Positions 1 through 64,000 of a DNA stretch of 64,000 nucleotides are shown here, in pieces. Within the stretch, counting starts at the first letter, position 1, and every line of letters starts with the position of its first letter. This DNA is from Alphaproteobacteria bacterium. Lineage in GTDB: Bacteria > Pseudomonadota > Alphaproteobacteria > CACIAM-22H2. The stretch is taken from assembly GCA_035457725.1 (NCBI GenBank), contig DATIBC010000041.1, forward strand, positions 260-64,259. Reading direction: 5' to 3'. The translations under genes were made by a program, and so were the position numbers. Below the pieces are notes generated by a model. The model saw nothing but the letters and a program-made list of their open reading frames with translations, did no database searches and had not been told where the DNA came from.

Positions 1-400
1 GCGCGGCGATGTGCTGGCCCGCGGGCTCCCCTATATCGTCGCCATGCTGGCTGAGCGAGTGGCCGGCTACGCCTACGCGGGACCCTACCGGACCCGCTCT
101 GCTTATCGCTACACGGTCGAAGATTCGATCTACGTCTCGCCCGACTTCCACCGTCAGGGCGTCGGCCGGGCGCTGCTCGCCGAACTGATCTCCCGCTGCA
201 CGGCGCTCGGATATCGCCAAATGATCGCCGTCATCGGCGACAGCGCGAACGACGGCTCCATCGGCCTGCACGCGGCGCAAGGGTTTGTTCAGGTCGCACA
301 CTTGCCGGCCGTCGGCTTCAAGTTCGGTCGCTGGGTCGACGGCGTGTTGATGCAACGCGCGCTCGGCGAGGGACAGACAACCCTGCCCGCCGCCCGCTGA
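1..400 (+). CDS. GNAT family N-acetyltransferase (phosphinothricin-acetyltransferase-like), 5' partial at window edge
   Basis: ORF 11..400, open to window start. GNAT motif V-x-P-x-x-HRQGVGRALL and acetyl-CoA-binding-like core. Confidence 0.6.
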   Translation, partial: RGDVLARGLPYIVAMLAERVAGYAYAGPYRTRSAYRYTVEDSIYVSPDFHRQGVGRALLAELISRCTALGYRQMIAVIGDSANDGSIGLHAAQGFVQVAHLPAVGFKFGRWVDGVLMQRALGEGQTTLPAAR

Positions 401-437
401 CTCGGGTCGGCATTCGCCCTCGATTCCCGGCGACGAT

Positions 438-1097
438 CTACCGCCGCTCCGGCCAGGCGAGCCAGATGGCCATGGCCCCCAGCGTTCCGCCCATCAGCCA
501 GCGCTGCACGCGCCAAAACGCCGGACGGCCGCGCAACCACTCGCCTAGCGCGCCAAGGCTTAAGGCGATACAGGCGAGATATGCGAAACCAGCGCAAATG
601 AACAGCGTCGCAAGCGTCAGGATTTGCGCCGTCAAATTCCCTTTATCGGGGTTGGCGAACTGCGGCAAGAAGGCGACGAAAAAGATCGCGACTTTGGGGT
701 TGAGCACGTTGGTGATCACCGCCTCGCGATAGACGCGCGCCAATGGCGCCAGTCGCAGTCGGGCGGCATTGCCGGCGTCCGGCGTGAAATCGGACAGCGC
801 GCGCCAAGCGAGATAGAGAATGTACGCCGCGCCGGCGTAACGGACGGCGTCGTAGGCGTACGGCACATAGGCCACGAGACTGGCAAGGCCGAACGCGACG
901 GCGAGCGAGTGGACGACCAGGCCGGTAGAGATGCCGAGCGCCGCGACGAGGCCGGCGCCTCTGCCCTGCGCCATGCTGCGCCCGGCGACATAGAGCGTGT
1001 CGGGGCCCGGCGCCACGATCAATAAGATCGAGGCGACCGCGAAAGCCAGCAATAGCGTCGGATCTGGCAGCACGTGGCAAACTCCCGCGTGCAACAT
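438..1097 (-). CDS. LysE/RhtB family amino-acid efflux transporter
   Basis: 219 aa, multi-TM. LysE-type motifs (ILLIVAPGPD, NVLNPKVAIFFVAFLPQF). Confidence 0.7.
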   Translation of the reverse strand: MLHAGVCHVLPDPTLLLAFAVASILLIVAPGPDTLYVAGRSMAQGRGAGLVAALGISTGLVVHSLAVAFGLASLVAYVPYAYDAVRYAGAAYILYLAWRALSDFTPDAGNAARLRLAPLARVYREAVITNVLNPKVAIFFVAFLPQFANPDKGNLTAQILTLATLFICAGFAYLACIALSLGALGEWLRGRPAFWRVQRWLMGGTLGAMAIWLAWPERR

Positions 1098-1216
1098 CGG
1101 GCAAGCGCCTCGTCGCCGTCAATCCCGCCGTAGCGCGCGGCGGTCGACAAGGCTGGACGCCGGGCGCGCGACGATTCAGACTGAGCGGCTGCAGCGCTGA
1201 TACGCGGGAGATGGCG

Positions 1217-2098
1217 ATGTTATGGCGCCACGGGCGACGGAGCGCGAACATCGAAGACCGGCGAGGCATGGCCGGTGGGCCAACAGGTTACGGTCGCACT
1301 GGGGTGGTCGGAGGCATCGGCGGCCTTGGCGCGGTCGCGATCGTGGTAATTGCCCTGTTCTTGGGTATCGACCCGACGGTGCTGCTCGAAGGCGGGCCGA
1401 TTGGCGGAACACCAGTCGGCTACGCGCCACCCGCCGGCCGTGGCGGCGGCGCGTCCGACGAGCGGAAGGATTTCGTCGCGGTGGTGCTGGCCGATACCGA
1501 GGAAACATGGCACGGCGTGTTCCGCGCCTCCGGCCGTCGATACGAAGAGCCGAAACTCGTGTTGTTCAGCGGCGCGGTGCAGTCGGCGTGCGGTTTCGCG
1601 CAGGCCGCCGTCGGACCGTTTTACTGTCCGGGCGACCGCAAGCTGTACCTCGATTTGGACTTTTTCGAGGATCTTTCGCGACGGTTCGGCGCGCCCGGCG
1701 ATTTCGCCCAGGCTTACGTGATCGCGCACGAAGTCGGGCACCATGTGCAGACGCTGCTTGGCATATCGCAGCAAGTTCACGCGGCGCGCGCGCGGCAATC
1801 TCCCGCCGAAGCGAACGCGATGTCGGTGCGTCTCGAACTGCAGGCGGACTGCTTTGCCGGCGTCTGGGCGCATCACGCCGACCGCGTGCGCGGAATCGTC
1901 GAAAGCGGCGACCTAGAGGAGGCGCTCAATGCGGCAAGCGCCATCGGCGATGATCGGCTGCAGCGCCGGGGCCGCGGCTATGTGTCGCCCGATTCGTTCA
2001 CCCACGGCACCTCGGCGCAGCGCGCGCGCTGGTTCCGTCGTGGCTTTTCCGGTGGCGACCCGCAGGCTTGCGACAGCTTCGCCGTCGACCAACCTTGA
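1217..2098 (+). CDS. YpfJ-family putative zinc metallopeptidase
   Basis: N-terminus MLWRHGRRSANIEDRRG, single TM, HEVGHH zinc motif. Start placed at the third Met of the ORF by analogy to YpfJ N-termini. Confidence 0.65.
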   Translation: MLWRHGRRSANIEDRRGMAGGPTGYGRTGVVGGIGGLGAVAIVVIALFLGIDPTVLLEGGPIGGTPVGYAPPAGRGGGASDERKDFVAVVLADTEETWHGVFRASGRRYEEPKLVLFSGAVQSACGFAQAAVGPFYCPGDRKLYLDLDFFEDLSRRFGAPGDFAQAYVIAHEVGHHVQTLLGISQQVHAARARQSPAEANAMSVRLELQADCFAGVWAHHADRVRGIVESGDLEEALNAASAIGDDRLQRRGRGYVSPDSFTHGTSAQRARWFRRGFSGGDPQACDSFAVDQP

Positions 2099-2125
2099 TC
2101 GGAATCGACCTCGGACGCCGCCGGC

Positions 2126-3451
2126 TCAGTTCGCGACACGATACAGCTGCCAATCGTCGGGAACGCCTTTGAGGGCATGAACGCCGAAATCGTCGAACGC
2201 GATTCCAGACCCGGCGACGAGATCCTTGACGGTGCGCGAGACGACGATGCCGTCGGCGGGCGCCAGCGCCGAAATTCGCGCCGCGATGTGAAGCGCCAGT
2301 CCCGTCACCGCCTCGCCGCGCATTTCGTATTCGCCGGTATGCAGGCCGAGACGAATGCTGAGCCCCAATTCGTGCACCGACGCTCGCACGGCGTCGGCGC
2401 ACTGAATGGCGCGCGCTGGCCCGTCGAATATGGCGACGAACCCGTCGCCGGCGGTGCCGATCTCGCGGCCGCGAAATCGCATCAGCTCGGCGCGAACCGC
2501 GGCGTGATGCGCGTTGAGCAAATCGGTCCAGCGCTGGTCGCCGCGCTCGATGGCCAGCCTGGTCGAATCGACGATGTCGGTAAAAAGAATCGTGCCCAGC
2601 ACGCGATCGCTCGCCGTCACCGGCCGCACGCCGGTGAGAAACTCCTGCACGTTTTGCACGATCGTGTCGGCGCCGACGCAGAACGGCAGGTGATCGTCCG
2701 AATCGTAGACGACGAGTTTGGCCCCAGCGATATTTCCGGCCAAATAGCGGCCATTCTCGACCGACGTCGTGCGATCGCCCTCAGCATGGAGGATCAGCGT
2801 CGGCACGCGGATCGACGGCAGAACATGACGAATGTCGATCTCCAAATTCGCCCTGGTCAGGGCGAGCGCGGCGCTCGGACTCGCGCTTTGACGCAAGAAC
2901 CTCGCCCACCATTGCCGGAAGCGCGGGTCGTTGACCGTCGAGGGCGCCCGGATATCGAGACCGACGGCGGTGCCCCACTCGTGCTCGATCGAATGCAGGA
3001 AGGCATCGATGAAACGTTGGTCGACGCCCGCGGGGTAGTCGGGCACCCTGGTGCGGCGCGCATAGCTGCCGACCATGATCAAGGCGGTGACGCGCTCGGG
3101 GTACGTCGCGGCGAACAGCGCACACATCGGGCCGCCCTCCGAGTATCCGAGGAGCGCCGCGCGTTTCGAGCCGACCGCGTCCATGACCGCGCGTACGTCG
3201 TCCATGCGCTGCTCCAAAGTCGAGACGTCGGTCACCCGGTCCGAGAGTCCGGTCCCGCGCTTGTCGAACAGGATGAGCCGCGAGAACTCGGCGAGGCGCG
3301 TGTAGAAGCGCGCCACATTCGGTTCCTCCCAGAACACCTCGACATTCGAAAGCCAGCCGGGCGCCACCACCAGATCGATCGGACCTTTGCCGACCGCCTG
3401 ATAGGCGATGTTGATCCCGTCGCTGCTCGCGTATCGCGTCTCGGGCGTCAT
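2126..3451 (-). CDS. class III adenylate/guanylate cyclase with N-terminal alpha/beta-hydrolase domain
   Basis: C-terminal cyclase core (ILFTDIVDST, GDGFVAIFDG, GLHTGE). N-terminal alpha/beta hydrolase with GYSEGG nucleophile elbow. Start may instead be 3550. Confidence 0.7.
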   Translation of the reverse strand: MTPETRYASSDGINIAYQAVGKGPIDLVVAPGWLSNVEVFWEEPNVARFYTRLAEFSRLILFDKRGTGLSDRVTDVSTLEQRMDDVRAVMDAVGSKRAALLGYSEGGPMCALFAATYPERVTALIMVGSYARRTRVPDYPAGVDQRFIDAFLHSIEHEWGTAVGLDIRAPSTVNDPRFRQWWARFLRQSASPSAALALTRANLEIDIRHVLPSIRVPTLILHAEGDRTTSVENGRYLAGNIAGAKLVVYDSDDHLPFCVGADTIVQNVQEFLTGVRPVTASDRVLGTILFTDIVDSTRLAIERGDQRWTDLLNAHHAAVRAELMRFRGREIGTAGDGFVAIFDGPARAIQCADAVRASVHELGLSIRLGLHTGEYEMRGEAVTGLALHIAARISALAPADGIVVSRTVKDLVAGSGIAFDDFGVHALKGVPDDWQLYRVAN

Positions 3452-3835
3452 CCGCCAAGACCAATCGAAGCGCCGCGGTTGCGCGGCGGCGGCGTGGACG
3501 ATCCCAAGCCGCGGGATCGCAAGGCTAGACAATTCGCCCGGCTGACTCAACGTCGCCCCGCGGGTTCGATGGTTGCCGCCACAAGCATGCGCGCGCGGGC
3601 TGTCTGGGATTGCTGCGTGCGACTATGATCGGGCGGGGCGGCGAATCGGGAGGACCACCATGGCGAACATCCAAGGCAGACCCCAGCGCAGCGCCCGACG
3701 CTGTTCGCGCGAAGCGGAGCGCGCTTCGCGCATCGATGTTAGCGTGTCGCCCGCCAATCAAGACGTGAAGCGCGGATGGCGGGCAAACTTCAGGCAACTC
3801 GGCACGATCGGCCAGAAACACGGGAGCACGAACGA

Positions 3836-4135
3836 ATGATTCTCGAAATCGCCCAGATCGAAGTGAAAGCGGGCCTCGAAAAGGAGTTCGAAGCAGGCGT
3901 CGCCAAGGCCGCGCCGGTGTTCGCTCGCGCCAAGGGCTGCCGCGGCATGGAGCTGCAACGCTCGATCGAGAAGCCAAGCCGCTACCGGCTGTTGGTCAAA
4001 TGGGAGACGCTCGAGAACCATACCGTCGATTTTCGCGCCTCCGAAGATTTCAAGGTGTGGCGTGGGCTGGTCGGGCACTGCTTCGCCGGCGCGCCGGAAG
4101 TCGAACACACGTCGCAGGTGGTGCACGGGTTCTGA
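3836..4135 (+). CDS. antibiotic biosynthesis monooxygenase (ABM) domain protein
   Basis: About 100 aa, ferredoxin-like ABM pattern (MILEIAQIEVKAG...F...H). Start trimmed to the internal Met. Confidence 0.5.
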   Translation: MILEIAQIEVKAGLEKEFEAGVAKAAPVFARAKGCRGMELQRSIEKPSRYRLLVKWETLENHTVDFRASEDFKVWRGLVGHCFAGAPEVEHTSQVVHGF

Positions 4136-4642
4136 CAGCCGGCGGGCGAGGGCCGGCCGGCGTGACGCTTCCTGGCACGAGGCGGGCAAAAAAATGGGCC
4201 GCACCTTTTGAGCACGGCCCAAGTTTAGGGAGGAAACGCCCGGAATGCGGCCAGGGAGGCCGGATTCCGACGCGGCATCAGGGATGCCGCAGTGCAATAT
4301 TTGAATGGTGCGACGCAAAAATCAAGCATCAATTTATCGCAGTGCAAAATATTTTATGTGTACGAACGACAATCTGGTACAAGATTGAATTGAAAGAGAT
4401 ATTTTTTGGCTACGGTTATATGAGCGTCCGCGGCTTCGCCGCGATGCGGCGACTCGACGCCCGATGGCCTGGTCCTTGGCGAATCCAATTCTTCGCCTAT
4501 TTATGGCTTAATAACAGAGGCTTAGATCGAATTTCCTGGGCACGAGCATTGGATGATCTATAGTCTTCAATAGCGATGGCCCGATTCGCCGGAACGAGTG
4601 GTTGGCGCGTCGGCCAGTACGGCGGTCAACCAGCGGTGGCCC

Positions 4643-5620
4643 ATGAACGATACGACGCCACACCCGCCTGCCCAGCAACCTGTTTCCGGTCTGGTGACCC
4701 CGCGTTTTTCGGGCATACCGACATTCATGCGCTTGCCATTCGCCAGCGACCCCACGACGGTCGACGTGGCGCTTGTCGGCGTGCCGTGGGACGGCGGGAC
4801 GACCAATCGTCCAGGCGCCCGACATGGCCCGCGTGAGATCCGCAATCAGTCGAGCCTGATCCGCCGCGTCCATCCGACCACGCGCGTGTCGCCGTTCACG
4901 CTTGCCCGCTGCGCCGACCTGGGCGATGCCCCGGTCAACCCGGTCGATCTCCTGGACACGCTGTCGCGCATCGAACAGTTCTTCGCCAAGCTGCACGAAG
5001 CCGGAGCGGCGCCGCTCTCGGCGGGCGGCGATCATCTGGTGACGTTGCCGATCTTTCGCGCGATCGCCGGCAAGCGAAAACTGGGCATGGTGCATTTCGA
5101 CGCCCATTCCGACACCTGGGACCGCTACTTCGGCGATTATCGCTACACGCATGGCACGCCGTTTCGCCGCGCAATCGAGGAAGGACTGCTCGATCCTAGA
5201 CGGACGATCCAGATCGGCATCCGCGGCTCGCTCTACTCGCAAGACGACAACGATTGGGCGCTCGCCCAGGGCATCCGCGTGGTCACGATCGAGGAATATT
5301 TCGCGCTCGGGCCGGAGAAGGTGATCGCCGAGGCGCGGCGCATCGTCGGCGATGCTCCGTCCTACATCAGCTTCGACGTCGATGGCCTCGACCCCGTCTA
5401 CGCGCCAGGCACGGGAACGCCGGAGATCGGCGGTTACTCGACGTTCGATGCCCAGCTCATGGTGCGCGGCTTGCGTGGACTCGACATCGTCGGAGGCGAC
5501 GTGGTCGAAGTTTCGCCGCCGCTCGATCCCAGCGGCAACACCGCGCTGGTCGGCGCGACGATGATGTTCGAAATTCTCTGCGTGCTCGCCGAGGCGATCG
5601 CCCGGCGCAAGCGCCGCTGA
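4643..5620 (+). CDS. agmatinase-family ureohydrolase (arginase superfamily)
   Basis: Mn-binding motifs of arginase/agmatinase (GVPWDGG, HFDAHSDT, SFDVDGLDP, GGY). Exact substrate not assignable (agmatine, guanidinobutyrate or other). Confidence 0.75.
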   Translation: MNDTTPHPPAQQPVSGLVTPRFSGIPTFMRLPFASDPTTVDVALVGVPWDGGTTNRPGARHGPREIRNQSSLIRRVHPTTRVSPFTLARCADLGDAPVNPVDLLDTLSRIEQFFAKLHEAGAAPLSAGGDHLVTLPIFRAIAGKRKLGMVHFDAHSDTWDRYFGDYRYTHGTPFRRAIEEGLLDPRRTIQIGIRGSLYSQDDNDWALAQGIRVVTIEEYFALGPEKVIAEARRIVGDAPSYISFDVDGLDPVYAPGTGTPEIGGYSTFDAQLMVRGLRGLDIVGGDVVEVSPPLDPSGNTALVGATMMFEILCVLAEAIARRKRR

Positions 5621-5631
5621 CCCTCGACGAC

Positions 5632-6774
5632 ATGGACGAAGACGCTTCGCGCGCGCGTGCGTGGTGTCGCGCCGCGCGTGCCGAGGGGATCTGGGTCGCC
5701 GAGCTCGGCGGCCGCTGGATCCTTGCCAACGTGGTCGAGCTCGAGCATGACGTCGCGGCCCTGGCGCCCGACGCCGGCGCCGCGGTGCGAATCGACCTTG
5801 GCGGCGTCGAAGCGCTGGATACGGCCGGAGCTTGGCTGATCTATCGCTTGGCGCGACGGCTGGCCAACGTTCCGCACAAGGTCGAAATTTCCGGCGCCAC
5901 CGACGCCCAGACGGCGCTGCTCGAGCGCATGGCGCCCAAGGAGGGTCGCCGCCCGCTCATGCGGCCCTACAATCCGCTGCGCGACATGCTCGAGCGCGTC
6001 GGCGAGGTGACGATCAACGTCCTCAGCCGCGCGCGCGATCTCGTCTCCTTCTTCGGCCTGACGGCAATCGTCTTCGTCCGCGCGGCCCTGCGGCCGCGGC
6101 GGTTGCGCTTCGTATCGCTCTTGAGCCATCTCGAGCGCGTCGGTCTCAATGCGCTCCCGATCGTCGGATTGCTATCGTTTTTGATCGGGGTCGTCCTCGC
6201 TTATCAGGGGGCCGATCAGCTCCGGCAGTTTGGCGCCGAGATCTATACCGTCAATCTCCTCGGCGTGTCGGTGCTGCGCGAAATCGGCATCTTGATGACC
6301 GCGATCCTCGTTGCCGGCCGTTCGGGCAGCGCGTTCACAGCCGAGATCGGCATGATGAAGGTCAACGAGGAAGTCGCCGCCATGCAGACGATCGGCGTCG
6401 ACCCGATGGAAGTCTTGGTCCTGCCGCGCGTGCTGGCGACGGTGATCGCGCTGCCGCTTCTCTGCTTTTACGCCAATATGATGGCGCTCCTCGGTGGCGC
6501 GATCATGTCCTATTTCGCGCTCGGCATCGGCGTCGAGCAATTTCTCGTCCGGCTCAAGGACGCGATCACCGTGTCGACGCTTTGGGTGGGCATGGTCAAG
6601 GCGCCCTTCTTCGCGTTTCTGATCGGCATGGTCGGCTGCTACGAAGGGCTCAAGGTCGAGGGCAGCGCCGAAAGCGTCGGCCGGCTGACGACCAAGGCGG
6701 TGGTCGAGGCGATTTTCCTGGTCATCGTCGCCGACGCCGGGTTTTCAATCCTTTTTTCGTACCTGGGCATCTGA
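5632..6774 (+). CDS. MlaE-family ABC transporter permease with N-terminal STAS-like domain
   Basis: C-terminal ~260 aa MlaE/Ttg2B permease fold. N-terminal ~120 aa anti-sigma-antagonist-like domain. Start at the Met just after the agmatinase stop. Confidence 0.7.
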   Translation: MDEDASRARAWCRAARAEGIWVAELGGRWILANVVELEHDVAALAPDAGAAVRIDLGGVEALDTAGAWLIYRLARRLANVPHKVEISGATDAQTALLERMAPKEGRRPLMRPYNPLRDMLERVGEVTINVLSRARDLVSFFGLTAIVFVRAALRPRRLRFVSLLSHLERVGLNALPIVGLLSFLIGVVLAYQGADQLRQFGAEIYTVNLLGVSVLREIGILMTAILVAGRSGSAFTAEIGMMKVNEEVAAMQTIGVDPMEVLVLPRVLATVIALPLLCFYANMMALLGGAIMSYFALGIGVEQFLVRLKDAITVSTLWVGMVKAPFFAFLIGMVGCYEGLKVEGSAESVGRLTTKAVVEAIFLVIVADAGFSILFSYLGI

Positions 6775-6777
6775 ACG

Positions 6778-7569
6778 ATGGCCGATGCTGGTCCGAGATC
6801 GCCGATCATCCGCCTCAAGGGAATCGTCACGCGCTTCGGCAGCAACGTGATCCACGACGGCCTCGATCTCGACATCAGGCGCGGCGAAATACTCGCGGTC
6901 GTCGGCGGGTCGGGAACCGGCAAGTCGGTGCTTTTGCGCACCATCATCGGCCTGCGCCAGCCCGATGGCGGCACCATCGAGATTCTCGGACAAGACACCG
7001 CGCGGCTCGACGACCGCGGCCGCGCGGCCCTGCGCAGACGATGGGGCGTGTTGTTCCAAGGCGGCGCGCTCTTCAGCTCGCTAACCGTGGCGCAGAACAT
7101 CCGCGTCCCGTTCAAGGAGCACACCAAGCTGCCGGCCAAGCTGGCGGGCGATCTGATTCGCATCAAGATCCAGATCGTCGGCCTGCCCGCCGAGGCCGGC
7201 GCGAAGTTTCCCTCGGAGCTTTCGGGGGGCATGGTCAAGCGCGCCGGATTGGCCCGCGCGCTGGCGCTCGATCCGGAAATCCTTTTCCTCGACGAGCCGA
7301 CGGCCGGCCTCGATCCGATCGCCGCCTCGGCCTTCGACCAGCTCATCCGCGACCTGCAGCGGAGCCTCGGCCTTACCGTGGTGATGATCACCCACGACCT
7401 CGACACGCTCGCCGCCATCGCCGACCGCATTGCGGTTCTCGTCGATCGCCGTGTTAAAGTCGGTACCATGGACGAGTTGCTGGCCGACCCGCATCCTTGG
7501 ATCCACGATTACTTCGCCGGCCCGCGGGGACGGGCCGCGGCCCGAGCGCACGACGTCGAGGCGCGATAG
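6778..7569 (+). CDS. ABC transporter ATP-binding protein (MlaF-like)
   Basis: Walker A GGSGTGKS, signature LSGGM, Walker B ILFLDEPTAGLDP. Confidence 0.8.
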   Translation: MADAGPRSPIIRLKGIVTRFGSNVIHDGLDLDIRRGEILAVVGGSGTGKSVLLRTIIGLRQPDGGTIEILGQDTARLDDRGRAALRRRWGVLFQGGALFSSLTVAQNIRVPFKEHTKLPAKLAGDLIRIKIQIVGLPAEAGAKFPSELSGGMVKRAGLARALALDPEILFLDEPTAGLDPIAASAFDQLIRDLQRSLGLTVVMITHDLDTLAAIADRIAVLVDRRVKVGTMDELLADPHPWIHDYFAGPRGRAAARAHDVEAR

Positions 7570-7572
7570 GCC

Positions 7573-8568
7573 ATGGAGACGCGCGCCAGCTACATACTCG
7601 TTGGAACATTCGTTCTTTCGCTCATCGCCGGGCTGTTCGCCTTCGTGCTGTGGCTCGCCAAGGTCGAATTGAAGGACGAGCGCGTCTATTACTACATCTA
7701 CTTTCCCGGCTCGGTCAGCGGATTGCAGGTCGGCGCGCCGGTGCAGTTTCGCGGCGTGCCGGTGGGCACGGTCACCAGCATCGACATCGACGCCGAGAAC
7801 GTGGAGCTGATCGAGGTGACGGTGGCGCTGAGGGCGGGCACGCCGGTCAAGACCGATTCCGTCGCATCGCTCCAGGCCCAGGGGATCACCGGCCTGAGCT
7901 TCATCCAGCTCTCCGGCGGAACGCAGGGCGCCGAGCCGCTCACTCCCCGGCCAGGCAAGCGCCGCGCGGTCATACCTTCGACTCCCTCGACGCTCGAGAA
8001 ATTCTTCGAGAGCGCGCCGGACTTGATCGCGCGCATCGGCGAGGTGGCGGTGCGCGTCGCGACACTGCTCAGCGACGAAAATATCCGGCATATCGATTCA
8101 ATCATCGACAACCTCGACCGTTCCTCAGCGGCGCTGGCCGTTTCGATGCTCGAAGTGCCGAGAACCATCGACGGTGCGCAAGCCGCGATCGCCGACGCCC
8201 GCGGCTTGATCAGAGATCTTCGCGGAAGCACCGCGAAGCTCGACGCGCTGATGGCCGATTTGCGAGGCTTAGCGCAACGCGTTGGCGGCAACGTCGATCG
8301 CCTGGGCGCGAGCGGCGATCGAACGCTGAACGAGATCGGCGTCACGGTGCAGTCGTTGCAGCGGACCGCGGCGGAGATTGAAAAACTCGTCGCCGATACC
8401 CGAACGCCGCTGCGCGATTTCTCGCAGACCGGTCTATACGAGCTGAACCAGTTTCTGGCCGAGGCGCGGGTCTTGATCGCCGCCTTGACCCGTATCGCCG
8501 CCAACCTCGAGCGCGATCCGGCGCGCTATCTCTTCGGCGATCAACAGAAAGGCTTCGAAGCCAAATGA
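7573..8568 (+). CDS. MlaD-family MCE-domain substrate-binding protein
   Basis: N-terminal TM followed by an MCE domain (YYYIYFPGSVSGLQVGAPVQFRGVPVG), then long coiled-coil tail. Confidence 0.75.
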   Translation: METRASYILVGTFVLSLIAGLFAFVLWLAKVELKDERVYYYIYFPGSVSGLQVGAPVQFRGVPVGTVTSIDIDAENVELIEVTVALRAGTPVKTDSVASLQAQGITGLSFIQLSGGTQGAEPLTPRPGKRRAVIPSTPSTLEKFFESAPDLIARIGEVAVRVATLLSDENIRHIDSIIDNLDRSSAALAVSMLEVPRTIDGAQAAIADARGLIRDLRGSTAKLDALMADLRGLAQRVGGNVDRLGASGDRTLNEIGVTVQSLQRTAAEIEKLVADTRTPLRDFSQTGLYELNQFLAEARVLIAALTRIAANLERDPARYLFGDQQKGFEAK

Positions 8569-9209
8569 TGTCGCGTCGCCCCGTGCTCAAGCAGGCGCTC
8601 GCCCTGGCGTCGATGACGGCGCTGGCCGGCTGCCAAATCCCCGGCGCCGGCGATCCGCCGCAACTCTTTACGCTAACCCCAAAGAGCGCCTTCGCCGCCG
8701 ATCTTCCGACGGTCGAGTGGCAGCTCATCGTCGAGACGCCTGTCGCCGCCGCGGGCCTCAGCACGAGCCGCATCGCGCTTCAGCGCTCGCCGCTCGAGCT
8801 CGACTATTACGCCCGCGCCAATTGGACGGATACGGCGCCGCTGATGGTGCAAACGCTGCTGATCGAGTCGTTCGAGAACAGCAAGCGCATCGTCGCGGTC
8901 AGCCGCGAATCGACGAATTTGCGCGCCGATTACGTCCTCAAGACCGACTTGCGGGAGTTTCAGGCGCAATACGACGGCGCCGGTCCGCCGCTGGTCCACG
9001 TTCGCCTCAGCGGCAAGTTGGTGCGGCTGCCGGATCGGACGATCATCGCCAGCAAAAGCTCGGAGTTGTCGCTTCGCGCCGCCGGCGGCGACATGCAGAG
9101 CATCGTCGGAGCGTTCGACGAGGCGCTCGGCAAGGTCTTGCGCGAGCACGTCGAATGGACGTTGCGCGCCCCGGCCACGACCCGTCGCCATCAAGCCGCC
9201 TCCGGCTGA
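8565..9209 (+). CDS. ABC-type transport auxiliary lipoprotein (DUF330/PqiC-like)
   Basis: Lipobox LAGC after signal peptide. 4-nt overlap with the preceding MCE gene. Typical fourth gene of Mla/MCE operons. Confidence 0.6.
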   Translation: MMSRRPVLKQALALASMTALAGCQIPGAGDPPQLFTLTPKSAFAADLPTVEWQLIVETPVAAAGLSTSRIALQRSPLELDYYARANWTDTAPLMVQTLLIESFENSKRIVAVSRESTNLRADYVLKTDLREFQAQYDGAGPPLVHVRLSGKLVRLPDRTIIASKSSELSLRAAGGDMQSIVGAFDEALGKVLREHVEWTLRAPATTRRHQAASG

Positions 9210-9214
9210 GCGAT

Positions 9215-10249
9215 TCAATAGAAGCTGTCGAAGTGGATCCGCTCCGCGGGCACGCCGCGGCGGCGCAACATGGCGACGCTTGCCTCGACCATTGGCGGAG
9301 GTCCGGCGACGAAGATCTCCGCGGTCGCAAGGACCGCCCCGCCGGCCCGCTCGACGGCCTCGTGCACCATGCCGCGTGCCCCCGGCCAAATCTCGGGTCC
9401 GATGTCCTCGACATTCGACAAGACGACGCGGTAATCGATCGCGGCCTGCGGGGCGGGATCGAAGCAACGGCCAAGATCGACGATGTCCGCCGGGCGGCGT
9501 CCGCCATAGAACAACGTTGCCATCCTGGCGCTTGGGTCTTGGCGTCGTAGCACCGCGCGGAGAATCGACACCATCGGCGATAGGCCTGAGCCGCCGGCGA
9601 TGCAAAGCACCGGCGCGGCGGTCCCGGGCGCAAGAAACGCGTGCCCATAGGGCGCGTCGAGGACGACCGGCATGCCGACATAGGGCGCCTCAAATAACGC
9701 CCGGCCCGCCAATCCGCCTTGCTTGCGCTTTACGATGAACTGCCAAACCCCCGCGGAATTGGCGAGGTTGGCCATCGAGTATGCGCGCCAGCCCGGGACA
9801 TTGGGCAGCGCCAGCAACGCGTATTGTCCGGGCAGGAATTCGGCGACGCCGCCAGCGTGCAGCTCGAATTCCCAAATATCGTGGGTCAAGACGCGCCAAC
9901 GCTCGAGGCGCGCGGCGCGTCGGACGGGGGCTATCGGCGGCTTGCGTGCAGGCTCGAGGCGGACGGCTATCGTCGCCGGCCCCAGCGGAGTCGCCTGGCA
10001 TCCGAGCATGCGATTGCGTTGCCGGTCGCGTTCGCTCCACGCCGGGGCCTCGCGCCACGCCATGTCGAAAGCGCCATCGCGTATCTCAAAGCGGCAGGTA
10101 CCGCACGAGCCGGTGCCGCACTCGTAAGGAAACGGCAGCCCGGCACGGAGCGCCGCCCGCAGCACCGGCTCGTCGGGCGCGCACGAAAACGTCGGTCCGC
10201 CGGCGATCGCGACCACGAAGCCGCCACCGGGCGGCGGCATCTCATTCAA
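9215..10249 (-). CDS. carAd: ferredoxin-NAD(P)H reductase component of Rieske dioxygenase (CarAd-like; plant-type 2Fe-2S plus FAD/NAD domains)
   Basis: N-terminal C-x4-C-x2-C...C ferredoxin (YECGTGSCGTCRFEI) followed by FNR-type flavin and NAD domains. Last gene of the car-like operon. Confidence 0.7.
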   Translation of the reverse strand: MNEMPPPGGGFVVAIAGGPTFSCAPDEPVLRAALRAGLPFPYECGTGSCGTCRFEIRDGAFDMAWREAPAWSERDRQRNRMLGCQATPLGPATIAVRLEPARKPPIAPVRRAARLERWRVLTHDIWEFELHAGGVAEFLPGQYALLALPNVPGWRAYSMANLANSAGVWQFIVKRKQGGLAGRALFEAPYVGMPVVLDAPYGHAFLAPGTAAPVLCIAGGSGLSPMVSILRAVLRRQDPSARMATLFYGGRRPADIVDLGRCFDPAPQAAIDYRVVLSNVEDIGPEIWPGARGMVHEAVERAGGAVLATAEIFVAGPPPMVEASVAMLRRRGVPAERIHFDSFY

Positions 10250-10988
10250 GGCCGAAGACGCGATCGAGACGCATGGCGATCCGAATGTCTCCGCGCAGCC
10301 GCAGCTTTCCCGTCATCAGCGCGAATTTCGGATTGAGCTGCTTGTCGATGATCTTCTCGAAGTTCTCGCGGCTGACCGTTATGGTGATCGTCGAATCCTT
10401 GTCTTCGTTGCTCACCGAATTCGGTTTCGCGAGGCCGTCGACATAGATGATTCCAACCTCGGGAAAGACGAACTTCACCGTCGCATCGAGTCCCGAATCC
10501 GCTCCCACCGATGTGCGGACTCGTTCGGTCAATTCCTGCAACGTCATATCGCTGTTCCTCCCGGGGCTAGTGCCGTGCTCCGTCGCATGGGATTCGATCG
10601 GCCGCGATGGCGCCCGCGCCGCGCGCGCGATCCACACCTTTCCGTCGCGCACCGTGGCGGCGTAGGTGCGCAGGGCCACGGTGCAAGGCGCCGCCGCCGG
10701 CTCTCCGGTGCGTAGGTTGAACGCGCCCGCGTGCCATGGGCATTCGATGATTTCGCCGTCAAGCGTGCCCTCGCTCAGCGACGCCATGCCATGCGTGCAA
10801 GTATCGTCAACGACGTAAAAGGCGCCGCCGGCGTTGAATACGGCGAGCGCCGGCATGCCAGCCACGACGCATTTGCGCCCCGATCCGGGCGCGATGTCGC
10901 CGGTCGCGCACAAGGCGATCAACTCGGAATCAGTCGCGCAACCGTTGGCGCGGCCTTCGGACGCAGAATGCGATGCAAGCGACTCCAT
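10242..10988 (-). CDS. carAc: Rieske [2Fe-2S] ferredoxin (CarAc-like) continuing in-frame into a C-terminal SCP2 sterol-carrier domain
   Basis: Rieske motifs CTHGMASL...CPWHAGAF. Start ATG overlaps the stop of the upstream hydrolase (ATGA). No stop codon before an SCP2-like ~100 aa segment (internal ATG at ~10547 with a GGGAGGA RBS). Confidence 0.65.
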   Translation of the reverse strand: MESLASHSASEGRANGCATDSELIALCATGDIAPGSGRKCVVAGMPALAVFNAGGAFYVVDDTCTHGMASLSEGTLDGEIIECPWHAGAFNLRTGEPAAAPCTVALRTYAATVRDGKVWIARAARAPSRPIESHATEHGTSPGRNSDMTLQELTERVRTSVGADSGLDATVKFVFPEVGIIYVDGLAKPNSVSNEDKDSTITITVSRENFEKIIDKQLNPKFALMTGKLRLRGDIRIAMRLDRVFGLE

Positions 10989-11812
10989 CAGTCGTGCGCG
11001 TTGCGTATGAAGTTCAAGGTCGCCGACGCGAAGTCGCGCGGGTGCTCGAGCATCGCCCAATGGCCGCAATCGGGAATGAAGTAAGCCCAAGATTTCGGGA
11101 TCAGATCGAGCATCCGCATCGCGTCCGAAAGCGGCACCACCTTGTCTTGTTTGCCGTTGATCACCAACGTCGGCGCCTGGACGCGTCGAATGAAGTCCTC
11201 TTCGTAGTAGAGGCCGCCTTGTTGACGCACCCAGCCCATGATATCGCCATACGCGCGGCGCGCATCGGCATCGAGCGCGTTGGTGAAGCGATAATCCACC
11301 ATCTTGTCGTCGATCTTGAACCGCTCGGTGCACAAGACCCGCATCAGCGCGATCATTCCCTCGCGGGTGAAATCGTAATTGATAAGGGGCTTGAGCGAGG
11401 GCGGTAGATGACGCGTGACCCCAGCGCTGCCCATGAGGACGAGGCGTCCCACGATCTCCGGCCGCGACGACGCGACTCCGATCGAGGTGGCGCCGCCCAT
11501 CGAATTGCCGACCAGCGTCGCCCGACGAAGGCCCAACGCTTCCAAGAAGCCCGCGAGATGCTCGTTTCGCGCTTGCTGCGAATAAACGTACTTCTCCGGG
11601 TCGGGCTTGTCGGTCTTGCCGAAGCCGACCATGTCGACGGCGATGACACGTGCTTCCGCCGCGAGCATGGGAATCGTCTCGACCCAATTCGAGTAACCGT
11701 CCGCGCCGGCGCCGCCGCCGTGAACGAGTACGATGGGATCGCCGCTTCCCTCGTCGACGTAGTGCGTTCGAATACCCGCCACATCGATAAACCTACTTTG
11801 CCACGACCTCAT
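10988..11812 (-). CDS. carC: meta-cleavage compound hydrolase (CarC/BphD/MhpC family alpha/beta hydrolase)
   Basis: HGGG oxyanion motif, GNSMGG nucleophile elbow, C-terminal His. Sits directly downstream of the extradiol dioxygenase genes. Confidence 0.8.
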   Translation of the reverse strand: MRSWQSRFIDVAGIRTHYVDEGSGDPIVLVHGGGAGADGYSNWVETIPMLAAEARVIAVDMVGFGKTDKPDPEKYVYSQQARNEHLAGFLEALGLRRATLVGNSMGGATSIGVASSRPEIVGRLVLMGSAGVTRHLPPSLKPLINYDFTREGMIALMRVLCTERFKIDDKMVDYRFTNALDADARRAYGDIMGWVRQQGGLYYEEDFIRRVQAPTLVINGKQDKVVPLSDAMRMLDLIPKSWAYFIPDCGHWAMLEHPRDFASATLNFIRNAHD

Positions 11813-11867
11813 GAGACCTCCTCGAAAGCTCCCCCGTCACGAAATTCTGCGTAACGCGCAACGATGG

Positions 11868-12677
11868 CTAGGCGGCCAGCGCAATACCCCCTACGCCGGT
11901 GAGCCACTGCGGAATGGGTTCGTAGTAGATCTGTTCGCCTGTCCGTCCAGGCAACGTCGCCGCGGCCATGAGCCAGGTGACGATCTCCATGCCCCCGTTC
12001 CCCGACTGCTCGACGATCTCGCCGGGGCTCAGCGACGTCAGTTCTTCCGCCCGGCCGGCGACGATCTTGTCGATGACCATTCGGTCGAACGTCTCGTTTA
12101 CGCGCCCCATGCCGGGTATGTTGACCCAGTGCGACAGGCCGCCTGTCCCCATGACGACGACGCGCTCGTCGGTGGGACGGTGGCGTTCGATCGTCTCGCG
12201 CAGCACTCCGCCCAGCGCATAGCATCGGCCCGGCCTGGGCAATGGCGTCATGTTGATGTTCACGATCAACGGAAGCACCGGCGTCTTGCCGTCCGGATTG
12301 GCGAACATCAACGGCAACGCGACGCCGTGATCGGGGTCGAGTTCCTCGACTTTAGCCAGATCGAAACCGCGCTCCGCCGCGATCTCCACCAAGCTCTCGC
12401 CCAGCGCCCGCGATCCGCGGAAAGGCCGTCGCGGCACTCCCATCTCGCCGAACGGCGTATATGCGTCGGCGACGCCGACCGTGAACGGCGGCTGCAGGGA
12501 AAGATTTATGTTGTACATATGCTCGCTGCTGATCACCACGATCGCATCGGGGGCGAGCGCACGAACGCGCGCGCCGATCTCCCGCAGCCCCTGGAACGCG
12601 CGCTCGGCGCGCTCCTCGACGCCTTGCGGCGAAAAGAGGATGTGCGAGGTAGCGAACGCGCCTACGACCTTACCCAT
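11868..12677 (-). CDS. carBb: class III extradiol dioxygenase catalytic subunit (LigB family; CarBb-like)
   Basis: LigB-type fold and length (269 aa). Paired with the small LigA-like subunit upstream. Confidence 0.75.
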   Translation of the reverse strand: MGKVVGAFATSHILFSPQGVEERAERAFQGLREIGARVRALAPDAIVVISSEHMYNINLSLQPPFTVGVADAYTPFGEMGVPRRPFRGSRALGESLVEIAAERGFDLAKVEELDPDHGVALPLMFANPDGKTPVLPLIVNINMTPLPRPGRCYALGGVLRETIERHRPTDERVVVMGTGGLSHWVNIPGMGRVNETFDRMVIDKIVAGRAEELTSLSPGEIVEQSGNGGMEIVTWLMAAATLPGRTGEQIYYEPIPQWLTGVGGIALAA

Positions 12678-12678
12678 T

Positions 12679-12954
12679 TCATCGCTCCTCGAGCCGGCGC
12701 GTGAATGCGCTCATGTTGATCAGGTCCGCCATTTGCGGGTTCATCGCCATCATCAGATGAACTTGCAGGATCGGGTGGAGCCCGATCGCCGCGAGCGCGG
12801 CCGGATCGCCCGCCGCAAGCGCCCGGGCTTCGTCGCTCGATAGCCCGTGATCGCGGAAAACCGATTCGGGCTCGCTGCGCAACCGGACGACCAGCGCCGG
12901 GTCGCGGCACAATCGCTGCACCAATCGGTTAGCGTTGCTCGATCGATACTGCAT
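12679..12954 (-). CDS. carBa: extradiol dioxygenase small subunit (LigA-like; CarBa-like)
   Basis: 91 aa, LigA/CarBa-like, immediately upstream of the LigB-type subunit with a 1-nt gap. Confidence 0.65.
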   Translation of the reverse strand: MQYRSSNANRLVQRLCRDPALVVRLRSEPESVFRDHGLSSDEARALAAGDPAALAAIGLHPILQVHLMMAMNPQMADLINMSAFTRRLEER

Positions 12955-13030
12955 GTGGGTCGACCTCCGCCGATCGCGGTGGGATTGGCTGCCGCGGCGT
13001 CAATCGCCGTGGCGCGGGCTGCGCCTTCGT

Positions 13031-14203
13031 CTAGATCGTGTGTTCCGGCTTTTGGATTCCGCGATTGCGTCGGCTGGCGAGCTTGCGCCATTCGACGATC
13101 GCCAGATCCGGCTCATAAAGCCGCTCCTCGACCCAACCGACGTCGCCGGCATAAAATGCCTCTCCCGCTTCGCGCGCCCAAACATCGTCATCGTTAAACC
13201 CGTCGAGCGCTAGCGACGACAGCCGCTCGTTGAACTCCTTGTCGAACGCCTTCTCGGCCTCAGGGCCATCGACACGGCGTCCCAGCGTTTGCAGGTAATA
13301 ATGGCTGCCGGCGTCGCGCGAGACGTACCATTCGAATTGGATCGTGTCTTCCTGCGGCCAGGGATCGACCTTGAGCACGCCGGGCAGCCAGATCGAAATG
13401 TTGTTGGCGACTTTCGTCGCGCCAAAGTGCCCCTCGGCGACCTTTTCATCGCCGAGATAGCTTTCGAACACCGGCATCGACAGGTCGCCCAGGAGATCGT
13501 AGACGCCGCTGCGTCCTTCGCTCTCCTCCACCGTGCGGAACGTCTCGACGCCCTCGGGCGGCGCGAAACCGACCGGAAGCGCTAGGTCGTTGCCTGTGAC
13601 GAGCGGCGATTTCTTGTGGATCCAGATATGTCCGGAATCGAACCCGTTCTCGACGCCAAGCCGCCAGTTGGCGTTGACCTGGCGCACCTTGCCGCGGATC
13701 GCCATGTCGGCGTCGAGAAAATCTGGCGGCACGTCGGTCCAAAGCGGCGGCGCCGTGATATCGCCGACGAAAACGAAGACGATCCCTTTCGCTTCCTCGA
13801 CCGGATAGGTCTTGATCCGATGCTTGCCGATCTGCGTGCTCATCGGGTTGGTCAGGATGCCGATCAGTTCGCCGGTGAGCCAGCTATACGTCCAGCCGTG
13901 GTACCAGCAGGTGATGGTGTCGTTGCGAAAACATTCGAGCTTGGCCGAAAAATTTACCCCGCGATGCAGGCAACGGTCCTTCATCGCGTAGACCTTGCCG
14001 TCGATGCGTTTCAACAACAGGTTCTCTCCAAGCAGGCGCAGCGGCCGTATTTCGCCCTCCGCCACGTCGCGGGAAAACACCGTCGGATACCAGTGATTGC
14101 GAAATCCGAGCTTCGCTTCCACGTAGCCGCGCCACCCTTTGACTCTCTCGAGCACCTTGGGGTCCACCGTGGCGTTTACCGGCGGCGCAAACTGCGTCGA
14201 CAT
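13031..14203 (-). CDS. carAa: Rieske non-heme-iron angular dioxygenase terminal oxygenase (carbazole 1,9a-dioxygenase CarAa-like)
   Basis: Rieske CLHRG...CWYHGW. Many blocks recalled from CarAa (RVKGW..Y..AKLGFRNHWYP, NWRL.VENGFD, SIWLPGVLKV, FEWYV, NDDD.WAREA, WRKLAS). ~390 aa as in CarAa. Start at the internal Met with a GGGAGA RBS; upstream ORF portion rejected. Confidence 0.75.
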   Translation of the reverse strand: MSTQFAPPVNATVDPKVLERVKGWRGYVEAKLGFRNHWYPTVFSRDVAEGEIRPLRLLGENLLLKRIDGKVYAMKDRCLHRGVNFSAKLECFRNDTITCWYHGWTYSWLTGELIGILTNPMSTQIGKHRIKTYPVEEAKGIVFVFVGDITAPPLWTDVPPDFLDADMAIRGKVRQVNANWRLGVENGFDSGHIWIHKKSPLVTGNDLALPVGFAPPEGVETFRTVEESEGRSGVYDLLGDLSMPVFESYLGDEKVAEGHFGATKVANNISIWLPGVLKVDPWPQEDTIQFEWYVSRDAGSHYYLQTLGRRVDGPEAEKAFDKEFNERLSSLALDGFNDDDVWAREAGEAFYAGDVGWVEERLYEPDLAIVEWRKLASRRNRGIQKPEHTI

Positions 14204-14236
14204 TCGCCGTCTCCCACGCTGATTGTTAGCACAGAT

Positions 14237-14256
14237 GACAGACAAAAGTGTCTGAC
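14237..14256. promoter_or_regulatory. inverted repeat GACAGACA-AAAG-TGTCTGAC in the carAa/GntR divergent promoter region (candidate GntR operator)
   Basis: 7/8-bp arms with a 4-bp spacer, 35-55 bp upstream of the carAa start codon. GT...AC core typical of GntR/FadR operators. Confidence 0.4.
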
Positions 14257-14475
14257 GATATTGCCCGAGAGTCAAGATCGATACGGCTCTCCGACCCAAG
14301 CTCGACTTCGGACCCGGTGAGGTCCTTGGATGCCAAATTTTGCGCCCGGCATGGCGTCTTTCACCAAGCTTCCTATGGCCCCCTTGTTGTAATATATTGT
14401 CCTGCAATCCAGCCCACGGCGCGGTAATTGCTCTATCTTCGGATTTATCGCGGCGTAAGATCGCAGCGGGTGACC

Positions 14476-15150
14476 ATGGAAAAGAACAAGACGGGCGGCG
14501 CGAAGACGGTCGTCGAGGCAACCATCGAGGCAATCAAGAGCGGAATATTCGAGGGCCGCTATGCGCCCGGTCAACGCCTCATCGAGGCTGACCTGACGCG
14601 GGAACTAAGCGTGAGTCGCGGTCCGCTGCGCGAGGCGCTAGGCCGGTTGGTGGCCGACGGCTTGGTCGAAATTGAGCCCTATCGTGGGGCAATCGTCGCG
14701 CGGCCGTCGCGCGAGGACGTCGCCAACACGCTGCAACTTCGCGAAGTCCTCGAGGGCCTGGCGGCGCGGCTAGCGGCCGAGCGAATCGAAATTGGCGACA
14801 ATCGCAAACGTCTCGTGGCCGAGCGGGACGCAATCGCCAAGAGCGACGCCGGCCTCGAGGTGGCGACGTTCATGAGCGACAATGAGCGCTTCCACGGGCT
14901 GATACTCAAGCTGTCGGGCAACTCGCAACTGGCCCGTCTGGTATCGCAGATGCAACTGCCGACGCTTCAGACGGCTTTTTTCCGGACGATCGACCAGAAA
15001 GTACGTTCGAATTCGCTCGCCCAGCACCGGGAAATCCTGAACGCGATCCTGGCCGGCGATGGCGGCGCGGCGGAGCGCGCGATGCGGACGCACATCGCGC
15101 GCACCAGCGAACTTGCCAAGCGGCTTCCGGACGCTTTATTCGGAGCGTGA
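14476..15150 (+). CDS. GntR-family (FadR/FCD subfamily) transcriptional regulator, divergent from the car-like operon (CarR-like)
   Basis: N-terminal winged HTH (RLIEADLTRELSVSRGPLREAL), C-terminal FCD domain. Position matches CarR of known car loci. Confidence 0.75.
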   Translation: MEKNKTGGAKTVVEATIEAIKSGIFEGRYAPGQRLIEADLTRELSVSRGPLREALGRLVADGLVEIEPYRGAIVARPSREDVANTLQLREVLEGLAARLAAERIEIGDNRKRLVAERDAIAKSDAGLEVATFMSDNERFHGLILKLSGNSQLARLVSQMQLPTLQTAFFRTIDQKVRSNSLAQHREILNAILAGDGGAAERAMRTHIARTSELAKRLPDALFGA

Positions 15151-15172
15151 GTTCGCGCGGCAGCGCCGAAGG

Positions 15173-16174
15173 TCAAAAGCGAATCAACAAACGACCGATG
15201 ATTCGGTCGCCCTCGGGCCGGTTCTCGACTAGATAGTCCTTCTGGTACTTGAGTTCGACCACGGCGCCGATCGGGTGCTGGTATTGGACCTGCGGGCCGA
15301 TGCCGAGAGCGCGGCCGCGAAATCCGCCCAGAAACGGGACGTCATTCACCTCGTCGTCGCTGAATTGGTGATAGTAGTACCCACCGATGCCGACCAAGAT
15401 CTTGCCCCAGTTGAGCTCCCAGCGGTAACCAAAGGAGTAATCGACGAGTATCGCTTCGCCTGAATCGTAGTTGGTCTCCGGATTTTCGAAGTTGATGTCC
15501 AGCGTGATCTTGCTCGACACCTCGAAGCCGCCGTGAAGCCAAGTGAAGGCATAGGCCGGACTGAAGGTGAAATAACCTTGCCCGATGTTGACAAGGCGAC
15601 TTGCCTCGAACGACGCGGTCGGAAAAGTAACATCGAAGCCGACGGCCTGATGGAAATTCGGCGAGTGCCACGCCAGGAGCTGGGTGATGGTGATATCCCC
15701 TACGCCGGTCTTCGATTGGCGGCCAAACGGCGGCTGGCTAAACGCCGCCGCAAGCCCGGCGGCCACCGGCGGCGGCAGCCCAGGAGGAATCGGCGGCGGT
15801 GGATTCTTGATCGAAACGCGCACCACCGGAACGATTAATTGCGTGAGCCAATCGGCGCCGAGCACCTTGAGCCCCGGGTTATAAAGAAAGCGCGCCGCGT
15901 AGGCCTGCGTCTCTAGCTTGAAATTCGGGAAGAGCGGGTCGCCGCTCGAGTTGTTGAAGCGATCGGCGTCGATGAAAATGAACTCATTGGCTAGATACAG
16001 ACCTTCGGGCGGCAGATTGCCGACGCCGATGCCGTTAAGGCCGTTGGGAAACGGATTGCGTCCGGATTCCGTCGCCATGACTGCGCCGCTTGCCAGAAAC
16101 ATTCCGCCGAGCGCCAAGGCTATCGACGTCCGCCATCCGATGGTCGTTTTCCCACCTGTCGACCCAGCCGCCAT
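15173..16174 (-). CDS. outer-membrane transporter of the meta-pathway phenol-degradation (MetA) family
   Basis: Signal peptide, beta-barrel-like alternating pattern, C-terminal aromatic residue. Pro-rich insert NPPPPIPPGLPPP. Confidence 0.6.
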   Translation of the reverse strand: MAAGSTGGKTTIGWRTSIALALGGMFLASGAVMATESGRNPFPNGLNGIGVGNLPPEGLYLANEFIFIDADRFNNSSGDPLFPNFKLETQAYAARFLYNPGLKVLGADWLTQLIVPVVRVSIKNPPPPIPPGLPPPVAAGLAAAFSQPPFGRQSKTGVGDITITQLLAWHSPNFHQAVGFDVTFPTASFEASRLVNIGQGYFTFSPAYAFTWLHGGFEVSSKITLDINFENPETNYDSGEAILVDYSFGYRWELNWGKILVGIGGYYYHQFSDDEVNDVPFLGGFRGRALGIGPQVQYQHPIGAVVELKYQKDYLVENRPEGDRIIGRLLIRF

Positions 16175-16379
16175 CTCGAGGTCCTCCCGTTTCGCCAGTC
16201 TTTTGACGCCGCTGGCTGAGGCTGCCGGCCTCTGTCGACGCGTACGGGACGATGTCCTTGATCGGCGACAACAATTGCCATACGACTGTATGATGCAATC
16301 TTATCCTACAATAGTAGACTATAGTCAAGCCGGCACCGCCGCAGGCGCGCCCACGGCTGGCAACACATGGAGAAATGCA

Positions 16380-16829
16380 ATGGCTGCAAAAACGTTTGCC
16401 CTGGAAGCCGCCGAGACCATCGCCGACACCGCTCTGGCCAAGGGACGTGAATTGCGTTTGGCACCGTTAACGGTGGCGGTGCTCGATGCCGGCGGGGTTC
16501 TTGTCGTGCTCAAGCGCGAGGACGGCTCGAGCCTGCTCCGCCCTGAGATCGCCGTCGGCAAGGCATGGGGTGCGCTGGCGATGGGCGTCGGAACGCGCGC
16601 GATCGCCGCGCGGGCCGCGCAAGCGCCGGCGTTCATTCATGCCGTGACGACGCTCGCCGGCGGACGTTTTGTCCCAGTCCCTGGCGGCGTCCTGATCCGC
16701 TACACGGATGACGAGATCGTCGGCGCAGTCGGGATCAGCGGTGATAGTTCGGACAATGACGAGACCTGCGCGGTCGCCGGAATAGTCGCCGCAGGATTCA
16801 AAGCGGATGCCGGCGGCCCGCCACGATGA
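16380..16829 (+). CDS. GlcG/HbpS-like heme-binding protein (DUF336)
   Basis: ~150 aa with the GlcG signature (AAETIADTALAKG...GVGISGDS.DNDETCAVAGI). Upstream ORF extension rejected. Confidence 0.65.
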   Translation: MAAKTFALEAAETIADTALAKGRELRLAPLTVAVLDAGGVLVVLKREDGSSLLRPEIAVGKAWGALAMGVGTRAIAARAAQAPAFIHAVTTLAGGRFVPVPGGVLIRYTDDEIVGAVGISGDSSDNDETCAVAGIVAAGFKADAGGPPR

Positions 16830-16837
16830 TCGGCGCG

Positions 16838-17293
16838 CTATCGACTATTCGCGCCGGAAACCAGTTCCAAGATTTCGTCGCGATTAATCGCCCAGCGCGC
16901 CCAATCGGCAGGACCCAAGCCGAATCGGTTGCGATGATCGAGGCGGGCGCCATTTTCTACTAGAAAACGGGCGGTCGCAGCGTGTCCGCGCGCGCAAGCG
17001 AACATCAAGGCGGTATTGCCGGCGTCATTGACGGCGTCGATTTGCGCGCCGCGAGCAAGCAGCAGCTTGGCGATGTCGAGCGCGCCTTTCGCCGCAGCTC
17101 GCATGAGAGCGGTGTCACCGTTTTGTCCGCTCGCATTCGGCGGGATTGCAGCGTCGAGTAGTCGTTCGACCGCGGCGAAATCTCCAAGTTCAACGGCGCG
17201 AATGATCTCAGGGTCATGCACAGCGCGGCGATCAAAGCGTGTTCCATGCGCCAACGTCAAGCGGCCCGATGTCGACATGATGGCGACCATCAA
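16838..17293 (-). CDS. ankyrin-repeat protein
   Basis: Three to four ANK repeats (GDTALMRAAAKG..., GNTALMFACARGH...). Confidence 0.7.
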   Translation of the reverse strand: MMVAIMSTSGRLTLAHGTRFDRRAVHDPEIIRAVELGDFAAVERLLDAAIPPNASGQNGDTALMRAAAKGALDIAKLLLARGAQIDAVNDAGNTALMFACARGHAATARFLVENGARLDHRNRFGLGPADWARWAINRDEILELVSGANSR

Positions 17294-17498
17294 TCCTGGC
17301 CATTAGTCCCGCTTGCCAGGGAAAGCCGCGATCTAGATCGGCCGATAGCGCGCTTACACGGTCTACAACCGCTCAGCGAGGCGCGGCCCGACGCATCTTC
17401 GAATCGGCCTTGCTTGACGGACGACCGATACCCGACGCAGTCTCGTCGCTATGATCCGCCGGCGAATTCGCCGGCAGACTTCATGTTACCCTTGGCCA

Positions 17499-17810
17499 AT
17501 GAGCGTCGCCGAGACGATCCGAAACAAGCTCACCGCCGCCTACCAGCCGACGCGGCTCGCCGTCATCGACGAGTCGCATCGCCATACCGGACACGCTGGA
17601 GCGCGTCCCGAGGGCGAAACGCATTTTCGTGTCGAAATCGTCTCGGCCGCCTTTTCCGGCAAATCGCGCGTCGCCCGCCAGCGCGCTGTCTACCAGACGC
17701 TGAGCGACGAGCTTCGCGGCCCGGTCCACGCGCTTGCGCTCAGCACGTTGACCCCTGAGGAAGACCTAGCGCCCCTGCGCAACAGCGGAGTATCCCCAGC
17801 CGACCGATAA
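17499..17810 (+). CDS. BolA family protein
   Basis: ~100 aa, BolA motifs (IDESHRHTGH, THFRVEIVSAAF). Confidence 0.7.
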   Translation: MSVAETIRNKLTAAYQPTRLAVIDESHRHTGHAGARPEGETHFRVEIVSAAFSGKSRVARQRAVYQTLSDELRGPVHALALSTLTPEEDLAPLRNSGVSPADR

Positions 17811-17963
17811 GCGCCGGATTGTTCCGTGGACTGTACAACTGAAACGAGTATAATACTAAAATATCGTATTAAAAGTTGCAATACGGACAAAACTACGGCA
17901 TGATTTGTTCGAGTCGTGTTCTACCTGCGCGGGCAAATGCGCAGGGTAAGGATCCGGGGTATC

Positions 17964-18245
17964 ATGTCGGGCGTTTCGCCGCGCAATGTCCGCATTGGGC
18001 GCCGTCGAACCAGCATGCGGCTCGAGGCGGAATTCTGGTCCGCGCTCGCCGAGATGGCTGATCGCAAAGGCACGACGGCTGCGATGCTTTGCACCGAGAT
18101 TGCGCGTCGACGCGGTAACTACGGACTCAGCGCCGCGGTCCGCGTCGAAGTGCTGAATTTTTTCCGGAGCACCTTCCATGAATCGGCGCCGGTGCGTCCG
18201 CGCAAGCAAAAGACCGGGTCACGAATATCTTCGTCTAGAGCATGA
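17964..18245 (+). CDS. ribbon-helix-helix domain protein (RHH_4 family, often mis-annotated as aryl-sulfate sulfotransferase)
   Basis: SMRLEAEFWSALAEMA...LCTEIAR pattern. Start uncertain (17916, 17964 or 18015). Confidence 0.5.
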   Translation: MSGVSPRNVRIGRRRTSMRLEAEFWSALAEMADRKGTTAAMLCTEIARRRGNYGLSAAVRVEVLNFFRSTFHESAPVRPRKQKTGSRISSSRA

Positions 18246-18551
18246 CCCGCGTCAGCGTAATCATATCGTGCGCCCTCATGGTTTGTCCTTCGCCTCGCAC
18301 GCCCATCCTCATGGTGCGAGCCGCCTCATCGTGCGCGGTCGGCCTCTCCTTCGCCAGGCTCAAGATGAGGCCGGCCGTCGAAGGACGAAACATCGAGGAT
18401 GGACATGCGGCTCAGGATGCCGAGGCTCACCATGAAGACAAATTCATCAGTCCTCGCCCCGGCGCGACGCATGCCTCCCCCTCATCCCGAGCTTGTCGAG
18501 GGACGAAAGGCGAGGGCCAAGGCCGGCGATTCAACCTCGGCGGATCATATT

Positions 18552-19895
18552 CTAGGACGCCGCGTTTAGCGGCAGCGGCGTTCCGGCGTCTCCCTGGGCC
18601 GCTACCCCGGTCGGCGGCGGCATGACGCGCAACGCGACAATCTGATTGCGCTTGCGCCGCAGAATCTCGAACCGATATCCGTAAAAAGTGAACACCTGTC
18701 CGACCTCGGGAATCCGCCGCGCCTCGTGGAGGACCAACCCGGCGATGGTGGTCGCGTGCTGATCGGGCAAGCGCCAGTCGAGATCGCGATTGAGATCGCG
18801 GATTGCCACGTGCCCGTCGACGATATAGCTGCCGTCGGGCTGAGGCCGCACGCCTGGGGCTTGAAACTCGTGTCGCTCGGCGATTTCTCCAACGATTTCC
18901 TCAAGGATGTCCTCGAGCGTGACCACGCCCAGCAGCGCCCCGTATTCGTCGACGACAAGGGCAAAATGCTCCCGCCGGCGGCGAAACGCTTCGAGTTGAT
19001 CGAATAGCGTCGTCGATTCGGGGATGAACCATGGGCGCGCCGCGATCTCGACGATATTGATGGCGTCCGGATTCCCCTCCCGGATGCGCAGCGCCTGCAA
19101 TAGGGCCTTGGCATGCAGTACGCCGACGATGTTCTCCGGCTGCCCGCGCCACAACGGAATGCGGGTGTGCGGGCTCGCCAAAGCCTGCTCGAGTATCGCC
19201 GTCGGCTTCTGGTCGGCGTTGATCGAAAGCACGTTCTGCCGATGCACCATGATCTGCGCGACCTCGACCTCGGCAAGATCGAGAATCGAGCGCAACATCG
19301 CCCGTTCGCGCGGCGCGGCGCGGTCGGGGGCGACGTGCAATTCGATCGCGCCGCGTAGCTCCTCCACCGCGGCTTCGGGGTTGCGCTCGAGCCGGTGCAC
19401 GCCGATAAGGCGGAACAGGCTCCTGGCGATCGCCTGCGTTGCCATCGACACCGGCGCCAACATGCGCACGGCGACGTCGATCGCCGGCGCCAGCGCGAGG
19501 ACGACGCGCACCGGACGGTTGATGGCGAAGGTCTTGGGCATCACCTCGCCGAACAACACGACAAGCGCCGTCATGGCGATGGCCGAATATGCGATGCCGG
19601 CCTCGCCGAACAACTCGATCAGCGCGGCGGTGGCGAAGGCAGAGGCGACAATGTTGACGAAATTATTGCCGAGCAGGATCGCCGCCAGCACGACATCCAG
19701 CCGATCGCGCAGCTTGAGTGTGAGCTGCGCCCGCCGATTGCCCTTGCGCGCCAGCGCATGGAGCCGCGGTCGCGAGGCGGCGGTTAGCGCCGTTTCCGAG
19801 ATCGAGAACAGCGCCGACACGGCGAGCAAAAGGGCGATGACGGTCGCCGACAGCCAAACCGGTCCAGGGATTTGAAAACCGGCTTCCACTGTCAC
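18552..19895 (-). CDS. HlyC/CorC family transporter (DUF21-CBS-CorC_HlyC)
   Basis: N-terminal 4-TM DUF21, CBS pair, C-terminal CorC_HlyC transporter-associated domain. Confidence 0.8.
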   Translation of the reverse strand: MTVEAGFQIPGPVWLSATVIALLLAVSALFSISETALTAASRPRLHALARKGNRRAQLTLKLRDRLDVVLAAILLGNNFVNIVASAFATAALIELFGEAGIAYSAIAMTALVVLFGEVMPKTFAINRPVRVVLALAPAIDVAVRMLAPVSMATQAIARSLFRLIGVHRLERNPEAAVEELRGAIELHVAPDRAAPRERAMLRSILDLAEVEVAQIMVHRQNVLSINADQKPTAILEQALASPHTRIPLWRGQPENIVGVLHAKALLQALRIREGNPDAINIVEIAARPWFIPESTTLFDQLEAFRRRREHFALVVDEYGALLGVVTLEDILEEIVGEIAERHEFQAPGVRPQPDGSYIVDGHVAIRDLNRDLDWRLPDQHATTIAGLVLHEARRIPEVGQVFTFYGYRFEILRRKRNQIVALRVMPPPTGVAAQGDAGTPLPLNAAS

Positions 19896-19898
19896 GCC

Positions 19899-21587
19899 TC
19901 AAGCGGCCACGGCGTCGGCGAGAAGCGCGCGCAACGCGGCGGGATCGACATCGCGAGCGACGAAAGCCTCGCCGATCCCGCGCGCCAGGATGAATATGGC
20001 GGCGCCTCCCCGCGCTTTCTTGTCGTGCGCCATCGACGCGATCAGCGAATTGGCGTCCAGTCGGCCCAAATCGGCTCTCGCCAGCGCCGTTGGCAGCCCG
20101 ACCGCCTCGAGATGCCTGCGAACGCGTTCGGCGTCCCCGGTCGCGCACAGCCCTAGCCGCGCTGAAAGCTCGAACGCCAGCGTTATCCCGATCGCCACCG
20201 CCTCGCCATGCAGCAGCGCCTCGCCAAATCCGGTCGCTGCTTCGAGCGCATGGCCAAACGTATGGCCGAGATTGAGCAACGCCCGCCGACCAGCCTCGCG
20301 CTCGTCGGCGGCGACGATCCGCGCCTTGGCGCGGACTGAGCGCGCCACCGCGAAGGACTGCGCCGCCGAATCGCCGGCCAGCACGCGCGATCCGTTGGCT
20401 TCGAGCCAGGCAAAGAAATCGGCGTCGTCGATGAGTCCATACTTGACGATCTCGGCATAGCCAGCGCGAAGCTCGCGCGCAGATAGCGTCTTGAGCGCGT
20501 CGAGGTCGGCGACGACCATTCTCGGCTGGTGAAACGCGCCGACGAGATTCTTGCCATGGCGCGTGTTGATGCCCGTTTTGCCGCCGACCGAACTGTCGAC
20601 CTGGGCGAGCAGCGTCGTCGGTGCCTGGACATAATCGATTCCGCGCAGCACGAGACTCGCGGCGAATCCGGTGAGGTCGCCGACCACTCCGCCGCCGAGC
20701 GCCATCAGCATGGCGCCGCGATCGGGCTTCAAATCGAGGACGCGCTCGACCAGCGACTGGAGGTGAGCGAAGTCCTTGGCGCCCTCGCCCGGCGCCACTT
20801 CGATCAATTGCGCGGCGACGCCGGCGGCATCGAGCCCGAATTTGGCGCGCGGCCATTGCGTCCGCGCGACGTTGACGTCACTGACGACGATGAGCCGTCG
20901 TTCGCGCAGTAGCGGCAGAACGAGTTGGCCTACGCGGTCGAGCAATCCGGCGCCGATATGAACATCGTAACCGCGCGCCCCTAGCTCGACCCGCACTTGC
21001 GTTACGTTCTCGATCCTGGCCTCGCCGGCAAGATAGCGCCGCAGCGCCTCGGCGACGCGCTCGACGGTCGCCTCGGGCGGTCCATCGACACTTTCGACCC
21101 GAATATCGGCCTGCGCATATATGGGATTGCGCTCGGCCATCAATCGCGACAGAACTTCGCGCGGATCGCCCCGCTTCAGCAGCGGTCGGTTGTTTCGCCG
21201 CGCCACGCGACGCAACAGCAAATCGAGATCGGCGTCGAGCCACACCGAAATGCCGCGCGCCTTGATCTTGGCGCGCGTTTCCGGATCGATGAACGCGCCG
21301 CCGCCGGTCGAAAGCACCTGCGTTGGCGCGTCGAGGAGCCGTTGAACGATCTTTCGCTCGCCCTCGCGGAATGCTTGTTCGCCGAGCGTGTCGAAAATTT
21401 CTTCGACCGACCGGCCGGCCGCCGCCTCGATCTCGTGATCGGCGTCGGTGAATGGCACTCCCAGTCGCTGTGCCAGTCGCCGGCCGATCGCGCTCTTGCC
21501 GGCTCCCATCAGCCCGACGAAGACGATGGTGCGCGGAACGGCGGGCGCGACCGGATCGGCCGGCGTATCCGAATTAGATCGCGCCAT
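19899..21587 (-). CDS. aroKB: bifunctional shikimate kinase / 3-dehydroquinate synthase (AroK-AroB in a single ORF)
   Basis: N-terminal P-loop shikimate kinase (GLMGAGKSAIG). After ~190 aa the full AroB sequence follows with no intervening stop. Confidence 0.75.
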   Translation of the reverse strand: MARSNSDTPADPVAPAVPRTIVFVGLMGAGKSAIGRRLAQRLGVPFTDADHEIEAAAGRSVEEIFDTLGEQAFREGERKIVQRLLDAPTQVLSTGGGAFIDPETRAKIKARGISVWLDADLDLLLRRVARRNNRPLLKRGDPREVLSRLMAERNPIYAQADIRVESVDGPPEATVERVAEALRRYLAGEARIENVTQVRVELGARGYDVHIGAGLLDRVGQLVLPLLRERRLIVVSDVNVARTQWPRAKFGLDAAGVAAQLIEVAPGEGAKDFAHLQSLVERVLDLKPDRGAMLMALGGGVVGDLTGFAASLVLRGIDYVQAPTTLLAQVDSSVGGKTGINTRHGKNLVGAFHQPRMVVADLDALKTLSARELRAGYAEIVKYGLIDDADFFAWLEANGSRVLAGDSAAQSFAVARSVRAKARIVAADEREAGRRALLNLGHTFGHALEAATGFGEALLHGEAVAIGITLAFELSARLGLCATGDAERVRRHLEAVGLPTALARADLGRLDANSLIASMAHDKKARGGAAIFILARGIGEAFVARDVDPAALRALLADAVAA

Positions 21588-21920
21588 GCGTCAGCCGAAC
21601 AAGGCGGCGCGTCGCCTCGCGCGGCTCCGGCGTTGGCGCGTATGCGGCGCTGCGTGGACCGTGGATTGATCGTCTCGATGCGAGCCGATAGACTGCCTCA
21701 GAACTGCCATGTTTGAAATGTAACAGAATCTCACGCCCCTGTCGCGTCCGCTACTGGCATGAAAATGTTTCGTTTCTCCAGATTCTCGGGATCCAAAAGT
21801 TGACGCGACTTCTGGTGTTGATTATCGCGCTGGTCGTGGCCGTGGCGGTCGGTGGCGCGGCGTTTCTCGCCCTGACCGATATTCCTGCGCCGACCCAACG
21901 AATCGAAAAGGTGGTGCCGA

Positions 21921-23720
21921 GTGACAAGCTGCCGCGTTGATCGGCAGCGACGAAGGCTGAGACTCGGCGCCGTGCTGCTGGCGTCGTGGCTCGCCGCCAG
22001 CGCGGCTTCGGCGCAAGTCGGTCCGCCGATTCGCTTGACGCCGCCGCCGCGCAGCGATTCGCCAAGCGCCTCGCAGCCGGCGTCGCCGGAAAGCCCGCGC
22101 CCCGGCGCGATCGAGATCGAGCGCGCGCGCCCGGTCGATTTCGATGCGATCGGTCTCGGCGGCGCCGCGCGCGGCGGCTTACCGCAGGACCTATGGGAGC
22201 GCTCGGATCCGGCGACCATCGACCGTCTGCTCGGCGCGCTTCCGGGCGGCTTCACCTCGAAAGCGGCCCGCGACATTGCGCGGCGGCTGCTGGCAAGCGC
22301 CGCCTCCCCGCCGCGCGGCGCGGCGCCCGCGGCGCCCAGCGAGGGCGATCGCGCCAGCTTTGCGAGTCGGCGCGCCGAGCGCTTGATGGCGATCGGCGAA
22401 ATCGCCGCCGCCATCGACCTCGCGAAGGCGCTGCCTTCGCGGCTCGCCGATGAAGGCGCGGCACGCGTGCAGCTCGACGGACTATGGCTCGCTGGCGACA
22501 ACAACGCCGCCTGCGCGTTCGCGCGCGCCCAGGGCGCCCGTTACACCACGGCCTATTGGTTGAAGTCGGGCATTTTCTGCCAGATGCTCGCCGGCGATCG
22601 CGGCCGAGCCCAACTTGGCCTCAACTTGCTCCGCGAGCAAGGCCAGGAAGATCCGGCGTTCGTCAGGTTGGCGCTCGCCACCGGAACGACCGCACCGCAG
22701 TCGGTCGGTCCGATCAAGGATGTGTCTCCGCTGATGCTGGCGATGCTGCGCGCGACGCGTCATCCGTTGACCGTCGAGCTCACCCGTGGCGCCCCGGTCG
22801 CGATGCTGCCTTCGATCGCCGATAGCCAGGATACGCCGATCGACGTCAAGCTGGCGGCAGCCGAGCGGGCGCTTGCTTATGGCGTGATCGCGCCCGAACG
22901 GCTGGTCGCGCATTACGAATCCGTCGATCTCCGGCCCGGTCAGGTAGCCAACGCGGGCTCGTTCGCGGCAAGCGACAAAGGGCCGCGGGGCCGGGCTGCG
23001 CTTTATCGCTCGGCCAAGGAACAGACGCTCCCAGTCACGAAAGCCGAGGCGCTGCGTCGGCTGTGGTCCAGCGCGGCGACGCCCGAGGCGCGCGCCGCCT
23101 TGTGGCAGGTCGGCGCGCCTTTGGTCCGTGCGCTCAATCCTTCGGCCGAGCTCGCGTGGTTCGCTGACGACGCGGTGCGCGTGTTGCTGGTCTCTGGGGA
23201 CCTCGATGCGGCGCGCGTCTGGGCCGCCTCGAGCCACCTTGCGCCGGCCCCAACGCCTGGAGCGGCCGATGAACGCGCGCCGCTTTGGCCGGTGCAGCGC
23301 CTCGCCGGCGGCGATTCGCTCGCACCCTGGGAACCAGAACAGCTTGCGGCTTGGCGTCGGAGCAACGATCGAATCGCGCGCGAGACGGCGGAGGCGCGGC
23401 GAATCCTGCTGGCGACGCTGTTCGCGGCCCTCGGCGAACCGGCGGCGCCGCAACTTGTGCCGACCATAGACCCGGCTGGGCCGTCATCGCGCAAGACGGA
23501 AATGCCGGATCCGGCGCTGTGGCTGGCGATGCTGTCGGCGGCGTCGGACCGCCGCGCCGGCGAGTCGGCCATCGCGGCGCTGATTATCCTCGGCCCCGAC
23601 GGCGACGCCGACGGCAATCTCTATTCGTTGGGCGCGGCGCTCGCGGCGCTCAAGAACGCGGGGTTCGAACGCGAGGCCCGGGCGCTCGCGGTCGAGGCGG
23701 CCATCGCCGCGGGAATTTGA
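21921..23720 (+). CDS. hypothetical secreted protein, Ala/Arg/Leu-rich, possibly TPR-like
   Basis: GTG start, signal-peptide-like N-terminus (LLASWLAASAASAQ), 599 aa. Coding-like third-position GC. No recognised catalytic motif. Confidence 0.4.
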   Translation: MTSCRVDRQRRRLRLGAVLLASWLAASAASAQVGPPIRLTPPPRSDSPSASQPASPESPRPGAIEIERARPVDFDAIGLGGAARGGLPQDLWERSDPATIDRLLGALPGGFTSKAARDIARRLLASAASPPRGAAPAAPSEGDRASFASRRAERLMAIGEIAAAIDLAKALPSRLADEGAARVQLDGLWLAGDNNAACAFARAQGARYTTAYWLKSGIFCQMLAGDRGRAQLGLNLLREQGQEDPAFVRLALATGTTAPQSVGPIKDVSPLMLAMLRATRHPLTVELTRGAPVAMLPSIADSQDTPIDVKLAAAERALAYGVIAPERLVAHYESVDLRPGQVANAGSFAASDKGPRGRAALYRSAKEQTLPVTKAEALRRLWSSAATPEARAALWQVGAPLVRALNPSAELAWFADDAVRVLLVSGDLDAARVWAASSHLAPAPTPGAADERAPLWPVQRLAGGDSLAPWEPEQLAAWRRSNDRIARETAEARRILLATLFAALGEPAAPQLVPTIDPAGPSSRKTEMPDPALWLAMLSAASDRRAGESAIAALIILGPDGDADGNLYSLGAALAALKNAGFEREARALAVEAAIAAGI

Positions 23721-23722
23721 TC

Positions 23723-24679
23723 GTGGGCCGCCGCGGCCGGCCGCAATCGCACCCGCGTTCGCGCCACCTCGAAGCCTTCCTCGAAATGATGGCCGCCGAG
23801 CGGAATGCTGCGGCGAATACGAAGTCCGCCTACCGCAAGGATCTCGACGACTTCGCGGCTTTTCTCGCCCGACGCGGCCGCGCGATCCATGCCGCCGAAG
23901 CCGCCGATATGCGCGAGTATCTTGCTCGCTCGACCCGCGCCGGGCTTTCGCCGCGCACCATCGCGCGGCGTCTTTCGGCGCTTCGCCAATTTCACCGCTT
24001 CCTGGTCGGAGAAGCGATCCGCGGCGACGATCCGCTCGCCGCTATCGAAGGTCCTCGGCTCGGGCGACCGCTGCCCAAGCTCTTGAGCGAAATCGAAGTC
24101 GCGGCGCTGATCGCCGCGGCTAGCCGAAGCGCGCAGCCGGAGGACAAGCGCCTCCTGGCGATGCTCGAGATTCTTTATGCCGCGGGCCTGCGTGTTTCCG
24201 AATTGACGGCGCTCCGCCTTTCCAACCTGTCGCGCGATCGGCGGTTCATGACCATCCGCGGCAAAGGCGGGAAGGAGCGGCTGGCGCCGCTCAACGGCCC
24301 GGCGCGTGCGGCGATTCAAGCCTATCTCGCGGTGCGTTCGGCATTTCTAGCCGAGGGCGAGCAATCGCGCTTCCTTTTTCCTTCGCGCGGCGCCTCGGGC
24401 CATGTGACGCCGGCGCGCGTGGCGCAACTGCTGAAGCGACTGGCGATCGAAGCCGGCATCGACCCGCGCCGCATCTCCCCGCACGTACTCCGCCACGCCT
24501 TTGCGACGCATCTCATCGACCGCGGCGCCGATCTGCGCAGCGTGCAACAGATGCTTGGCCACGCCGACATTTCGACCACGCAGATTTATACCCATGTCGC
24601 CGGCGAGCGCTTGCGCAAATTGGTGAGCGAGCGCCATCCGTTGGCCAAACGCGGCGCGTCGGTACGCCGAGACCGCTAG
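23723..24679 (+). CDS. xerD: site-specific tyrosine recombinase XerD
   Basis: N-terminal SAM-like core-binding domain (LEAFLEMMAAERNAAANTKSAYRKDL). Catalytic RHxxR...Y (LRHAFATHL...TQIYTHV). GTG start just after the upstream stop; longer ORF rejected. Confidence 0.8.
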   Translation: MGRRGRPQSHPRSRHLEAFLEMMAAERNAAANTKSAYRKDLDDFAAFLARRGRAIHAAEAADMREYLARSTRAGLSPRTIARRLSALRQFHRFLVGEAIRGDDPLAAIEGPRLGRPLPKLLSEIEVAALIAAASRSAQPEDKRLLAMLEILYAAGLRVSELTALRLSNLSRDRRFMTIRGKGGKERLAPLNGPARAAIQAYLAVRSAFLAEGEQSRFLFPSRGASGHVTPARVAQLLKRLAIEAGIDPRRISPHVLRHAFATHLIDRGADLRSVQQMLGHADISTTQIYTHVAGERLRKLVSERHPLAKRGASVRRDR

Positions 24680-24795
24680 CGGCGGCGGCGGGACGCTCAT
24701 CGGACAACTTGCCCGGGGCCGGTCTCCCGGTCTAAACAACTCGATATCCTGTCCTCAATCATCCGTCTCGATCGGTAACCAGGAGCCACCCCGTC

Positions 24796-26565
24796 ATGGC
24801 CGTCCGCAGGAAGTCGTCACCCAAGACCAAGCGCCGAAAAATGGCCAAGCGGCAAGCGCCCGGTCCGACGGCGAAAAGACGCCGTTTGGCGCCGGACACG
24901 AAACGATCGACCAAGAAGACTGCCAAAAAAAGCGGCAGACGCGCCCTGCGCGCGGTGCTTGCGCTGCCTCAAGGGGTCGAGATTCGCGCTCCAGTCCACC
25001 CCGGGTACCGTATGGTCATGACCCCCGAGGCGATCGAATTTATCGTCGATCTCGAACGCAAGTTCGGCGCGACGCGGCGACGGCTCCAAGCCATGCTTCA
25101 AGCGCTGCAGGCCAAGCGCGACGCCGGCGCGATGCCGCATTTTCTCGCCGAGACCAACAATATTCGCGACGCCGATTGGACCGTGGCGCCGCTTCCCGAT
25201 GCATTGCTTGACCGGCGCGTCGAGATCACCGGCCCAGTCGACCGCAAGATGGTCATCAATGCGCTCAATTGCGGCGCCAACGTCTACATGGCCGATTTCG
25301 AAGACGCCACCACGCCGACTTGGGCGAATCTGATCGACGGGCAGATGAATCTGATTGACGCCGTCCGGCGCCGCATCACCTTCACCGATCCTTCGCGCCG
25401 GAAATCGTACAAGCTCGCCGACCAGACGGCGGTGTTATTCGTCCGGCCGCGCGGGTGGCATATGCCCGAGAAGCACGTCCTGGTCGACGGTCAGCCGATC
25501 GCCGGAGCGTTCTTCGATTTCGGCCTGTATTTCTTCCACAATGCTCGCGAGCTGGTGAAGCGCGGTTCCGGACCATTTTTCTATTTACCGAAACTCGAGA
25601 GCCACCTCGAGGCGCGGTTGTGGAACGACGTTTTCAATCGCGCCCAGGACCGGCTCGATATCAAGCGCGGCACGATCAAAGCGACCGTATTGATCGAGAC
25701 CCTGCCCGCCGCCTTCGAGATGGACGAAATTCTTTACGAGCTACGCCAGCATTCGGCGGGGCTCAATTGCGGACGCTGGGATTACATCTTTTCGTTTATC
25801 AAGAAGTTCCGCAACGACCCCGCCGCCGTAATGCCGGACCGCGCCAGCGTCACGATGGCGATACATTTCCTTTCATCCTACAGCCAGCTCCTGATCAAGA
25901 CGTGCCACCGCCGTAATGTTCACGCAATGGGCGGGATGGCCGCCCAGATACCAATCAAGGACGATCCGGTGGCCAACGAGCTGGCGTTGACCAAGGTGCG
26001 CGCCGACAAGGAGCGCGAGGCCAACAATGGTCACGACGGAACATGGGTCGCCCATCCTGCCCTGGTGCCTGTGGCGAAGGAGGTGTTCGATCGGCTGATG
26101 CCGGGACCCAACCAGATCGCGCGTAAGCGGGAAGACGTCCACGTCACGGCCGCCGATCTGCTGCAAGTTCCCAAGGGCGCCATCACCGAAGGCGGTCTCC
26201 GCCAGAACATCAATGTCGGCATCGGCTATCTCGAGGCGTGGCTTCGCGGGACCGGTTGCGTTCCGCTCTACAACTTGATGGAGGACGCGGCGACGGCCGA
26301 GATCTCGCGCACCCAGGTATGGCAATGCATTCGACACGCGGCGAAACTCGACGACGGCCGCACCGTCGACGTCGAACTTTGCCGTTCGATTCTCGAAGAG
26401 GAGCTCGACAAGATTAAGGCGATGATCGGCGCCACGCGTTATGGCAAAAGCCGCTACAAGCAGGCGGCGGCGCTGTTCACCGCCTTGATCGAGGCCGAGC
26501 ACTGCCCCGATTTCCTCACCCTTCCCGCCTATGATTGGGTCATCGCCAACGAGGCCCGGATTTGA
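24796..26565 (+). CDS. aceB: malate synthase A
   Basis: Near-colinear match to AceB blocks (IRDADW, RRVEITGPV.RKMVINALN, GSGP.FYLPK, NCGRWDYIFS, NNGHDGTWVAHP, LMEDAATAEISR). The first ~70 aa are Lys/Arg-rich with lower GC; the true start may be the internal ATG at ~25012. Confidence 0.85.
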   Translation: MAVRRKSSPKTKRRKMAKRQAPGPTAKRRRLAPDTKRSTKKTAKKSGRRALRAVLALPQGVEIRAPVHPGYRMVMTPEAIEFIVDLERKFGATRRRLQAMLQALQAKRDAGAMPHFLAETNNIRDADWTVAPLPDALLDRRVEITGPVDRKMVINALNCGANVYMADFEDATTPTWANLIDGQMNLIDAVRRRITFTDPSRRKSYKLADQTAVLFVRPRGWHMPEKHVLVDGQPIAGAFFDFGLYFFHNARELVKRGSGPFFYLPKLESHLEARLWNDVFNRAQDRLDIKRGTIKATVLIETLPAAFEMDEILYELRQHSAGLNCGRWDYIFSFIKKFRNDPAAVMPDRASVTMAIHFLSSYSQLLIKTCHRRNVHAMGGMAAQIPIKDDPVANELALTKVRADKEREANNGHDGTWVAHPALVPVAKEVFDRLMPGPNQIARKREDVHVTAADLLQVPKGAITEGGLRQNINVGIGYLEAWLRGTGCVPLYNLMEDAATAEISRTQVWQCIRHAAKLDDGRTVDVELCRSILEEELDKIKAMIGATRYGKSRYKQAAALFTALIEAEHCPDFLTLPAYDWVIANEARI

Positions 26566-27545
26566 GCTTCACCGTCATCGAGCAGCAACGGCCGCGGCTC
26601 AATCGCAGCGAGCTCGCGGTTCCCGGTAGCCAGCCGCAGCTTTTCGAGAAAGCGGCGCGGTCGGCGGCCGATATCGTGTTCCTCGATCTCGAAGACGCAG
26701 TGGCTCCCGACGACAAGGAGCGCGCGCGCCAAAACGTTATCGCCGCGCTCAACGATATCGACTGGTCCGGCCGGGCGATATCGGTGCGAATCAACGGTCT
26801 CGATACCCACTATATGTATCGCGATGTCATCGAAGTCGTCGAGCAAGCGGGGGCGCGGCTCGATTTGATGATGATCCCGAAGGTTGGCACGGCAGCCGAT
26901 GTCTACGCGCTCGACATGCTGGTGTCGCAGATCGAGCAGGCCAAGGGTTATCGCCGGAAGATAGGCTTCGAGCTGATCATCGAGACCGCGCAGGGCCTGG
27001 CCAATGTCGAGGATATCGCGCGAGCGAGCCGACGCATCGAATCCCTCCACTTCGGTGTCGCCGACTTCGCCGCCTCGACGCGCGCCCGGACGACCAACAT
27101 CGGCGGCGCCAATCGCGACTACGTCGTGCTCGGCGATCCCGACGCCGCGGGCCGGCGCGAAACCTATTGGGCCGATGTCTGGCACTACGCGCTTGCCCGC
27201 ATCGTCGTCGCTGCGCGGGCGGCGGGCGTGCGTCCGCTCGATGGGCCGTTCGGCGATTTCAACGACGACGCCGGATTCAACGCCGCGGCGTCGCGCGCTG
27301 CGGCGCTCGGGTGCGAAGGAAAGTGGGCGATCCACCCAAACCAGATCGCGCTCGCCAACGCCGCGTTCACGCCGTCGGAAGGCGAAATCGCCAAGGCGCA
27401 CCGCATCCTCGCGGCGATGGAGGAAGCGCAACGTTCCGGCAAGGGCGCCGTGGCGCTCGACGGCCGGCTTATCGACATCGCTTCGATCCGACAGGCCGAA
27501 GCGCTGGTCAAGAAAGCCGAGCAGATCAAGGTGCGCGGTGCCTGA
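26535..27545 (+). CDS. mcl: HpcH/HpaI-CitE family acyl-CoA lyase, malyl-CoA / beta-methylmalyl-CoA lyase-like
   Basis: CitE-family blocks resembling Mcl1 (RINGLDT, MIPKVG.AADVYA, GPFGDFND.GF, GKWAIHPNQ). Possible TTG start at 26562 overlapping the aceB stop. Confidence 0.65.
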   Translation: MGHRQRGPDLSFTVIEQQRPRLNRSELAVPGSQPQLFEKAARSAADIVFLDLEDAVAPDDKERARQNVIAALNDIDWSGRAISVRINGLDTHYMYRDVIEVVEQAGARLDLMMIPKVGTAADVYALDMLVSQIEQAKGYRRKIGFELIIETAQGLANVEDIARASRRIESLHFGVADFAASTRARTTNIGGANRDYVVLGDPDAAGRRETYWADVWHYALARIVVAARAAGVRPLDGPFGDFNDDAGFNAAASRAAALGCEGKWAIHPNQIALANAAFTPSEGEIAKAHRILAAMEEAQRSGKGAVALDGRLIDIASIRQAEALVKKAEQIKVRGA

Positions 27546-27632
27546 GCGCCCACGACGCGCGGTTTTCTCCCATCGCGTGGACTTCTGGCGCCGAGCGATC
27601 GTACCTTTACCGTCGAAGCACCTCCAAGGCGT

Positions 27633-29399
27633 ATGGCCGTGACGAAAGACCTTCACCGCCGGCTCGCCGCGATCCTATCGGCCGACGTGGCGGGTTACAG
27701 CCGTCTGATGAGCGAAGACGAGGCGGCGACGCTGGCTGCCGTTCAAGCGCACCAGAAAGAGCTGATCGAGCCCAAGGTCGCCCAGCACCATGGCCGCATC
27801 GTCAAGTTGATGGGCGACGGACTGCTGGCGGAGTTTCCCAGCGCGGTCGAGGCGGTGCGATGCGCCGTCGAGATCCAGCGCACCATGCATGAGCGAACGC
27901 TCGGGACGTCGCCGCAAAGACGGATCGCCTTTCGGATCGGCATCAATATCGGCGACATAATCGGCGTCGGCGACGACATATACGGAGACGGCGTCAACGT
28001 CGCGGCGCGGCTCGAAGGACTGGCGAAGCCGGGCGGAATCTGCGTCGCCCACAACGTGGTCGATCATGTCAAGGCCAAGGTGGAATTCGCCTTCGAGGAC
28101 AAGGGCGAAAAACAGGTCAAAAACATCGCCAAGCCGATTCGCGTTTTCGAAGTCGTGTTCGATGAGCCGCCCGGGGGCCGCGTATCGCGCGACATCGAGA
28201 ATCCTCCGCTGCCCGACGCGCCTTCGATCGCCGTCCTGCCGTTCGCCAACATGAGCGGCGACCCGGAGCAGGATTTCCTTGCCGACGGCATCGCGGAGGA
28301 AATCATAACCGCGCTCGCACGCCTGCGCTGGTTGTTCGTAATCGCGCGCCATTCGACGTTCGTCTACAAGGGAAGAGCGGTCGATGTCCGCCAGGTCGCA
28401 CGCGAGCTCGGCGTGCGCTACGTGCTGGAAGGCAGCGTCAAGACCGCGGGCTCACGCTTGCGCATCATTGGCCAGCTCATCGACGCCGAGACCGGAAAGC
28501 ACATCTGGGCCGAGAAGTACGACGGTGAGCTCCGGGACATTTTCGCCGTTCAGGACGACATCACCGAGCGGGTCGTGGCGGCGGTCGAGCCGCACCTCTA
28601 TGCCGAAGAGGGTATCCGTGCGTCGAACAAGCCGCCGGAGAATATCGACGCCTGGGGGCTCGTCGTCCGCGCGCTGAGCCTGCTCAACAAACTCGAGCAA
28701 AAGCGGAACCAAGAAGCACAGGCGCTCCTGCGTCGCGCCATCGAGATCGAGCCGAGTTACGCCCGCGCCCATGCATTGCTGAGCTGGGCCATCTGGTGGG
28801 CCTCGCTCTGCTACTGGTATGGCGATGCGCGCGAAGGCTATCGGCAGGCCGCTGCGCATGCCCACGACGCATTGTCCCTCGACCCCAGCGATCCATGGGC
28901 GCGCATGATCTCCGGCCTCTGCCTCAGCACCGCCGGGCACCACGACCGGGCGTTGGGCGAATTGCGGACGGCGCTCAATCTAAATCCAAGCTTTGCCCTG
29001 GGGCACACCGCGTACGGGTGGGCGTTGCTGCGCGCCGGCTCGTTCGACGAAGCGATCGCCGAAACCGGAAAGGCGATGCGCATGAGCCCGTTGGACAGCT
29101 TCTCCGGCTTCTACACCGTCATACACGGGCTGACGCTCTTGGGCGCGCGGCGTTTCGCGGAGGCGCTGCCCTATTTGCGCGCCTCGGTCGCCGCGTTCGC
29201 CGAGTACCCCGGACACTACAACACTTTGATCAGCTGCTGTGGCCACCTCGGCTTGATCGAGGAAGCCAAGGAGTTCATCGCGATCCGCAATCGGGTTGGA
29301 CCCAAGCTGCGCATAGGCGCTTTGCAGATGAATATGAGCACATTTGCCCATCGTGACGTCTTCATCGAAGGGCTGAGGAAAGCGGGCATTTCAGAGTAG
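27633..29399 (+). CDS. class III adenylate cyclase with C-terminal TPR-repeat domain
   Basis: N-terminal cyclase core (LSADVAGYSRLM, KLMGDGLLAEF, GINIGD), TM/linker, then TPR-like repeats. Confidence 0.75.
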   Translation: MAVTKDLHRRLAAILSADVAGYSRLMSEDEAATLAAVQAHQKELIEPKVAQHHGRIVKLMGDGLLAEFPSAVEAVRCAVEIQRTMHERTLGTSPQRRIAFRIGINIGDIIGVGDDIYGDGVNVAARLEGLAKPGGICVAHNVVDHVKAKVEFAFEDKGEKQVKNIAKPIRVFEVVFDEPPGGRVSRDIENPPLPDAPSIAVLPFANMSGDPEQDFLADGIAEEIITALARLRWLFVIARHSTFVYKGRAVDVRQVARELGVRYVLEGSVKTAGSRLRIIGQLIDAETGKHIWAEKYDGELRDIFAVQDDITERVVAAVEPHLYAEEGIRASNKPPENIDAWGLVVRALSLLNKLEQKRNQEAQALLRRAIEIEPSYARAHALLSWAIWWASLCYWYGDAREGYRQAAAHAHDALSLDPSDPWARMISGLCLSTAGHHDRALGELRTALNLNPSFALGHTAYGWALLRAGSFDEAIAETGKAMRMSPLDSFSGFYTVIHGLTLLGARRFAEALPYLRASVAAFAEYPGHYNTLISCCGHLGLIEEAKEFIAIRNRVGPKLRIGALQMNMSTFAHRDVFIEGLRKAGISE

Positions 29400-29545
29400 C
29401 GGGCTGCGGGACGCGCTTCGATGCGCCAGCGCAGCCGACCAGCCGTCTTTCGAACAGAGCTCGTCGCCGCGACGGTCCCCGTGGTCGCCGCGCGGCGATA
29501 CCGCTTGGCGTTTACCGTGACTCCCGGTCCATGATAGGAAGAGCC

Positions 29546-30502
29546 ATGGCGCATTATCTCGAATTCGAGAAACCGATCGCCGAGCTCGAGGGAAAAATCG
29601 AAGAGCTACGGCACCTGACCGGCGCGCACGGGCTCAACATTGCCGAGGAAGTCGGCAAGCTTCAGGCGAAGGTCGACCGTCAGCTACGCCATGCCTATGG
29701 CAGGCTCACCGCGTGGCAAAAGGTACAGGTGGCGCGCCACCCCGATCGTCCGCATTTCGGCGACTATGTCGGTGCGCTGATCGAGGACTTCACGCCGCTC
29801 GCCGGCGATCGGTTGTTCGGCGAGGACACCGCGATCGTCGGCGGTCTGGGCCGATTCTCCGGCCACGCCTGCGTCGTCATCGGCCACGAGAAGGGCGCCG
29901 AGACGGAAGATCGCGTGCGCCACAATTTCGGCATGGCACGTCCAGAGGGCTATCGCAAGGCGCAGCGGCTGATGCGCCTGGCCGATCGTTTCCATCTGCC
30001 GGTGATCGCCTTGGTCGACACTCCCGGCGCCTATCCGGGAGTCGACGCCGAAGCGCGCGGGCAGGCCGAAGCGATCGCGCGCTGCCTCGAGGTCGGTCTC
30101 GATATTCGCGTGCCCTTCCTCGCCGCGGTCATCGGCGAAGGCGGTTCGGGTGGCGCGGTGGCGATCGCCGCCGCCAATCGCGTGATCATGCTCGAGCACG
30201 CCATCTATTCGGTGATTTCGCCGGAAGGCTGCGCGTCGATTCTGTGGCGAAGCGCGGCGCAAGCGCAAGACGCCGCCGCCGCACTCAAGCTCACGGCGCA
30301 GGATTTGCTGCGGTTCGGCGTCGTCGACGAAATCGTCCCCGAACCGCTCGGCGGCGCGCATCGCGATCGCGAAAGGACGATCCGCGCGCTGGGGGAGGCG
30401 ATCGGGCGCGCCTTGCGCGAGCTCAAGGGCGTCAGCGGCGAAACCATCCGTCAGCGCCGGCGCGAAAAGTTCCTCGAGATGGGCCGCCGGGAGCTGGCGT
30501 GA
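29546..30502 (+). CDS. accA: acetyl-CoA carboxylase carboxyltransferase alpha subunit
   Basis: MAHYLEFEKPIAELEGKIEEL N-terminus and the conserved AccA core (GGSGGA, PEGCASILW). Confidence 0.9.
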   Translation: MAHYLEFEKPIAELEGKIEELRHLTGAHGLNIAEEVGKLQAKVDRQLRHAYGRLTAWQKVQVARHPDRPHFGDYVGALIEDFTPLAGDRLFGEDTAIVGGLGRFSGHACVVIGHEKGAETEDRVRHNFGMARPEGYRKAQRLMRLADRFHLPVIALVDTPGAYPGVDAEARGQAEAIARCLEVGLDIRVPFLAAVIGEGGSGGAVAIAAANRVIMLEHAIYSVISPEGCASILWRSAAQAQDAAAALKLTAQDLLRFGVVDEIVPEPLGGAHRDRERTIRALGEAIGRALRELKGVSGETIRQRRREKFLEMGRRELA

Positions 30503-31515
30503 GTCCGGGGCGAGCCTCGGCATCGCTCGAAAACAAGGAGCTGGATCCCTCGGGATTGGCCAAGTCGATCTTGACCGGCGACCGGCGCGCGCTGGCGCGC
30601 GCCATCACGCTGGTCGAATCGACGCGCTCCGACCACCGCGCCAAAGCCGAGACCTTGCTCGCCCGACTGCTGCCGCACACCGGCAAGGCGGTGCGAATCG
30701 GTGTTTCGGGATCTCCCGGGGTCGGCAAATCGACGTTCATCGAGGCGTTCGGACTGTATCTCATCGAGCGCGGTCACCAGCTCGCCGTGTTGGCCGTCGA
30801 CCCGTCGTCGCGCCGTTCCGGCGGCTCCATCCTCGGCGACAAGACACGCATGAGCGATCTGGCGCGCGTCGAGCGCGCTTTCATCCGACCTTCGCCTTCG
30901 GGAGGCACGCTCGGCGGCGTGGCGCGGCGTACGCGCGAGGTCGGTTTGGTCTGCGAGGCCGCCGGGTTTGACGTCGTCCTCGTCGAGACAGTCGGAGTTG
31001 GTCAATCGGAAACCGCGGTCGCCGACATGGTCGACCTCTTCCTGTTGCTGTTGCCGCCGGCCGGCGGCGACGAGCTGCAGGGCCTGAAGAAAGGGATCGT
31101 CGAGCTCGCCGATATCATCGCGGTCAACAAGGCCGACGGCGATCTCAAGGCAGCGGCGGTCCGCGCGGCGGCCGAGTATACCGCGGCAATGCCCCTCATT
31201 CGCGGGACGTTCGAGGGCTGGCGCCCGCCGGTCTTGCAGGTATCCGCGCTCGAGCGGCGCGGCATGCAGGAGGTATGGGAGGCGATCGAGCGTTATCGGC
31301 GAACGCTTGGGCCGGCGCGGCTCGCCGCCAGGCGACGCGCGCAGGCCACCGCCTGGATGTGGAATGAGATCGAGGAGGGATTGCTGGCCGCGCTCCGGGC
31401 CCATCCGCGGGTCGCCAAGCGGCTGGCGGGCTTGGAGGCCCAGGTTTCGGCCGGCGTCACGACGCCGACCGCCGCCGCCCAGGCGATCCTTGCGGCGTTT
31501 CGCAGTGATAAGTAA
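30499..31515 (+). CDS. meaB: methylmalonyl-CoA-mutase-associated GTPase MeaB (ArgK family)
   Basis: P-loop GSPGVGKST, GxxxD and NKAD GTPase motifs. GTG start overlapping the accA stop (GTGA). Confidence 0.8.
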   Translation: MSPGRASASLENKELDPSGLAKSILTGDRRALARAITLVESTRSDHRAKAETLLARLLPHTGKAVRIGVSGSPGVGKSTFIEAFGLYLIERGHQLAVLAVDPSSRRSGGSILGDKTRMSDLARVERAFIRPSPSGGTLGGVARRTREVGLVCEAAGFDVVLVETVGVGQSETAVADMVDLFLLLLPPAGGDELQGLKKGIVELADIIAVNKADGDLKAAAVRAAAEYTAAMPLIRGTFEGWRPPVLQVSALERRGMQEVWEAIERYRRTLGPARLAARRRAQATAWMWNEIEEGLLAALRAHPRVAKRLAGLEAQVSAGVTTPTAAAQAILAAFRSDK

Positions 31516-31676
31516 GTGTTTGAATCGTAATATCATTCACCGCAGCTTGACGGCTGTCCGGTAAGTTCGTACAACGCCCTCGCGCAGCGGGCCGGCCACG
31601 GCCCGCCTTTGTTTCTGGTCGTCCCGCCGCCTGCGCGCCAGGCCTGGATCGCGGCCTCGAAGGGGTCCATCGCGTC

Positions 31677-31973
31677 ATGTCACGTCGCTGCATCGTCACT
31701 GGCAAAGGCGTCTTGGTTGGCAACAATGTCAGTCACGCCAACAACAAGACCAAACGTCGCTTCATGCCGAACCTCCAGCAGACATCGCTGCTTTCGGATT
31801 CGCTCGGCCGTTCGATTCGCCTATGCGTTTCGACGCGCGGGCTGCGGACCATAGAGCACCGCGGCGGCCTCGATGCATGGCTGCTCGGCACGCCCGACGC
31901 CAGGCTCGACAAGATGCTGCGGCGGATCAAGCATCAGATCCAGGAGGCCGTCGCCAAACGCGCGGCAGCCTGA
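31677..31973 (+). CDS. rpmB: 50S ribosomal protein L28
   Basis: [30 protein letters not shown] signature of bL28. Alphaproteobacterial-length form (98 aa). Confidence 0.9.
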
Positions 31974-32012
31974 TCGACGCACAAGAAGAAGCGCCTTTTT
32001 CCGATCCAACTC

Positions 32013-32045
32013 GAAGCCCGCCCTTGGCGGGCTTTCTTGTTGTTC
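32013..32045. terminator. Rho-independent terminator between convergent rpmB and the phytase-like gene
   Basis: GC hairpin AAGCCCGCC-cttg-GGCGGGCTT followed by a T-rich tract (TCTTGTTGTT). Confidence 0.6.
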
Positions 32046-32053
32046 GTCCTGGC

Positions 32054-33067
32054 TCACTCGGCGAGCGCGAAGACGAACAGCACGGTGCGCAAGAGGATCG
32101 AAAAATTGTCGTCGGAGAGGAGATAGATCAGCGTCCTTCCGTCGCTCGCGCGACGCGCCGCGACGCCCTCGAAATTGTCCGGCGCGAGCGGCGAGCCGAT
32201 CTGCCCAAGTTCCTCGCCGACGATCCGCGCGCCAGGGCTGATCGCCACGCGCGGCACCCGCGTAATTCGCGTCGCCAGGCCTGAAAAAACCCCAAAAAGC
32301 CGCTCGATGACGATGACGTCGCCATCGGGCAGCGACGTGGCGCCGGTGGGCTTGAAGCCTTGGCCGGCCATATAGACGATACGCCGCCATTGCCCGGGCC
32401 GCCCGATCCAGCCGATACGCCCGCCCGCGTCGACCAGGTCCTCGGTCAGGGCCAGCAGATTTGATTCATCGAGCCAGGCGAGCGCCTCGATCCCGCCGTT
32501 CGCCGGCGCTTGCGCCAGTTCCGGCGGGGCTGAAAGCAGGCGTGGCGGCTGCGAGAACGGCGGTTCGGCGGCGGGATAGCGAGCCAAGCGGTGATGCCGC
32601 TCGAAAGCAACGATGAAGCCGCCATCGGGTGCACGGGCCAGCGCCTCCGCGTCGGCCTGTCGGCCGGAGAGCCGCTCGCGGCGGGAGTCGATCATCGCAC
32701 CGATCCGCGCCTGAGCGATGCCTACCGGCGCTCCCTTCGCGTCGCTTTGCAGCCGGGCTTCGAGAAAGTGACCGCGATCGGATATGGCGACCAGCCGCTC
32801 GCCCGTCGGATCGATCCATAAATCGGACCAACCGCCGAAGCGGTTGTCATCCGACGACAAGACGATGCCGCCAAGGAAATCGAGGCGTCCGGCGCGCGCC
32901 CGGTCCGGGCTGCCCGGATTGAGCGGCACGACTTCCGTCGTCACGGCGATCGGCGTCGCGGCAGGCGCCGGCGGGGCTGCGTGCCGAGTGGCGAGGCTGG
33001 GCACCGGCGCGCCGGCGATGCAAAGCGTCAGGGCCGCCAGCCAAGTTCGCGCGACCGATTTTTCCAA
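32054..33067 (-). CDS. secreted esterase-like protein of the phytase-like family (PF13449-like)
   Basis: Signal peptide. Motifs such as DRGHF, GIEALAW and LLSDDNF typical of this family. Confidence 0.5.
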   Translation of the reverse strand: MEKSVARTWLAALTLCIAGAPVPSLATRHAAPPAPAATPIAVTTEVVPLNPGSPDRARAGRLDFLGGIVLSSDDNRFGGWSDLWIDPTGERLVAISDRGHFLEARLQSDAKGAPVGIAQARIGAMIDSRRERLSGRQADAEALARAPDGGFIVAFERHHRLARYPAAEPPFSQPPRLLSAPPELAQAPANGGIEALAWLDESNLLALTEDLVDAGGRIGWIGRPGQWRRIVYMAGQGFKPTGATSLPDGDVIVIERLFGVFSGLATRITRVPRVAISPGARIVGEELGQIGSPLAPDNFEGVAARRASDGRTLIYLLSDDNFSILLRTVLFVFALAE

Positions 33068-33148
33068 GCCGATCCACCTCGATATTACGGAGAACGAAAC
33101 GGCGCGGGATGGAAATCCCGCGCCGTCAGTCTAACCGATCGACACCGC

Positions 33149-34012
33149 TCAGGCGGCGCCGTGTTTCTTGAACCAGCCCTGCAGCCTGCGCCAGCCATCC
33201 ATCGCCTTGTCCGCGCGGTAACTCCCGCGGTAGTCGGCATGAAAGCCATGCGGCGTATCGGGATAGAGCACGATCTCGGACGGTTTGCCGGCCGTCCTCA
33301 GGGCGGCACGCATCTTGTCGACGGTATCGTTGGGAATTCCGCCATCGGCGCCGCCATAAAGCCCGAGCACCGGCGCCTTGAGATCGTTGGCAATATCGAC
33401 CGGATGCTTGGGCATGAGTTCGTTGCCTTGACCGACCAGCCGTCCGTACCACGCCACGCCGGCTTTCAGACTCGGGTTGTGGGCGGCGTACAGCCAGACG
33501 ACCCGTCCGCCCCAGCAGAATCCCGTGACGGCGAGCTTTGCGACATTGCCGCCTTCGCCGGCCGACCATCCGGCCGCCGCATCAAGATCGGCCAGCACCT
33601 GCGCGTCCGGCACCTTGGAGACGACTTGCGACAGAATCTGTTGGATGTCGGTGATCTTCGACACATCGCCCTGGCGCGCGTAGAGTTCCGGCGCAACGGC
33701 GAGATAACCGAGCTTGGCGAACCGACGGCACACGTCGCGGATGTGCTCGTGAACGCCGAAGATTTCCTGCACCACAAGCACCACCGGGAAATTCGCGCCC
33801 GATGCCGGCTTGGCGCGATAGCCGGGAATTCGCCCATCGGCGACCGGAATCCTGACCTCGCCCGCGACAATGCCGCTGGTGTCCGTCGTGATGGTTTGCG
33901 CCGATACAGGTCCTGCAGCGACCGCGAATCCCGCGGCAAGCGAAGTGACCACGAAGCCGCGTCGCGACAATGCCACGCTGGATTGTGTCAAGTTGCGAAG
34001 ATCGTCGTGCAT
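33149..34012 (-). CDS. dienelactone hydrolase family protein (Tat-secreted)
   Basis: Twin-arginine signal (SRRGFVV). DLH triad context (GFCWGG nucleophile, C-terminal His). Confidence 0.75.
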
Positions 34013-34141
34013 TCGATACGCCCCATATATTTGCGTTATTCCGACCTACCGGATGCGGCAGGCGGGGAAATGATATGAGGCGAAACGGACGGGTGACCAA
34101 ACACGATTTCGCGACCGCCAACCGGCGATTGCGCGACCTAC

Positions 34142-36010
34142 CTATGCGACGCGCCGGCGCCCGCGCGTGGCGTTCCGCTGCTGCTCTTCCTCGTCGAACA
34201 ATTCCGCCAGTTTTTCCATCATCGTTCCGCCGAGCTGTTCGGCATCGACAATGGTAACCGCGCGGCGGTAATAGCGCGTGACGTCGTGGCCGATCCCGAT
34301 GGCCAGCAGCTCGACCGGGGAGCGCGTTTCGACATACTCGATGACGTCGCGAAGATGCCGTTCCAGGTAGTTGCCGGGATTGACCGATAGCGTCGAGTCG
34401 TCGACGGGCGCGCCATCGGAGATCACCATGAGGATCCGCCGCTGTTCCGGCCTTGCGACCAGACGATTATGCGCCCATAGCAGCGCCTCGCCGTCGATGT
34501 TCTCCTTGAGCAATCCCTCGCGCAGCATGAGGCCCAGCGACTTGCGCGCCCGGCGCCACGGCGCGTCGGCGCCCTTGTAGACTATGTGCCGCAAATCGTT
34601 GAGCCGTCCTGGCCCCGGCGGCTTGCCGGCGGCGAGCCAGCGTTCGCGGCTTTGTCCACCCTTCCAGGCGCGCGTGGTGAAGCCGAGAATTTCGACCTTG
34701 ACGCCGCAACGCTCGAGCGTCCGGGCGAGGATGTCGGCGCTCATCGCAGCGACGGTAATCGGTCGTCCGCGCATCGAGCCGGAATTGTCGATCAGCAGGG
34801 TGACGACCGTATCGCGAAAATCGGTCTCCTTTTCGCGCTTGTAGGACAAGGGATATTCGGGATTGACCACGACGCGCGACAGCCGTGCCGCGTCGAGCAT
34901 CCCCTCCTCGAGATCAAACTCCCATGCCCGGCTCTGCCGCGCCAGCAGGCGGCGCTGCAACCGATTAGCCAACCGCCCGATGACGCTCTGCAGATGCTGG
35001 AGCTGTTGATCGAGATGGAGACGCAGTCGCGCCAATTCGTCGGGATCGCACAGTTCCTCGGCTTCGACGATCTCGTCGAATGCGGTGGTGTAGGCTTTGT
35101 ATGCCGGCTCGTTGGGCTGGTTGGAGAACGGCCCATGCGGCCGCCACCGCCGCCCGGGTCGATCCGGTCCCTCCTCGCCCATTCCGGCGGTCTCCTCGCC
35201 CTCACTGTCCTCGGCCGAGCCCTCGCCGCCCGCATCGATCTCGGCCTCGCGCGTTTCGCCGGACAGCGCGCTTTCGCTCGTCGAATCGGCGCCCTCACCG
35301 CGCTCGCCCGCTTCGGCACCCTGCTGTCCTTCCTCGCCCTGCGAAGGCTCGTCGTCCGGTTCGCTCGCCGCCGCATCCTCCTCGCCGAGATCGAGATCGG
35401 CGATCAGGCGCCGCACGGCTTGGGCGAATGTGTCTTGGTCATCGAGCAGGCGGGCGAGGGCGGCGAGATCGGCGCCCGCTTTCGATTCGATCCATGGACG
35501 CCACAAATCGACCATGCGGCGCGCCTCGGCCGGCGGCGAGGCGCCGGTCATCGCCTCGCGCGCGAGCAGGCTTAGCACCTCGACCAACGGCGCCTGTTCG
35601 CGGTCGGAGATCCGCGCGAAACCCTGGACCCGACAGCGTTCCTCGAGCGCCGCCGCGAGATTCGCCGCGACGCCGCTCATGCGACGCGCGCCCAGTCCCT
35701 CGCAGCGCGCTTGTTCGATGACGTTGAAGATCGCACGCGACGTCTGCCCGCCCGGCTGGCGGCGCTGATGCGTGGCGTCGTCATGATGGCGAAGTCGAAG
35801 CGCCATCGAATCCGCCTCGCCGCGCACGATGGCGACCTCGCCCGGCGGCAACTCGCGTGAAGGCAGCGGCAGCCGCGCCTCGGAGCCGCGCAGCGCCGGG
35901 CCCTCCGGAGCGAAGGTCACGTTGACATCCGGCCGGTGGGAAACAGCGCGCATCGTCGCGCCGGTCACCTGCCGGAAGGCCTCGATCGGTCCGTCGTTCT
36001 GGCGGGCCAT
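34142..36010 (-). CDS. cobT: aerobic cobaltochelatase subunit CobT
   Basis: 622 aa with central acidic low-complexity region and C-terminal vWA/MIDAS domain (DNSGSM). Adjacent to cobS. Confidence 0.8.
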
Positions 36011-36038
36011 CGTCGTCGCCGTCGCGCGGCCGGTGCGC

Positions 36039-37040
36039 TCAGCCCAGACGCGGCTTTTGCCCCGGCCCGACGAACAATTCGGTCCCGAAGCAGCGCTGAT
36101 AGTATTCGGCGACGGTCTGCCGCTCCACCTCGTCGCATTTGTTAAGGAACGTGAGGCGGAACGCGAAAGCGATGTCGTTGAAGATGCGTGCGTTCTCCGC
36201 CCAGGTGATGACCGTTCGCGGCGACATCACGGTCGAGATGTCGCCGGCGATGAATCCGGCCCGCGTAAGATCCGCCAACGCCACCATTGCGCTGATCGTC
36301 TCGCGGCCCTCCTTGGTGTCCCAGCTCGACGCCTTGGCCAGCACGATCTTCATTTCCTCGTCGTGCGGCAGATAGTTCAGCGTGGCGACGATGTTCCAGC
36401 GATCCATCTGCCCCTGGTTGATCTGCTGCGTGCCGTGATAGAGGCCAGTGGTGTCGCCCAAGCCGACGGTATTCGCCGTGGCGAACAGCCTAAACGCGGG
36501 ATGCGGGCGCATGACGCGGTTCTGATCGAGCAGCGTCAACTTGCCTTCGACTTCGAGCACGCGTTGAATCACGAACATGACGTCGGCGCGGCCGGCGTCG
36601 TACTCGTCGAAGCACAGGGCGCAAGGATGTTGCAACGCCCACGGCAGAATGCCTTCGCGAAACTCGGTGACTTGCTTGCCTTCGCGCAGCACGATCGCGT
36701 CGCGGCCGATGAGATCGATGCGGCTGATGTGACTGTCGAGATTAATGCGGATGCACGGCCAGTTGAGTCGCGCGGCGACCTGCTCGATGTGCGTCGACTT
36801 ACCGGTGCCGTGATAACCCTGGATCAGGCAGCGGCGATTGAATGCGAAACCGGCGAGGATCGCCAGCGTCGTCTCGCGGTCGAAACGATAGGCCTCGTCG
36901 ATGTCCGGGACGTGATCGTCCGAATACGAGAAGGCGGGAACCTCCAGATCGCTGTCGATGCCGAAGGTCTGGCGCACCTTCACCTGAATATCGGGCAGCG
37001 CGGTCGCTGGATCGCGTGTCATCGTTTGTATGGCAACCAT
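36039..37040 (-). CDS. cobS: aerobic cobaltochelatase subunit CobS (AAA+ ATPase)
   Basis: Walker [10 protein letters not shown] and Walker B CFDEYD. ~330 aa CobS architecture. Confidence 0.85.
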
Positions 37041-37130
37041 GGTCGAAATCCAATTCCTATCCTGTCTTCTGGCGGCATCCCGCCGACTTGGCGCTATGTC
37101 AAGCGAAGGCGCGTTTTCCGCCGGCTAGGG

Positions 37131-37724
37131 TCAGCCGCCGGCGGCTAGCTTGACTCTATGTCCCTTGAGCAAGGTATACGCCTGATTGATTAATTTTAGC
37201 CGTTCCTCGGCGTTCTTGTCGCCCCCATTCGCATCGGGATGGTGGCGCTTGACGAGCTGCTTGTAACGCGCCTTCACCTCAGCCGGGGTGGCACCACTCG
37301 GCAAGTCGAGAACCGTGAGGGCCTTTTCCTGGGGCGTCCGTGCACGCGGCGGGTGGCGAAACTTATTGAAGTGCGGCGCCAAATTGTCTCCAACCATCCG
37401 CTCGAGCGCTGCGGCGAGGTCCTCCGGTCGAAAGCGGAACATCGGGCCACGTTCGCCCAACTTCCAGCTCGGCCGGCCGCCGACCACATCGTCGCGCCGG
37501 GAACGTTCGATTTCCGCCTGAGTCATACCGCGGTAGTAGTCCCACGATGCGTTGTAGGCGCGGACGTGATCGAGGCAGAACCAGAAATAATCGTTGAGCG
37601 TCGAACGCGAGCGTGGGGCGCGGAATTCGCCGGCCGCCATACAGCCGGGATGATCGCAGCCGCGGTGCTCGCTGCTGCCAAAATCGACCTGAGGCTCCCA
37701 GTATTTCGCTCGACGATAACGCAT
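37131..37724 (-). CDS. J-domain (DnaJ-like) protein
   Basis: C-terminal J domain with HPD motif (YKQLVKRHHPDANGG). Conserved neighbour of cobS in alphaproteobacteria. Confidence 0.7.
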   Translation of the reverse strand: MRYRRAKYWEPQVDFGSSEHRGCDHPGCMAAGEFRAPRSRSTLNDYFWFCLDHVRAYNASWDYYRGMTQAEIERSRRDDVVGGRPSWKLGERGPMFRFRPEDLAAALERMVGDNLAPHFNKFRHPPRARTPQEKALTVLDLPSGATPAEVKARYKQLVKRHHPDANGGDKNAEERLKLINQAYTLLKGHRVKLAAGG

Positions 37725-38066
37725 CGCAGGTTCAACGATATCTCCAGACCGTAAAGTATGAGTATGGCCGCGCGGCGTGACAAGTCGCGCCCGACGCAGG
37801 GCTGAGCCTCACCTTCGTGAGCCTAGTTTCGGTGGACGACTGCCGATCGTGTGCCGGAAGGCATCCGGCCGAAAGCGGCTAACATGCTGAAATTACGAGG
37901 AATACCGCATAACAATCGTGACCCCGTGGCGCGGCCGCGGCTACCGGGCCGCAATGACAAATTGCCGGCGAAGGCACGGCGCCATGGTCGCCCTGAATTC
38001 ACCTCGTGCGTCGCCGAAAGGACTGCCCGGCCGCCGAGCGCCAGGTGGCGGCAAGGCGACTGGACG

Positions 38067-38924
38067 TTAACGGAATGCCGCTTCCGCCGTCATCGCATAT
38101 GCGCCGTCGACGCCGGCCGCCCACAGCCGGGCGGATCGGCCGTCCTCGGCTGGAAGCCCGTTCACCGAGAACGGCGCAGTATCGAAGAGCGGACTAACCG
38201 CGCGAAACGCGAAGCGCACGAGGGCTTCGGATGCGACGTGCGTCGTCGCCAAGTCGAGCAGCAACGTGGCGATCAGCGGGCCGTGGACGATGAGCCCCGG
38301 ATATCCCTCGACCTTGGTGACGTAGGGATGGTCGTAGTGGATCCGATGACCATTGAACGTCAGCGCCGAGTAACGGAACAGCAGTACCGGATCGGGTCGT
38401 ATCATCCGCCGCCATGGCGCGCCCACCGGGGCCGGCGATGGTGCCGCGGCGGGGATGCCGGCGCTCGGCGCGGGGCGATAAACGATATCGTGCTCTTCTT
38501 CCAGCGACAGACCGTTCTCGCCGACGACGCGGTGACGGACCAGGACGAAGACGAGTGTACCGCTCTTTCCCTGCTTGACGGTGACGTCGCCGATTTCGGA
38601 TTCGCGCCTTATGCCTTCGCCGACATGAAGCGGCCGCTGGAACATCAACCGCCCTCCCGCCCACATGCGGCGTGGAAGCGGAACCGGCGGCAGGAATCCC
38701 CCGCGCTGGGGGTGGCCGTCGGGCCCAAGCTCGCTCGCTGGCGCCGCCGGATTGAAGAACATCCAGTGCCATCCGAGCGGCAAGACGTCGCCAGCGGCAG
38801 GGGCGCGCTCCTTGTCAAGGGTCGCTGCCATCGCCCGCACGCGATCCACGGCGACGACGTCTTCAGCCGTTTGGGCGCGGCCGATCCATCGCTTGAGCGA
38901 CTCGAGGTCGGCGCCGCCGTTCAT
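38067..38924 (-). CDS. MaoC-like / double hot-dog (R)-specific enoyl-CoA hydratase family protein
   Basis: Two hot-dog halves. Start ATG overlaps the stop of the upstream CoA-transferase (ATGA). Confidence 0.6.
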   Translation of the reverse strand: MNGGADLESLKRWIGRAQTAEDVVAVDRVRAMAATLDKERAPAAGDVLPLGWHWMFFNPAAPASELGPDGHPQRGGFLPPVPLPRRMWAGGRLMFQRPLHVGEGIRRESEIGDVTVKQGKSGTLVFVLVRHRVVGENGLSLEEEHDIVYRPAPSAGIPAAAPSPAPVGAPWRRMIRPDPVLLFRYSALTFNGHRIHYDHPYVTKVEGYPGLIVHGPLIATLLLDLATTHVASEALVRFAFRAVSPLFDTAPFSVNGLPAEDGRSARLWAAGVDGAYAMTAEAAFR

Positions 38925-40042
38925 GCGAACTCGGCGCGAATCTTGGCGCTGTGCTGGCCCAGCGCCGGAACATCGCCCAACGAAGGCGGTACGCCGACGA
39001 TTTGCGCCGGCGGCGCGGGAATGTCGACCGGGCCGTTCTCGGTCTCGACGCGCACCCGCCGCAATTGCGGATGGCGCGAAAAATCCGCCACCGAATTCAC
39101 CTCGCCATAGGCGATCTGGGCAGCGCGCAAGCGGGCAACGAGCTCGTTGCGATCGAGCGCACCGAAGCTCTCCTGGACTAGCGCATCGACCAAGGCGCGG
39201 TTCCTGACGCGCGCCACGTTGTCCTTGAACTCGGCGCGTGCGGCCAGCGAAGCATCGCCCAGAACCTCGGCGCACATATTCGCCCACTCGCGCTCATTCT
39301 GGATCGAGATGACGATCGGCTTGCCGTCCCTGGTCGTGAACACGCCGTAAGGGGCGACCGAGGGATGCGCAAGACCAACCCGATCCGGGGCCTTGCCGAG
39401 ATAATCATGGTGAAGCAACGGCACGGTCATCCACTCCGCCATGCCGTCGAAAAGCGAGACCTTGATCGCGCATCCCTCGCCGGTGCGGTCGCGGCGAATC
39501 AGCGCCTCGAGGATCGCCATGTAGGCGTACATGCCGGCGCCGATGTCGCAAACCGACACCCCGACGCGCCCTGGCCCTTCAGGCCGCCCGGTGACCGCGG
39601 CAAGACCGGACTCGGCTTGGACCAGGAGATCATACGATTTCATCGCTGCGTATGGGCCTTCGTCGCCATATCCCGAGATGTCGCAAGTAATGAGACGCCG
39701 GAACTCTCGCCGCAGGCCGCTCGAGCCGAAGCCAGCGCGGGCCGCCGCTCCCGGAAGCAGGTTTTGGATGAACACGTCGGCCCGCGCGATCATCCGGCGC
39801 AGCAGTGCGGCGTCGGTATCGTTCTTGATGTCGAGGACCAGCGACTCCTTGCCGCGATTGAGCCAGACGAAATAGCTGGCCAGGCCGCGCGCCGCCTGAT
39901 CGTAGCCGCGCGCGAAGTCGCCCTCGCTACGCTCGATCTTGATGACGCGCGCGCCGGCGTCGGCCAACCGCGAGGAACAGTAAGGCGCCGCCACCGCCTG
40001 TTCGAGCGACACCACCAACAATCCGTTGAAGGTGGGCGTCAT
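38921..40042 (-). CDS. family III CoA-transferase (CaiB/BaiF)
   Basis: CaiB/BaiF family signature (GLLVVSLEQAVAAPYCS..LADAGARVIKIE) and conserved Asp region. Confidence 0.8.
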   Translation of the reverse strand: MTPTFNGLLVVSLEQAVAAPYCSSRLADAGARVIKIERSEGDFARGYDQAARGLASYFVWLNRGKESLVLDIKNDTDAALLRRMIARADVFIQNLLPGAAARAGFGSSGLRREFRRLITCDISGYGDEGPYAAMKSYDLLVQAESGLAAVTGRPEGPGRVGVSVCDIGAGMYAYMAILEALIRRDRTGEGCAIKVSLFDGMAEWMTVPLLHHDYLGKAPDRVGLAHPSVAPYGVFTTRDGKPIVISIQNEREWANMCAEVLGDASLAARAEFKDNVARVRNRALVDALVQESFGALDRNELVARLRAAQIAYGEVNSVADFSRHPQLRRVRVETENGPVDIPAPPAQIVGVPPSLGDVPALGQHSAKIRAEFA

Positions 40043-40043
40043 G

Positions 40044-41204
40044 TCAGTAGGAACGCGGCAGGCCGAGCACGTGCTCGGCCAGATAGGAAAGAATCAAATT
40101 GGTCGAGATCGGTGCCACCTGGTAAAGGCGAGCTTCGCGAAACTTGCGCTCGACGTCGTATTCTTCCGCGAAGCCGAACCCGCCATGCGTCTGCAAGCAC
40201 ATATCCGCGGCCTGCCATGAGGCGTCAGCGGCCAGCAACTTCGCCATGTTCGCCTGCGGGCCGCACGGCTGTCCGGAGTCGAACCGCGCGATCGCCTCGC
40301 GAACCATCAGCGCCGCCGCCTCGCGCGCGGCGTAGGCGCGCGCGATCGGAAACTGCACGCCCTGGTTCTGTCCGATCGGTCTACCGAAGACGACACGCGA
40401 CTTGGCGTAGTCGCTCGCCTTGGCGATGAACCAGCTTGCGTCGCCGACGCATTCGGCGGCGATCAGCATCCGCTCGACGTTCATTCCATCGAGAATGTAG
40501 TGGAAGCCCTTGCCCTCCTCGCCGATCAGGTTCTCGGCTGAGATCTCAAGGTTGTCGAAGAAAACCTCGGTCGCAGCGTGATTGATCATGGCGCGGAGCG
40601 GCCGGACGGTGAGCCCCTTGCCGAGCGCCTCGCGCATGTCGACCAGGAACACCGATAGGCCGTCGGTGCGTTTGTTTGCCTTGTCGCGCGGCGTGGTGCG
40701 GGCGAGCAGCAGCATCAAGTCGGAATGCTCGGCGCGGCTGGTCCATACTTTCTGTCCGTTGACGACGTAGCGCCCTCCCTGTCGTACCGCCACCGTCCGA
40801 ATCGCCGTGGTATCGCTTCCCGCGGTCGGTTCGGTGACGCCGAACGCCTGCAGGCGCACCGCTCCCGACGCGATGAGCGGCAGCCAGCGCGATTTTTGTT
40901 CCTGACTTCCGTGCTTGAGCAGCGTCCCCATGGTGTACATTTGGGCATGGCACGCTGCCCCGTTGCCGCCAGCGGCGTGGATCTCCTCGAGAATCGTCGC
41001 CGCTGCGGCGACGCCGAGTCCGCTGCCGCCGAATTCCTCCGGAATCAACACCGCCAGCATGCCGGCGTCGGAGAGCGCCTTGACAAATTCGCTGGGATAG
41101 CGCCGATCGCGATCGAGCGCGCGCCAATACTCGCCCGGGAAGCCGGCGCAAAGCGACCTCACCGATTCGCGGATCTGCGTCAGCTCCTCCCCGTCGTGCG
41201 CCAT
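40044..41204 (-). CDS. acyl-CoA dehydrogenase
   Basis: ACAD N, middle and C domains (GVTEPTAGSD, C-terminal Q..GG.G). 2-nt gap to the CoA-transferase. Confidence 0.85.
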   Translation of the reverse strand: MAHDGEELTQIRESVRSLCAGFPGEYWRALDRDRRYPSEFVKALSDAGMLAVLIPEEFGGSGLGVAAAATILEEIHAAGGNGAACHAQMYTMGTLLKHGSQEQKSRWLPLIASGAVRLQAFGVTEPTAGSDTTAIRTVAVRQGGRYVVNGQKVWTSRAEHSDLMLLLARTTPRDKANKRTDGLSVFLVDMREALGKGLTVRPLRAMINHAATEVFFDNLEISAENLIGEEGKGFHYILDGMNVERMLIAAECVGDASWFIAKASDYAKSRVVFGRPIGQNQGVQFPIARAYAAREAAALMVREAIARFDSGQPCGPQANMAKLLAADASWQAADMCLQTHGGFGFAEEYDVERKFREARLYQVAPISTNLILSYLAEHVLGLPRSY

Positions 41205-41278
41205 GCGCTGCCTCGATTCCTGTCGATCGGCACCTTATAAACAAACTCGATGCGCATCAAATCCAAAGCGGCATCGGC

Positions 41279-41962
41279 ATGAGCGTTCGCAGCAATCACC
41301 ACGTGATCCGCGAACTTCTGCCGCTCAAGGGCAGGCGCGTGGTCGATGTCGGCTGTGGCGAGGGCGCATTGACACGATTTCTTGCCGGCGAAGGAGCGCA
41401 TGTCGTCGGCGTCGAACCTGGCCCAGCGACGATCGAAAAGGCCCGCGCCGCGCCGCCGGTCGCCGACGAGGAGTTCGTGGCCGGACTTGGCGAAAAGCTT
41501 CCATTTCCGGATGCGTCGGTCGACGCGGTCGTCTACATGAACGCGCTTCATCATGTTGCTGTCGCCGATCAGGAGGAGGCGGTGCGCGAGGCGGGGCGCG
41601 TGCTCAAGCCCGGCGGGTATTTCTTGGTGGTCGAACCGCTGGCCGAGGGGGATTATTTCGAGCTCGTCCGGACGATCGAGGACGAAACCGAGGTCCGCGC
41701 CGCGGCGTATCGCGCGCTCGGCGCGGCTGAACGCGCCGGGCTGAGCGCGGAACGCGAGTTGGTCTATGATGCCCCGGTCAAGTACGCCGATTTCTCGGCC
41801 TTCGAGGCGCGAATGAAGTCGGTCGACCCGGCGCGGGCACCGACAGTCGATCGATTTCGCGAGGATCTGAAGCGCCGCTTTGCCGCCGCGGGCAAAGCAG
41901 GCGCCGACGGTGTGCATTTTCTCCAGCCGACGCGGGCCAACCTTTTCGTCAAATCGGGCTAG
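41279..41962 (+). CDS. class I SAM-dependent methyltransferase
   Basis: Motif I VVDVGCGEG and motif post-II LKPGGYFLVVE. Confidence 0.75.
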   Translation: MSVRSNHHVIRELLPLKGRRVVDVGCGEGALTRFLAGEGAHVVGVEPGPATIEKARAAPPVADEEFVAGLGEKLPFPDASVDAVVYMNALHHVAVADQEEAVREAGRVLKPGGYFLVVEPLAEGDYFELVRTIEDETEVRAAAYRALGAAERAGLSAERELVYDAPVKYADFSAFEARMKSVDPARAPTVDRFREDLKRRFAAAGKAGADGVHFLQPTRANLFVKSG

Positions 41963-42957
41963 CCGGCGCGACGAACCAGCTCGTCGTAGAGGGCGTCGGG
42001 AATCACCAGGCCGTCGACCGCCGCCTTGGCGCGAAGCTTTAGGCGGCGTTCGCCGGGAAGCCGCGCGCCAGGTTGGGCGAGGATCGCGTTGGCCAATTCG
42101 GCGACGCGTTGAGCGAACCCGTGGCCGACGAATCGGATCGGATCGAAGATGAGGAAGAACTGGCCGACCCGCGGCGGCGGACCCTTGGCGTCGAAGAACG
42201 AGCTAGCCTCGTATCCGAACCGTGCGCCGGTCAGCGCCGCGGCGAGGATCTCGGCCATCAGCACCAATGCATATCCCTTGGCGTCGCCCATCGGCAGCAT
42301 GGTGCCTGCCAACGCCGCTTTGGCGTCGGTCGTCGGGCGGCCCTCGGCGTCGAGCGCCCAGCCTTCTGGAATCGCCTCGCCCTTTTGCGCGGCGACCATG
42401 ATCTTGCCACGCGCGACCTTCGACAGCGATAAATCGATGACCAATGGCGGAGCGCCGCGCCGCGGACAGGCGAAGGCGATTGGATTGGTGCCGAAGATCG
42501 CTCGGCGGCCACCCCAGGGCGCGATGCCCGCGGGCGAGTTGCCAAACACCAGCGCCGCCAGCCCGTCGGCGGCCAGCGGTTCGACATGATAACCGGCGGC
42601 TCCGAAATGATGCGAGTTGGTGACCGCAAGCGCGCACACGCCGGTATCGCGAACCAGTATGCGGGCCTGCGCTAGCCCCAGCGCGATCGCGGGAAAGGCA
42701 AAACCATCCGCTGCATCGACAACGAGAACCGCCGGCGCGGTCTGTCGCAGCGTCGGCGACGCCCTGCCATCGACCTTGCCGGCCACGGCCTGATCGGCGT
42801 ACGCGGGAACGCGCGACAGGCCGTGACCGGCGAGTCCGTCGGCCTCGGCGGCGACGAGCGCGCGGGCGACCGCTTCGGCGTTCTCGACCGTGGCGCCGGC
42901 GGCAACGAGCGCTCGCACCGCTAGGCCATGCGCCCGGACGAGCGACAACGCCGTCAT
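41959..42957 (-). CDS. Ldh family-2 (malate/L-lactate/sulfolactate dehydrogenase, ComC-like) oxidoreductase
   Basis: Ldh_2 family blocks (NSHHFGAAGY, GTNPIAFA). Start ATG overlaps the upstream stop (ATGA). Confidence 0.7.
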   Translation of the reverse strand: MTALSLVRAHGLAVRALVAAGATVENAEAVARALVAAEADGLAGHGLSRVPAYADQAVAGKVDGRASPTLRQTAPAVLVVDAADGFAFPAIALGLAQARILVRDTGVCALAVTNSHHFGAAGYHVEPLAADGLAALVFGNSPAGIAPWGGRRAIFGTNPIAFACPRRGAPPLVIDLSLSKVARGKIMVAAQKGEAIPEGWALDAEGRPTTDAKAALAGTMLPMGDAKGYALVLMAEILAAALTGARFGYEASSFFDAKGPPPRVGQFFLIFDPIRFVGHGFAQRVAELANAILAQPGARLPGERRLKLRAKAAVDGLVIPDALYDELVRRAG

Positions 42958-43907
42958 CGGCCACGCTCGGTGAGCGCCTTGCGGACATTCGCTACCGTCA
43001 TAGACGACACCCGGCGATTGGCTTCCTCGGTTACCCCGGCGATGTGCGGCGTCAGCCACAGCCGCGGCGCGCCGACGAAGATCGAGGCCTTGGCCAGAGG
43101 TTCGCTCGCGAACACGTCGAGCACGGCACCGCCGAGTCTGCCCTCCCTGAGCGCCGCGACAAGCGCCGCCTCGTCGACGGTGCCGCCACGCGACGTATTG
43201 ATCAGGATCGCGCCCGGTTTCATCCGCGCCAGCGCCGCGCGATCGACCAAATTGCGGGTCGAAGGCAGCAACGGTACATGCATGCTGACGACGTCGCTGG
43301 TGGCGAGCAACGTCGCAAGGTCGATCGGCGTCGACCCGAGCTCGCGCCACGCCGGATGATCGGCCGAAACGCCAGGATCGTGGGCGACGATCTCGAGCTC
43401 GAAGCCGCGGGCGCGTCGCGCCACGGCGCGCGCGATCTCGCCGAACCCGATCAAGCCGAGGCGCTTGCCGCTCGCTTCGCGAAACATGAGCTCGTTACGC
43501 GGCCATTTCCCCGCCACCACCGCCTCGCTGGCATGCCACACGTCGCGCAACCCGATAAGCATGGCGGCAATGACGTATTCCGCCACCGAGGCCGTGTTGG
43601 CGCCCGAGGCGGGAAAGACGCGGATGCCCCGCCGCGTGCACTCGTCCATGTCGATATTGTCGAGCCCGACGCCGAGACGCCCGATGACCTTGAGTTGCCG
43701 GCACGCCGTGAGCACGTCGCCGCGCACTTGGGTGCGGTTGCGCACGATCAGCGCTGGAACCTCGGCGGCGAGCGCCATGATCTCGCCCGGCTTATCGACC
43801 AATTCGGGATCGTAATAAACGCGAAAATCGCGCGCGAGATCGTCGACCGCCCATGCATCGATGAACTCGGTGATGACGATGTCATGCATGACGGACCGGG
43901 GCCTCAT
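42954..43907 (-). CDS. D-isomer-specific 2-hydroxyacid dehydrogenase (NAD-binding)
   Basis: GLIGFGEIARAVA Rossmann motif and catalytic R/E/H arrangement. Alternative start at 43889. Confidence 0.75.
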   Translation of the reverse strand: MRPRSVMHDIVITEFIDAWAVDDLARDFRVYYDPELVDKPGEIMALAAEVPALIVRNRTQVRGDVLTACRQLKVIGRLGVGLDNIDMDECTRRGIRVFPASGANTASVAEYVIAAMLIGLRDVWHASEAVVAGKWPRNELMFREASGKRLGLIGFGEIARAVARRARGFELEIVAHDPGVSADHPAWRELGSTPIDLATLLATSDVVSMHVPLLPSTRNLVDRAALARMKPGAILINTSRGGTVDEAALVAALREGRLGGAVLDVFASEPLAKASIFVGAPRLWLTPHIAGVTEEANRRVSSMTVANVRKALTERGR

Positions 43908-43989
43908 GACGCAGTGACCATTTACGCCGGCCGAGCTTCGTCCGGCGCTTTGTGTCGGTCAATGTCGTCCCGCTCGGATGGACGCATCG

Positions 43990-45714
43990 TCAGTCCGCGG
44001 CGGCGTCGCGCAGCAGCGTTTCGCCGGGCCGCACGCGCGTGAAGGCTACCGGCCGCATCTCGACGGAAGGATTGCTCCCGCTCATCTTGACGCAGGTATA
44101 AGTCGAGGTTGCAAGGTCCGATGTTGTTGGAAAGTCGTTGCGATAATGCGCGCCGCGCGAATCCTCGCGCGCCAGCGCCGCGGCGGCGATGGCACGGCTC
44201 ACCAGGATCAGGTTCTTGAGGTTGAGCCAATCGTGCCAGGTGAGATTGAACGCGAGCCCGTCGTCGGCCACGCCGATGGCGTCGAGCTCGGCATCGAGCG
44301 CTTCCAGCCTGTCGATGGCCCGCTTGAGTCCGCCGGCATCGCGCGCGATGCCGACCTCCTCCCACATGAGGTCGTGCAACGCCTCGCGCACCGCCTCGAC
44401 ATCGCCAGCGCCGCGCGTGAGCGGCGCGCGGGCGCTCTGGACCGCCTTCTCGATGGCCGCTTCGTCGGCCGCCCGCAGGCGCCCCTTCTCGGCGATCCAT
44501 TTCGCCATTGCGTCACCGGCGATGGCGCCGAAGACAGTTGAATTGGCGACCCCGTTGCCGCCAAGCCGATTGGCACCGTGGACTCCGCCTGTGTCCTCGC
44601 CGGCGGCGAACAGGCCGGGCAACTCCGTGGCGCACGATAGGTCGAAGATCACGCCGCCCATCATGTAATGCGCTGTCGGGACCACCTCGACGCGGCCGGC
44701 GGCGAGGTCGAAACCGCAGTCGGCGCAGCGCTCGACCATGCCCTTGAACTCCTTCCGCACGCGCTCGGCGCCGAGATGCGCCATCTGCAAGTACACGCCG
44801 CCCAGTTTCGTGCCGCCGCCCCGGCGAATCTGGTCGAAGATGGCGCGGCTCACCACGTCGCGGGTCGCGCGTTCGGCCCGCGGATCGTAGGCGGTCATGA
44901 ACCGCTCGCCGTTGCGGTCGAGCAGATGGCCGCCTGCGCCGCGCAGGCCCTCCTCGAGAACTGTGCCGGTCATGCGCGTGTCCGGCCCGGCTAGCAGGCC
45001 GGTGGGATGGAATTGCACCATCTCCATGTCGCGCAGCATCAGGCCGGCGCGTAGCGACATGGCCATGCCGTCGCACGATTTGTCGCCCGACGGCGTATGG
45101 TACTTGTACATCGTCGGACCGCCGCCGGTGGCGAGTAGCACGGCCTTCGCCTCGACGAAAACGAAGCTGCCGCCGCGCATGTCGATGAACAACGCCCCGG
45201 ATATCGCCTCGCCCGTCTCGCTTCTGATCAGTTCGATCGCGCGGTGATCTTCGAGACGGACGATGCCGCGCGCCCAAACCTGCTCGGCCAACCGATTGAC
45301 AATTTCGATTCCCGTCAGGTCGCCCTTGTGAACGGTGCGATCGAAGCTCTGACCGGCGAAAGCCTTCTGGTGAATCGTCCCGTCGGGATTGCGGTCGAAG
45401 AAGCAGCCGAATTCGTTCTCGAGCTCGCGGACCCGAGATTGGGCGCCGGTGACCAGCGCCCAGGCGAGATCCTGATCGTTGAGCCACTGCCCGCCCTCGA
45501 TCGTATCCATGAAATGGCGTTCGACCGAATCGCCCGGCGCCAGTGCCACGTTGTAGCCGCCCTGGACCATCCGCGTGCAGCCGCTCTTGCCGAGCAGGCC
45601 CTTGACGGCAATCGTGATCTTGAGCGCCGGGTCGGCTTGCAGCGCGTGCAGCGCGGCGAAAAGGCCCGCACCGCCGCTACCAAGGATAAGCATGTCGGTG
45701 ACAAGGCGCTTCAC
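43990..45714 (-). CDS. FAD-dependent flavoprotein of the succinate dehydrogenase / fumarate reductase / L-aspartate oxidase family
   Basis: FAD motif ILGSGGAGLFAA, active-site HPTG, C-terminal RLGGNGVANS.VFG. The covalent-FAD His position reads KSGCT (non-covalent type). GTG start overlapping the upstream stop (GTGA). Confidence 0.75.
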   Translation of the reverse strand: MKRLVTDMLILGSGGAGLFAALHALQADPALKITIAVKGLLGKSGCTRMVQGGYNVALAPGDSVERHFMDTIEGGQWLNDQDLAWALVTGAQSRVRELENEFGCFFDRNPDGTIHQKAFAGQSFDRTVHKGDLTGIEIVNRLAEQVWARGIVRLEDHRAIELIRSETGEAISGALFIDMRGGSFVFVEAKAVLLATGGGPTMYKYHTPSGDKSCDGMAMSLRAGLMLRDMEMVQFHPTGLLAGPDTRMTGTVLEEGLRGAGGHLLDRNGERFMTAYDPRAERATRDVVSRAIFDQIRRGGGTKLGGVYLQMAHLGAERVRKEFKGMVERCADCGFDLAAGRVEVVPTAHYMMGGVIFDLSCATELPGLFAAGEDTGGVHGANRLGGNGVANSTVFGAIAGDAMAKWIAEKGRLRAADEAAIEKAVQSARAPLTRGAGDVEAVREALHDLMWEEVGIARDAGGLKRAIDRLEALDAELDAIGVADDGLAFNLTWHDWLNLKNLILVSRAIAAAALAREDSRGAHYRNDFPTTSDLATSTYTCVKMSGSNPSVEMRPVAFTRVRPGETLLRDAAAD

Positions 45715-46322
45715 GCGCGAACGCCCATTTTCGCCAGCGCCGCAGCGCGCCGGCGTTGCGCGGCGGCCTTGACCGTCTCGTAGAGGCTGCCGCCGTGCGC
45801 ATCCATTGCGACAAGCAGCGGGCCGAACTCCTTGACCCGGAATTTCCACAGGCTTTCCGGATTGAGGTCATCGAGATCGACGTCGTCGATCGCATCGATC
45901 CACGTCGTCTCGAGCGCCGCGGTGCCGCCGATGACGGCGAGATAAGCGCCGCCGAAGCGAGCGAACGCCTCGGCCGATTCGGACCCCAGCCCGCCCTTGC
46001 CGATGACCAGCCGTACGCCGTACTGCGCCATCAGCGGACGCGTGAACCGCTCCATACGGGCGCTGGTCGTCGTTCCGACGCACACCGGTGCGTAGCCGGC
46101 AGGGTGGGCGGCCGACGTTTCGACCTTGCGAACGTTCGGCGCGGTGTGAATGACGGCGTGTCCGCGGAGTTCGAAGCGCGTCTTGCGGCCGCGATCGAAC
46201 ATGTGGATCAAGGTGGCGTCGCGGATTCCGAAAAGCGCGCCGTTCAGCGTCACGGTATCGTTTACCCTGAGCGCGCGCACCTCGGCCTCATCGAGCGGCG
46301 TGGCCAAATCGTGATGCGGCAT
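45711..46322 (-). CDS. Fe-S hydro-lyase beta subunit (class I fumarate hydratase / L(+)-tartrate dehydratase TtdB-like)
   Basis: 203 aa. TtdB/FumB C-terminal-domain-like (GKGG..., LVAMDAHGGSLY). Confidence 0.7.
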   Translation of the reverse strand: MPHHDLATPLDEAEVRALRVNDTVTLNGALFGIRDATLIHMFDRGRKTRFELRGHAVIHTAPNVRKVETSAAHPAGYAPVCVGTTTSARMERFTRPLMAQYGVRLVIGKGGLGSESAEAFARFGGAYLAVIGGTAALETTWIDAIDDVDLDDLNPESLWKFRVKEFGPLLVAMDAHGGSLYETVKAAAQRRRAAALAKMGVRA

Positions 46323-46325
46323 CGC

Positions 46326-47216
46326 TCAGAACCCGATTTCGACGCCTCGCGGCGTGAACAGCGCACTGGCACGGCGCGCCGAGTGGCATTGGATGTTGAC
46401 CGCGACTGGATTCATCGTGATATGCGTCGCCGCAAGCTCGACATGCACCGCGAACGCCGTGGCATCGCCGCCAAGACCCTGCGGTCCGATGCCCAGCCCG
46501 TTGACCGCCTCGCTCAGCATGCGCTCCAGCCTCGCCCCTTCGGCGTCGGCGCACACCGAGCCCAATGGTCGGGTCGACGCAACCTTGGCCAGGTGCATGC
46601 ACAGGTCGGACGTGCCGCCCACGCCCACGCCGACGATGGTCGGCGGACAGACCTTGCCTCCGGCCTCCATCACCTTGTCAATGACGAAGGTCTTGATTCC
46701 GTCGGCGCCGTCGGCCGGCACCAGCATCTTCAAGAACGATCCGTTCTCCGAGCCCGAGCCTTTCGGGATCATCTCCAGCCGCAACTCCCGCGGCCGGTCG
46801 GAGAAATCGATGTTGATCACCGGAACGCCCGGCCCGCAGCTCGTATGCGCGTTCGCGCGGGTCAACGGATGAACCACCGACGAGCGAAGCGGATAATCGC
46901 GCGTCGCCCGTTCCACGCCGCGACGGATCGCCTCTTTGAGCTGGGCCCCGTCAACCTCGACGTCGCGGCCGATCGTCACGTTGAAGATTGGGATTCCGGT
47001 GTCCTGGCACAACAAGTTGTCGGTCTTCTCGGCGACCTCGATGTTGCGCACCATCGTCGCCAGGATGGTCTTGGCGGTGGCGTCGGTTTCCGCGGCATCG
47101 AGGCGCGCGAAACCGTGCTTGACGTCGTCCGGGAGCAGCTTGAGCGCGCGGATGTATAGGAGCTTGGCGGTCTCCTCGATCGTCGACGGATCGACGCGAA
47201 GCCGCGCCGGGTTCAT
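46326..47216 (-). CDS. Fe-S hydro-lyase alpha subunit (class I fumarate hydratase / TtdA-like)
   Basis: CQDTG motif plus downstream Cys ligands. C-terminal LGIGPQGLGG block as in TtdA/FumA N-domain. ~297 aa. ATG overlaps the permease stop (ATGA). 5' ORF extension rejected. Confidence 0.7.
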   Translation of the reverse strand: MNPARLRVDPSTIEETAKLLYIRALKLLPDDVKHGFARLDAAETDATAKTILATMVRNIEVAEKTDNLLCQDTGIPIFNVTIGRDVEVDGAQLKEAIRRGVERATRDYPLRSSVVHPLTRANAHTSCGPGVPVINIDFSDRPRELRLEMIPKGSGSENGSFLKMLVPADGADGIKTFVIDKVMEAGGKVCPPTIVGVGVGGTSDLCMHLAKVASTRPLGSVCADAEGARLERMLSEAVNGLGIGPQGLGGDATAFAVHVELAATHITMNPVAVNIQCHSARRASALFTPRGVEIGF

Positions 47217-48103
47217 CGTTGCATGCCCCATTTGCGAACCGTATGCGTCTCGACCGTGCGGAACACCACGCTTTCGACCAGCAGGCCGATGATGATCACC
47301 GCGGTAAGCCCGGCGAAGACATACGCCGTTTCGAGCTGATTGCGGTTCTCGAAGATGAACCAGCCAAGCCCGCCCGAGCGCGACGAGACTCCGAACACCA
47401 GTTCGGCGGCGATGAGCGTGCGCCAAGCGAACGCCCAACCGATCTTGAGGCCGGCGAGGATCGAGGGAAAGGCGGCCGGAATCAGGATTTGAGCCACGTA
47501 GCGAATCCCTCGCAAGCCGTAATTCTGCCCCGCCATGCGCTGCGCCTCGGCGACGGCGAGGAAACCGGTATGCGTGTTGAGCGCCACCGCCCAGAGCACC
47601 GAGTGGATGATGACGAATACCAGGCTCGGGATGCCGAGGCCGAACCAAAGCAGCGCCAGCGGCAACAACGCAATCGCCGGCAACGGGTTGAACATCGCCG
47701 TCAGGGTCGACAGAAGATCGGTGCCGATGCGCGTCGAGACGGCAAGCGCGGTGAACACCGCAGCGAGGAAGATCCCGGCCGCGTAGCCCATGGTGAGAAC
47801 CTGGATCGACGTCCACACGCGCTCGAGCAACGGCCCACGCACGCTGGCGTCCCACAGCGACCAGATGGTCTCGCTGAACGAAGGGAACATCAGCGGATTG
47901 TTGATCGACCGCGAATAGCTTTCCCACAGTATCGTCAACAGCACGAGAATGAACGCGCGCCGCACAGCGGTGATGTTGGTCAGCCGCTCCCACGCCGAAA
48001 GCGGCAGCTCGACGGCGGCGATATTGGCGGCACCGACATTTTCGCGGACGAATTCCGGCCGCACCGGCGGCGACGACCGGGCGGCGGCGCTTGCCTCAGC
48101 CAT
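47213..48103 (-). CDS. ABC transporter permease (NitT/TauT family)
   Basis: Six-TM BPD_transp_1 permease with EAA-like loop. Start trimmed to a Met just upstream of the ATPase stop. Confidence 0.7.
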   Translation of the reverse strand: MAEASAAARSSPPVRPEFVRENVGAANIAAVELPLSAWERLTNITAVRRAFILVLLTILWESYSRSINNPLMFPSFSETIWSLWDASVRGPLLERVWTSIQVLTMGYAAGIFLAAVFTALAVSTRIGTDLLSTLTAMFNPLPAIALLPLALLWFGLGIPSLVFVIIHSVLWAVALNTHTGFLAVAEAQRMAGQNYGLRGIRYVAQILIPAAFPSILAGLKIGWAFAWRTLIAAELVFGVSSRSGGLGWFIFENRNQLETAYVFAGLTAVIIIGLLVESVVFRTVETHTVRKWGMQR

Positions 48104-48938
48104 GAACCTTCGACTCCTCTTCGATGCGCTCGGCGAACAGCATCGCGTGGATGCGGTTCTGGAGCGACATGAAACCCTCTCCTCCCTGCTGTGCATGGCC
48201 GAATTGATGCGCATTGAGCTCGGCACGCACGCGGCCTGGATGCGGACTCATCACAAGGATCCGCGACCCAATGACGATCGCCTCTTCGATCGAATGGGTG
48301 ACGAACAAGACGGTGAAGCGAATCTCGTCCCAAAGCTGCAGCAGCTCTTCCTGCATCTTGCGGCGCGTCAGTGCGTCGAGCGCCGCGAAGGGCTCGTCCA
48401 TCAGCAGGATATCGGGTTCCATGGCCATGGCGCGCGCGATCGCCACGCGCTGCTTCATGCCCCCCGAGAGCATGTGCGGATGGATATCGGAGAACTGGGT
48501 GAGATTGACCTTGTCGATATACGTTCGCGCGCGGGCCTCGGCCTCGCGGCGCGGATATTTTCCCGAGACGAGCATCGGAAACATCACGTTCTGCTCGACC
48601 GTTTTCCACGGCAGGAGTTGGTCGAACTCCTGGAACACCATCATGCGATCGGGCCCCGGCCGTTCGACCGGACGCCCGGCGAGACGTATCGTGCCCTCGA
48701 CCGGTTTCATGAACCCGGCGACGCCCTTGAGCAGCGTCGACTTGCCGCAGCCGGACGGACCGAGAAGGACGAAACGGTCCGCAGGATGGACCCGGAAACT
48801 TACCCGGTAGGTCGCGGTGACGAGATGATCGCGGGTCTTGTACTGCAGTGTGACGCCGTCGACCTCGAGCAATGGCGCCGCGGAATCCGTCGCCGCCGCG
48901 CCATTGCCGCCCGTTCCCGTCGCACTGGCGTCGGCCAT
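48096..48938 (-). CDS. ABC transporter ATP-binding protein (NitT/TauT family)
   Basis: Walker A GPSGCGKST, signature LSGGMKQR, Walker B ILLMDEPFAALD. Confidence 0.8.
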   Translation of the reverse strand: MADASATGTGGNGAAATDSAAPLLEVDGVTLQYKTRDHLVTATYRVSFRVHPADRFVLLGPSGCGKSTLLKGVAGFMKPVEGTIRLAGRPVERPGPDRMMVFQEFDQLLPWKTVEQNVMFPMLVSGKYPRREAEARARTYIDKVNLTQFSDIHPHMLSGGMKQRVAIARAMAMEPDILLMDEPFAALDALTRRKMQEELLQLWDEIRFTVLFVTHSIEEAIVIGSRILVMSPHPGRVRAELNAHQFGHAQQGGEGFMSLQNRIHAMLFAERIEEESKVHG

Positions 48939-49960
48939 CAGCTGCCCAGTTTTTCGTGAACCTCGGGGAAGAACAAATCCTTCCACGAGTCCGGCTTGAC
49001 CTTGATCGAACCGACCCTGGACATGAACTCGACGTATTTCATGACGTTGTTCGGCGTGAGTGTGAAAACATTTTCGGGGTCCTTGAGGATCTTCTCGACG
49101 AACTGCACCGGCAGCCTTGAATTCTCGGCCTTGACCCAAAGCTCCGCCGCGCGTCTCCGGTCGGAGTTGATGAAGATCATGGCCTCTTCGAGCGCGTCGA
49201 GAACCGCGCGATAGGTGCGCGGGTTCTCGTCGTGGAATTTCTGCGTCGTCCAGACCAGGTTGAACGTCGCCGGTCCGCCGAGCACCTCATAGGAGCTGAC
49301 TACGCGGCGGACGCGCTGGTCCTCGAGTTGCTGATACTGGAAGGGGGCGCTGGAAAAGTGCGCCGTGATCTCCGAGCGCCCCGACATCATCGCGCTCATC
49401 CCGTCGGGATGCGCCATCGACACGGTGAGTTTGTCGAGCACGTCGTGCTTGCCTGGCCCGAATTCCTTCTCGGCCGCCATCTGCAGCGTCACGGCCTGGA
49501 TCGATACCTTGACGGCGGGAAGCGCGATACGATCCTTGTCGGTGAAATCCTTGAGCGATGTCACGTCGGGATTGATCGTGTTGAGGTAAATCGGCATCGA
49601 GTTGATCGCCGAAATCGCCTTGACGTTGAGGTTGCCCTTGGTGCGCGCCCAGATCGTCACCAGCGGCCCGACGCCGCCCGCGGCGACGTCGAGGCTGCCG
49701 GACAGCAGCGCATCGTTCATCGGAGCGCCGGCCGAGAGCCGGCTCCACTCGACTTTGATGTCGCCAAGTCCCGACGATTTTGCGTGCTTCTCGATGAGCT
49801 TCCGCTCCTCGATCACCGTCAACGGCAGGTAGCTGACGCCGAACTGCTTGGCGATGCGGAGTTCCTTCGTCTCCTGCGCGGCGGCTTGACCGACGGTGAA
49901 CGCGAGCGCCAAGACGCCGCCCGAAAGCGCAACAGCGCGAAGGGTCCGAAGCAATGTCAT
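48938..49960 (-). CDS. periplasmic substrate-binding protein of NitT/TauT (sulfonate/nitrate/taurine-type, NMT1-like) ABC transporter
   Basis: Signal peptide and NMT1/SsuA-like fold. First gene of the transporter trio. Confidence 0.7.
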   Translation of the reverse strand: MTLLRTLRAVALSGGVLALAFTVGQAAAQETKELRIAKQFGVSYLPLTVIEERKLIEKHAKSSGLGDIKVEWSRLSAGAPMNDALLSGSLDVAAGGVGPLVTIWARTKGNLNVKAISAINSMPIYLNTINPDVTSLKDFTDKDRIALPAVKVSIQAVTLQMAAEKEFGPGKHDVLDKLTVSMAHPDGMSAMMSGRSEITAHFSSAPFQYQQLEDQRVRRVVSSYEVLGGPATFNLVWTTQKFHDENPRTYRAVLDALEEAMIFINSDRRRAAELWVKAENSRLPVQFVEKILKDPENVFTLTPNNVMKYVEFMSRVGSIKVKPDSWKDLFFPEVHEKLGS

Positions 49961-50053
49961 CGTCGATGTCCTCCCTTTGAACTTTATTCCGTCAGCCGTG
50001 CGACCGACTATCCAAGCCGAAGTCTAGCACGCTCGCCGGCCGTGCAAACCACC

Positions 50054-50779
50054 TCAGATGACCAGGGCGACGCCCGAGAACATGAGCAACCACAAGACGA
50101 TGCGGCGGAATTGCGCGTCGTCGACGCGGGCATAGGCCCGCGTGCCCAGCCACAGGCCGAGAGCCAGCGCCGGCAGGGTCGGGAGGAACAGCCATGCGGC
50201 CTCGCGCGTCACGCCGCCGGTGCCACCGAGCCAGGCAAGCGCCAGGAACTGCATCGCCACGATGTAAGGCTGGTAGACGCCGCGCTGCTCGTCCTTGGGC
50301 CAGCCCCGCAGTCCGCACCAGATCGTCGGGATCGCACCGGACAGTCCGGCGAGCCCACCCATTAGCCCGCCGACAAGGCCGATCGCGCCGTCGGCCGCAC
50401 GACCTCCAAAATCCAGCGGCGCCGGCTGCGGCCGCAGCAGCATGTAGCCGCTATAGGCGACCAGGAACACACCGACGCCGAAACGGAACGCCCCGGGATC
50501 GGCGATGCGCAACAGCTCGACCCCGAACGGCACGCCGAGCGCGCCGCCAACCAAAAACGGCCATAACCGGCGCCAGCGAATAGCGTGGCGGAGCGCCGGC
50601 AAAGTAGCGAATTGCGACAGGATACTGCCGGCAAGAATGACCGGCACCGCCTCGATCGGCGGCAGGACGTTGAGCAGCACTCCCGAGGCGACGAGGGCGA
50701 ACGCGAAGCCGGCAAGGCCCGAGGCGAACGCGGCGAGGAAAGCGCCGACAGCGATCGCCAGTCCCACGGCAAGCGTCAC
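50054..50779 (-). CDS. TauE/SafE family (DUF81) membrane exporter, SuyZ-like putative sulfite exporter
   Basis: Multi-TM Gly-rich DUF81 repeats. Start placed at a GTG just after the SdhC-like stop; the ORF may extend to 50863. Confidence 0.6.
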   Translation of the reverse strand: MTLAVGLAIAVGAFLAAFASGLAGFAFALVASGVLLNVLPPIEAVPVILAGSILSQFATLPALRHAIRWRRLWPFLVGGALGVPFGVELLRIADPGAFRFGVGVFLVAYSGYMLLRPQPAPLDFGGRAADGAIGLVGGLMGGLAGLSGAIPTIWCGLRGWPKDEQRGVYQPYIVAMQFLALAWLGGTGGVTREAAWLFLPTLPALALGLWLGTRAYARVDDAQFRRIVLWLLMFSGVALVI

Positions 50780-51156
50780 GCGGGGCTCGTCAGGTTGAGG
50801 AGAAACAGAAGGCCGACGGCGACGCCGAATCCCATGGCAAGCGCCGCCATCGTTTTTTGCCAATCCCGCCAGGCGAGGAACTCGATGGCCAATACGCGGA
50901 GTCCGCCGGCGAGATGGACGGCAAGGAGGATCACCAACCCGGTCTCGATGAGTTTGACCAGCGGCCGTTCCGACCAGCGAAGAAAGCCGTCAAGCGCCGC
51001 CTCCCCCTGCAGTGCCTGGCCAAGCGCCCAAAAATGCGCCGGCAGAAAAAAGGCGAGAAGCACTCCTGACATACGATGCACCAAGAATGCGACATAGTTT
51101 GCGTGCGCGCGGCCACGCCACGCCGACACGACGTGTCCGGCTTTCACAGCTTTCAT
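50776..51156 (-). CDS. succinate-dehydrogenase-type membrane anchor subunit (SdhC-like, cytochrome b)
   Basis: Three TM helices, HRxSG motif (LVHRMSGVLLAF), His in second helix. Confidence 0.6.
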   Translation of the reverse strand: MKAVKAGHVVSAWRGRAHANYVAFLVHRMSGVLLAFFLPAHFWALGQALQGEAALDGFLRWSERPLVKLIETGLVILLAVHLAGGLRVLAIEFLAWRDWQKTMAALAMGFGVAVGLLFLLNLTSPA

Positions 51157-51506
51157 GAGAAGAGTCCGCCGACGGCGCGCCAGCCGAGCCAAGCGAGCGA
51201 TAGCGCCGTGGCCAGGGTCGCGACGTCGAGCGAACGTCCGCGCCAGAGGGTCATTTCGCGAACGATGGCGCGCAGCCCCAATGGCGCGTGGATCGCCACC
51301 GCGAGCACGAAGATCGAATAGAAAGCGAGCCAGCCAAAGCTACCGCGCGTGCGGCCGAGAATCTCCGCGGCGCTGAGGCCCCCGCGCACCGCGAGTACGA
51401 CGGTCGCCAGATGAACCACGACGCAAACCGCCAACACCAGCGCGCTCGCCCGCTGCCCGAGCCACAGCCAAGTTTCGTGCTTTACCGAGACGTCGGTCGA
51501 GCGCAT
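51153..51506 (-). CDS. succinate-dehydrogenase-type membrane anchor subunit (SdhD-like)
   Basis: 118 aa, three TM helices with conserved His (AIHAPLGLR). 4-nt overlap with the SdhC-like gene. Confidence 0.55.
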   Translation of the reverse strand: MRSTDVSVKHETWLWLGQRASALVLAVCVVVHLATVVLAVRGGLSAAEILGRTRGSFGWLAFYSIFVLAVAIHAPLGLRAIVREMTLWRGRSLDVATLATALSLAWLGWRAVGGLFS

Positions 51507-51517
51507 CGCATGGGCTT

Positions 51518-52240
51518 CTACAGCGCGCCCTTGATCGCCGCACGCGCCACTCGGCGCTTCAAGCCGGCGATCGAAGCCGTAGGATTGAGCTGCTTCGGGC
51601 AGTATTCGCGGCACCCCTGCTGACTGTGGCAAGCATGACAACCGGCGTCGCCTGCGACCGCGCCGAGGCGTTCGGCTTGCGCTCCATCGCGAACGTCGTT
51701 GACCAGCGTCCATGCGCGATTGAGCGCGGCCGGTCCCAGGTAATCGGCATTCCAGCGCACGACATCACATGCCGCGTAGCAGACGCCGCAGCCGATGCAT
51801 TCGATCGCCGCATCAGCGGCGGCGCGGTCGTTGGCCGATGGCGGCACCAAGGCGAAGTCGTCCGATCGCGATGCGGCGGGTGAGAAAACCCCCTTGGCGC
51901 GCGTCCATTTCTCGAAGAATTCGGTCATGTCGCAGACGAGATCCTTGATCACCGGAAAATTCCGCAATGGCGCCACGGTCAGCCGGCCGCCCCGTGTCGC
52001 CTTGTCGACATGGGTGCGGCAAGTCCAACGCGGCCGCCCGTTGACGGTCATGGCGCATGATCCGCACATGCCGACCCGGCAAGCGAAGCGATAGCTCAGC
52101 GTGCGATCGAGATGCCGTTGGACCCAGGTGACCACGTCGAGCACTGTCTGGCTTGGCCGCCGCGGCACCACGTACTCGACGAATCGGCCTTCGCTACCGC
52201 CTCGCCAGACCGACACCTGCAATGTCGCTTGCGCGCTCAA
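51518..52240 (-). CDS. succinate dehydrogenase / fumarate reductase iron-sulfur subunit (SdhB/FrdB-like)
   Basis: 2Fe-2S motif CRVGMCGSCAM. 4Fe-4S and 3Fe-4S motifs CIGCGVCYAAC...CHACHSQQGCREYCP. Confidence 0.85.
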   Translation of the reverse strand: MSAQATLQVSVWRGGSEGRFVEYVVPRRPSQTVLDVVTWVQRHLDRTLSYRFACRVGMCGSCAMTVNGRPRWTCRTHVDKATRGGRLTVAPLRNFPVIKDLVCDMTEFFEKWTRAKGVFSPAASRSDDFALVPPSANDRAAADAAIECIGCGVCYAACDVVRWNADYLGPAALNRAWTLVNDVRDGAQAERLGAVAGDAGCHACHSQQGCREYCPKQLNPTASIAGLKRRVARAAIKGAL

Positions 52241-52286
52241 GCGCCTCCTCGCGCGGTTATCTCGCCTTGCCTCCCAACCTGGAAAA

Positions 52287-53495
52287 TCAGGCGCTCTGGA
52301 AGAGCTTGGTCAGCACGAACTCGCGATGGCCAAGCGCCTCGGCGGCGGTCAGCCGGCCGTTGCATGTGCGGATCATGATGTCGATCAGCCGGTCTCCGGC
52401 CTCGTCCAGCGTCATTTCGCGCCGCAGTATCCCTGAGACGTCGAGGTCGATGTGCTCGCTCATCTCGCGTGCGGTTTTCGGATTGGCGGTCAGCTTGATC
52501 ACGGGTTCGATCGGATTGCCGATCACGTTGCCCTGTCCGGTCGGGAAGAGGTGGACGACGAATCCCGCCGCGGCCTGCAGGGTCACGCACTCTGCAGCGG
52601 CGGAAGACGTGTCCATGAAGTAAAGGCCGGGCCCCTTGCCGGGCGATTGCGCCGGCTTGAGGACGTCGATGTATTTCGTTTTCTTGCCGATCTTGGCCAG
52701 GTTGCCGAACGCCTTTTCCTCGATGGTCGTAAGGCCGCCGGCGATGTTGCCCTTGGTCGGCTGCGATTCCGAAAGATCGTTGGTCTTGTGCCGCTCGATC
52801 ATTGCGTTGTAGGCCCGCCATGTGGCGAGGAACTTCTCGCCAATATCCTTGGTTATGCCGCGGCTGGCGCAGACCTTCTCGGCGCCGGTAATCTCGGAAG
52901 TTTCGCCAAAACAGGTGGTGGCGCCGAGCGGATCGATCTTGTCGATGAGATCGCCGACCGTCGGGCACGAGGCGAGACCCGAGGTGGTGTCGCTTTCGCC
53001 GCATTTCGTCGAAACCCACAGCTCGTCGATGCGGCACGGCTCGCGCTGCAACTCGCTCGCCCAATGTAGAAAATCCTTCGCCGCGCGCGAGGCGTCGGCG
53101 ATCGTCTTGAGATCGCCCTTGCCCTCGATGGCGAACCCTGCCACCGGCTTGCCGGTCTTCTTAATTCCATCGACGACGCGGCCCGTCCAGCCCGGCTCGA
53201 TGCCGATAACGACGCACGCGGCGACGTTCGGGCTAGCGCCGGTGCCGATGAGCGTGCGGAAATGAAGTTCGAGGTCCTCGCCGAATTGCAGTCGACCGTA
53301 AGCATGCGGCAGCGCCAGGACGCCCTTGATATTGTTGCCCACGGCCTCGGCGGCGGCGTTCGACAGATCGTCGAGCGGCAGGACGATCACGTGATTGCGC
53401 ACGCCGACGCGGCCGTTGGCGCGCCGGTATCCTTGGAAAGCAAGGTCGCGGCCGTTCGCGCGACGCTTGGCAGGCGCTTTCGCCATGGCTACCAC
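52287..53495 (-). CDS. UxaA-family dehydratase large subunit, (2R)-sulfolactate sulfo-lyase SuyB-like
   Basis: ~400 aa altronate/galactarate-dehydratase C-domain homologue lacking its own SAF domain. Size and split architecture match SuyB (~42 kDa). Confidence 0.6.
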
Positions 53496-53773
53496 CTTTT
53501 GGTCTTGACGTTGTGGACGTGGGCATGCCGGCCCTTGCCGATCGCCGATACGGCGCGGCCGATGTCGTGACCGTACTTGAGCAGCGTCTCGCCCTTCTTG
53601 ATCTCCTTGAGGGCGATTTTGTGGCCGAGCGGAATCGCGTCCAGCGCCTTGAGCCTCACGGTGGAATCGCCCTCCATCACCCAGCCGGTGAGCGCGTCGC
53701 CGGGCTTTATGCCTTCGACGACGACCACGCCCACTGTGTCGGCTTTGTCGTGCACGATAAAATGAGTGGTCAT
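53489..53773 (-). CDS. SAF-domain small subunit of split UxaA-family dehydratase, SuyA-like
   Basis: 94 aa SAF/AFP-like domain (GD.L...M.G...V.L...I..GHKIALK.I..G). Overlaps the large-subunit start. Confidence 0.55.
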
Positions 53774-53907
53774 CTTCTCTCCCGAATCATCCTCGAGACC
53801 ACGGCCGTCGCATCCTGGCGCCGCCAGCTCGCTTAACCGGCGCGGCCAGGACGCAATCATGTAATATTCCGCCGGCGCGTCCAAGGCCACGAATTTCGAG
53901 ATCGTCG

Positions 53908-54327
53908 ATGCACAGCATATTCGTCTACGGCACGCTCAAGCGCGGTTTTCCCAACCACACGGCCATCAAGAAAACGCAGGCTTTCATCGGGCGTTTCCAG
54001 ACCTGCGAGCGGTACGAGCTGGTGCTCACCGCCCCATGGTACTCGCCGGTCATGATCGACGAGCGCGGAGCAGGACACAACGTGGTGGGGGAGGTGTTCG
54101 CCGCCGATGCCGAGGCGCTCGCCGAGTTGGACCGGCTCGAAGGGACGCACTTGCCGACCGGTTATCGTCGCATCGAGGTGCAGGTGCAGAATATCGACAC
54201 TGGCGCGATGATCGTGGCCTGGGTCTACGTCAAGAGTCGGCTGCTAATCGACCAGGTCGTTTCGGCGCCGATGGCCGAATATTCGATCGATCCTCGTTAT
54301 GTACCCCCCTCGCGACGCAGTATCTGA
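53908..54327 (+). CDS. gamma-glutamylcyclotransferase (GGCT/AIG2-like) family protein
   Basis: YGTLKRG N-terminal motif and conserved Glu. Confidence 0.65.
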   Translation: MHSIFVYGTLKRGFPNHTAIKKTQAFIGRFQTCERYELVLTAPWYSPVMIDERGAGHNVVGEVFAADAEALAELDRLEGTHLPTGYRRIEVQVQNIDTGAMIVAWVYVKSRLLIDQVVSAPMAEYSIDPRYVPPSRRSI

Positions 54328-54399
54328 ATGGGTTGCCGCGCCTCGGCGGCGCGGCCTATAGTCCTGCCCGCCCGTCAACCGCCACGGATCCGCCACCAC

Positions 54400-56250
54400 A
54401 TGACCTCGCTTTCCGACTTCACGACGCGTCCCGTCATTAGCGGCACGTTCGGCGTCGTGACTTCGACCCACTGGCTCGCCTCTCAAACCGGCATGAATAT
54501 TCTCGAGAAGGGCGGCAACGCATTCGACGCGGCCGTCGCGGCGGGTCTGGTGCTGCAAGTGGTCGAGCCGCACATGAACGGGCTCGGCGGCGACGCGGTG
54601 GCGATCGTCCAGCGCGCGGGCGAAACGATGCCTTCAGTTATTTGCGGCCAGGGCGTCGCGCCGGCGAAGGCGACGATCGCGCACTATCACGACCAGGGAC
54701 TGTCGCTCGTGCCCGGCACCGGCCTGCTCGCCGCCGTCGTTCCGGGCGCGTTCGACGCCTGGATGATCATGCTGCGTGATCACGGCACCATGACGTTGGC
54801 CGAGGTGATGATGCCGGCGATCCGGTTCGCGCGCGACGGATACGCGTTGGTGGCCGGGGTGACGAACAGCATCACCGGCGTCCGGCAGCTTTTCGAGAGC
54901 GAATGGACGACGTCGGCGGCGATCTACATGCCCGGCGGCAATATCCCGCGGCCGGGCACTTTGTTTCGCAATCCAAAACTCGCCGAAACATATACGCGCA
55001 TTCTGAGCGAGGCTGCGCGCGCCGGCGCCGATCGCGAGAAGCAGATCGAGGCGGCGCGCGCCGCCTTCTACAAGGGCTTCGTCGCCGAGGCGATCGAGGC
55101 CTTCGCCGCCACGACCGAGGCGATGGACGCCTCAGGCGCGCGCCACAAGGGCGTGATCGAAGCGAGCGACCTCGCAGCCTGGCAGGCCACCTACGAAAAG
55201 CCGGTGACGTACGACTATCGCGGCTACACGGTGTGCAAACCGGGGCCATGGAGCCAGGCGCCAGTGTTGCTGCAGGTGCTGGCGCTGCTCAAGGGATTCG
55301 ATATCGCGGCAATGGACACTGTCGGCGCCGATTTCGTCCATACGCTGGTCGAGGCGAAGAAGCTCGCTTATCTCGACCGTGACGCTTATTACGGCGATCC
55401 GGATTTCGTCGACGTTCCGCTCGCGACGCTGCTGTCGGACGATTACAACGACGAGCGTCGCAAGCTCATCGGCGAGACGGCTTCGCTCGAGTTCCGTCCC
55501 GGCCGACCCGATGGGCGTGAACCGCGCCTGCCCAACGTCAAAGCGGCGGCGGTCGCGGCGGCCGGCATTGGCGAGCCGACGCGCGTCGAGCGCGAGACGG
55601 CCGAATCCTACGACCGATCGGGCGGCGCCCTCGGTCTCGCGGCCAGTCGCGCCGCACGCGGTCCGGCGGAGGGTGACACGTGTCATCTCGACGTGATCGA
55701 CCGCTTCGGCAACATGGTCGCAGCGACGCCGTCGGGCGGCTGGCTGCAAAGCTCGCCGGTCGTCCCGTCGCTCGGCTTTTGCCTCGGAACGCGCGCGCAG
55801 ATGTTCTGGCTCGACCCTGACGTGCCTTCGGCGCTTTTTCCTGGCCGCCGACCGCGCACCACGCTCACACCGACACTGGCGCTCAAGGACGGCAAGCCAT
55901 ACATGGCTTTCGGCTCGCCCGGCGGCGACAACCAGGACCAGTGGATCGTCCAGTTCTTCCTTCGCCACGTCGAACACCAGCTTAATCTGCAAGCGGCGAT
56001 CGACGCACCGCAACTGCAGTGCGACCACTGGCAAAACTCGTTCTATCCCCGCACCGCTTCGCCGGGAAAGATCATTCTCGAGGGGCGATTTCCGTCGGCG
56101 ACGATCGACGAGCTCAAGCGCCGCGGCCACGACGTGCAGATCACCGGCGACTGGGCGCTCGGACGCAACTGCGCCGCGGCCAAGGACGGCGAGGTGCTGC
56201 GCGCCGCCGCCACGCCGCGCTTGCAGCAGGCCTACGCGGTGGGGCGCTAG
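54400..56250 (+). CDS. ggt: gamma-glutamyltransferase family protein
   Basis: GGT family blocks (TSTHWLA, GGNAFDAAVAAG, catalytic Thr region TCHLDVIDRFGN). Confidence 0.8.
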   Translation: MTSLSDFTTRPVISGTFGVVTSTHWLASQTGMNILEKGGNAFDAAVAAGLVLQVVEPHMNGLGGDAVAIVQRAGETMPSVICGQGVAPAKATIAHYHDQGLSLVPGTGLLAAVVPGAFDAWMIMLRDHGTMTLAEVMMPAIRFARDGYALVAGVTNSITGVRQLFESEWTTSAAIYMPGGNIPRPGTLFRNPKLAETYTRILSEAARAGADREKQIEAARAAFYKGFVAEAIEAFAATTEAMDASGARHKGVIEASDLAAWQATYEKPVTYDYRGYTVCKPGPWSQAPVLLQVLALLKGFDIAAMDTVGADFVHTLVEAKKLAYLDRDAYYGDPDFVDVPLATLLSDDYNDERRKLIGETASLEFRPGRPDGREPRLPNVKAAAVAAAGIGEPTRVERETAESYDRSGGALGLAASRAARGPAEGDTCHLDVIDRFGNMVAATPSGGWLQSSPVVPSLGFCLGTRAQMFWLDPDVPSALFPGRRPRTTLTPTLALKDGKPYMAFGSPGGDNQDQWIVQFFLRHVEHQLNLQAAIDAPQLQCDHWQNSFYPRTASPGKIILEGRFPSATIDELKRRGHDVQITGDWALGRNCAAAKDGEVLRAAATPRLQQAYAVGR

Positions 56251-56254
56251 CGTT

Positions 56255-56857
56255 TCATCCGCCCTTGGTCTTATACAGCGGCTCGACTTGGCCTACGGCG
56301 AGCCGGCCGCGGCCGGGCTCGGGCGCGGGCAACGGGTCGCATGGCTTGAATGTGGCAAGGCAACGGCGCGTCAGGTCCTGGTATTCGCGCGTCGCGGCGC
56401 CCTTCCAGGCGATCTCCTGTGCCGTCAACTCCCGGACGACGCGCGCCGGCACCCCAGCCACCAGCGTGCGCGCCGGCACCTTGAAATTGGCCTTGACGAA
56501 GGCGAGCGCGGCGACGATCGCCGCCTCGCCGATTTCCGCCCCATCGTTGATCACCGCGTTCATGCCGATCAGCGCGTTCCTGCGAACAACACAGCCATGG
56601 ATGATCGCGCCGTGGCCGATGTGCGACTCGTCCTCGAGGACGGTATCGCTCATCGGGAAACCATGGACCACGCAATTGTCTTGCAGGTTCGCTCCCGCGC
56701 CCATCAGCAGGCGACCAAAATCGCCGCGCATGGCAGCGCCCGGACCGACATAACATCCGGGTCCGACATGCACGTCGCCGATGAGCGTCGCCGTCGGATG
56801 AACGAAGCTCGAAGGGTGGACGACCGGCCGAAACCCGTCGATTTCGTAGAACGGCAT
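56255..56857 (-). CDS. gamma-class carbonic anhydrase-like hexapeptide-repeat protein (PaaY/CaiE-like)
   Basis: Left-handed beta-helix hexapeptide repeats with His ligands. ~200 aa. 5' ORF extension rejected. Confidence 0.7.
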   Translation of the reverse strand: MPFYEIDGFRPVVHPSSFVHPTATLIGDVHVGPGCYVGPGAAMRGDFGRLLMGAGANLQDNCVVHGFPMSDTVLEDESHIGHGAIIHGCVVRRNALIGMNAVINDGAEIGEAAIVAALAFVKANFKVPARTLVAGVPARVVRELTAQEIAWKGAATREYQDLTRRCLATFKPCDPLPAPEPGRGRLAVGQVEPLYKTKGG

Positions 56858-56883
56858 GTGGTTGGCCCTCGCCTTCGACGTCG

Positions 56884-58554
56884 TCACGCCGCGGCTGGGA
56901 TGCGCGACTGTACGACGCGGAAACGATTGGCGACGAAGGCGGCGTCGGTAAGCGACGCATTGGCCGCCGGATTGCAGCCCGTCGCGTGAAAATCGCTGAA
57001 CGCCGCCGATTGGTTGACGAACACGCCGCCGGTCAAGTTGCACGACAGCGCCACACCCGCCTCGGCAGCCATCTCGATGGCTTCGTCCATCAGCCGTGCG
57101 TTGGTCGAATGGACGAGCCCGGTGAGCGCGCCTTTGACGCGCACGCCCTGCATCGCGCGAGCCAAGCTCTCGGCCGTGTTTTCGGTCGCGATGACATAAG
57201 TCACCGGTCCGAAATTTTCCTTCATGTAGACATCCTCGCGCTTGGCGTCGAGCTTGACGACGATCGGCGTCTGCACCGTGGCGTTGGCGAATTGCGGATG
57301 CGCCAACGTGCGCGAGGCGAGAACTACATGCCCTTCGCGCGCCGCACGATCGATGCGCTCGAGCGTCGCCGGGTTCTGGATCGCGCCAAGGATCTCGACG
57401 GCGCGTGCCGGATCGGCGAGTAGCCCGTCAATCGCATCGGCGATCGCGCGCGCCACTTCGTCGAAGCGCTTGTGTCCCTGGTCGGTTTCGATTCCGCCCT
57501 TGGGCACGAATATGTTCTGCGGGGTGGTGCACATCTGCCCGGAGTAGAGCGACAACGAAAAGGCGAGATTGTTGGCCAAGCCCTTGAAGTCGGCGGTCGA
57601 GTCGATCACGACGAAATTGACCCCCGCTTTTTCGGCGAAAAGCGTCGCCTGGCGCGCGTTGCTCTCCAGCCAATCACCGAACTCCGGACCGCCGGTGTAG
57701 TCGATAAGCGCGATCTCGGGCCGCGTCGCCAGCGCCTTGGCGATCGGCGCGCCGACGTCGTCGGCGGCGAGCGTGACGAGATCCGGATCGAAGCCGGACT
57801 CGGCGAGAACGCCGCGCGCGATTTTGACCGAGATCGCCAGTGGCAGGATGGCGTTGGGATGGGGCTTGACGATGACCGGATTGCCGGTCGCCAGGTCGGC
57901 GAAGATCCCCGGGTACCCGTTCCAGGTCGGAAAGGTGGAGCAGCCGATGACCAGGCCAACTCCGCGCGGGACGATTGCGTAGCGTTTGTCGAGACGAATA
58001 GGCTCGCCTTTGCCCTGCGGCTTTTCCCAGCGCGCCACGCCCGGAACGCGGATCATCGCCTCGTATGCGCATGCCGCCGCCTCAAGACCGCGATCTTGCG
58101 CGTGCGGACCTGCCGCCTGGAAGGCCATGACGAAACCCTGGCCCGTGGTGTGCATCACCGCGTAGGCGATGTCGAAGGACGCCCGATTGATACGCGCCAA
58201 AACCTCGAGGCAGACGCCGACGCGCGCCTCCACCCCGGCCCTACGCCACGCCGGCAATGCCGCCTGCGCCGCCCGGATCAGCTTGTCGATGTCCGGTTTT
58301 GGGTAGGTGACCCCCAGCGCGAAGCCGTATGGCGACGTCTCGCCGCCGACGCGGCCGCCGTCGCTTGGTTGATCGAGTTCGAACGGGTGATTGAGCTGCG
58401 CCTCGAAGCGCGCCTTGGCCTCGGCGTTGGCGTGTTCGCCGTAGTTTCGCGGGCTCGGACTCTCCGGATAGGGCGTCCAGTAGCCGCGCTTTGCAAGCGC
58501 TTCGAGCGCCGCCTCGAGCGTGGCGTGGTGTTTCTCGAACAGCGAATGCGACAT
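56884..58554 (-). CDS. aldehyde dehydrogenase superfamily protein, PaaN-like (phenylacetic-acid ring-opening ALDH family)
   Basis: ALDH catalytic Cys (GQMCTT) and ENFGPV. ~556 aa as in PaaN. Subfamily call is tentative. Confidence 0.6.
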   Translation of the reverse strand: MSHSLFEKHHATLEAALEALAKRGYWTPYPESPSPRNYGEHANAEAKARFEAQLNHPFELDQPSDGGRVGGETSPYGFALGVTYPKPDIDKLIRAAQAALPAWRRAGVEARVGVCLEVLARINRASFDIAYAVMHTTGQGFVMAFQAAGPHAQDRGLEAAACAYEAMIRVPGVARWEKPQGKGEPIRLDKRYAIVPRGVGLVIGCSTFPTWNGYPGIFADLATGNPVIVKPHPNAILPLAISVKIARGVLAESGFDPDLVTLAADDVGAPIAKALATRPEIALIDYTGGPEFGDWLESNARQATLFAEKAGVNFVVIDSTADFKGLANNLAFSLSLYSGQMCTTPQNIFVPKGGIETDQGHKRFDEVARAIADAIDGLLADPARAVEILGAIQNPATLERIDRAAREGHVVLASRTLAHPQFANATVQTPIVVKLDAKREDVYMKENFGPVTYVIATENTAESLARAMQGVRVKGALTGLVHSTNARLMDEAIEMAAEAGVALSCNLTGGVFVNQSAAFSDFHATGCNPAANASLTDAAFVANRFRVVQSRIPAAA

Positions 58555-58661
58555 TTTCGGCGGCTCCCATCCGGTTGCGCAGTACGCCATTCGATGCGCG
58601 AATGGCGTTGGGCTCTCTGTGTAGCCCAACCGGCGGCGTGGCGGCAAACGACGCGCCGCGC

Positions 58662-59330
58662 TTAACGCGGCTTAACCCCCAGCTCCATCGCCCGGCGCAC
58701 GGCCTGCGTACGATTGGCGACCGCGAGCCGTTTGTAAACTCGTTGCAGATGGACCTTGACGGTGATTTCCTCGATGGCGAGCCGCTTGGCGATTTCCTTG
58801 TTCGAATAACCCTCGACGAGCTCGGCGAGGACGGCGCGCTGGCGTGGCGTTAGTTGGCCGATCACGTCATGGCCACGGCTTGCCGATTCATGGCGCGGCC
58901 GGCTGCTTGGGCCGAGTTCGCCGAAGCGGTTTTCAGCAGGAACGAAACGCTCGCCATCCAGCACAAGCTTGAGAGCGGTGACGAGCGCCGCGCCGACCAT
59001 GGTTTTGGGAATGAACCCGTTGGCGCCGAGGCGAATCGATTCCGCGACGTCCTCGGGGTCGTCGCTGCCGGAAAGAATCACGATCGGGGTATTCGGGAAC
59101 TCGGCGCGCATTTGGCGCAAGCCCATCAGACCGTCCATTCCCGGCATTTTCAGATCGAGAATGATCATGTCGAGCGGCGCGTTCCGCCGCGCCTGCTCGT
59201 GCGCTTGGGCGAACGATCCGGCGTGCAGCACGTTGACGCCAGCGCCGACGCGTTGGACGTACGGCGTCAGAGCCTCACGCACCATATGATGGTCGTCGGC
59301 GAGAAGAATGCGCAAATTTTCCGCCCGCAC
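58662..59330 (-). CDS. LuxR/FixJ-family two-component response regulator
   Basis: Receiver domain (ILLADDH...DLKMPGMDG...K) and C-terminal LuxR HTH (LTPRQRAVLAELVEGYSNKEIA). Start uncertain (GTG/TTG); ORF may extend to 59381. Confidence 0.75.
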   Translation of the reverse strand: MRAENLRILLADDHHMVREALTPYVQRVGAGVNVLHAGSFAQAHEQARRNAPLDMIILDLKMPGMDGLMGLRQMRAEFPNTPIVILSGSDDPEDVAESIRLGANGFIPKTMVGAALVTALKLVLDGERFVPAENRFGELGPSSRPRHESASRGHDVIGQLTPRQRAVLAELVEGYSNKEIAKRLAIEEITVKVHLQRVYKRLAVANRTQAVRRAMELGVKPR

Positions 59331-59661
59331 CGTTCGATCCCTTTGGCCACCCGTCCGATCAAGTCCGCGATGCGTCGTCAAGCGAACACCGGGACCGGAA
59401 CTTTTAATCGTATTGCAAGATAGATAGCCGATTGGTTGCCGTCTATTGCCCTTTGATTCTGGTCAAATCTGCGTTTATTTTTGAATTTTACAAACTTGTC
59501 GTCGGGAAAGCGAGCCATTCGCCCTCCCGTCGTCCAGCCCCGCCGATCGCCGTCCTGAGGGACATGTCCGTGCAATTTTCTCTCGGCGAGCGCCGAGTAC
59601 CTAAGCGGTTCGCTCACCATCCGCTCGCGCGTGACGCCCGTCGCGTCGCGCCGTTCGCATC

Positions 59662-60381
59662 ATGAGCGTAGGTTTCAGGCGCGCCCGTCAACGGCGGCGG
59701 TTCTTATGGCGCATCGCCTCGGCGTTCGCCATCCTGGCTGCGGTCTGCGCCGCATTGCTGCAAATCTACTGGGCGGGCGAGCGGCATGGACAACGCGAGG
59801 CTGGCGTGCTGTCTGAACGGATGGCGGCGCTCGAGGAGGAAAACCGCCGGTTGGCCGGCGAACGGGTCGAGGCCGATGCGGCGCGCCGGCTCGCTGAAGC
59901 GGCAGTCGCTGCGGCCGAGGAGCGCTACGCGCGGGACATCCCGCGCGACGCGCGCAAGGATCTGCTTGAGCGGATCGATCGGCGCCTTGCCGCCGGCGTG
60001 TCCGCCGAACGGTTGGGCTCGGTCATTGATGTCACGGCGAACGACCGTGTCTGCGACCCGCCGGTGACGCGGCGTATCCTATTGCGTACACCGACCGTGA
60101 CGGGCGGGGGAACCTCGGCGACCTTCGGCGACAACCAGATTTCGGTCAGCGGCGAGGGCACGCCGGCCCGCGACGCCACTAACAATCTCGAAGCTTGGTT
60201 CGACCCCGAAAAGCCGGTGACAATACGTTTCACCCAGCTCGGCGGCGAAGTAATCGAGGCATCGGGGAGGCTGCCGCTGCAACACGCGATGGTCGTCGCG
60301 GGGTTCGAGTATCGATTCACCGTCAATCCATCGGCGCGCGGACTCGTCGCCGTCACCGGGGATCGTTGCCGTCACCCATGA
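59662..60381 (+). CDS. hypothetical membrane-anchored coiled-coil protein
   Basis: N-terminal TM helix, Ala/Arg/Glu-rich coiled coil, C-terminal beta-rich region. No family recognised. Confidence 0.35.
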   Translation: MSVGFRRARQRRRFLWRIASAFAILAAVCAALLQIYWAGERHGQREAGVLSERMAALEEENRRLAGERVEADAARRLAEAAVAAAEERYARDIPRDARKDLLERIDRRLAAGVSAERLGSVIDVTANDRVCDPPVTRRILLRTPTVTGGGTSATFGDNQISVSGEGTPARDATNNLEAWFDPEKPVTIRFTQLGGEVIEASGRLPLQHAMVVAGFEYRFTVNPSARGLVAVTGDRCRHP

Positions 60382-60409
60382 GCATCGGCCGAACGCGGAT
60401 CCGGCGGCG

Positions 60410-61828
60410 TTGACGATGGCGACCAGTAAGCATCGTCTAGGACTGATCGGCGTCGGGGTGATGGGCGGCGGATTGGCGCTCAACCTGGCCGACCACGGCG
60501 TTCGCGTCCTGGTCTATGATCGCGTTCGGCGGGCTGGCGAGCGGCTGGCCGCACAATTCCCGGAGGCCGTTGCATGCGCGTCTTCGCTGAATGAGCTCGT
60601 CGACCGCCTCGAGAGACCGCGCGCGATCCTGTTGATGGTGCCGGCCGGAGACGCCGTCGACGCGGCAATCAGGGAGCTCGCGCCGCTGCTCGCCCGCGGC
60701 GATCTCGTCATCGACGGCGGAAACTCGCATTATCGCGCGACGATTCGCCGCGCCGAACAGCTCCGCGACATGGGCGTTGAATTGCTCGGCATCGGAATAT
60801 CCGGTGGGGTAAGCGGCGCCAAGCATGGCCCGGCGCTCATGGTCGGCGGGAACGAACAGGCGTGGAGCATGGTCAAGGACGTCTTCCAGGCGATCGCCGC
60901 CCGCGGCGCCGATGGCTCTCCGGCGTGCGGATATTTCGGCGGCGACGGCACCGGACACTTCGTCAAGATGGTCCACAACGGCATCGAGTATGCGCAGATG
61001 CAGGCCATCGCCGAGATCGTCGAGCTGCTTCGCCAGCTCAACGGCTTGACGCCGCAGGCCGCCGCGGCGGCGCTGGCGCGATGGAACGCCGGTCCGCTGG
61101 AAAGCTACCTTCTCGATATCACCAGCCAGATCCTCGGTCGCCGCGACCCGCTGACCGGCGGAGCGGCGATCGACGTCATCGCCGACGCCGCCGGGCAGAA
61201 AGGCACCGGCGCTTGGGCGGCCATCGAGGCGATCGAGCTCGGCGTCGCCGCGCCGACGATCGTCGGGGCGGTATTGGCCCGCGCTCTTTCCGCCGAGACC
61301 GCGACGCGCGTGGCGGTCGCGACTTCCTATCCGCCGCCACCGACGGGCCGGGAAGCGATCGACGAAATCGCGCTGGCGGACGCGCTCGTCGCGGCAACGC
61401 TCGCGATCTATGCCCAAGGCATGGCGCTGCTGGCGGCCGCCCGCGCGAAGTATGGCTGGCGATTCGAATTCACGCTGCTGGCCCAAGCGTGGCACGCCGG
61501 CTGCATCATTCGGGCGCCGCTGTTGATCGAACTCGTCGGCGAGACCGACGGGGTCTCGCATGCTCTTCTCGCTCCGCGACTGCGCGAACGTATCGCCGCA
61601 GCCGAGGCTGGATGGCGACGCAGCGTCGCTACTGCGATTGCGGCGGGCGTCGCGGTGCCAGCGCTGGCGTCGTCGCTCGCCTATGTTGATGCGATGCGCA
61701 TGGGTCGTCTGTGGACCGCGACGATCCAAGCCCAGCGCGACTTTTTCGGGGCACACGGCTTGATGCGCGTCGATCGTCCCGGCCGCTTTCACCTCGACGG
61801 CAGCAGCGCCGAAGAGGGCGACTCGTGA
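60410..61828 (+). CDS. gnd: 6-phosphogluconate dehydrogenase (decarboxylating)
   Basis: Colinear with Gnd blocks (GLIGVGVMGGGLALN, GGNSHY, GHFVKMVHNGIEYAQMQ, AGCIIRA, QAQRDFFGAH). Confidence 0.9.
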   Translation: MTMATSKHRLGLIGVGVMGGGLALNLADHGVRVLVYDRVRRAGERLAAQFPEAVACASSLNELVDRLERPRAILLMVPAGDAVDAAIRELAPLLARGDLVIDGGNSHYRATIRRAEQLRDMGVELLGIGISGGVSGAKHGPALMVGGNEQAWSMVKDVFQAIAARGADGSPACGYFGGDGTGHFVKMVHNGIEYAQMQAIAEIVELLRQLNGLTPQAAAAALARWNAGPLESYLLDITSQILGRRDPLTGGAAIDVIADAAGQKGTGAWAAIEAIELGVAAPTIVGAVLARALSAETATRVAVATSYPPPPTGREAIDEIALADALVAATLAIYAQGMALLAAARAKYGWRFEFTLLAQAWHAGCIIRAPLLIELVGETDGVSHALLAPRLRERIAAAEAGWRRSVATAIAAGVAVPALASSLAYVDAMRMGRLWTATIQAQRDFFGAHGLMRVDRPGRFHLDGSSAEEGDS

Positions 61829-62331
61829 TCGTCGTCGTAATGGGCGTGAGCGGCGCCGGAAAAACGACGGTCGGCCGCCTCGTCGCCGCAGCCCTCAACG
61901 CGCGGTTCATCGAGGGCGACGCGTTCCACCCGCCAGCCAACGTCGACAAGATGCGGCGCGGGCAGCCGCTCGACGACGCCGATCGCGCGCCATGGCTGGC
62001 GGCGCTGGGCGAGTTGCTGCGAAGCTACGCCGTGCGCGGCATGACGGCTGTCCTGGCCTGTTCCGCCCTCAAGCGCGCCTACCGCGACGCGCTGCGCACG
62101 GGCGCGCCTGATGCGCGGTTCGTCTTTCTCAAGGGCGAGGAAGCGCAGATCGCCGAACGGTTGAAGGCGCGGGCGGGCCATTATATGCCCGCCACGCTTC
62201 TTGCCAGCCAGTTCGCCGCGCTCGAAGAACCGGCGGCCGACGAACGGGCGATCGTCGTCGACATCGCCGACCCGCCATCCGCCATCGCGCGTCACGCCGT
62301 CGAAGCGCTAGGCGTCGACCCGGTCGCCTAA
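61825..62331 (+). CDS. gntK: gluconokinase (GntK/IdnK family)
   Basis: P-loop VMGVSGAGKTT, DAFHPPANV.KM, LACSALKR. GTG start overlapping the gnd stop. Confidence 0.8.
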   Translation: MIVVVMGVSGAGKTTVGRLVAAALNARFIEGDAFHPPANVDKMRRGQPLDDADRAPWLAALGELLRSYAVRGMTAVLACSALKRAYRDALRTGAPDARFVFLKGEEAQIAERLKARAGHYMPATLLASQFAALEEPAADERAIVVDIADPPSAIARHAVEALGVDPVA

Positions 62332-62460
62332 TCGAGCCAATCGCTTATGCCCGGTAGACCACGGAACCGCCGTCCGTAGGCCTGCCATGCAAGGATAGCA
62401 ACGCCGCTGGCGCTGTGGAGACGGGATAATGTCGCCACCTTCCGACCGGTCGTATCCCCA

Positions 62461-63405
62461 ATGCCAAGTTTCGCGATGCCCACCCCGACCCGCGAGGAGA
62501 TTCGGCGCGGCATCTTCCACATCGTCGCCGCCGTGTTCGTCTTTGCAGTCGTCAACGCCCTCGTGAAATGGCAGGTCGCGACGTATCCCGTCACCGAGGT
62601 GGTCTTCTTTCGCTGCTGGTTCGCGCTCTTGCCCGGCATCGTGCTGATCGCCGCGAACGGCGGCATAGGCGCGCTTCGCACGCACCGGCCGATGGCACAC
62701 GTATCGCGCGCCGCCGTCCAATTCCTATCGATGATCGCGATCTTCACCGCGTTCAAGCTGATGCCGCTGGCCGATGCCGTGGCGATCACGTTCGCCAATC
62801 CGCTGTTCTTGACCGTGCTGTCGATACCATTGCTCGGCGAGAAAGTCGGCGTGCACCGCTGGGCCGCCGTACTCGTCGGTTTTGCCGGGGTGATGATCAT
62901 GGTCCAGCCGGGCCTCGGCGTGCTGGAAAGCGGCGCGCTGTTCGCACTCGCCAACGCGTTTCTCGGCGCCAGCATCACCATCAGCCTGCGGCGCATGAGT
63001 CTGACCGAGACCAGCACCGCCCTGGTCGTTTGGCAGCTCGCCACGACCGCGGTGCTCAGCACCCTGCTGTTGCCCCTCGGATGGATCACGCCGACCCTAT
63101 GGGACGCTGGCGTGATGGCGTTGATCGGACTCGGCAGCGGCGTCGGCCAGTATCTGTGGACCCAGGCGTTCCGCTTCGCGCCGGCTGCTGTCGCGGCGCC
63201 GTTCACCTACACCGCGATGATTTGGGCGATGCTGCTCGGTTTCGCGATCTGGGGCGATGTCCCGACTCCCGCGCTTCTCGTCGGCGCCGTCGTCGTCGCC
63301 GCCAGCGGGCTTTACATCCTCCACCGCGAGACGGCGCGTCGACGCGCAGCACAGCCGACGGCGCAACCGGCAAGCGACATCCGCGCGGCGGGCGGTGACG
63401 ACTAG
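62461..63405 (+). CDS. EamA/DMT-superfamily transporter
   Basis: Ten TM helices with two EamA repeats. Confidence 0.75.
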   Translation: MPSFAMPTPTREEIRRGIFHIVAAVFVFAVVNALVKWQVATYPVTEVVFFRCWFALLPGIVLIAANGGIGALRTHRPMAHVSRAAVQFLSMIAIFTAFKLMPLADAVAITFANPLFLTVLSIPLLGEKVGVHRWAAVLVGFAGVMIMVQPGLGVLESGALFALANAFLGASITISLRRMSLTETSTALVVWQLATTAVLSTLLLPLGWITPTLWDAGVMALIGLGSGVGQYLWTQAFRFAPAAVAAPFTYTAMIWAMLLGFAIWGDVPTPALLVGAVVVAASGLYILHRETARRRAAQPTAQPASDIRAAGGDD

Positions 63406-63435
63406 CGCCACCGCCCCCGGCGCCGCGCGACCTAT

Positions 63436-63449
63436 TTGATCTGCGTCAA
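63436..63449. promoter_or_regulatory. FNR/FixK-type box TTGATCTGCGTCAA upstream of the USP gene
   Basis: Perfect TTGA-N6-TCAA half-sites centred ~80 bp upstream of the uspA-like ATG. Confidence 0.45.
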
Positions 63450-63522
63450 AGCTTGGAGTCAGAACTCGCGATCATATAATTAACCCGATCGGCTGGACGA
63501 CCAACAAACGGGGGAACGCGCG

Positions 63523-64000
63523 ATGGCAATCAAGGACATTCTCGTCTCCGTCGACGACGACGCGACGTCACCGGCGCGAACCGCCCTTGCCGTCAGGTTG
63601 GCCAAGGACCACCAAGCCCGCTTGACCGCGCTTTACGTCAGCATGGCGCCGAGAATTCCTGAGTACGTGCGCGCCCAGCTCCCGCCGACGGTGGCCGAGG
63701 TTCAAGCGTCGCGGATGCGCGAAACCAGCGAGCGTCTCGAAGCCGAGTTGCGCAAGGCCGCCTTGGCGGAAAACCTCGACATCGAATGGCGGGCGGTGGA
63801 GGGCGACATCGTCGCCACGGCGATGCTGCACGCGCGCTATTGCGACCTGACCATCGTCGGCCAGGCCTCGGACGACGCCAACCTCAATCGCGACGTATAC
63901 GCCCGTCTGGGCGAGGATCTCGTCATGGGAAGCGGACGCCCGGTGCTGATCGCCCCGCGCTACGGCAGCTTCGCCAGCTGCGGCGAGAGGATCCTTATCG
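63523..64000 (+). CDS. universal stress protein (UspA family), 3' partial at window end
   Basis: ILVSVDDD..S..A...A..LA..H.A.L.ALYV pattern. GGGGGAAC RBS. Runs off the window. Confidence 0.6.
   Translation, partial: MAIKDILVSVDDDATSPARTALAVRLAKDHQARLTALYVSMAPRIPEYVRAQLPPTVAEVQASRMRETSERLEAELRKAALAENLDIEWRAVEGDIVATAMLHARYCDLTIVGQASDDANLNRDVYARLGEDLVMGSGRPVLIAPRYGSFASCGERILI

Follow-up and report, generated by a model that had tools for sequence, protein, structure and literature searches.

Organization of the car locus

The stretch of DNA analyzed here (the window) is 64 kb long, and on its reverse strand at positions 9215–14203 carries an operon comprising carAa, carBa, carBb, carC, carAc, an SCP2 domain and carAd, flanked by a divergently transcribed regulator gene and a gene for a MetA-family outer-membrane protein. 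The general features of the locus are shown in Table 1. The genes, strands and implied coordinates of an earlier note on this DNA were all recovered as open reading frames, with Pfam support for every gene except carBa, and the region that it described ends exactly at the carAd stop (9215) and at the start of the MetA-family gene (16174). An independent gene caller returned the same gene set with the same lengths on soil-metagenome contigs that encode an identical CarBb.

Table 1. Features of the car locus and its neighbors (positions in the window)
Feature	Position	Strand	Length or residues	Description
carAd	9215–10240	−	341 aa	FNR-type ferredoxin reductase, N-terminal plant-type [2Fe-2S] domain
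carAc-SCP2	10242–10988	−	248 aa	Fusion ORF, no stop codon between domains
SCP2 domain	10242–10547	−	aa 148–248	Part of fusion
Linker	10548–10619	−	aa 124–147 (~25 aa)	Variable, part of fusion
Rieske ferredoxin domain	10620–10919	−	aa 24–123	Part of fusion
carC	10988–11812	−	274 aa	Meta-cleavage-product (HOADA-type) hydrolase; Pfam alpha/beta hydrolase
carBb	11868–12677	−	269 aa	Catalytic LigB-type (class III) extradiol dioxygenase subunit
carBa	12679–12954	−	91 aa	Small subunit, two-subunit extradiol dioxygenase
carAa	13031–14203	−	390 aa	Terminal oxygenase, carbazole-1,9a-dioxygenase-type Rieske oxygenase
Control region	14204–14475			Divergent, carAa/regulator; read from sequence
Palindrome	14239–14254			CAGACA-N4-TGTCTG, in control region
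Motif	14396–14408			ATTG-N5-CAAT, in control region
Regulator gene	14476–15150	+	224 aa	GntR/FCD, CarR-like; Pfam GntR and FCD; divergent from carAa
MetA-family gene	15173–16174	−	333 aa	Outer-membrane protein (Phenol_MetA_deg), PF13557, E 5e-57
HbpS-like/GlcG-like gene	16380–16829	+	~149 aa	PF03928, E 1e-31; possible accessory gene, membership uncertain

Each car gene is present in a single copy in the window, and the single carAa is as had been noted. The absence of antABC and carDFE also holds throughout the 64 kb, in that neither a homologue search nor the Pfam domains of some 55 additional ORFs revealed a CarD, CarE or CarF homologue, or an alpha or beta subunit of a second ring-hydroxylating oxygenase.

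The host is an uncultured alphaproteobacterium from a farmland soil that has no known history of carbazole exposure. Among genomes, the closest is a MAG labelled 'Alphaproteobacteria bacterium', which shares the flanks and has a 94% identical CarAa, in keeping with the host proposed earlier; the window also contains an mmgR sRNA. The operon is chromosomal, without a transposon, and no IS element or tRNA gene was found in the window. A comparison with the flanking genes had been suggested as a check for horizontal acquisition; the codon GC of the car genes matches that of the flanking genes and gives no compositional sign of recent transfer. The exact CarBb protein occurs on 23 soil-metagenome contigs, the genotype of the operon recurs in farmland metagenomes, and the lineage is widespread among MAGs recovered from soils and waters of an ordinary kind (Acetobacteraceae, Stellaceae, Xanthobacteraceae, Bradyrhizobium and Burkholderiales).

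The terminal oxygenase and catabolic enzymes

CarAa matches the Rieske and 'homotrimeric ring hydroxylase' (PF11723, E 3e-82) families of Pfam, and its best PDB matches are the CarAa proteins of J3/CA10 (E 4e-153), KA1 (2e-146) and IC177 (2e-116). It shares 58.5% identity with CA10 CarAa and 60.1% with that of Acinetobacter johnsonii IC001, a carbazole degrader. The Rieske ligands C69/H71/C90/H93 and the iron ligands H183/H187/D333 are kept, and the pocket residues examined are those of CA10/J3 CarAa with the exceptions of F275W and L202V; W275 is common among the relatives and is also present in IC001. A neighbor-joining tree places this CarAa lineage apart from both characterized groups.

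PF11723 also includes 2-oxoquinoline 8-monooxygenase, and after the CarAa proteins the PDB relative that ranks next is OxoO (E 2e-84), such that the enzyme could be imagined to belong to the phthalate/quinolinone/demethylase branch of alpha-only Rieske oxygenases rather than to the angular dioxygenases. We regard this as very improbable. CarAa proteins score 390–517 bits against the window CarAa, whereas OxoO scores 287 and phthalate-family enzymes, NdmA/B and DdmC score no more than 56; phthalate-family and other Rieske oxygenases in the PDB match at about 1e-13 or worse, and the genes around it make up a car operon rather than an oxo one. A closest relationship to phthalate-family or other non-angular enzymes was what the earlier note held would speak against its assignment, and it is the CarAa proteins that rank first in the PDB.

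The remaining catabolic proteins also resemble those of the car pathway. CarBa has no Pfam match, although it shares 38.6% identity with the CA10 protein (E 5e-22) and its gene keeps its place between carAa and carBb in at least 20 loci. CarBb matches LigB (E 5e-47) with 48.3% identity to CA10 CarBb, and its translation contains ATSH(12), GTGGLSHW and GNGGMEIV, which are putative LigB-type motifs. CarC is closest in the PDB to 1J1I, the J3 CarC (E 1e-96), with which its GNSMGG nucleophile motif and CGHW histidine align, and is 52% identical to CA10 CarC. CarAd has Fer2, FAD_binding_6 and NAD_binding_1 domains, a best PDB match to the CarAd structure 7C3A (E 1e-67) and 39.9% identity to CA10 CarAd. 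When compared with the Car proteins as had been proposed, CarAa, CarC, CarAc and CarAd each match the cognate J3/CA10 protein first in the PDB, and the resemblance to the CA10/J3 operon extends to the gene order, which is that of pCAR1 (carAa-Ba-Bb-C-Ac-ORF7-Ad). The order Aa-Ba-Bb-C-Ac-SCP2(-Ad) is kept in 14 related loci. The TGA stop of carC shares one base with the ATG of the carAc-SCP2 ORF. At the sequence level all seven functional modules are intact, with catalytic residues present and a layout for coupled translation.

A fused ferredoxin and SCP2 domain

The earlier note described carAc and a small SCP2 ORF as separate genes, but they form one 248-aa frame with no intervening stop. The product matches Rieske (E 4e-16) and SCP2 (39 bits, relative to a Pfam cut-off of 21.3 bits); the best PDB match of its Rieske part is CarAc 1VCK (E 2e-32), and its SCP2 part is a homologue of pCAR1 ORF7 with 61.2% identity. 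SCP2 is the operon product best conserved with CA10, and identities to other soil-MAG loci are 63–71% for SCP2, 61–64% for CarAa and 47–57% for CarAc. In an AlphaFold2 model the Rieske domain has pLDDT values of 84–94 and the linker values below 50, and the SCP2 part is of low confidence. A Shine-Dalgarno-like GGGAGGA is retained ahead of the internal ATG, and through it free SCP2 may be made as well.

In pCAR1, carAc and ORF7 lie in the same frame with only one TAG and 11 codons between them, and an error at one base would be enough to make them look fused; two database 'fusions' (P0007 and P0008) contain garbled segments and appear to be frameshifted. The possibility that a lost stop or a frameshift introduced by sequencing or assembly hides two genes arranged as in pCAR1 is nonetheless extremely slight, and is effectively refuted by independent samples and by diverged fused relatives. 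The identical 248-aa ORF was called on contigs carrying the cluster from four independent soil metagenome samples (ENA ERZ1761205; Logan SRR31020873, SRR25158325 and SRR31020823), and the frame is open also in L001 (94% CarAa identity) and L002 (66%). The fused state is common to six clean, diverged protein clusters (P0001–P0006, 64–92% identity), and among the fused relatives the domains are conserved while the linkers vary in length by whole codons. The fusion has a single evolutionary origin, since among 1.84 billion representatives it forms one cluster at 50% identity, and it is therefore one Rosetta-stone event and not several. The ferredoxin-SCP2 fusion is a rare feature of an otherwise known operon type.

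Of the 16 loci with SCP2, 15 have it directly after a Rieske carAc. It also accompanies carAa-carAc in L006 and L007, and a scan of the later genes of L006 showed a BphC-type set in place of the ring-cleavage genes. In P0136 the fusion partner of a related SCP2 domain is an MFS transporter.

Regulator, control region and neighboring genes

The divergent regulator is a GntR-family protein, as had been noted, and the divergent GntR-carAa layout is seen in about 17 related loci (33–93% identity), including KA1-like Sphingomonas loci. CarR of KA1 and XLDN2-5 is a GntR-family car regulator (PMC2848856). On the carAa strand the control region has a TTGACT hexamer, 15 nt downstream of which the palindrome begins. 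The palindrome is kept in L001 through changes on both arms (CGGACA-N4-TGTCCG); TTGT..ACAA-type palindromes are also found upstream of carAa in L018, L019, L025, L030 and L058. We infer that it is a putative operator for the GntR/FCD regulator.

The MetA-family gene adjoins the regulator gene as described previously, although it is not peculiar to this locus; such a gene is directly upstream of carAa in both pIC001B and pCAR1 (22–23% identity to the window protein), and adjoins the cluster in L001 (90%) and L003 (52%) too. Its product is probably an uptake channel for a hydrophobic substrate. Homologues of the HbpS-like/GlcG-like gene lie 1.4–4.3 kb from carAa in L001, L003 and L006, but none was found in the other loci compared, and its link to the cluster is therefore weak.

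Proposed pathway and role of SCP2

The locus is most likely an upper-pathway car operon on the chromosome, with the Pseudomonas/Janthinobacterium organization (class III CARDO), from a previously uncharacterized lineage of uncultured soil Alpha- and Betaproteobacteria. It represents a known operon type in a new lineage, with a rare fusion. By analogy with characterized orthologues, a hydrophobic tricyclic or biaryl substrate (carbazole or a close N- or O-heterocyclic analogue) would enter through the MetA-family channel, and electrons would pass from NAD(P)H through CarAd (FAD, plant-type 2Fe-2S) and CarAc to the Rieske center of CarAa and on to its mononuclear iron. Angular dioxygenation by CarAa would yield 2'-aminobiphenyl-2,3-diol, which CarBaBb would open by meta cleavage and CarC would then hydrolyze to anthranilate and 2-hydroxypenta-2,4-dienoate. 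The GntR/FCD protein would repress the operon from the palindrome, and accumulation of a pathway metabolite would lift the repression. Genes for the lower pathways must lie in another part of the genome.

Substrate preference is not readable from a sequence with 58% identity to CA10 CarAa, and the absence of anthranilate and meta-pathway genes from the 64 kb leaves growth on carbazole unproven. It is possible, albeit rather unlikely, that the enzymology is the same but that the physiological substrate is another soil heteroaromatic or biaryl compound, such as plant or microbial carbazole or indole alkaloids, diaryl ethers, dibenzofuran-like lignin or humic fragments, or agrochemicals, with carbazole a mere laboratory surrogate. 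The wide occurrence of the lineage in ordinary soils and waters, its recurrence in farmland, the missing ant and meta-pathway genes and its distinct position in the tree are consistent with this, as are the broad range of CARDO enzymes (PMC10992316) and the implication of a car-type dioxygenase in thiabendazole degradation by a Sphingomonas (bioRxiv 10.1101/2020.03.30.015693). However, the pocket differs from that of CA10/J3 only at W275, which IC001 shares, and V202 among the residues examined, and CarC and CarBaBb are orthologues of aminobiphenyl-type enzymes. Moreover, in the close relatives L010 and L048 carD comes next, together with a gene pair for a two-subunit oxygenase that could be anthranilate dioxygenase.

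Within a carbazole-type pathway, our preferred but more speculative reading of SCP2 is that it serves as a substrate or product carrier at the oxygenase, binding either the substrate, which is poorly soluble, or the diol formed from it, and handing it over during ferredoxin docking. The conservation of SCP2, its place after carAc, its retention with carAa-carAc in L006 and L007, the fusion clade reaching down to about 64% identity, P0136, and the parallel with UbiJ and UbiT all point this way. CARDO has reportedly been reconstituted from CarAa, CarAc and CarAd alone (Sato et al. 1997, Nam et al. 2002), such that ORF7 is not essential in vitro, which counts against such a role; the single origin of the fusion and the low confidence of the modelled SCP2 part also weigh against it. 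The main interest of the locus is that, through the fusion, ORF7 is linked with the ferredoxin and the oxygenase. UbiJ and UbiT of ubiquinone biosynthesis are small SCP2 proteins found beside oxygenases or hydroxylases of very hydrophobic aromatics, and are described as carriers that hold such intermediates and present them to hydroxylases (PMC6747719, PMC9499169); they belong to another pathway and detectably share only the Pfam family with the window SCP2, and offer a mechanistic analogy, not evidence.

Comparison with known car systems

The class III systems of Pseudomonas resinovorans CA10 (pCAR1) and Janthinobacterium sp. J3, carAa(Aa)BaBbCAc(ORF7)Ad, share all seven products and their order with the window, as well as the electron chain of a Rieske ferredoxin and an FNR-type reductase with plant-type 2Fe-2S, the SCP2 (ORF7) between carAc and carAd, and a MetA-family gene adjoining carAa. 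In contrast, the window has a single carAa, a fused carAc-ORF7, no carD or meta-pathway genes after carAd and a CarAa lineage that stands apart, and its proteins are only 39–61% identical to those of CA10. The car genes of these systems reside on a plasmid or in Tn4676 (PMC10992316), whereas those of the window are chromosomal.

Acinetobacter johnsonii IC001 plasmid pIC001B resembles the window in having a MetA-family gene followed by carAa-Ba-Bb-C-Ac-SCP2-Ad, a single carAa and W275, although identities are 32–60%, the ferredoxin and SCP2 are separate genes and the replicon is a small plasmid. For the stretch of pIC001B examined, the PLSDB gene table, which is incomplete, contains no GntR gene.

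The class IIA car-I loci of the Sphingomonas/Novosphingobium KA1 type (carR carAaBaBbCAc) share with the window a divergent GntR-family carR beside carAaBaBbC, and the window CarAa is about as far from theirs as from that of J3 (492 bits with KA1 and 513 with J3; about 56% identity to the KA1-like L020). There is no SCP2 gene in the KA1-like loci L019 and L020. KA1 uses a putidaredoxin-type ferredoxin with a separately encoded reductase (PMC10992316), whereas the window operon brings together a Rieske ferredoxin, SCP2 and an FNR-type reductase.

Organization of the car operon

The G+C content of the window is 60-71% and its raw ORF lists are full of spurious frames; genes were picked by third-position G+C bias together with translations and Pfam matches. 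The earlier note had proposed a carbazole-type dioxygenase operon with a divergent GntR regulator and an outer-membrane channel at 9215-16174; the gene set is real, and this interval coincides exactly with its outer ends. The carC stop and the next ATG share one base, there are two bases from the SCP2 stop to the carAd start, and on metagenome contigs carrying an identical CarBb an independent gene caller finds the same genes with the same lengths.

The order carAa-carBa-carBb-carC-carAc-ORF7-carAd is that of pCAR1, the reference operon of Pseudomonas resinovorans CA10, and of plasmid pIC001B of Acinetobacter johnsonii IC001, but carAc and ORF7, the small pCAR1 gene between carAc and carAd, are fused in the window. 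The pCAR1 region was fetched as the reference for BLASTP identities. Each product for which a PDB match is reported (CarAa, CarAc, CarAd and CarC) matches its cognate carbazole-pathway protein best, in agreement with the proposal. A search of NCBIfam yielded no CarAa, CarC or ORF7 equivalog and nothing at the curated cut-off. The operon type is well known; the locus adds an uncharacterised new lineage to it, and its architecture varies in one respect, the fusion of CarAc to ORF7/SCP2.

Features of the car operon and its surroundings, with BLASTP identities to the CA10 counterparts
Feature	Position	Strand	Description	Identity to CA10 (%)
mmgR sRNA	4181-4258	-	Rfam RF00519 (suhB/mmgR, 'Makes More Granules Regulator' sRNA)	
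Mla/Mce-like ABC system	5254-9209	+	four genes: STAS-MlaE fusion, ATPase, MlaD, ABC_trans_aux lipoprotein	
carAd	9215-10240	-	Fer2, FAD_binding_6, NAD_binding_1	39.9
carAc-SCP2	10242-10988	-	single ORF: Rieske ferredoxin and SCP2 domain	CarAc 52.0; ORF7 61.2
carC	10988-11812	-	alpha/beta hydrolase	52.0
carBb	11868-12677	-	LigB	48.3
carBa	12679-12954	-	91 aa	38.6
carAa	13031-14203	-	390 aa; Rieske and PF11723 'homotrimeric ring hydroxylase'	58.5
Candidate operator	14239-14254		CAGACA-N4-TGTCTG	
Candidate operator	14396-14408		ATTG-N5-CAAT	
GntR/FCD regulator	14476-15150	+	divergent from carAa	
MetA-family outer-membrane protein	15173-16174	-	PF13557; beyond the regulator	
HbpS/GlcG-like gene	16380-16829	+	PF03928	
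Apparent aroK-aroB fusion	19899-21587	-	562 aa; shikimate kinase and 3-dehydroquinate synthase domains	
Ala/Pro/Arg-rich ORF	21921-23720	+	599 aa; no Pfam family	

The terminal oxygenase

CarAa has an N-terminal Rieske domain (CxH...CxxH; Pfam 9e-17) followed by the catalytic domain (PF11723, 3e-82). Among all PDB chains its best match is CarAa of Janthinobacterium sp. J3 and CA10 (E 4e-153, 513 bits), ahead of those of KA1 (2e-146, 492 bits) and IC177 (2e-116, 393 bits) and of the 2-oxoquinoline monooxygenase OxoO (2e-84, 287 bits); phthalate-type oxygenases (56 bits or less), NdmA/B and DdmC match at 1e-13 or worse. The alternative named in the earlier note, a phthalate-family or other non-angular oxygenase, is thus not borne out, since characterised CarAa proteins score highest.

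An alignment of 57 CarAa homologues was used to compare individual residues. The Rieske ligands C69, H71, C90 and H93 are kept in the window CarAa, as are the iron ligands H183, H187 and D333 (2-His-1-carboxylate). The positions that we take from the J3 structures to form the J3/CA10 pocket (G178, I184, A259, I262, L270, V272, F275, Q282, E284, F329 and N330) are identical save for F275W, and L202V is also seen; three of these positions were cross-checked by sequence differences among J3 CarAa entries 4NB8-4NBH, presumably I262V, F275W and Q282 mutants. Tryptophan is the commonest residue at position 275 among CarAa relatives and is present in IC001, and because the window CarAa naturally has W275, its top PDB match is 4NBC, the engineered F275W mutant. 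Neither the operon nor the 64 kb as a whole has a beta-subunit gene, as expected for the alpha-only (alpha3-type) oxygenase that CarAa is predicted to be. The protein has the sequence characters of CarAa, with putative angular (C1, C9a) dioxygenation of carbazole. The conserved pocket would favour a carbazole-like substrate; the ecology, the known breadth of carbazole 1,9a-dioxygenase (CARDO) and the precedent of a car-type dioxygenase implicated in the breakdown of thiabendazole (bioRxiv 10.1101/2020.03.30.015693) leave room for another heterocycle.

Ring cleavage, hydrolysis and electron transfer

CarBaBb is predicted to be a LigAB-type (class III) extradiol dioxygenase composed of a LigB catalytic subunit and a small LigA-like partner. 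CarBb matches Pfam LigB at 5e-47 and its translation has H12, SHW and GMEIV motifs, which we take to be the LigB residues; CarBb and CarBa are 48% and 39% identical to their CA10 counterparts. CarC has 1J1I as its best PDB match (1e-96), with the GNSMGG and CGHW motifs aligned, and is a putative meta-cleavage-product hydrolase (alpha/beta hydrolase, Ser-Asp-His triad) most similar to the HOADA hydrolase. The Rieske-type ferredoxin CarAc (best PDB match 1VCK, 2e-32; 52% identical to CA10 CarAc) bears a C-terminal SCP2 extension. CarAd has an N-terminal plant-type 2Fe-2S domain and FNR-type reductase domains, and matches the CarAd entry 7C3A best (1e-67). The electron chain would be that of a class III CARDO, with the Pseudomonas-type set.

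A ferredoxin-SCP2 fusion

The ferredoxin and the 'small ORF' had been listed as separate genes, which has to be revised, as in the window they form one uninterrupted frame. Starting from the ATG at 10988, this frame encodes the Rieske domain (aa 24-123), a linker of ~25 residues rich in Ala, Pro, Ser, Thr and Arg, and the SCP2 domain, with no stop between. In pCAR1, carAc and ORF7 likewise share a frame, with a TAG and 11 codons between them. An identical 248-aa ORF was called on contigs from ENA ERZ1761205 'JX_farmland' and from three Logan runs, four samples independent of one another. The fusion frame is also open in the nearest locus, L001 (CarAa 94% identical), and in L002 from an Acetobacteraceae MAG (66%); a stop and short spacer lie between carAc and SCP2 in 12 more distant loci.

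A word-indexed search of 5.8 billion proteins returned eight with both Pfam domains. Six (P0001-P0006) are clean in alignment (64-92% identity), with both domains conserved and linkers that differ in sequence and, by whole codons, in length; P0007 and P0008 were rejected as fusions, having garbled segments typical of frameshifted short contigs. Exhaustive phmmer searching of 1.84 billion cluster representatives found one full-length representative, P0001, at 504 bits, with the next match at 143 bits. The other two-stretch matches, scanned as candidates for independent fusions, have two Rieske or two SCP2 domains in tandem; no independent fusion was found, which argues for a single origin. From these sequence comparisons, we conclude that the fusion is real, rare and of single origin, and that it has been kept across a clade diverged to ~64% identity. 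In the open-access literature we found no paper describing an SCP2-Rieske ferredoxin fusion or assigning a function to ORF7.

Free SCP2 may be translated from an internal ATG as well, as suggested by a GGGAGGA or GAGAGGA motif 7-8 nt ahead of it that is kept in the fused genes. An AlphaFold2 model of the fusion gives pLDDT values of 84-94 for the Rieske domain, its one confidently modelled part, below 50 for the linker, which comes out as unstructured, and 30-69 for the SCP2 part, the last being unreliable because the alignment has only nine sequences.

Putative role of the SCP2 domain

The SCP2 domain (PF02036) scores 39 bits against a cut-off of 21.3, and PDB SCP2 chains match at 1e-4. It is 61% identical to pCAR1 ORF7, which has the RefSeq name 'SCP2 sterol-binding domain-containing protein'. 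Since 1997 ORF7 has been listed in car operons without an assigned function, and in a 2023 review the CA10 fragment still comprises seven degradative genes and one ORF of unknown function (PMC10992316). At 61%, SCP2 is the operon product most conserved between the window and CA10. Against other soil-MAG loci the window is 63-71% identical in SCP2, 61-64% in CarAa, 47-57% in CarAc and 41-45% in CarAd, and of the 16 loci with an SCP2 gene, 15 have it directly behind a Rieske-type carAc.

Two loci from Burkholderiaceae MAGs, L006 and L007 (CarAa 64% identical), contain the trio carAa-carAc-SCP2, the latter compared by tblastn only. In L006 (8898-14930) the trio is accompanied by an AraC-family regulator, a BphC-type (type I) extradiol dioxygenase and a distant hydrolase, which replace GntR, CarBaBb and CarC. 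L006 is thus a hybrid pathway that retains the SCP2 gene, and since the trio is kept there with a different ring-cleavage set, this gene belongs to the oxygenase module and not to the ring-cleavage module. Conservation, linkage and fusion together point to a physical partnership of SCP2 with the ferredoxin and the oxygenase.

By analogy with the SCP2 proteins UbiJ and UbiT (PMC6747719, PMC9499169), we propose that the domain could serve as a carrier of hydrophobic substrate or product. We note that P0136, a 584-aa protein met in the search of cluster representatives, combines an MFS_1 transporter with an SCP2 domain at its C terminus (45% identity to the SCP2 domain of the window); this type of SCP2 is there again tethered to a protein handling small molecules at the membrane, which fits the carrier idea. 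CARDO activity is reported to be reconstituted without ORF7, so any role of ORF7 would be auxiliary. A tentative and rather doubtful reading is that class III carbazole-type dioxygenases have a true fourth component in the ORF7-type SCP2, a hydrophobic-ligand carrier beside CarAa's ferredoxin docking site that would couple substrate delivery or diol removal to electron delivery, with the CarAc-SCP2 fusion as the footprint of the partnership. Were the fourth-component reading true, the natural fusion would be a ready-made construct for demonstrating the partnership. Should ORF7 turn out to carry substrate, engineered dioxin- and carbazole-degrading systems could be improved. The function of ORF7 is directly testable, as it is most conserved with CA10, stays with carAa-carAc despite swapped ring-cleavage genes, and is fused here.

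Regulator, control region and neighbouring genes

The regulator has an N-terminal GntR winged helix and a C-terminal FCD domain by Pfam, and its divergent layout with carAa is found again in about 17 loci, some of them KA1-like Sphingomonas loci; KA1 CarR is a GntR-family car regulator (PMC2848856). The 272-bp intergenic region contains two candidate operators. The CAGACA palindrome starts 15 nt past a TTGACT hexamer on the carAa strand, and in L001 it survives changes on both arms (CGGACA...TGTCCG); the ATTG motif resembles palindromes upstream of carAa in other loci.

The MetA-family channel is present beside the regulator as claimed (E 5e-57, 239/242 profile positions covered; transport putative), but it is not special to the window. 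In pIC001B a PF13557 gene lies directly upstream of carAa, and in pCAR1 (NC_004444.1, 2695-4458, plus strand) an open frame of 588 codons lies directly upstream of the first carAa and is not listed in the PLSDB gene table. This frame joins a Rieske alpha-subunit-like N-terminal part, probably a truncated antA copy, to a MetA-family C-terminal part of 290 aa that is 61.6% identical to the IC001 'transporter'. The HbpS/GlcG-like gene shows a weak association with carAa, lying 1.4-4.3 kb from it in four otherwise different car-type loci (the window, L001 790-1236, L003 3746-4102 and L006 14334-14930) and, in L003, right behind the GntR gene. The Mla/Mce-like ABC system ends 6 bp from the carAd stop in convergent orientation; we considered it as a car partner, but it is unlinked to car genes in the loci of other species and is probably a chance neighbour.

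Chromosomal setting

Across the 64 kb we found no homologues of CarD, CarE or CarF, as the earlier note had stated, and no second ring-hydroxylating oxygenase. A lower-pathway carD extension, which is not found in the window, follows carAd as a carD-like hydratase gene in L058 (15005-15772) and L060 (14970-15737); in L010 (13796-16327) and L048 (13815-16337) such a gene is followed by a two-subunit Rieske oxygenase gene pair, possibly an anthranilate dioxygenase. Since relatives carry carD extensions, the absence of the lower pathway from the window is lineage-specific.

Horizontal acquisition had also been raised, but no signal of it was found: the GC3 of the car genes (0.77-0.83) is at the level of the flanks. 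There are no tRNA genes in the window and no transposase among the ORFs scanned, and megablast of the whole cluster against PLSDB plasmids gave no match, so that it does not correspond to a known plasmid cluster. It has the look of a chromosomal trait of long standing. The other genes of the window are ordinary chromosomal ones, among them the Mla-like ABC system, bolA, aroK/aroB, malate synthase, accA, rpmB, cobS/cobT, fumarate-reductase-like genes and gnd. The shikimate kinase and 3-dehydroquinate synthase domains are in a single ORF, an apparent aroK-aroB fusion. The Ala/Pro/Arg-rich ORF sits where the window reaches its highest G+C content (71%), and a hydrophobic stretch at its N terminus is a possible signal sequence. 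At 50-51.5 kb there is a strong AT skew, probably caused by the two membrane-protein genes on the minus strand there (TauE and an Sdh cytochrome subunit), and nothing unusual.

Host and relationship to known car clusters

The host had been taken for an alphaproteobacterium, and two observations agree. A soil MAG labelled Alphaproteobacteria is the nearest genome record, with CarAa 94% identical and shared flanking hbpS-like, ankyrin and bolA genes, and an mmgR sRNA (49.8 bits, above the gathering score) is encoded in the space separating an ABM-domain gene from an arginase-family gene. The mmgR family occurs in Alphaproteobacteria, which supports such a host. The pathway itself is textbook, and the operon adds mainly to its distribution and diversity, as a complete Pseudomonas-type car operon present as a stable chromosomal trait, without a mobile-element signature, in uncultured soil Alphaproteobacteria; the more useful point is what the fusion says about ORF7, rather than the operon as such.

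In a neighbour-joining tree, the window, L001, L002 and L003 form one clade, whose sister comprises loci of soil Alpha- and Betaproteobacterial MAGs (L004-L012, L060 and L006); both stand apart from the CA10/IC001/L058 group and the KA1-like group. The CarAa of the window belongs to a lineage distinct from the types of CA10/J3, KA1 and IC177. The car clusters described from Alphaproteobacteria (KA1-type, Kordiimonas OC9, Erythrobacter KY5 and Thalassococcus S3) have electron-transfer components unlike those of the Pseudomonas type (PMC10992316), whereas the lineage of the window keeps the Pseudomonas-type electron-transfer set.

Follow-up and report, generated by a model that had tools for sequence, protein, structure and literature searches.

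The carAc and ORF7 genes of a CA10-type car operon in an uncultured alphaproteobacterium form a single open reading frame (ORF), in which a Rieske ferredoxin continues without a stop codon into an SCP2 domain. This ORF is a genuine, inherited gene fusion; carAc, ORF7, and the operon type were already known, and the fused carAc::ORF7 is a new variant. At a rough probability of 0.55, we propose that the inherited fusion probably yields two products and that its SCP2 domain acts as the hydrophobic-ligand carrier of the dioxygenase, tethered to the ferredoxin, a reading that draws on analogy with other SCP2 proteins. The fusion matters mainly as a clue to ORF7, which, to our knowledge, has been unexplained since 1997 in the best-studied carbazole/dioxin-degradation operon.

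Architecture of the fused gene and its operon

The window, that is, the whole 64,000-nucleotide (nt) stretch of DNA analyzed, was translated, and positions 10988 to 10242 of the minus strand were found to hold one stop-free frame of 248 codons closed by a TGA at 10244-10242 (Table 1). This frame, together with Pfam domains in both of its halves, bears out the original prediction that the ferredoxin reads through into SCP2. The ferredoxin half matches the Rieske family PF00355 over residues 24 to 109 (E = 3.7e-16; 59 bits, against a gathering cutoff of 20.3) and carries the Rieske ligand motif as C64-T-H66 and C83-P-W-H86. As had been predicted, it is CarAc-like, with 52% identity to CarAc of strain CA10 and with CarAc (1VCK) as its best solved relative (E = 9e-33). 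The SCP2 half matches PF02036 over residues 193 to 245 (E = 1e-9; 39 to 41.5 bits, against a cutoff of 21.3) and, weakly, the Pfam family Alkyl_sulf_C; a profile built from 63 homologs also matches human and rabbit SCP2 (E = 2.4e-7). Its suggested equivalence to the small unassigned ORF of car operons was confirmed by 61% identity over 98 residues to ORF7 of pCAR1 (WP_011077883.1), which is encoded between carAc and carAd. The linker between the two halves is present, but it is 27 residues long, with abundant Ala, Arg, and Ser and some Pro, in place of the 25 Pro/Ser/Gly-rich residues first described. CarAc-type ferredoxins are usually small, soluble, single-domain proteins of ~105 to 115 residues and ORF7 is usually a separate gene of ~100 codons, whereas here a 248-residue protein carries SCP2 at its C terminus, with ORF7 fused in frame to carAc.

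The start ATG of the fused ORF (10988-10986) shares bases with the TGA stop of carC, the hydrolase gene upstream (TGATG), and the ATG of carAd lies 1 nt beyond the stop of the fused gene. In the subclade of the window, no Shine-Dalgarno (SD) motif precedes this start ATG, and a scan of the operon for promoters and terminators detected neither inside the fused gene. The 23-residue N-terminal extension is common to loci L003 and L017 and missing in L059 and L004.

Table 1. Features of the fused gene and of the surrounding car operon (window coordinates)
Feature	Position	Strand	Remarks
carAc::ORF7 fused CDS	10242..10988	-	248 codons + TGA; Pfam Rieske and SCP2; fused homologs P0001-P0006
N-terminal extension, residues 1-23, variable	10920..10988	-	Extra relative to CA10 CarAc
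Rieske [2Fe-2S] ferredoxin domain, CarAc-type, residues 24-120	10629..10919	-	Pfam PF00355; 1VCK match
Linker, residues 121-147 (27 aa, ARAARAPSRPIESHATEHGTSPGRNSD)	10548..10628	-	Predicted disordered; sequence drifting
SCP2 domain, residues 148-248 (101 aa), ortholog of car-operon ORF7	10245..10547	-	Pfam PF02036
Internal SD-like GGGAGG, 9 nt upstream of the SCP2 ATG	10557..10562	-	GGGAGGAAC-N6-ATG of the original prediction
Internal ATG (Met148), start codon of ancestral stand-alone ORF7	10545..10547	-	Aligns with the start Met of ~48 separate homologs
carAa, homotrimeric Rieske angular dioxygenase (terminal oxygenase)	13031..14203	-	PF11723 and Rieske; 59% to CA10 CarAa; start ATG at 14203
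carBa, meta-cleavage enzyme small subunit	12679..12954	-	40% to CA10 CarBa
carBb, LigB-type extradiol dioxygenase subunit	11868..12677	-	PF02900, E = 5e-47; 48% to CA10 CarBb
carC, meta-cleavage product hydrolase (alpha/beta fold)	10988..11812	-	Pfam and NCBIfam; 52% to CA10 CarC
carAd, ferredoxin reductase	9215..10240	-	Pfam Fer2 (plant-type 2Fe-2S), FAD_binding_6, NAD_binding_1; 40% to CA10 CarAd
Divergent GntR/FCD regulator, probably of the operon	14428..15150	+	Equivalent layout in L059 and L065
Phenol_MetA_deg-family outer-membrane channel, candidate for hydrophobic aromatic uptake	15173..16174	-	

The host operon has the complete CA10-type order carAa-Ba-Bb-C-[Ac::ORF7]-Ad, including a homotrimeric oxygenase of family PF11723, and is collinear with carAa-Ba-Bb-C-Ac-ORF7-Ad of pCAR1 at 39 to 61% identity. 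Judged from its sequence, the operon encodes a carbazole-1,9a-dioxygenase-like, class III three-component angular dioxygenase. The operon of CA10 (Pseudomonas resinovorans, pCAR1, NC_004444.1; WP_011077882.1 and WP_011077883.1) is of the same type and order, and its ORF7 is likewise annotated as an SCP2 sterol-binding protein. In CA10, however, carAc is a gene of its own, separated by 33 nt from ORF7, and its ferredoxin lacks a C-terminal tail, whereas the single ORF described here includes the 27-residue linker and the 23-residue N terminus. The locations also differ: the CA10 operon is borne on an IncP-7 plasmid and the present one on the chromosome of an uncultured relative of Rhodospirillales within the Alphaproteobacteria. 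Among the ORFs annotated between ~2 and 37 kb of the window, none was identified as an anthranilate dioxygenase gene. In L059 and the P0162 contig, too, a Phenol_MetA_deg-family channel gene lies upstream of the operon. The genes flanking the operon include those of an Mla/Mce-like lipid ABC system and of an outer-membrane channel.

Distribution and origin of the fusion

The in-frame fusion was recovered as eight distinct sequences, 64 to 92% identical, from at least 11 independent assemblies of one alphaproteobacterial clade (the window, L003, L004, L017, L059/L060, L061, and P0001, plus the truncated contigs L062-L064). One fused sequence has identical DNA in a JGI assembly and in an assembly derived from SRA data. 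The six complete fused genes are monophyletic (94 of 100 bootstraps). P0007-P0009 were considered as extra fused members and rejected, having scrambled Rieske or SCP2 stretches typical of frameshifted contigs. P0158 and P0159, 101-residue proteins that are 94% and 88% identical, respectively, were likewise rejected as close unfused relatives and are truncated fused genes: their contigs end 19 to 169 nt upstream, the frame stays open in phase to the contig end, and the gene caller placed the start at the internal ATG.

The nearest unfused relatives possess a ferredoxin with a C-terminal tail of ~20 residues, the stop codon of which overlaps the ORF7 start (ATGA). Nearby loci of this kind are L023, which is the sister group of the fused clade in the tree, L022, L025, and L065/L066, the SCP2 part of which is ~80% identical. 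Because of the ATGA overlap, a net one-base frame change would be enough to fuse the two genes while leaving the stop codon untouched. The comparison with these relatives suggests that a net one-base frame change in the ferredoxin tail joined carAc to ORF7, and that this event would have occurred once, in one alphaproteobacterial lineage, and then been retained.

Selection on the domains, the linker, and an internal start site

Among the fused genes, for which dS is about 0.8 to 1.0, the dN/dS ratio is 0.27 for the Rieske domain, 0.91 for the linker, and 0.14 for SCP2. Thus, both domains are under purifying selection, and the linker drifts freely. In the codon alignment, linkers of 27, 30, 31, and 33 codons were observed; these lengths differ by whole codons and hence require at least three frame-preserving indels (roughly P = 0.04 for such preservation of the frame). 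That the linker lacks stop codons is not significant under a neutral simulation (P = 0.2 to 0.4) because the linker contains only 7% T, and a stop-free linker was accordingly rejected as proof of selection for the fusion. The evidence for selection on the fusion itself, beyond its two halves, is modest, its basis being the indels that kept the frame and the persistence of the fusion throughout the clade.

The proposal that the SCP2 segment could also be translated alone gains indirect support, in that an SD-like motif and an ATG have been kept amid the drifting linker and this Met is the start of the stand-alone protein. Across the six complete fused genes, GGGAGG-N9-ATG is found in four, GAGAGG-N9 in one, and GGGAGC-N6 in one; motif and ATG are retained in all six (neutral-model P of about 0.01). 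GGGAGG also precedes the ATG of stand-alone ORF7 homologs. The hexamer occurs only 9 times in 29 kb of coding DNA of the window, a rarity that argues against a chance match in front of the SCP2 ATG, and it employs the rare codons GGG and AGG, the latter accounting for 3.7% of the Arg codons in the window. The conserved Gly-Arg pair that it encodes could, in principle, be retained for protein-level reasons. With the ribosome-binding site and ATG of the ancestral ORF7 still in place, translation of the locus probably gives both a ~26-kDa ferredoxin-SCP2 protein and a free, ~11-kDa SCP2 protein.

ORF7 in related operons and its predicted fold

An ORF7 homolog was found in every one of ~50 related operons; in nearly all of them it is a gene of its own and is located between carAc and carAd. 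In two contig scans, carAc and ORF7 are separate in ~48 of ~52 operons. These homologs are 56 to 72% identical to ORF7 of CA10, the same level of conservation as that of CarAa. In L011 and L026, ORF7 adjoins carAaBaBbC in loci that yielded neither a ferredoxin nor a reductase gene; its retention there ties it to substrate handling and not to the ferredoxin alone. Among the 150 best cluster representatives, neither the reverse fusion nor a fusion of ORF7 to another gene such as carAd was detected. We know of no ORF7 in the car operons of the Sphingomonas KA1 type.

Literature searches for ORF7, for SCP2 with Rieske proteins, and for SCP2 with carbazole returned nothing on function. ORF7 has been largely ignored because the three-component enzyme works without it in Escherichia coli. 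Indeed, E. coli carrying carAa, carAc, and carAd alone performs CARDO reactions, so that ORF7 is not essential for catalysis in that host, and a 2023 review still lists the cloned CA10 car fragment with one ORF of unknown function (PMC10992316).

The ORF7 half is predicted to adopt the alpha/beta SCP2 fold. When the whole fusion was modeled with AF2, from eight sequences only, the Rieske domain reached a pLDDT of 80 to 94, the SCP2 half was too poor for contacts between the domains to be judged, and residues 125 to 146 of the linker fell below 50 and are predicted to be disordered. Modeled alone from 63 sequences, the SCP2 domain attained a pLDDT of 90.4 and a pTM of 0.83. All 46 Foldseek matches of this model (E up to 0.001; TM up to 0.77) are SCP2 or SCP2-like domains, among them rabbit SCP2 (1c44; TM 0.74), the SCP2-like domains of MFE-2 and of alkylsulfatases, and UbiJ-SCP2.

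Proposed role of the SCP2 domain

The fusion of two genes is a classic piece of evidence for joint action of their products, and the carAc::ORF7 fusion is a first genetic hint that ORF7 works alongside the dioxygenase. The ligand of the SCP2 domain is probably a poorly soluble compound of the pathway, which could be the aromatic substrate or the labile dihydroxylated intermediate, and the domain would pass it to or from the CarAa trimer. The ferredoxin must dock on CarAa in each turnover; a tether to this docking protein would keep the carrier at the oxygenase, much as UbiJ and UbiT serve the ubiquinone hydroxylases.

A broader form of the proposal, which we put forward tentatively and by analogy, is that ORF7/SCP2 is a hitherto unrecognized fourth component of CA10-type angular dioxygenases, a dedicated carrier of the hydrophobic substrate or of the labile diol that docks at CarAa, is tethered to the ferredoxin in this lineage, and is supplied additionally in free form from the internal start. 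Ligand and electrons would then arrive together in the fused lineage, and no accessory protein of the lipid-transfer type would have been described earlier for a Rieske oxygenase system.

Alternative explanations

It is possible, if doubtful, that the fusion is a tolerated accident, in which two overlapping genes with coupled translation were merged by a frame change of one base, free SCP2 from the internal ribosome-binding site does the work, and the ferredoxin carries a harmless passenger; no physical partnership between ORF7 and CarAc would then be implied. In favor of this account, the internal SD motif and its ATG have been conserved, seemingly by selection. The near-neutral linker (dN/dS of 0.91), its nonsignificant avoidance of stops (P = 0.2 to 0.4), the separate genes in ~48 of ~52 operons, and the retention of ORF7 in L011, a locus that yielded no ferredoxin gene, all fit it as well. 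An accident is harder to reconcile with the persistence of the fusion over a dS of about 0.8 to 1.0 in eight distinct sequences with no reversion observed, and with at least three linker indels that all preserve the frame. Moreover, the fused ORF is the sole source of ferredoxin, so that every ferredoxin molecule bears SCP2.

It appears unlikely that SCP2 is a protein-protein adaptor or a membrane tether instead of a substrate carrier, organizing the CarAd -> CarAc -> CarAa chain or anchoring it to the inner membrane, into which hydrophobic substrates partition. The position of ORF7 between carAc and carAd in nearly all operons favors such a role, but L011 and L026 keep ORF7, and neither carAc nor carAd was found in these loci. 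Also speaking for it are the high conservation of ORF7, which is unusual among simple lipid-binding folds, and its many charged residues that are invariant (R9, K25, D37, D87, R89, and R93), although several of its invariant residues belong to the generic SCP2 motif, which is present in mammalian SCP2 as well. The lipid ABC system and outer-membrane channel that flank the operon are consistent with a tether, yet no membrane-binding feature was detected. For an adaptor, there is the precedent of the UbiJ SCP2 factor, which also structures a multiprotein complex (PMC6747719).

Finally, a sequencing or assembly error (a missed stop or a frameshift at the junction) is highly improbable, even though the relatives P0007-P0009 do resemble frameshifted contigs, because the same in-frame junction recurs in eight sequences and at least 11 independent assemblies that different groups made by different methods, two unrelated samples share identical DNA, the linker lengths vary by whole codons, and GC3 is 0.74 to 0.81 along the entire fused ORF.

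Comparison with known systems and implications

The SCP2 domain of UbiJ binds hydrophobic ubiquinone intermediates inside the multiprotein Ubi complex, and a ubiT-ubiU gene fusion exists in Zymomonas mobilis (PMC6747719). UbiJ and UbiT resemble ORF7 in being SCP2-fold proteins encoded with a hydroxylating system, in their case one with a hydrophobic aromatic substrate, and in being occasionally fused to a component of their own system. UbiJ-SCP2 (6h6n and 6h6o) aligns with the ORF7 model at TM 0.55 to 0.61 but at only ~15% sequence identity. The partner of ORF7 is the Rieske ferredoxin of a catabolic dioxygenase, whereas those of UbiJ and UbiT are flavin or U32 hydroxylases, and ligand binding has been shown for UbiJ, whereas ORF7 is known here from sequence and predicted fold. 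No ubi genes are present in the operon neighborhood. The likeness is one of mechanism by analogy and not of family membership.

A second parallel is offered by the C-terminal domains of the alkylsulfatases SdsA1 and Pisa1 and by peroxisomal MFE-2, in which an SCP2 fold (Foldseek TM 0.62 to 0.70) is tethered to a catalytic protein and is thought to recruit the hydrophobic substrate. In those proteins, the domains share a packed interface; conversely, the putative carrier described here is joined to the electron-transfer component through a long, disordered linker.

What is added here to the picture of ORF7 is that it has a predicted SCP2 fold, is present in all CA10-type operons recovered, is as conserved as the catalytic oxygenase, and is fused to the ferredoxin in one lineage. 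If the proposed role is correct, the idea of SCP2 proteins as helpers of hydroxylases, based on UbiJ and UbiT, would extend to catabolic Rieske oxygenases. If SCP2 does deliver poorly soluble aromatics, then SCP2 or the natural fusion could improve engineered degraders of dioxin and carbazole. Elsewhere, MFS transporters, SDRs, and acyl-CoA dehydrogenases are found as fusion partners of related SCP2 domains, and more distant SCP2 relatives are located on Phaeobacter and Paracoccus replicons in unrelated gene contexts.

The fused gene and its operon

The original prediction held that a Rieske ferredoxin reads through in frame into an SCP2 domain that also possesses its own ribosome-binding site and ATG. 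Both parts are borne out: Pfam recognizes the two domains within one uninterrupted ORF, and the motif preceding Met148 is the site that had been described. The ORF itself stood, with corrections to its strand, its linker composition, and its 23-aa N-terminal extension. Scanned separately against Pfam, the C-terminal 101 aa score 41.5 bits for SCP2. GC3 is 0.74 to 0.81 across the entire ORF, and a promoter and terminator scan identified neither within it.

Features of the fused gene, its surroundings, and related loci (window coordinates unless a locus is named)
Feature	Position	Strand	Particulars
Fused ORF carAc::ORF7	ATG 10988-10986 to TGA 10244-10242	minus	248 codons, stop-free
Rieske [2Fe-2S] domain	residues 24-109	minus	Pfam E 3.7e-16; ligands C64-x-H66, C83-x-x-H86
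Linker joining Rieske and SCP2	residues 121-147	minus	ARAARAPSRPIESHATEHGTSPGRNSD
Internal start Met148	10547-10545	minus	GGGAGG at 10562-10557, then 9-nt spacer
SCP2 domain	residues 193-245	minus	Pfam E 1e-9
Mla/Mce-like ABC system	5254-9209	plus	convergent with carAd
GntR/FCD regulator	14428-15150	plus	divergent
Phenol_MetA_deg-family outer-membrane channel	15173-16174	minus	
Shikimate kinase and 3-dehydroquinate synthase domains	19899-21590	minus	one 563-aa ORF
Cyclase-domain protein	2126-3622	minus	
Cyclase-domain protein	27546-29399	plus	
Second alpha/beta hydrolase	L065 6468-7256		after ORF7
Second alpha/beta hydrolase	L066 1348-2136		after ORF7
carAa	L059 3409-4599		two ORFs, 237 and 148 aa
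carAa-Ba-Bb-C-ORF7	L011 4899-8324		Burkholderiaceae MAG
carAa-Ba-Bb-C-ORF7	L026 2899-6324		matching metagenome contig

The operon encodes, on the same strand and in this order, a PF11723 homotrimeric Rieske oxygenase, a small ORF, a LigB-type extradiol dioxygenase, an alpha/beta hydrolase, the fused gene, and a Fer2-FAD-NAD reductase. A tblastn search with pCAR1 proteins as queries showed it to be collinear with the car operon of Pseudomonas resinovorans CA10, with identities of 59% (CarAa), 40% (CarBa), 48% (CarBb), 52% (CarC), 52% (CarAc), 61% (ORF7), and 40% (CarAd). The nearest solved structure to the Rieske half is CarAc (1VCK; E 9e-33), and the top match of the SCP2 half in the plasmid database is WP_011077883.1, the pCAR1 coding sequence flanked by carAc and carAd; this is the historical ORF7, annotated as an SCP2 sterol-binding domain protein. 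Because the operon is collinear and both halves match, the window gene is carAc::ORF7. The proposed correspondence of the SCP2 segment to the small unassigned ORF of known car operons thus proved correct in both sequence and operon position. The fused-gene start overlaps the carC stop (TGATG), and the carAd ATG (10240) lies 1 base past the fused-gene stop.

The separate parts are already known: CarAc is structurally characterized, and ORF7 is catalogued. According to a 2023 review, the cloned CA10 car fragment still has one ORF of unknown function (PMC10992316). Database entries for the Rieske-SCP2 architecture carry automatic names only, and no mention of this architecture or of an ORF7 function was found in the literature searched. 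The fusion is evidence tying ORF7 to the dioxygenase system, and as a naturally occurring construct it could be used to test this connection.

Distribution and origin of the fusion

Genome and metagenome contig scans identified adjacent ferredoxin-SCP2 pairs in about 52 loci, all within car-type operons. About 48 of these have the ferredoxin and SCP2 as separate genes, spaced by 6 to 84 nt or overlapping by four bases (ATGA). In-frame fusions were found in the window, an Alphaproteobacteria MAG (L003), an Acetobacteraceae MAG (L004), loci L017, L059 (equivalent to L060), and L061, protein P0001, and the truncated contigs L062 to L064; L059 and L060 are identical DNA from one JGI assembly and one SRA-derived assembly. 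Two candidate stand-alone close relatives (P0158 and P0159) were rejected as truncated fused genes in which the gene caller started at the internal ATG, and three candidate further fusions (P0007 to P0009), which resemble frameshifted contigs, were discounted.

In a tree of ferredoxin plus SCP2 sequences, the six complete fused genes form a monophyletic group (94/100 bootstraps), to which the sister group contains the unfused, ATGA-overlapping locus L023. The other ATGA-overlap loci nearest in SCP2 sequence are L022, L025, and L065/L066; in L023 and all of these, the ferredoxin ends in a tail of about 20 residues, and the TGA within ATGA serves as its stop. If the frame of this tail shifted by a net one base, the genes would be joined and the stop codon left untouched. 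From these comparisons, we conclude that the fusion represents one inherited event and not an artifact. In the closest unfused relatives, L065/L066, the second alpha/beta hydrolase takes the place of carAd, and the operon has no reductase gene. The split carAa of L059, a member of the fused clade, is either an assembly frameshift or a pseudogene.

Selection on the domains, linker, and internal start

Nei-Gojobori estimates for the six fused genes (dS about 0.8 to 1.0) gave dN/dS values of 0.27 for the Rieske domain, 0.14 for the SCP2 domain, and 0.91 for the linker; thus, the two domains are functional, and the linker is drifting. When neutral evolution was simulated on a tree scaled by four-fold-degenerate sites, selection for a stop-free linker was not significant (P 0.2 to 0.4 that no lineage gains a stop) because the linker T content is only 7%. 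The linker measures 27, 30, 31, or 33 codons, differences that require at least 3 indels, every one frame-preserving (roughly P 0.04 were frame irrelevant); this is modest evidence that the open frame may be selected.

All six fused genes carry a GGAG or GAGG core 6 to 9 nt ahead of the internal ATG (GGGAGG-N9 in four, GAGAGG-N9 in one, and GGGAGC-N6 in one), and the surrounding codons vary. The motif is built from GGG and AGG, codons that supply only 14.8% of Gly and 3.7% of Arg, respectively, in this genome; its retention has a P of about 0.01 under the same neutral model. The internal Met coincides exactly with the start codon of stand-alone homologs, nearly all of which also have the SD-like motif at the start. 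The fused-ORF start in the window subclade lacks an SD motif and depends on the carC overlap. We infer that free SCP2 is probably still translated beside the fused protein. The rival explanation held with the most confidence is that the fusion is a tolerated accident and that this free SCP2 does the work.

Structure and proposed role of the SCP2 domain

AF2 prediction for the fusion with 8 sequences gave a pLDDT of 80 to 94 for the Rieske domain and predicted residues 125 to 146 to be disordered (pLDDT <50); the SCP2 half was predicted poorly at this alignment depth. The SCP2 domain modeled with 63 ORF7 homologs reached a pLDDT of 90.4 and a pTM of 0.83, and every Foldseek match to this model was SCP2-type: mosquito SCP2-like-2 (TM 0.77), rabbit and human SCP2 (TM 0.73 to 0.74), UbiJ-SCP2 (TM 0.55 to 0.61), the MFE-2 SCP2-like domain, and the C-terminal domains of the alkylsulfatases SdsA1 and Pisa1. 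No solved close relative of ORF7 was found, the nearest structures being mammalian SCP2 (E about 3e-5).

In the leading model, the SCP2 domain would carry a hydrophobic ligand of the pathway, a role to which several observations point. Every CA10-type operon recovered contains ORF7, with conservation equal to that of CarAa. At L011/L026, ORF7 overlaps the end of carC; the 16-kb locus yielded no Rieske ferredoxin match, and none of the three largest ORFs farther downstream is a reductase, these being an HpcH-type aldolase, a radical SAM protein, and a UDG-family protein. Therefore, ORF7 is kept there even though the electron-transfer genes lie outside the locus or are missing. Related SCP2 domains are also attached to other proteins, namely MFS transporters, SDRs, and acyl-CoA dehydrogenases, and the window operon is flanked by the candidate outer-membrane aromatic channel and the Mla/Mce-like system. 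Finally, the SCP2 factor UbiJ binds hydrophobic ubiquinone intermediates in a complex that includes Ubi hydroxylases, the same role is proposed for UbiT in the O2-independent pathway, and a ubiT-ubiU fusion exists (PMC6747719), a precedent for an SCP2 carrier in the dioxygenase system of the window. Evidence against the carrier model comes from cells with only carAa, carAc, and carAd, which are active (PMC10992316).

Tethering to the ferredoxin would hold the carrier at CarAa because the ferredoxin docks there at every turnover. That SCP2 is a "fourth component" bringing ligand together with electrons is a tentative extension that we consider rather unlikely. Ranked below the tolerated accident is a role for SCP2 as an adaptor or membrane tether; a sequencing error, ranked last, is essentially excluded.

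Two MFS transporters with a C-terminal SCP2, P0021 (584 aa) and P0042 (588 aa), are 46% and 42% identical, respectively, to the window SCP2, a further case of an SCP2 carrier joined to a small-molecule-handling protein. Tandem SCP2 proteins were also seen.

Genomic setting

The operon is located on the chromosome, amid the housekeeping genes aroK/aroB, malate synthase, accA, and cobST; the host AccA is only about 73% identical to those of Rhodospirillales and Stellaceae MAGs. The Mla/Mce-like system is made up of an MlaE permease, which carries a STAS domain, together with an ABC ATPase, an MlaD protein, and an ABC_trans_aux lipoprotein, and the same lipoprotein gene also lies 3' of carAd in the related contig L064. 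This proximity may reflect traffic of hydrophobic compounds or merely conserved synteny. The regulator and channel upstream of carAa also precede the operon as a pair in L059 and the P0162 contig. Elsewhere in the window, the 563-aa ORF looks like an AroK-AroB fusion, and adenylate/guanylate cyclase domains are present in two proteins, joined in one to an alpha/beta hydrolase and in the other to TPR repeats.

Follow-up and report, generated by a model that had tools for sequence, protein, structure and literature searches.

Which substrate could bring together, in a single bacterial operon, genes resembling those for sulfolactate cleavage, succinate dehydrogenase and fumarase? The question is raised by a 64,000-nucleotide stretch of alphaproteobacterial DNA (here called the window), where positions 41959-53773 are filled exactly by 14 open reading frames (g1 to g14), all on the minus strand. 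The sequences point to the catabolism of a C3 organosulfonate. The likeliest substrate is 3-sulfopropanoate, which is the sulfonate counterpart of succinate, and the route would end in pyruvate and sulfite; on balance we hold this reading to be probable, by a little over an even chance.

Organization of the Operon

The ORF coordinates bear out a preliminary description of the locus as 14 co-directional minus-strand genes, and the family name given there to every gene agrees with the Pfam assignment (14/14, the SAF match of g1 being weak). Seven of the 13 junctions are overlaps (-1 to -8 nt); of the other six, three leave 2-11 nt between the genes and three leave 46-100 nt. Scans for consensus promoters and terminators gave no signal above chance, and co-transcription of the 14 genes is considered likely because of their spacing and conservation. 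The identical gene set is found in identical order on an independent 4.45 Mb contig (L001), and rearranged forms of the operon occur in dozens of further species; the arrangement is therefore not due to chance.

Three possibly associated minus-strand genes (38067..41204; Pfam and NCBIfam) encode an acyl-CoA dehydrogenase (40044-41204), a family-III CoA-transferase (38921-40042) and an Htd2/FAS1_DH-like hydratase (about 38073-38900). The trio is set apart from g14 in the window by a convergent methyltransferase gene; on L001 its counterparts come straight after the ComC-like gene.

SuyAB and the Putative Sulfolactate Dehydrogenases

The small subunit encoded by g1 (94 aa, 53489..53773) is SuyA-like, with a weak Pfam match to the SAF domain (18 bits, cut-off 21), and is 54% identical to the protein in the SuyA position of Cupriavidus pinatubonensis and 51% to that of P. 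versutus. The g1 stop lies 2 nt ahead of the start of g2 (52287..53486), which encodes a SuyB orthologue, the large subunit of (2R)-sulfolactate sulfo-lyase (399 aa; GD_AH_second and GD_AH_C). This protein is 68.0% identical to SuyB of C. pinatubonensis, 68.9% to that of P. versutus and 70% to that of M. radiotolerans. The C. pinatubonensis SuyB gene sits downstream of hpsN-hpsO-MFS-hpsP, and the relatives at 68-70% identity are also found in clusters with hpsN/hpsO or a SuyZ-type exporter. The preliminary description had taken clustering of the UxaA-type pair with altronate and galactarate dehydratases as a point against its reading; the pair groups with SuyAB, the next-best among other UxaA proteins being below 40% identical to g2 and the score against the NCBIfam GarD model being 141 bits (cut-off 731). 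Judged by these comparisons, g1 and g2 are true SuyAB orthologues.

The D-2-hydroxyacid dehydrogenase encoded by g13 (311 aa, 42954..43889) has the same Pfam families as the characterised SlcC (2-Hacid_dh and 2-Hacid_dh_C) and is 57% identical to the cluster homologues of P. versutus and M. radiotolerans. An alternative ATG for g13 is present at 43907. The product of g14 (332 aa, 41959..42957) matches Ldh_2, the family of ComC, with 342 bits and is 55-58% identical to its cluster homologues; its best NCBIfam match is L-sulfolactate dehydrogenase (197 bits, cut-off 500). The two dehydrogenases can be assigned to the SlcC and ComC families, respectively. The contiguous SuyA-SuyB-SlcC-ComC block of Paracoccus wurundjeri recurs in many of the loci related to the operon.

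The Complex-II-Like Module

The flavoprotein encoded by g12 (574 aa, 43990..45714; FAD_binding_2 and Succ_DH_flav_C) is SdhA/FrdA-like, and members of its family occur in at least 592 species of marine, freshwater and soil habitats. It retains the catalytic His/Arg/His/Arg set (H236, R285, H349 and R383) and scores below the cut-off of every curated SdhA, FrdA, TfrA and NadB equivalog in NCBIfam. Invariance was checked in 323 sequences, made up of 83 orthologues from the loci and 240 representatives from the database. C46, E254, R282 and G388 are invariant in 323/323, Cys46 occupying the position of the flavinylated (FAD-linking) His. In all 323, Glu stands at the position of the substrate Thr (FrdA Thr244) and Arg at that of Leu284, and a six-residue loop insertion is present. 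The position of FrdA Glu49 is Gln in g12, as in SdhA, and that of NadB Glu121 is Phe119, as in both SdhA and FrdA. Because g12 falls below all the curated cut-offs and carries invariant active-site changes, it does not appear to be an ordinary succinate dehydrogenase; its family is, on this evidence, distinct and no housekeeping SdhA, FrdA or NadB.

In E. coli FrdA, mutation of His44 removes the His-FAD link and abolishes succinate oxidation, and variants with non-covalent FAD reduce fumarate but do not oxidise succinate. Since Cys replaces the flavinylated His, g12 may be a poor dehydrogenase unless the Cys itself is joined to FAD by a thioether bond or the substrate couple is one of lower potential. 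Replacement of the substrate-binding Thr by Glu offers no obvious means of binding a sulfonate and counts against the sulfonate reading.

The SdhB/FrdB-like iron-sulfur subunit encoded by g3 (240 aa, 51518..52240; Fer2_3 and Fer4) passes the generic dhsB model TIGR00384 and keeps all canonical cluster cysteines, an extra Cys201 being present in 59 of 60 family members. Both membrane anchors match Sdh_cyt. In the SdhD-like g4 (117 aa, 51153..51506) a conserved family His aligns with the haem ligand H71 of E. coli SdhD, while the SdhC-like cytochrome b anchor g5 (126 aa, 50776..51156) scores 53.2 against TIGR02970 (cut-off 52.3), and in its family both the HRxSG motif and a His that aligns with H84 of SdhC are kept.

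The Hydro-Lyase

A class-I (Fe-S) fumarase/TtdA-type hydro-lyase is encoded by g10 (alpha subunit, 296 aa, 46326..47216) and g11 (beta subunit, 203 aa, 45711..46322; Fumerase_C). The alpha subunit matches Pfam Fumerase with 298 bits and the fumarase alpha subunit of M. jannaschii (7xky_A) with E=1.6e-70, and its cluster motifs CQDTG, CPP and QC are all present. By alignment, g11 keeps the equivalents of R421, T467, T468, R471 and K491 of Leishmania FH. The Fe-S ligands and a predicted dianion site, the substrate-binding Arg/Thr/Thr/Arg/Lys, are thus kept, and these conserved residues do not tell sulfoacrylate from fumarate. The alpha subunit also passes the NCBI fumarate hydratase equivalog (309 bits, cut-off 276), which counts against a role with sulfoacrylate. 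Hydration of sulfoacrylate at C2 would give sulfolactate, while hydration at C3 would free sulfite directly.

Transport Genes

The importer and the TauE gene lie inside the operon, flanked by the anchor and hydratase genes. The NitT/TauT-type ABC importer consists of a periplasmic binding protein (g7, 340 aa, 48938..49960; NMT1_2), an ATPase (g8, 280 aa, 48096..48938; ABC_tran) and a permease (g9, 296 aa, 47213..48103; BPD_transp_1). Their best NCBIfam matches, all below cut-off, are the SsuA family for g7, the taurine ABC ATPase for g8, and SaoP, TauC and SsuC for g9. No related structure was found for g7 among solved structures, and its want of a characterised relative counts against the 3-sulfopropanoate reading. 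The putative sulfite exporter g6 (241 aa, 50054..50779) matches Pfam TauE with 111 bits and has about six hydrophobic segments. Its earlier label as SuyZ-like has to be dropped: the SuyZ-type exporter adjoining Paracoccus SuyAB belongs to the YeiH/"putative sulfate exporter" proteins and is not homologous to TauE (PF01925), and the likeness is functional only.

Conservation of the Neighbourhood

The flavoprotein family pairs with two hydratase lineages, which are 30-34% identical to each other; in a haloarchaeon a class-II lyase instead pairs with the same family. For loci of the window's kind (type 1), co-occurrence was counted in the 41 species loci whose flanks reach 8 kb or more on each side. 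SDH-like and hydratase genes are found together in 39/41 (SdhB, anchors and hydratase in 39 each), SuyB in 27, ComC in 32 and TauE in 20. SuyB, ComC or SlcC is present in 35, and some sulfonate marker in 37 of the 41, so the conservation with sulfonate genes that had been proposed as a check is strong. Among the type-1 loci with the SDH and hydratase module but no SuyAB are L047, L052 and L065.

The eight loci with the other hydratase lineage (type 2) all have TauE, and SuyAB is absent within 10 kb in 8/8. SlcC and ComC are likewise absent within 10 kb except in P. versutus, where both are found at a distance of about 6 kb. In three of the eight, the hydratase gene is immediately followed by a gene of the sulfite-oxidase family, which abuts or overlaps it. 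In Pseudomonas sp. MPC6 this place is taken by a CoA-acylating (methyl)malonate-semialdehyde dehydrogenase gene, which fits a three-carbon skeleton. Such coupling without SuyAB favours a C3 sulfonate as the probable substrate.

A Proposed Pathway and its Alternatives

In the scheme set out here, whose substrate, redox direction, side of water addition and enzyme activities we infer from the sequences, 3-sulfopropanoate would be taken up by the importer g7-g9 and oxidised to 3-sulfoacrylate by a membrane-bound, haem-b complex-II-type enzyme (g12, g3 and the anchors g4/g5), with electrons passing to quinone. The hydro-lyase g10/g11 would convert sulfoacrylate to 3-sulfolactate, whose enantiomers would be interconverted via sulfopyruvate by g13 and g14. 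SuyAB would then cleave (R)-sulfolactate to pyruvate and sulfite, the latter leaving via g6. The earlier proposal that enzymes related to succinate:quinone reductase and fumarase act on sulfonate analogues and feed SuyAB thus gains support from the SuyAB orthology, the neighbourhood, the changes in g12 and the type-2 clusters. Its claim that the pathway is undescribed holds in part. Sulfoacrylate is a real metabolite (PMC9457059), and, according to PMC11489063, an unpublished Konstanz thesis put forward, for Roseovarius nubinhibens, the route leading from 3-sulfopropanoate via sulfoacrylate to sulfolactate. No genes for bacterial 3-sulfopropanoate breakdown were found in the published literature; what is new here is the assignment of genes and enzymes to a route that is itself not wholly new.

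Judging by the type-2 clusters, sulfite might be freed by hydration alone, in which case the window SuyAB could serve a parallel sulfolactate route. The hydro-lyase would then hydrate C3 of sulfoacrylate to 3-hydroxy-3-sulfopropanoate, a bisulfite adduct that splits to malonate semialdehyde and sulfite, and SuyAB, SlcC and ComC would constitute a distinct but co-regulated branch that handles sulfolactate taken up from outside. The type-2 gene content and the type-1 loci lacking SuyAB agree with this. However, the window hydratase belongs to the other lineage, SuyB, ComC or SlcC accompanies most type-1 loci, and Pfam reveals no malonate-semialdehyde dehydrogenase gene within or adjoining the operon; we regard C3 hydration as unlikely. 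Sulfosuccinate or another sulfonated dicarboxylate might instead yield sulfomalate, then sulfopyruvate by oxidative decarboxylation and sulfolactate by reduction. The four residues by which SdhA/FrdA hold a dicarboxylate are kept, as are all those that bind malate in class-I fumarases, and the extra invariant Arg282 could hold a third anionic group, but the malonate-semialdehyde dehydrogenase variant suits a C3 rather than a C4 product, the DctA C4-dicarboxylate-type carrier of the M. radiotolerans cluster suits a dianion, and sulfosuccinate is mainly man-made while the cluster is spread over at least 592 species of such varied habitats. This makes it very unlikely.

A little less credible still is the reverse direction, in which a quinol:sulfoacrylate reductase would use sulfoacrylate, formed from sulfolactate, as electron sink and release 3-sulfopropanoate. 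Cys46, the behaviour of the non-covalent FrdA variants and the best NCBIfam model for g12 (the reductase TfrA) would fit, but the carriers are mostly aerobic, the Gln at the Glu49 position is SdhA-like, uptake system, SuyAB, exporter and type-2 sulfite oxidase accompany the module, and 3-sulfopropanoate as end product would free no sulfite at that step. Ordinary succinate/fumarate, tartrate or mesaconate enzymes merely lying beside a SuyAB cluster are hardly credible: g10 and g3 pass the general models, and PGAP calls the orthologues "fumarate hydratase" and "succinate dehydrogenase", but the invariant flavoprotein substitutions, the conserved sulfonate neighbourhood, the type-2 sulfite-oxidase gene joined to the hydratase gene and the transport genes set between anchor and hydratase genes speak against it. 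The tartrate or sugar-acid catabolism first offered as an alternative is largely excluded. Least probable of all is a NadB-like dehydrogenase turning L-cysteate, the aspartate analogue, into sulfopyruvate for reduction by ComC and cleavage by SuyAB. Paracoccus pantotrophus degrades cysteate via sulfopyruvate and SuyAB, NadB models score g12 well (365 bits) and Glu254 could bind the amino group; however, Phe119 stands in place of the NadB Glu121, and g12 always occurs with iron-sulfur and anchor subunits and a hydratase, the last of which would be superfluous for cysteate.

Organization of the Operon and Proposed Pathway

The operon had been outlined as 14 minus-strand genes at 41959-53773 of the window, and these coordinates proved exact; the open reading frames fill the stretch and leave no room for others. 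Seven of the junctions are overlaps of 1-8 nt, three are gaps of 2-11 nt, and three are gaps of 46, 93, and 100 nt. The family names proposed for all 14 genes (g1-g14) were borne out by Pfam, which finds in the operon SAF (a weak match), GD_AH (UxaA), an SdhB-type Fe-S protein, two Sdh_cyt proteins, TauE, NMT1_2, an ABC ATPase, a permease, Fumerase, Fumerase_C, an SdhA/FrdA-type flavoprotein, a D-2-hydroxyacid dehydrogenase, and Ldh_2. The G+C content is about 65% across the window, and the operon shows no compositional break. Promoter and terminator scans of the operon gave no signal above chance. No GntR or LysR gene adjoins the operon in the window, though most related loci have one.

The preliminary description read the operon as one for sulfonate catabolism, and comparative genomics supports this as its probable role. 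In the proposed pathway the ABC system encoded by g7-g9 would import the substrate, and the complex-II-like enzyme (flavoprotein g12, Fe-S subunit g3, and anchors g4 and g5) would oxidize 3-sulfopropanoate to sulfoacrylate with quinone as the acceptor. The hydratase g10/g11 would hydrate sulfoacrylate to sulfolactate, g13 and g14 would adjust the enantiomer via sulfopyruvate, g1 and g2 would release pyruvate and sulfite, and g6 would export the sulfite. That the window encodes this whole route, from 3-sulfopropanoate through sulfoacrylate and sulfolactate to pyruvate and sulfite, is considered moderately probable. More broadly, it is quite likely that the SDH-like and hydratase module serves organosulfonate catabolism by converting a sulfonated analogue of succinate or fumarate.

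Predicted Genes for Sulfolactate Degradation and for Transport

The 94-aa protein encoded by g1 matches SAF weakly, and its gene is followed after 2 nt by g2, encoding 399 aa with GD_AH_second and GD_AH_C domains. When g2 was compared by tblastn with 72,556 plasmids and chromids, 13 records were found at 64-72% identity; after a clean gap came 351 records below 60%, the best of them among the matches listed at about 39%. One of the close relatives is SuyB of Cupriavidus pinatubonensis (68.0% identity), encoded directly after hpsN, hpsO, an MFS carrier gene, and a gene in the hpsP position. This locus is the dihydroxypropanesulfonate cluster, where SuyAB performs the last pathway step. For the Paracoccus versutus SuyB (68.9%) the neighboring genes encode a GntR regulator and a "putative sulfate exporter," and this order of GntR, SuyA, SuyB, and exporter is the SuyR-SuyAB-SuyZ layout. 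Among solved structures the sole relative of g2 to surface was galactarate dehydratase, and against the NCBIfam model of that enzyme (GarD) g2 scores 141 bits, the cut-off being 731. The naming of the UxaA-type pair as SuyAB thus stands, with 68-70% identity of g2 to SuyB, less than 40% to other UxaA matches, and the GarD cut-off missed. The two proteins are predicted to form a (2R)-sulfolactate sulfo-lyase that would convert (R)-3-sulfolactate to pyruvate and sulfite. A role of the operon in the catabolism of tartrate or a sugar acid was rejected on the gap in SuyB identity together with the sulfonate neighborhood.

The genes g13 (PF00389 and PF02826) and g14 (PF02615) overlap by 4 nt, and their Pfam families match exactly those listed for the characterized SlcC and ComC of Chromohalobacter salexigens. 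A contiguous block encoding SuyA, SuyB, a 2-hydroxyacid dehydrogenase, and an Ldh_2 protein is found in many related loci, among them L006, L007, L019, L021, L048, and L076. Based on the identity to SuyB, the Pfam families, and this block, g1, g2, g13, and g14 are taken as a SuyAB-SlcC-ComC set. The ComC-like label of g14 holds in part: the protein belongs to the Ldh_2 family and the curated L-sulfolactate dehydrogenase model NF040650 is its top model, but its 197 bits do not reach the cut-off of 500 and are barely above the 190 bits for ureidoglycolate dehydrogenase. NF040650 is believed to represent the archaeal enzyme.

Compared with the SuyAB-SlcC-ComC pathway of Paracoccus pantotrophus, C. 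salexigens, and Paracoccus wurundjeri, the window has orthologous SuyAB and the same SlcC and ComC families, and a sulfite exporter is encoded alongside in both. A GntR regulator, present in those clusters, is also found in loci related to the window, while no regulator adjoins the window operon. In P. wurundjeri the order is GntR-SuyA-SuyB-SlcC-ComC, all consecutive (PMC12421959), whereas the window set is interrupted by the complex-II-like enzyme, the Fe-S hydratase, and the ABC importer, which have no counterparts there. The exporters differ as well, that of the window being of the TauE family and that of the known clusters a YeiH-type SuyZ. The earlier designation of g6 as SuyZ-like therefore holds as a functional analogy and not as homology. 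The putative sulfite exporter matches PF01925 over its full length (111 bits, cut-off 32.6) and has about six hydrophobic segments. The importer likewise resembles NitT/TauT systems, as had been suggested, at the family level but not by the curated models: g7 scores 73 bits for SsuA_fam (cut-off 164), g8 215 for TauB (357), and g9 77 for TauC (342). No relative of the binding protein g7 was found among solved structures.

The Complex-II-Like Enzyme

The g12 flavoprotein misses all the curated cut-offs for SdhA, FrdA, TfrA, and NadB. Its best model is TfrA with 531 bits (cut-off 718), compared to 446 (567) for sdhA_frdA_Gneg and 365 (453) for nadB, and the identity to E. coli SdhA and FrdA is about 35% as estimated by eye from the alignment. 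More than 120 database clusters contain relatives at 73% identity or more, and when each GTDB species was represented by one genome, at least 592 species proved to have a relative. Hundreds of 90% clusters derive from marine roseobacters, freshwater Polynucleobacter, and soil Burkholderiales, and the members currently carry names such as "fumarate reductase," "L-aspartate oxidase," and "FAD-binding protein."

In an alignment with E. coli SdhA, FrdA, and NadB and 82 orthologues from related loci, g12 retains the catalytic residues His232, Arg287, His355, and Arg390 (FrdA numbering), and also the SdhA-type Gln51. However, the flavinylated histidine (FrdA His44, SdhA His45) is replaced by Cys46, and the substrate-binding threonine (FrdA Thr244, SdhA Thr254) by Glu254. 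Both replacements are found in all 323 sequences checked, which comprise the window protein, the 82 locus orthologues, and 240 database representatives. An arginine, Arg282, takes the place of FrdA Leu284, and a six-residue loop insertion with the consensus G-x-x-T-R-M-T-G immediately precedes Glu254; these too are invariant in the family. The 240 representatives share the key residues with zero exceptions. Among them is a marine roseobacter/Hoeflea clade, and its members encoded on plasmids show about 60-63% identity to g12.

The Fe-S subunit g3 has all the canonical cysteines. An additional one, Cys201, is shared by 59 of 60 family members and lies three residues ahead of the first 3Fe-4S ligand (motif C-x2-C-x5-C-x3-C-P), so that a 4Fe-4S center might form the third cluster. 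Both anchors, g4 and g5, keep the histidines that bind heme b in E. coli. The catalytic residues, Fe-S cysteines, and heme ligands therefore indicate a membrane-bound enzyme of the complex II type with a remodeled active site. With E. coli SdhCDAB (complex II, type C) it shares four subunits, the FAD and capping domains, the His/Arg/His/Arg set, the Fe-S ligands, and two small anchors with heme b histidines. It differs in the cysteine for histidine, the glutamate for threonine, the extra arginine, the loop insertion, and the extra cysteine of the Fe-S subunit, and its gene order and neighborhood are those of a sulfonate operon.

In E. coli FrdA His44 variants, which lack the His-FAD link, succinate oxidation is abolished. 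The strict conservation of Cys46 suggests a role for this residue rather than a simple loss of the link, perhaps an 8-alpha-S-cysteinyl (thioether) bond to FAD, and the invariant replacement makes the family a natural test of why the His-FAD link exists. Glu254 is no obvious ligand for a sulfonate, and may pair with Arg282 or the loop arginine to reshape the pocket. Judged from these residues, the remodeled site argues against succinate as the substrate, without identifying the one used.

The Hydratase

The g10 and g11 subunits are related to the two-subunit fumarase of Methanocaldococcus jannaschii (7xky; E=1.6e-70 and 2.6e-29, respectively). Alignments to 7xky and 5l2r show that they keep all three cysteines that ligate the [4Fe-4S] cluster, as well as the Arg/Thr/Thr/Arg/Lys residues with which the Leishmania enzyme binds malate. 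The site is thus built for a dianion, and would suit sulfoacrylate and sulfolactate as well as fumarate and malate. Against NCBIfam models, g10 reaches "fumarate hydratase" (309 bits, cut-off 276), while g11 stays below the beta-subunit equivalog models (129 bits, cut-off 269; 149 bits, cut-off 264) and reaches only a domain model (145.5 bits, cut-off 145.15). Fold families, Fe-S ligands, and substrate-binding residues are shared with two-subunit class-I fumarases and E. coli TtdAB. Unlike these, the hydratase always adjoins the divergent flavoprotein and sulfonate or sulfite genes, and in other clades its place is taken by a hydratase of another, distant lineage or by a class-II lyase.

Conservation of the Gene Neighborhood

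From the GTDB species scan, 80 species loci were searched with the window proteins and the proteins of two first-look loci. Neighbors were counted within 10 kb of the flavoprotein gene in the 41 window-like (type-1) loci having at least 8 kb on both sides. An SdhB-like protein, anchors, and a hydratase are each encoded in 39/41 of these. A SuyB orthologue (at least 55% identity) is present in 27/41, a ComC-like protein in 32/41, an SlcC-like protein in 15/41, and one or more of the three in 35/41. TauE is found in 20/41, an SsuA-type ABC system in 15/41, and a TctC-type binding protein in 24/41. At least one sulfonate marker occurs in 37 of the 41, and the expectation that the neighborhood would be conserved with sulfonate genes across species is thereby confirmed. 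Clustering of the leftover open reading frames gave a second TauE subfamily, TauD-family dioxygenases, sulfite-oxidase-family proteins, TAXI-TRAP carriers, and LysR regulators.

The entire set, together with a DctA carrier, is encoded on plasmid pMRAD01 of Methylobacterium radiotolerans JCM 2831. Other cultured carriers are Imbroritus primus, Paraburkholderia domus, P. diazotrophica, Curvibacter delicatus, Massilia niastensis, Parapusillimonas granuli, Polynucleobacter campilacus, and Bordetella petrii.

A TPP enzyme resembling acetolactate synthase and 2-hydroxyacyl-CoA lyase is encoded in 21/41 type-1 loci and in 5/8 of the type-2 loci described below, directly after the flavoprotein or SuyB gene (L001 11738-13351, L003 1603-3273, L092 11363-12988, and many more). 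It may process sulfopyruvate. Identification as Xsc was rejected, since the NCBIfam scores are 172-189 bits and the cut-offs 620-676. The enzyme is absent from the window, and thus plays no part in the operon studied here.

Some betaproteobacterial clusters (L003/L004 4951-7174; also L010, L018, L046, and L064) contain a ComA-like gene of the phosphosulfolactate synthase family, mostly together with a gene of the sulfatase/alkaline phosphatase family; a ComA-like gene is unexpected in a catabolic cluster. A gene of the mandelate racemase/muconate lactonizing type (enolase superfamily) is found within the cluster in an alphaproteobacterial relative (L001 7389-8507) and in Sulfitobacter (L095 16308-17447), and might encode an alternative sulfolactate racemase or dehydratase.

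Clusters Lacking SuyAB

In a second type of cluster (type-2) the gene order is SdhB-anchor-anchor-flavoprotein-hydratase. Such clusters are found in Paracoccus, Sulfitobacter, Marivita, Hoeflea, Roseobacter sinensis, Halovulum, Denitrobaculum, and on a Pseudomonas plasmid. In the P. versutus cluster the flavoprotein shares 63% identity with g12, but the hydratase subunits share only 34% with g10 and 30% with g11, so that another hydratase lineage has been recruited to the same flavoprotein. All eight type-2 loci encode TauE and seven of them a TTT carrier. A sulfite-oxidase-family gene follows the hydratase directly in 3/8, and a fourth locus has one within 10 kb, while SuyAB was found within 10 kb in none of the eight. 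In the plasmid-borne cluster of Pseudomonas sp. MPC6 the start of a gene for a CoA-acylating (methyl)malonate-semialdehyde dehydrogenase (L097 15328-16818) abuts the stop of the hydratase beta gene; TauE is encoded, a YeiH-type exporter follows the dehydrogenase, sulfite oxidase and cytochrome c genes are nearby, and there is no SuyAB.

Since the type-2 clusters combine sulfite handling with no known C-S lyase, the SDH-like and hydratase module itself appears to deliver the sulfite. The simplest chemistry would be hydration of sulfoacrylate at C3; malonate semialdehyde would arise as its bisulfite adduct, a compound expected to decompose. The MPC6 cluster suggests desulfonation by hydration alone. 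Addition of water at the sulfonated carbon would, if true, be a new, hydration-driven way of desulfonation.

Aminotransferase genes lie beside some type-2 clusters, one of class III on a Roseobacter sinensis-type contig (L100 6355-7671) and one PLP-dependent (L095 5214-6413), and would fit an upstream supply of 3-sulfopropanoate from homotaurine. In Halovulum (L101) a CoA-transferase gene is situated between the hydratase genes.

A haloarchaeal version is found on a plasmid of Natribaculum luteum (L096 5485-12453), with a flavoprotein of 49% identity and an Fe-S subunit. Its neighbors encode a UxaA pair, TauE, a TAXI-TRAP carrier, and a class-II "argininosuccinate lyase"; the annotation of the locus has neither a class-I hydratase gene nor Sdh_cyt anchors.

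Alternative Explanations

The main alternative keeps the substrate but has the hydratase free sulfite directly also in the window, with SuyAB, SlcC, and ComC serving sulfolactate in parallel. It would extend to the window what the type-2 clusters suggest, and is considered unlikely. Sulfosuccinate is an improbable substrate, as the C3 hydration scheme of the type-2 clusters fits a three-carbon compound, and sulfosuccinate would give oxaloacetate. Ordinary dicarboxylate enzymes could be argued from the fumarase-like hydratase, but are given very little credence considering the remodeled flavoprotein. A reductive "sulfoacrylate respiration" by the same enzymes is hardly to be expected. Were g12 a NadB-like cysteate oxidase, a glutamate would be expected at the position of NadB Glu121, which is Phe119 in g12, a phenylalanine as in SdhA and FrdA. 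Such an oxidase would in addition be expected to stand alone as a soluble enzyme, and SdhB, anchors, and hydratase accompany the flavoprotein in nearly all type-1 loci; the candidate was rejected, and the chance that it is right is taken as minimal.

A more general scheme can be put forward tentatively, although it is rather unlikely. A very widespread, unrecognized branch of the complex II superfamily would be a 3-sulfopropanoate:quinone oxidoreductase, binding FAD through the invariant cysteine as a thioether or non-covalently. Its partners would be Fe-S sulfoacrylate hydratases from two unrelated lineages, the first yielding sulfolactate for SuyAB and the second hydrating the sulfonated carbon so that the C-S bond breaks spontaneously. 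Complex II chemistry would then extend to a sulfonate substrate. As the g12 family is abundant and found in so many species, it may represent a sizeable, mis-annotated sink in the organosulfur cycle.

Relation to Published Pathways

Sources of 3-sulfopropanoate are homotaurine and also DHPS, a product of sulfoquinovose, via gut and environmental anaerobes. Bacterial degradation of 3-sulfopropanoate had not been reported as of 2024 (PMC11489063), and in a review from January 2026 the mechanism is still called unclear for Bilophila (PMC12890257). A conversion of homotaurine via 3-sulfopropanoate and sulfoacrylate to sulfolactate was proposed for Roseovarius nubinhibens ISM in an unpublished thesis (J. 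Mayer), as mentioned in a sentence of PMC11489063. The intermediates are the same as in the window route, and the sentence gives no genes or enzymes. Among the best 120 matches of a Sulfitobacter orthologue of the flavoprotein, all of them roseobacter or Hoeflea proteins of at least 84% identity, none is named R. nubinhibens. The literature search found no paper assigning genes to the catabolism of 3-sulfopropanoate or sulfoacrylate, and nothing on desulfonation of sulfosuccinate. Hence the chemical logic has a precedent, while the genes do not, and the initial statement that no pathway with such logic was described must be limited to the gene assignment. All the enzyme families are known; the novelty lies in their proposed use on a sulfonate and in the remodeled complex II. 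The cluster provides concrete candidate genes for 3-sulfopropanoate degradation, and the question is directly testable since there are culturable, completely sequenced carriers (M. radiotolerans JCM 2831, P. versutus UW1, and I. primus LMG 32992).

Sulfoacrylate is known as a stable enzyme substrate and product from bacterial coenzyme M biosynthesis by XcbB and XcbC, where it is made by a class-II superfamily enzyme (PMC9457059). The ComA/XcbB-like gene of some betaproteobacterial clusters and the ASL-like lyase of the haloarchaeal cluster are points of likeness. That route is, however, biosynthetic and uses phosphate elimination by a member of the aspartase/fumarase superfamily, whereas the window has a flavoprotein and an Fe-S hydratase.

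Genes Flanking the Operon

Just downstream of the operon (38067-41204, minus strand) are genes for an acyl-CoA dehydrogenase, a family-III CoA-transferase, and an Htd2/FAS1_DH-like hydratase, which may constitute a CoA-dependent branch. The dehydrogenase scores highest with the NCBIfam models of acryloyl-CoA reductase (225 bits) and 3-sulfinopropanoyl-CoA desulfinase (198 bits), but reaches neither cut-off. In the window a plus-strand gene for a class-I SAM methyltransferase (41279-41962) lies in between, convergent with g14 and with its end overlapping the g14 stop codon by 4 nt. In the alphaproteobacterial relative L001 these three genes come immediately after the ComC-like gene; as the methyltransferase gene is absent there, it looks like a local insertion that splits the operon from the acyl-CoA genes. 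On the other side (53908-56250, plus strand), genes for a gamma-glutamylcyclotransferase-like protein and a gamma-glutamyltranspeptidase diverge from the start of the operon.
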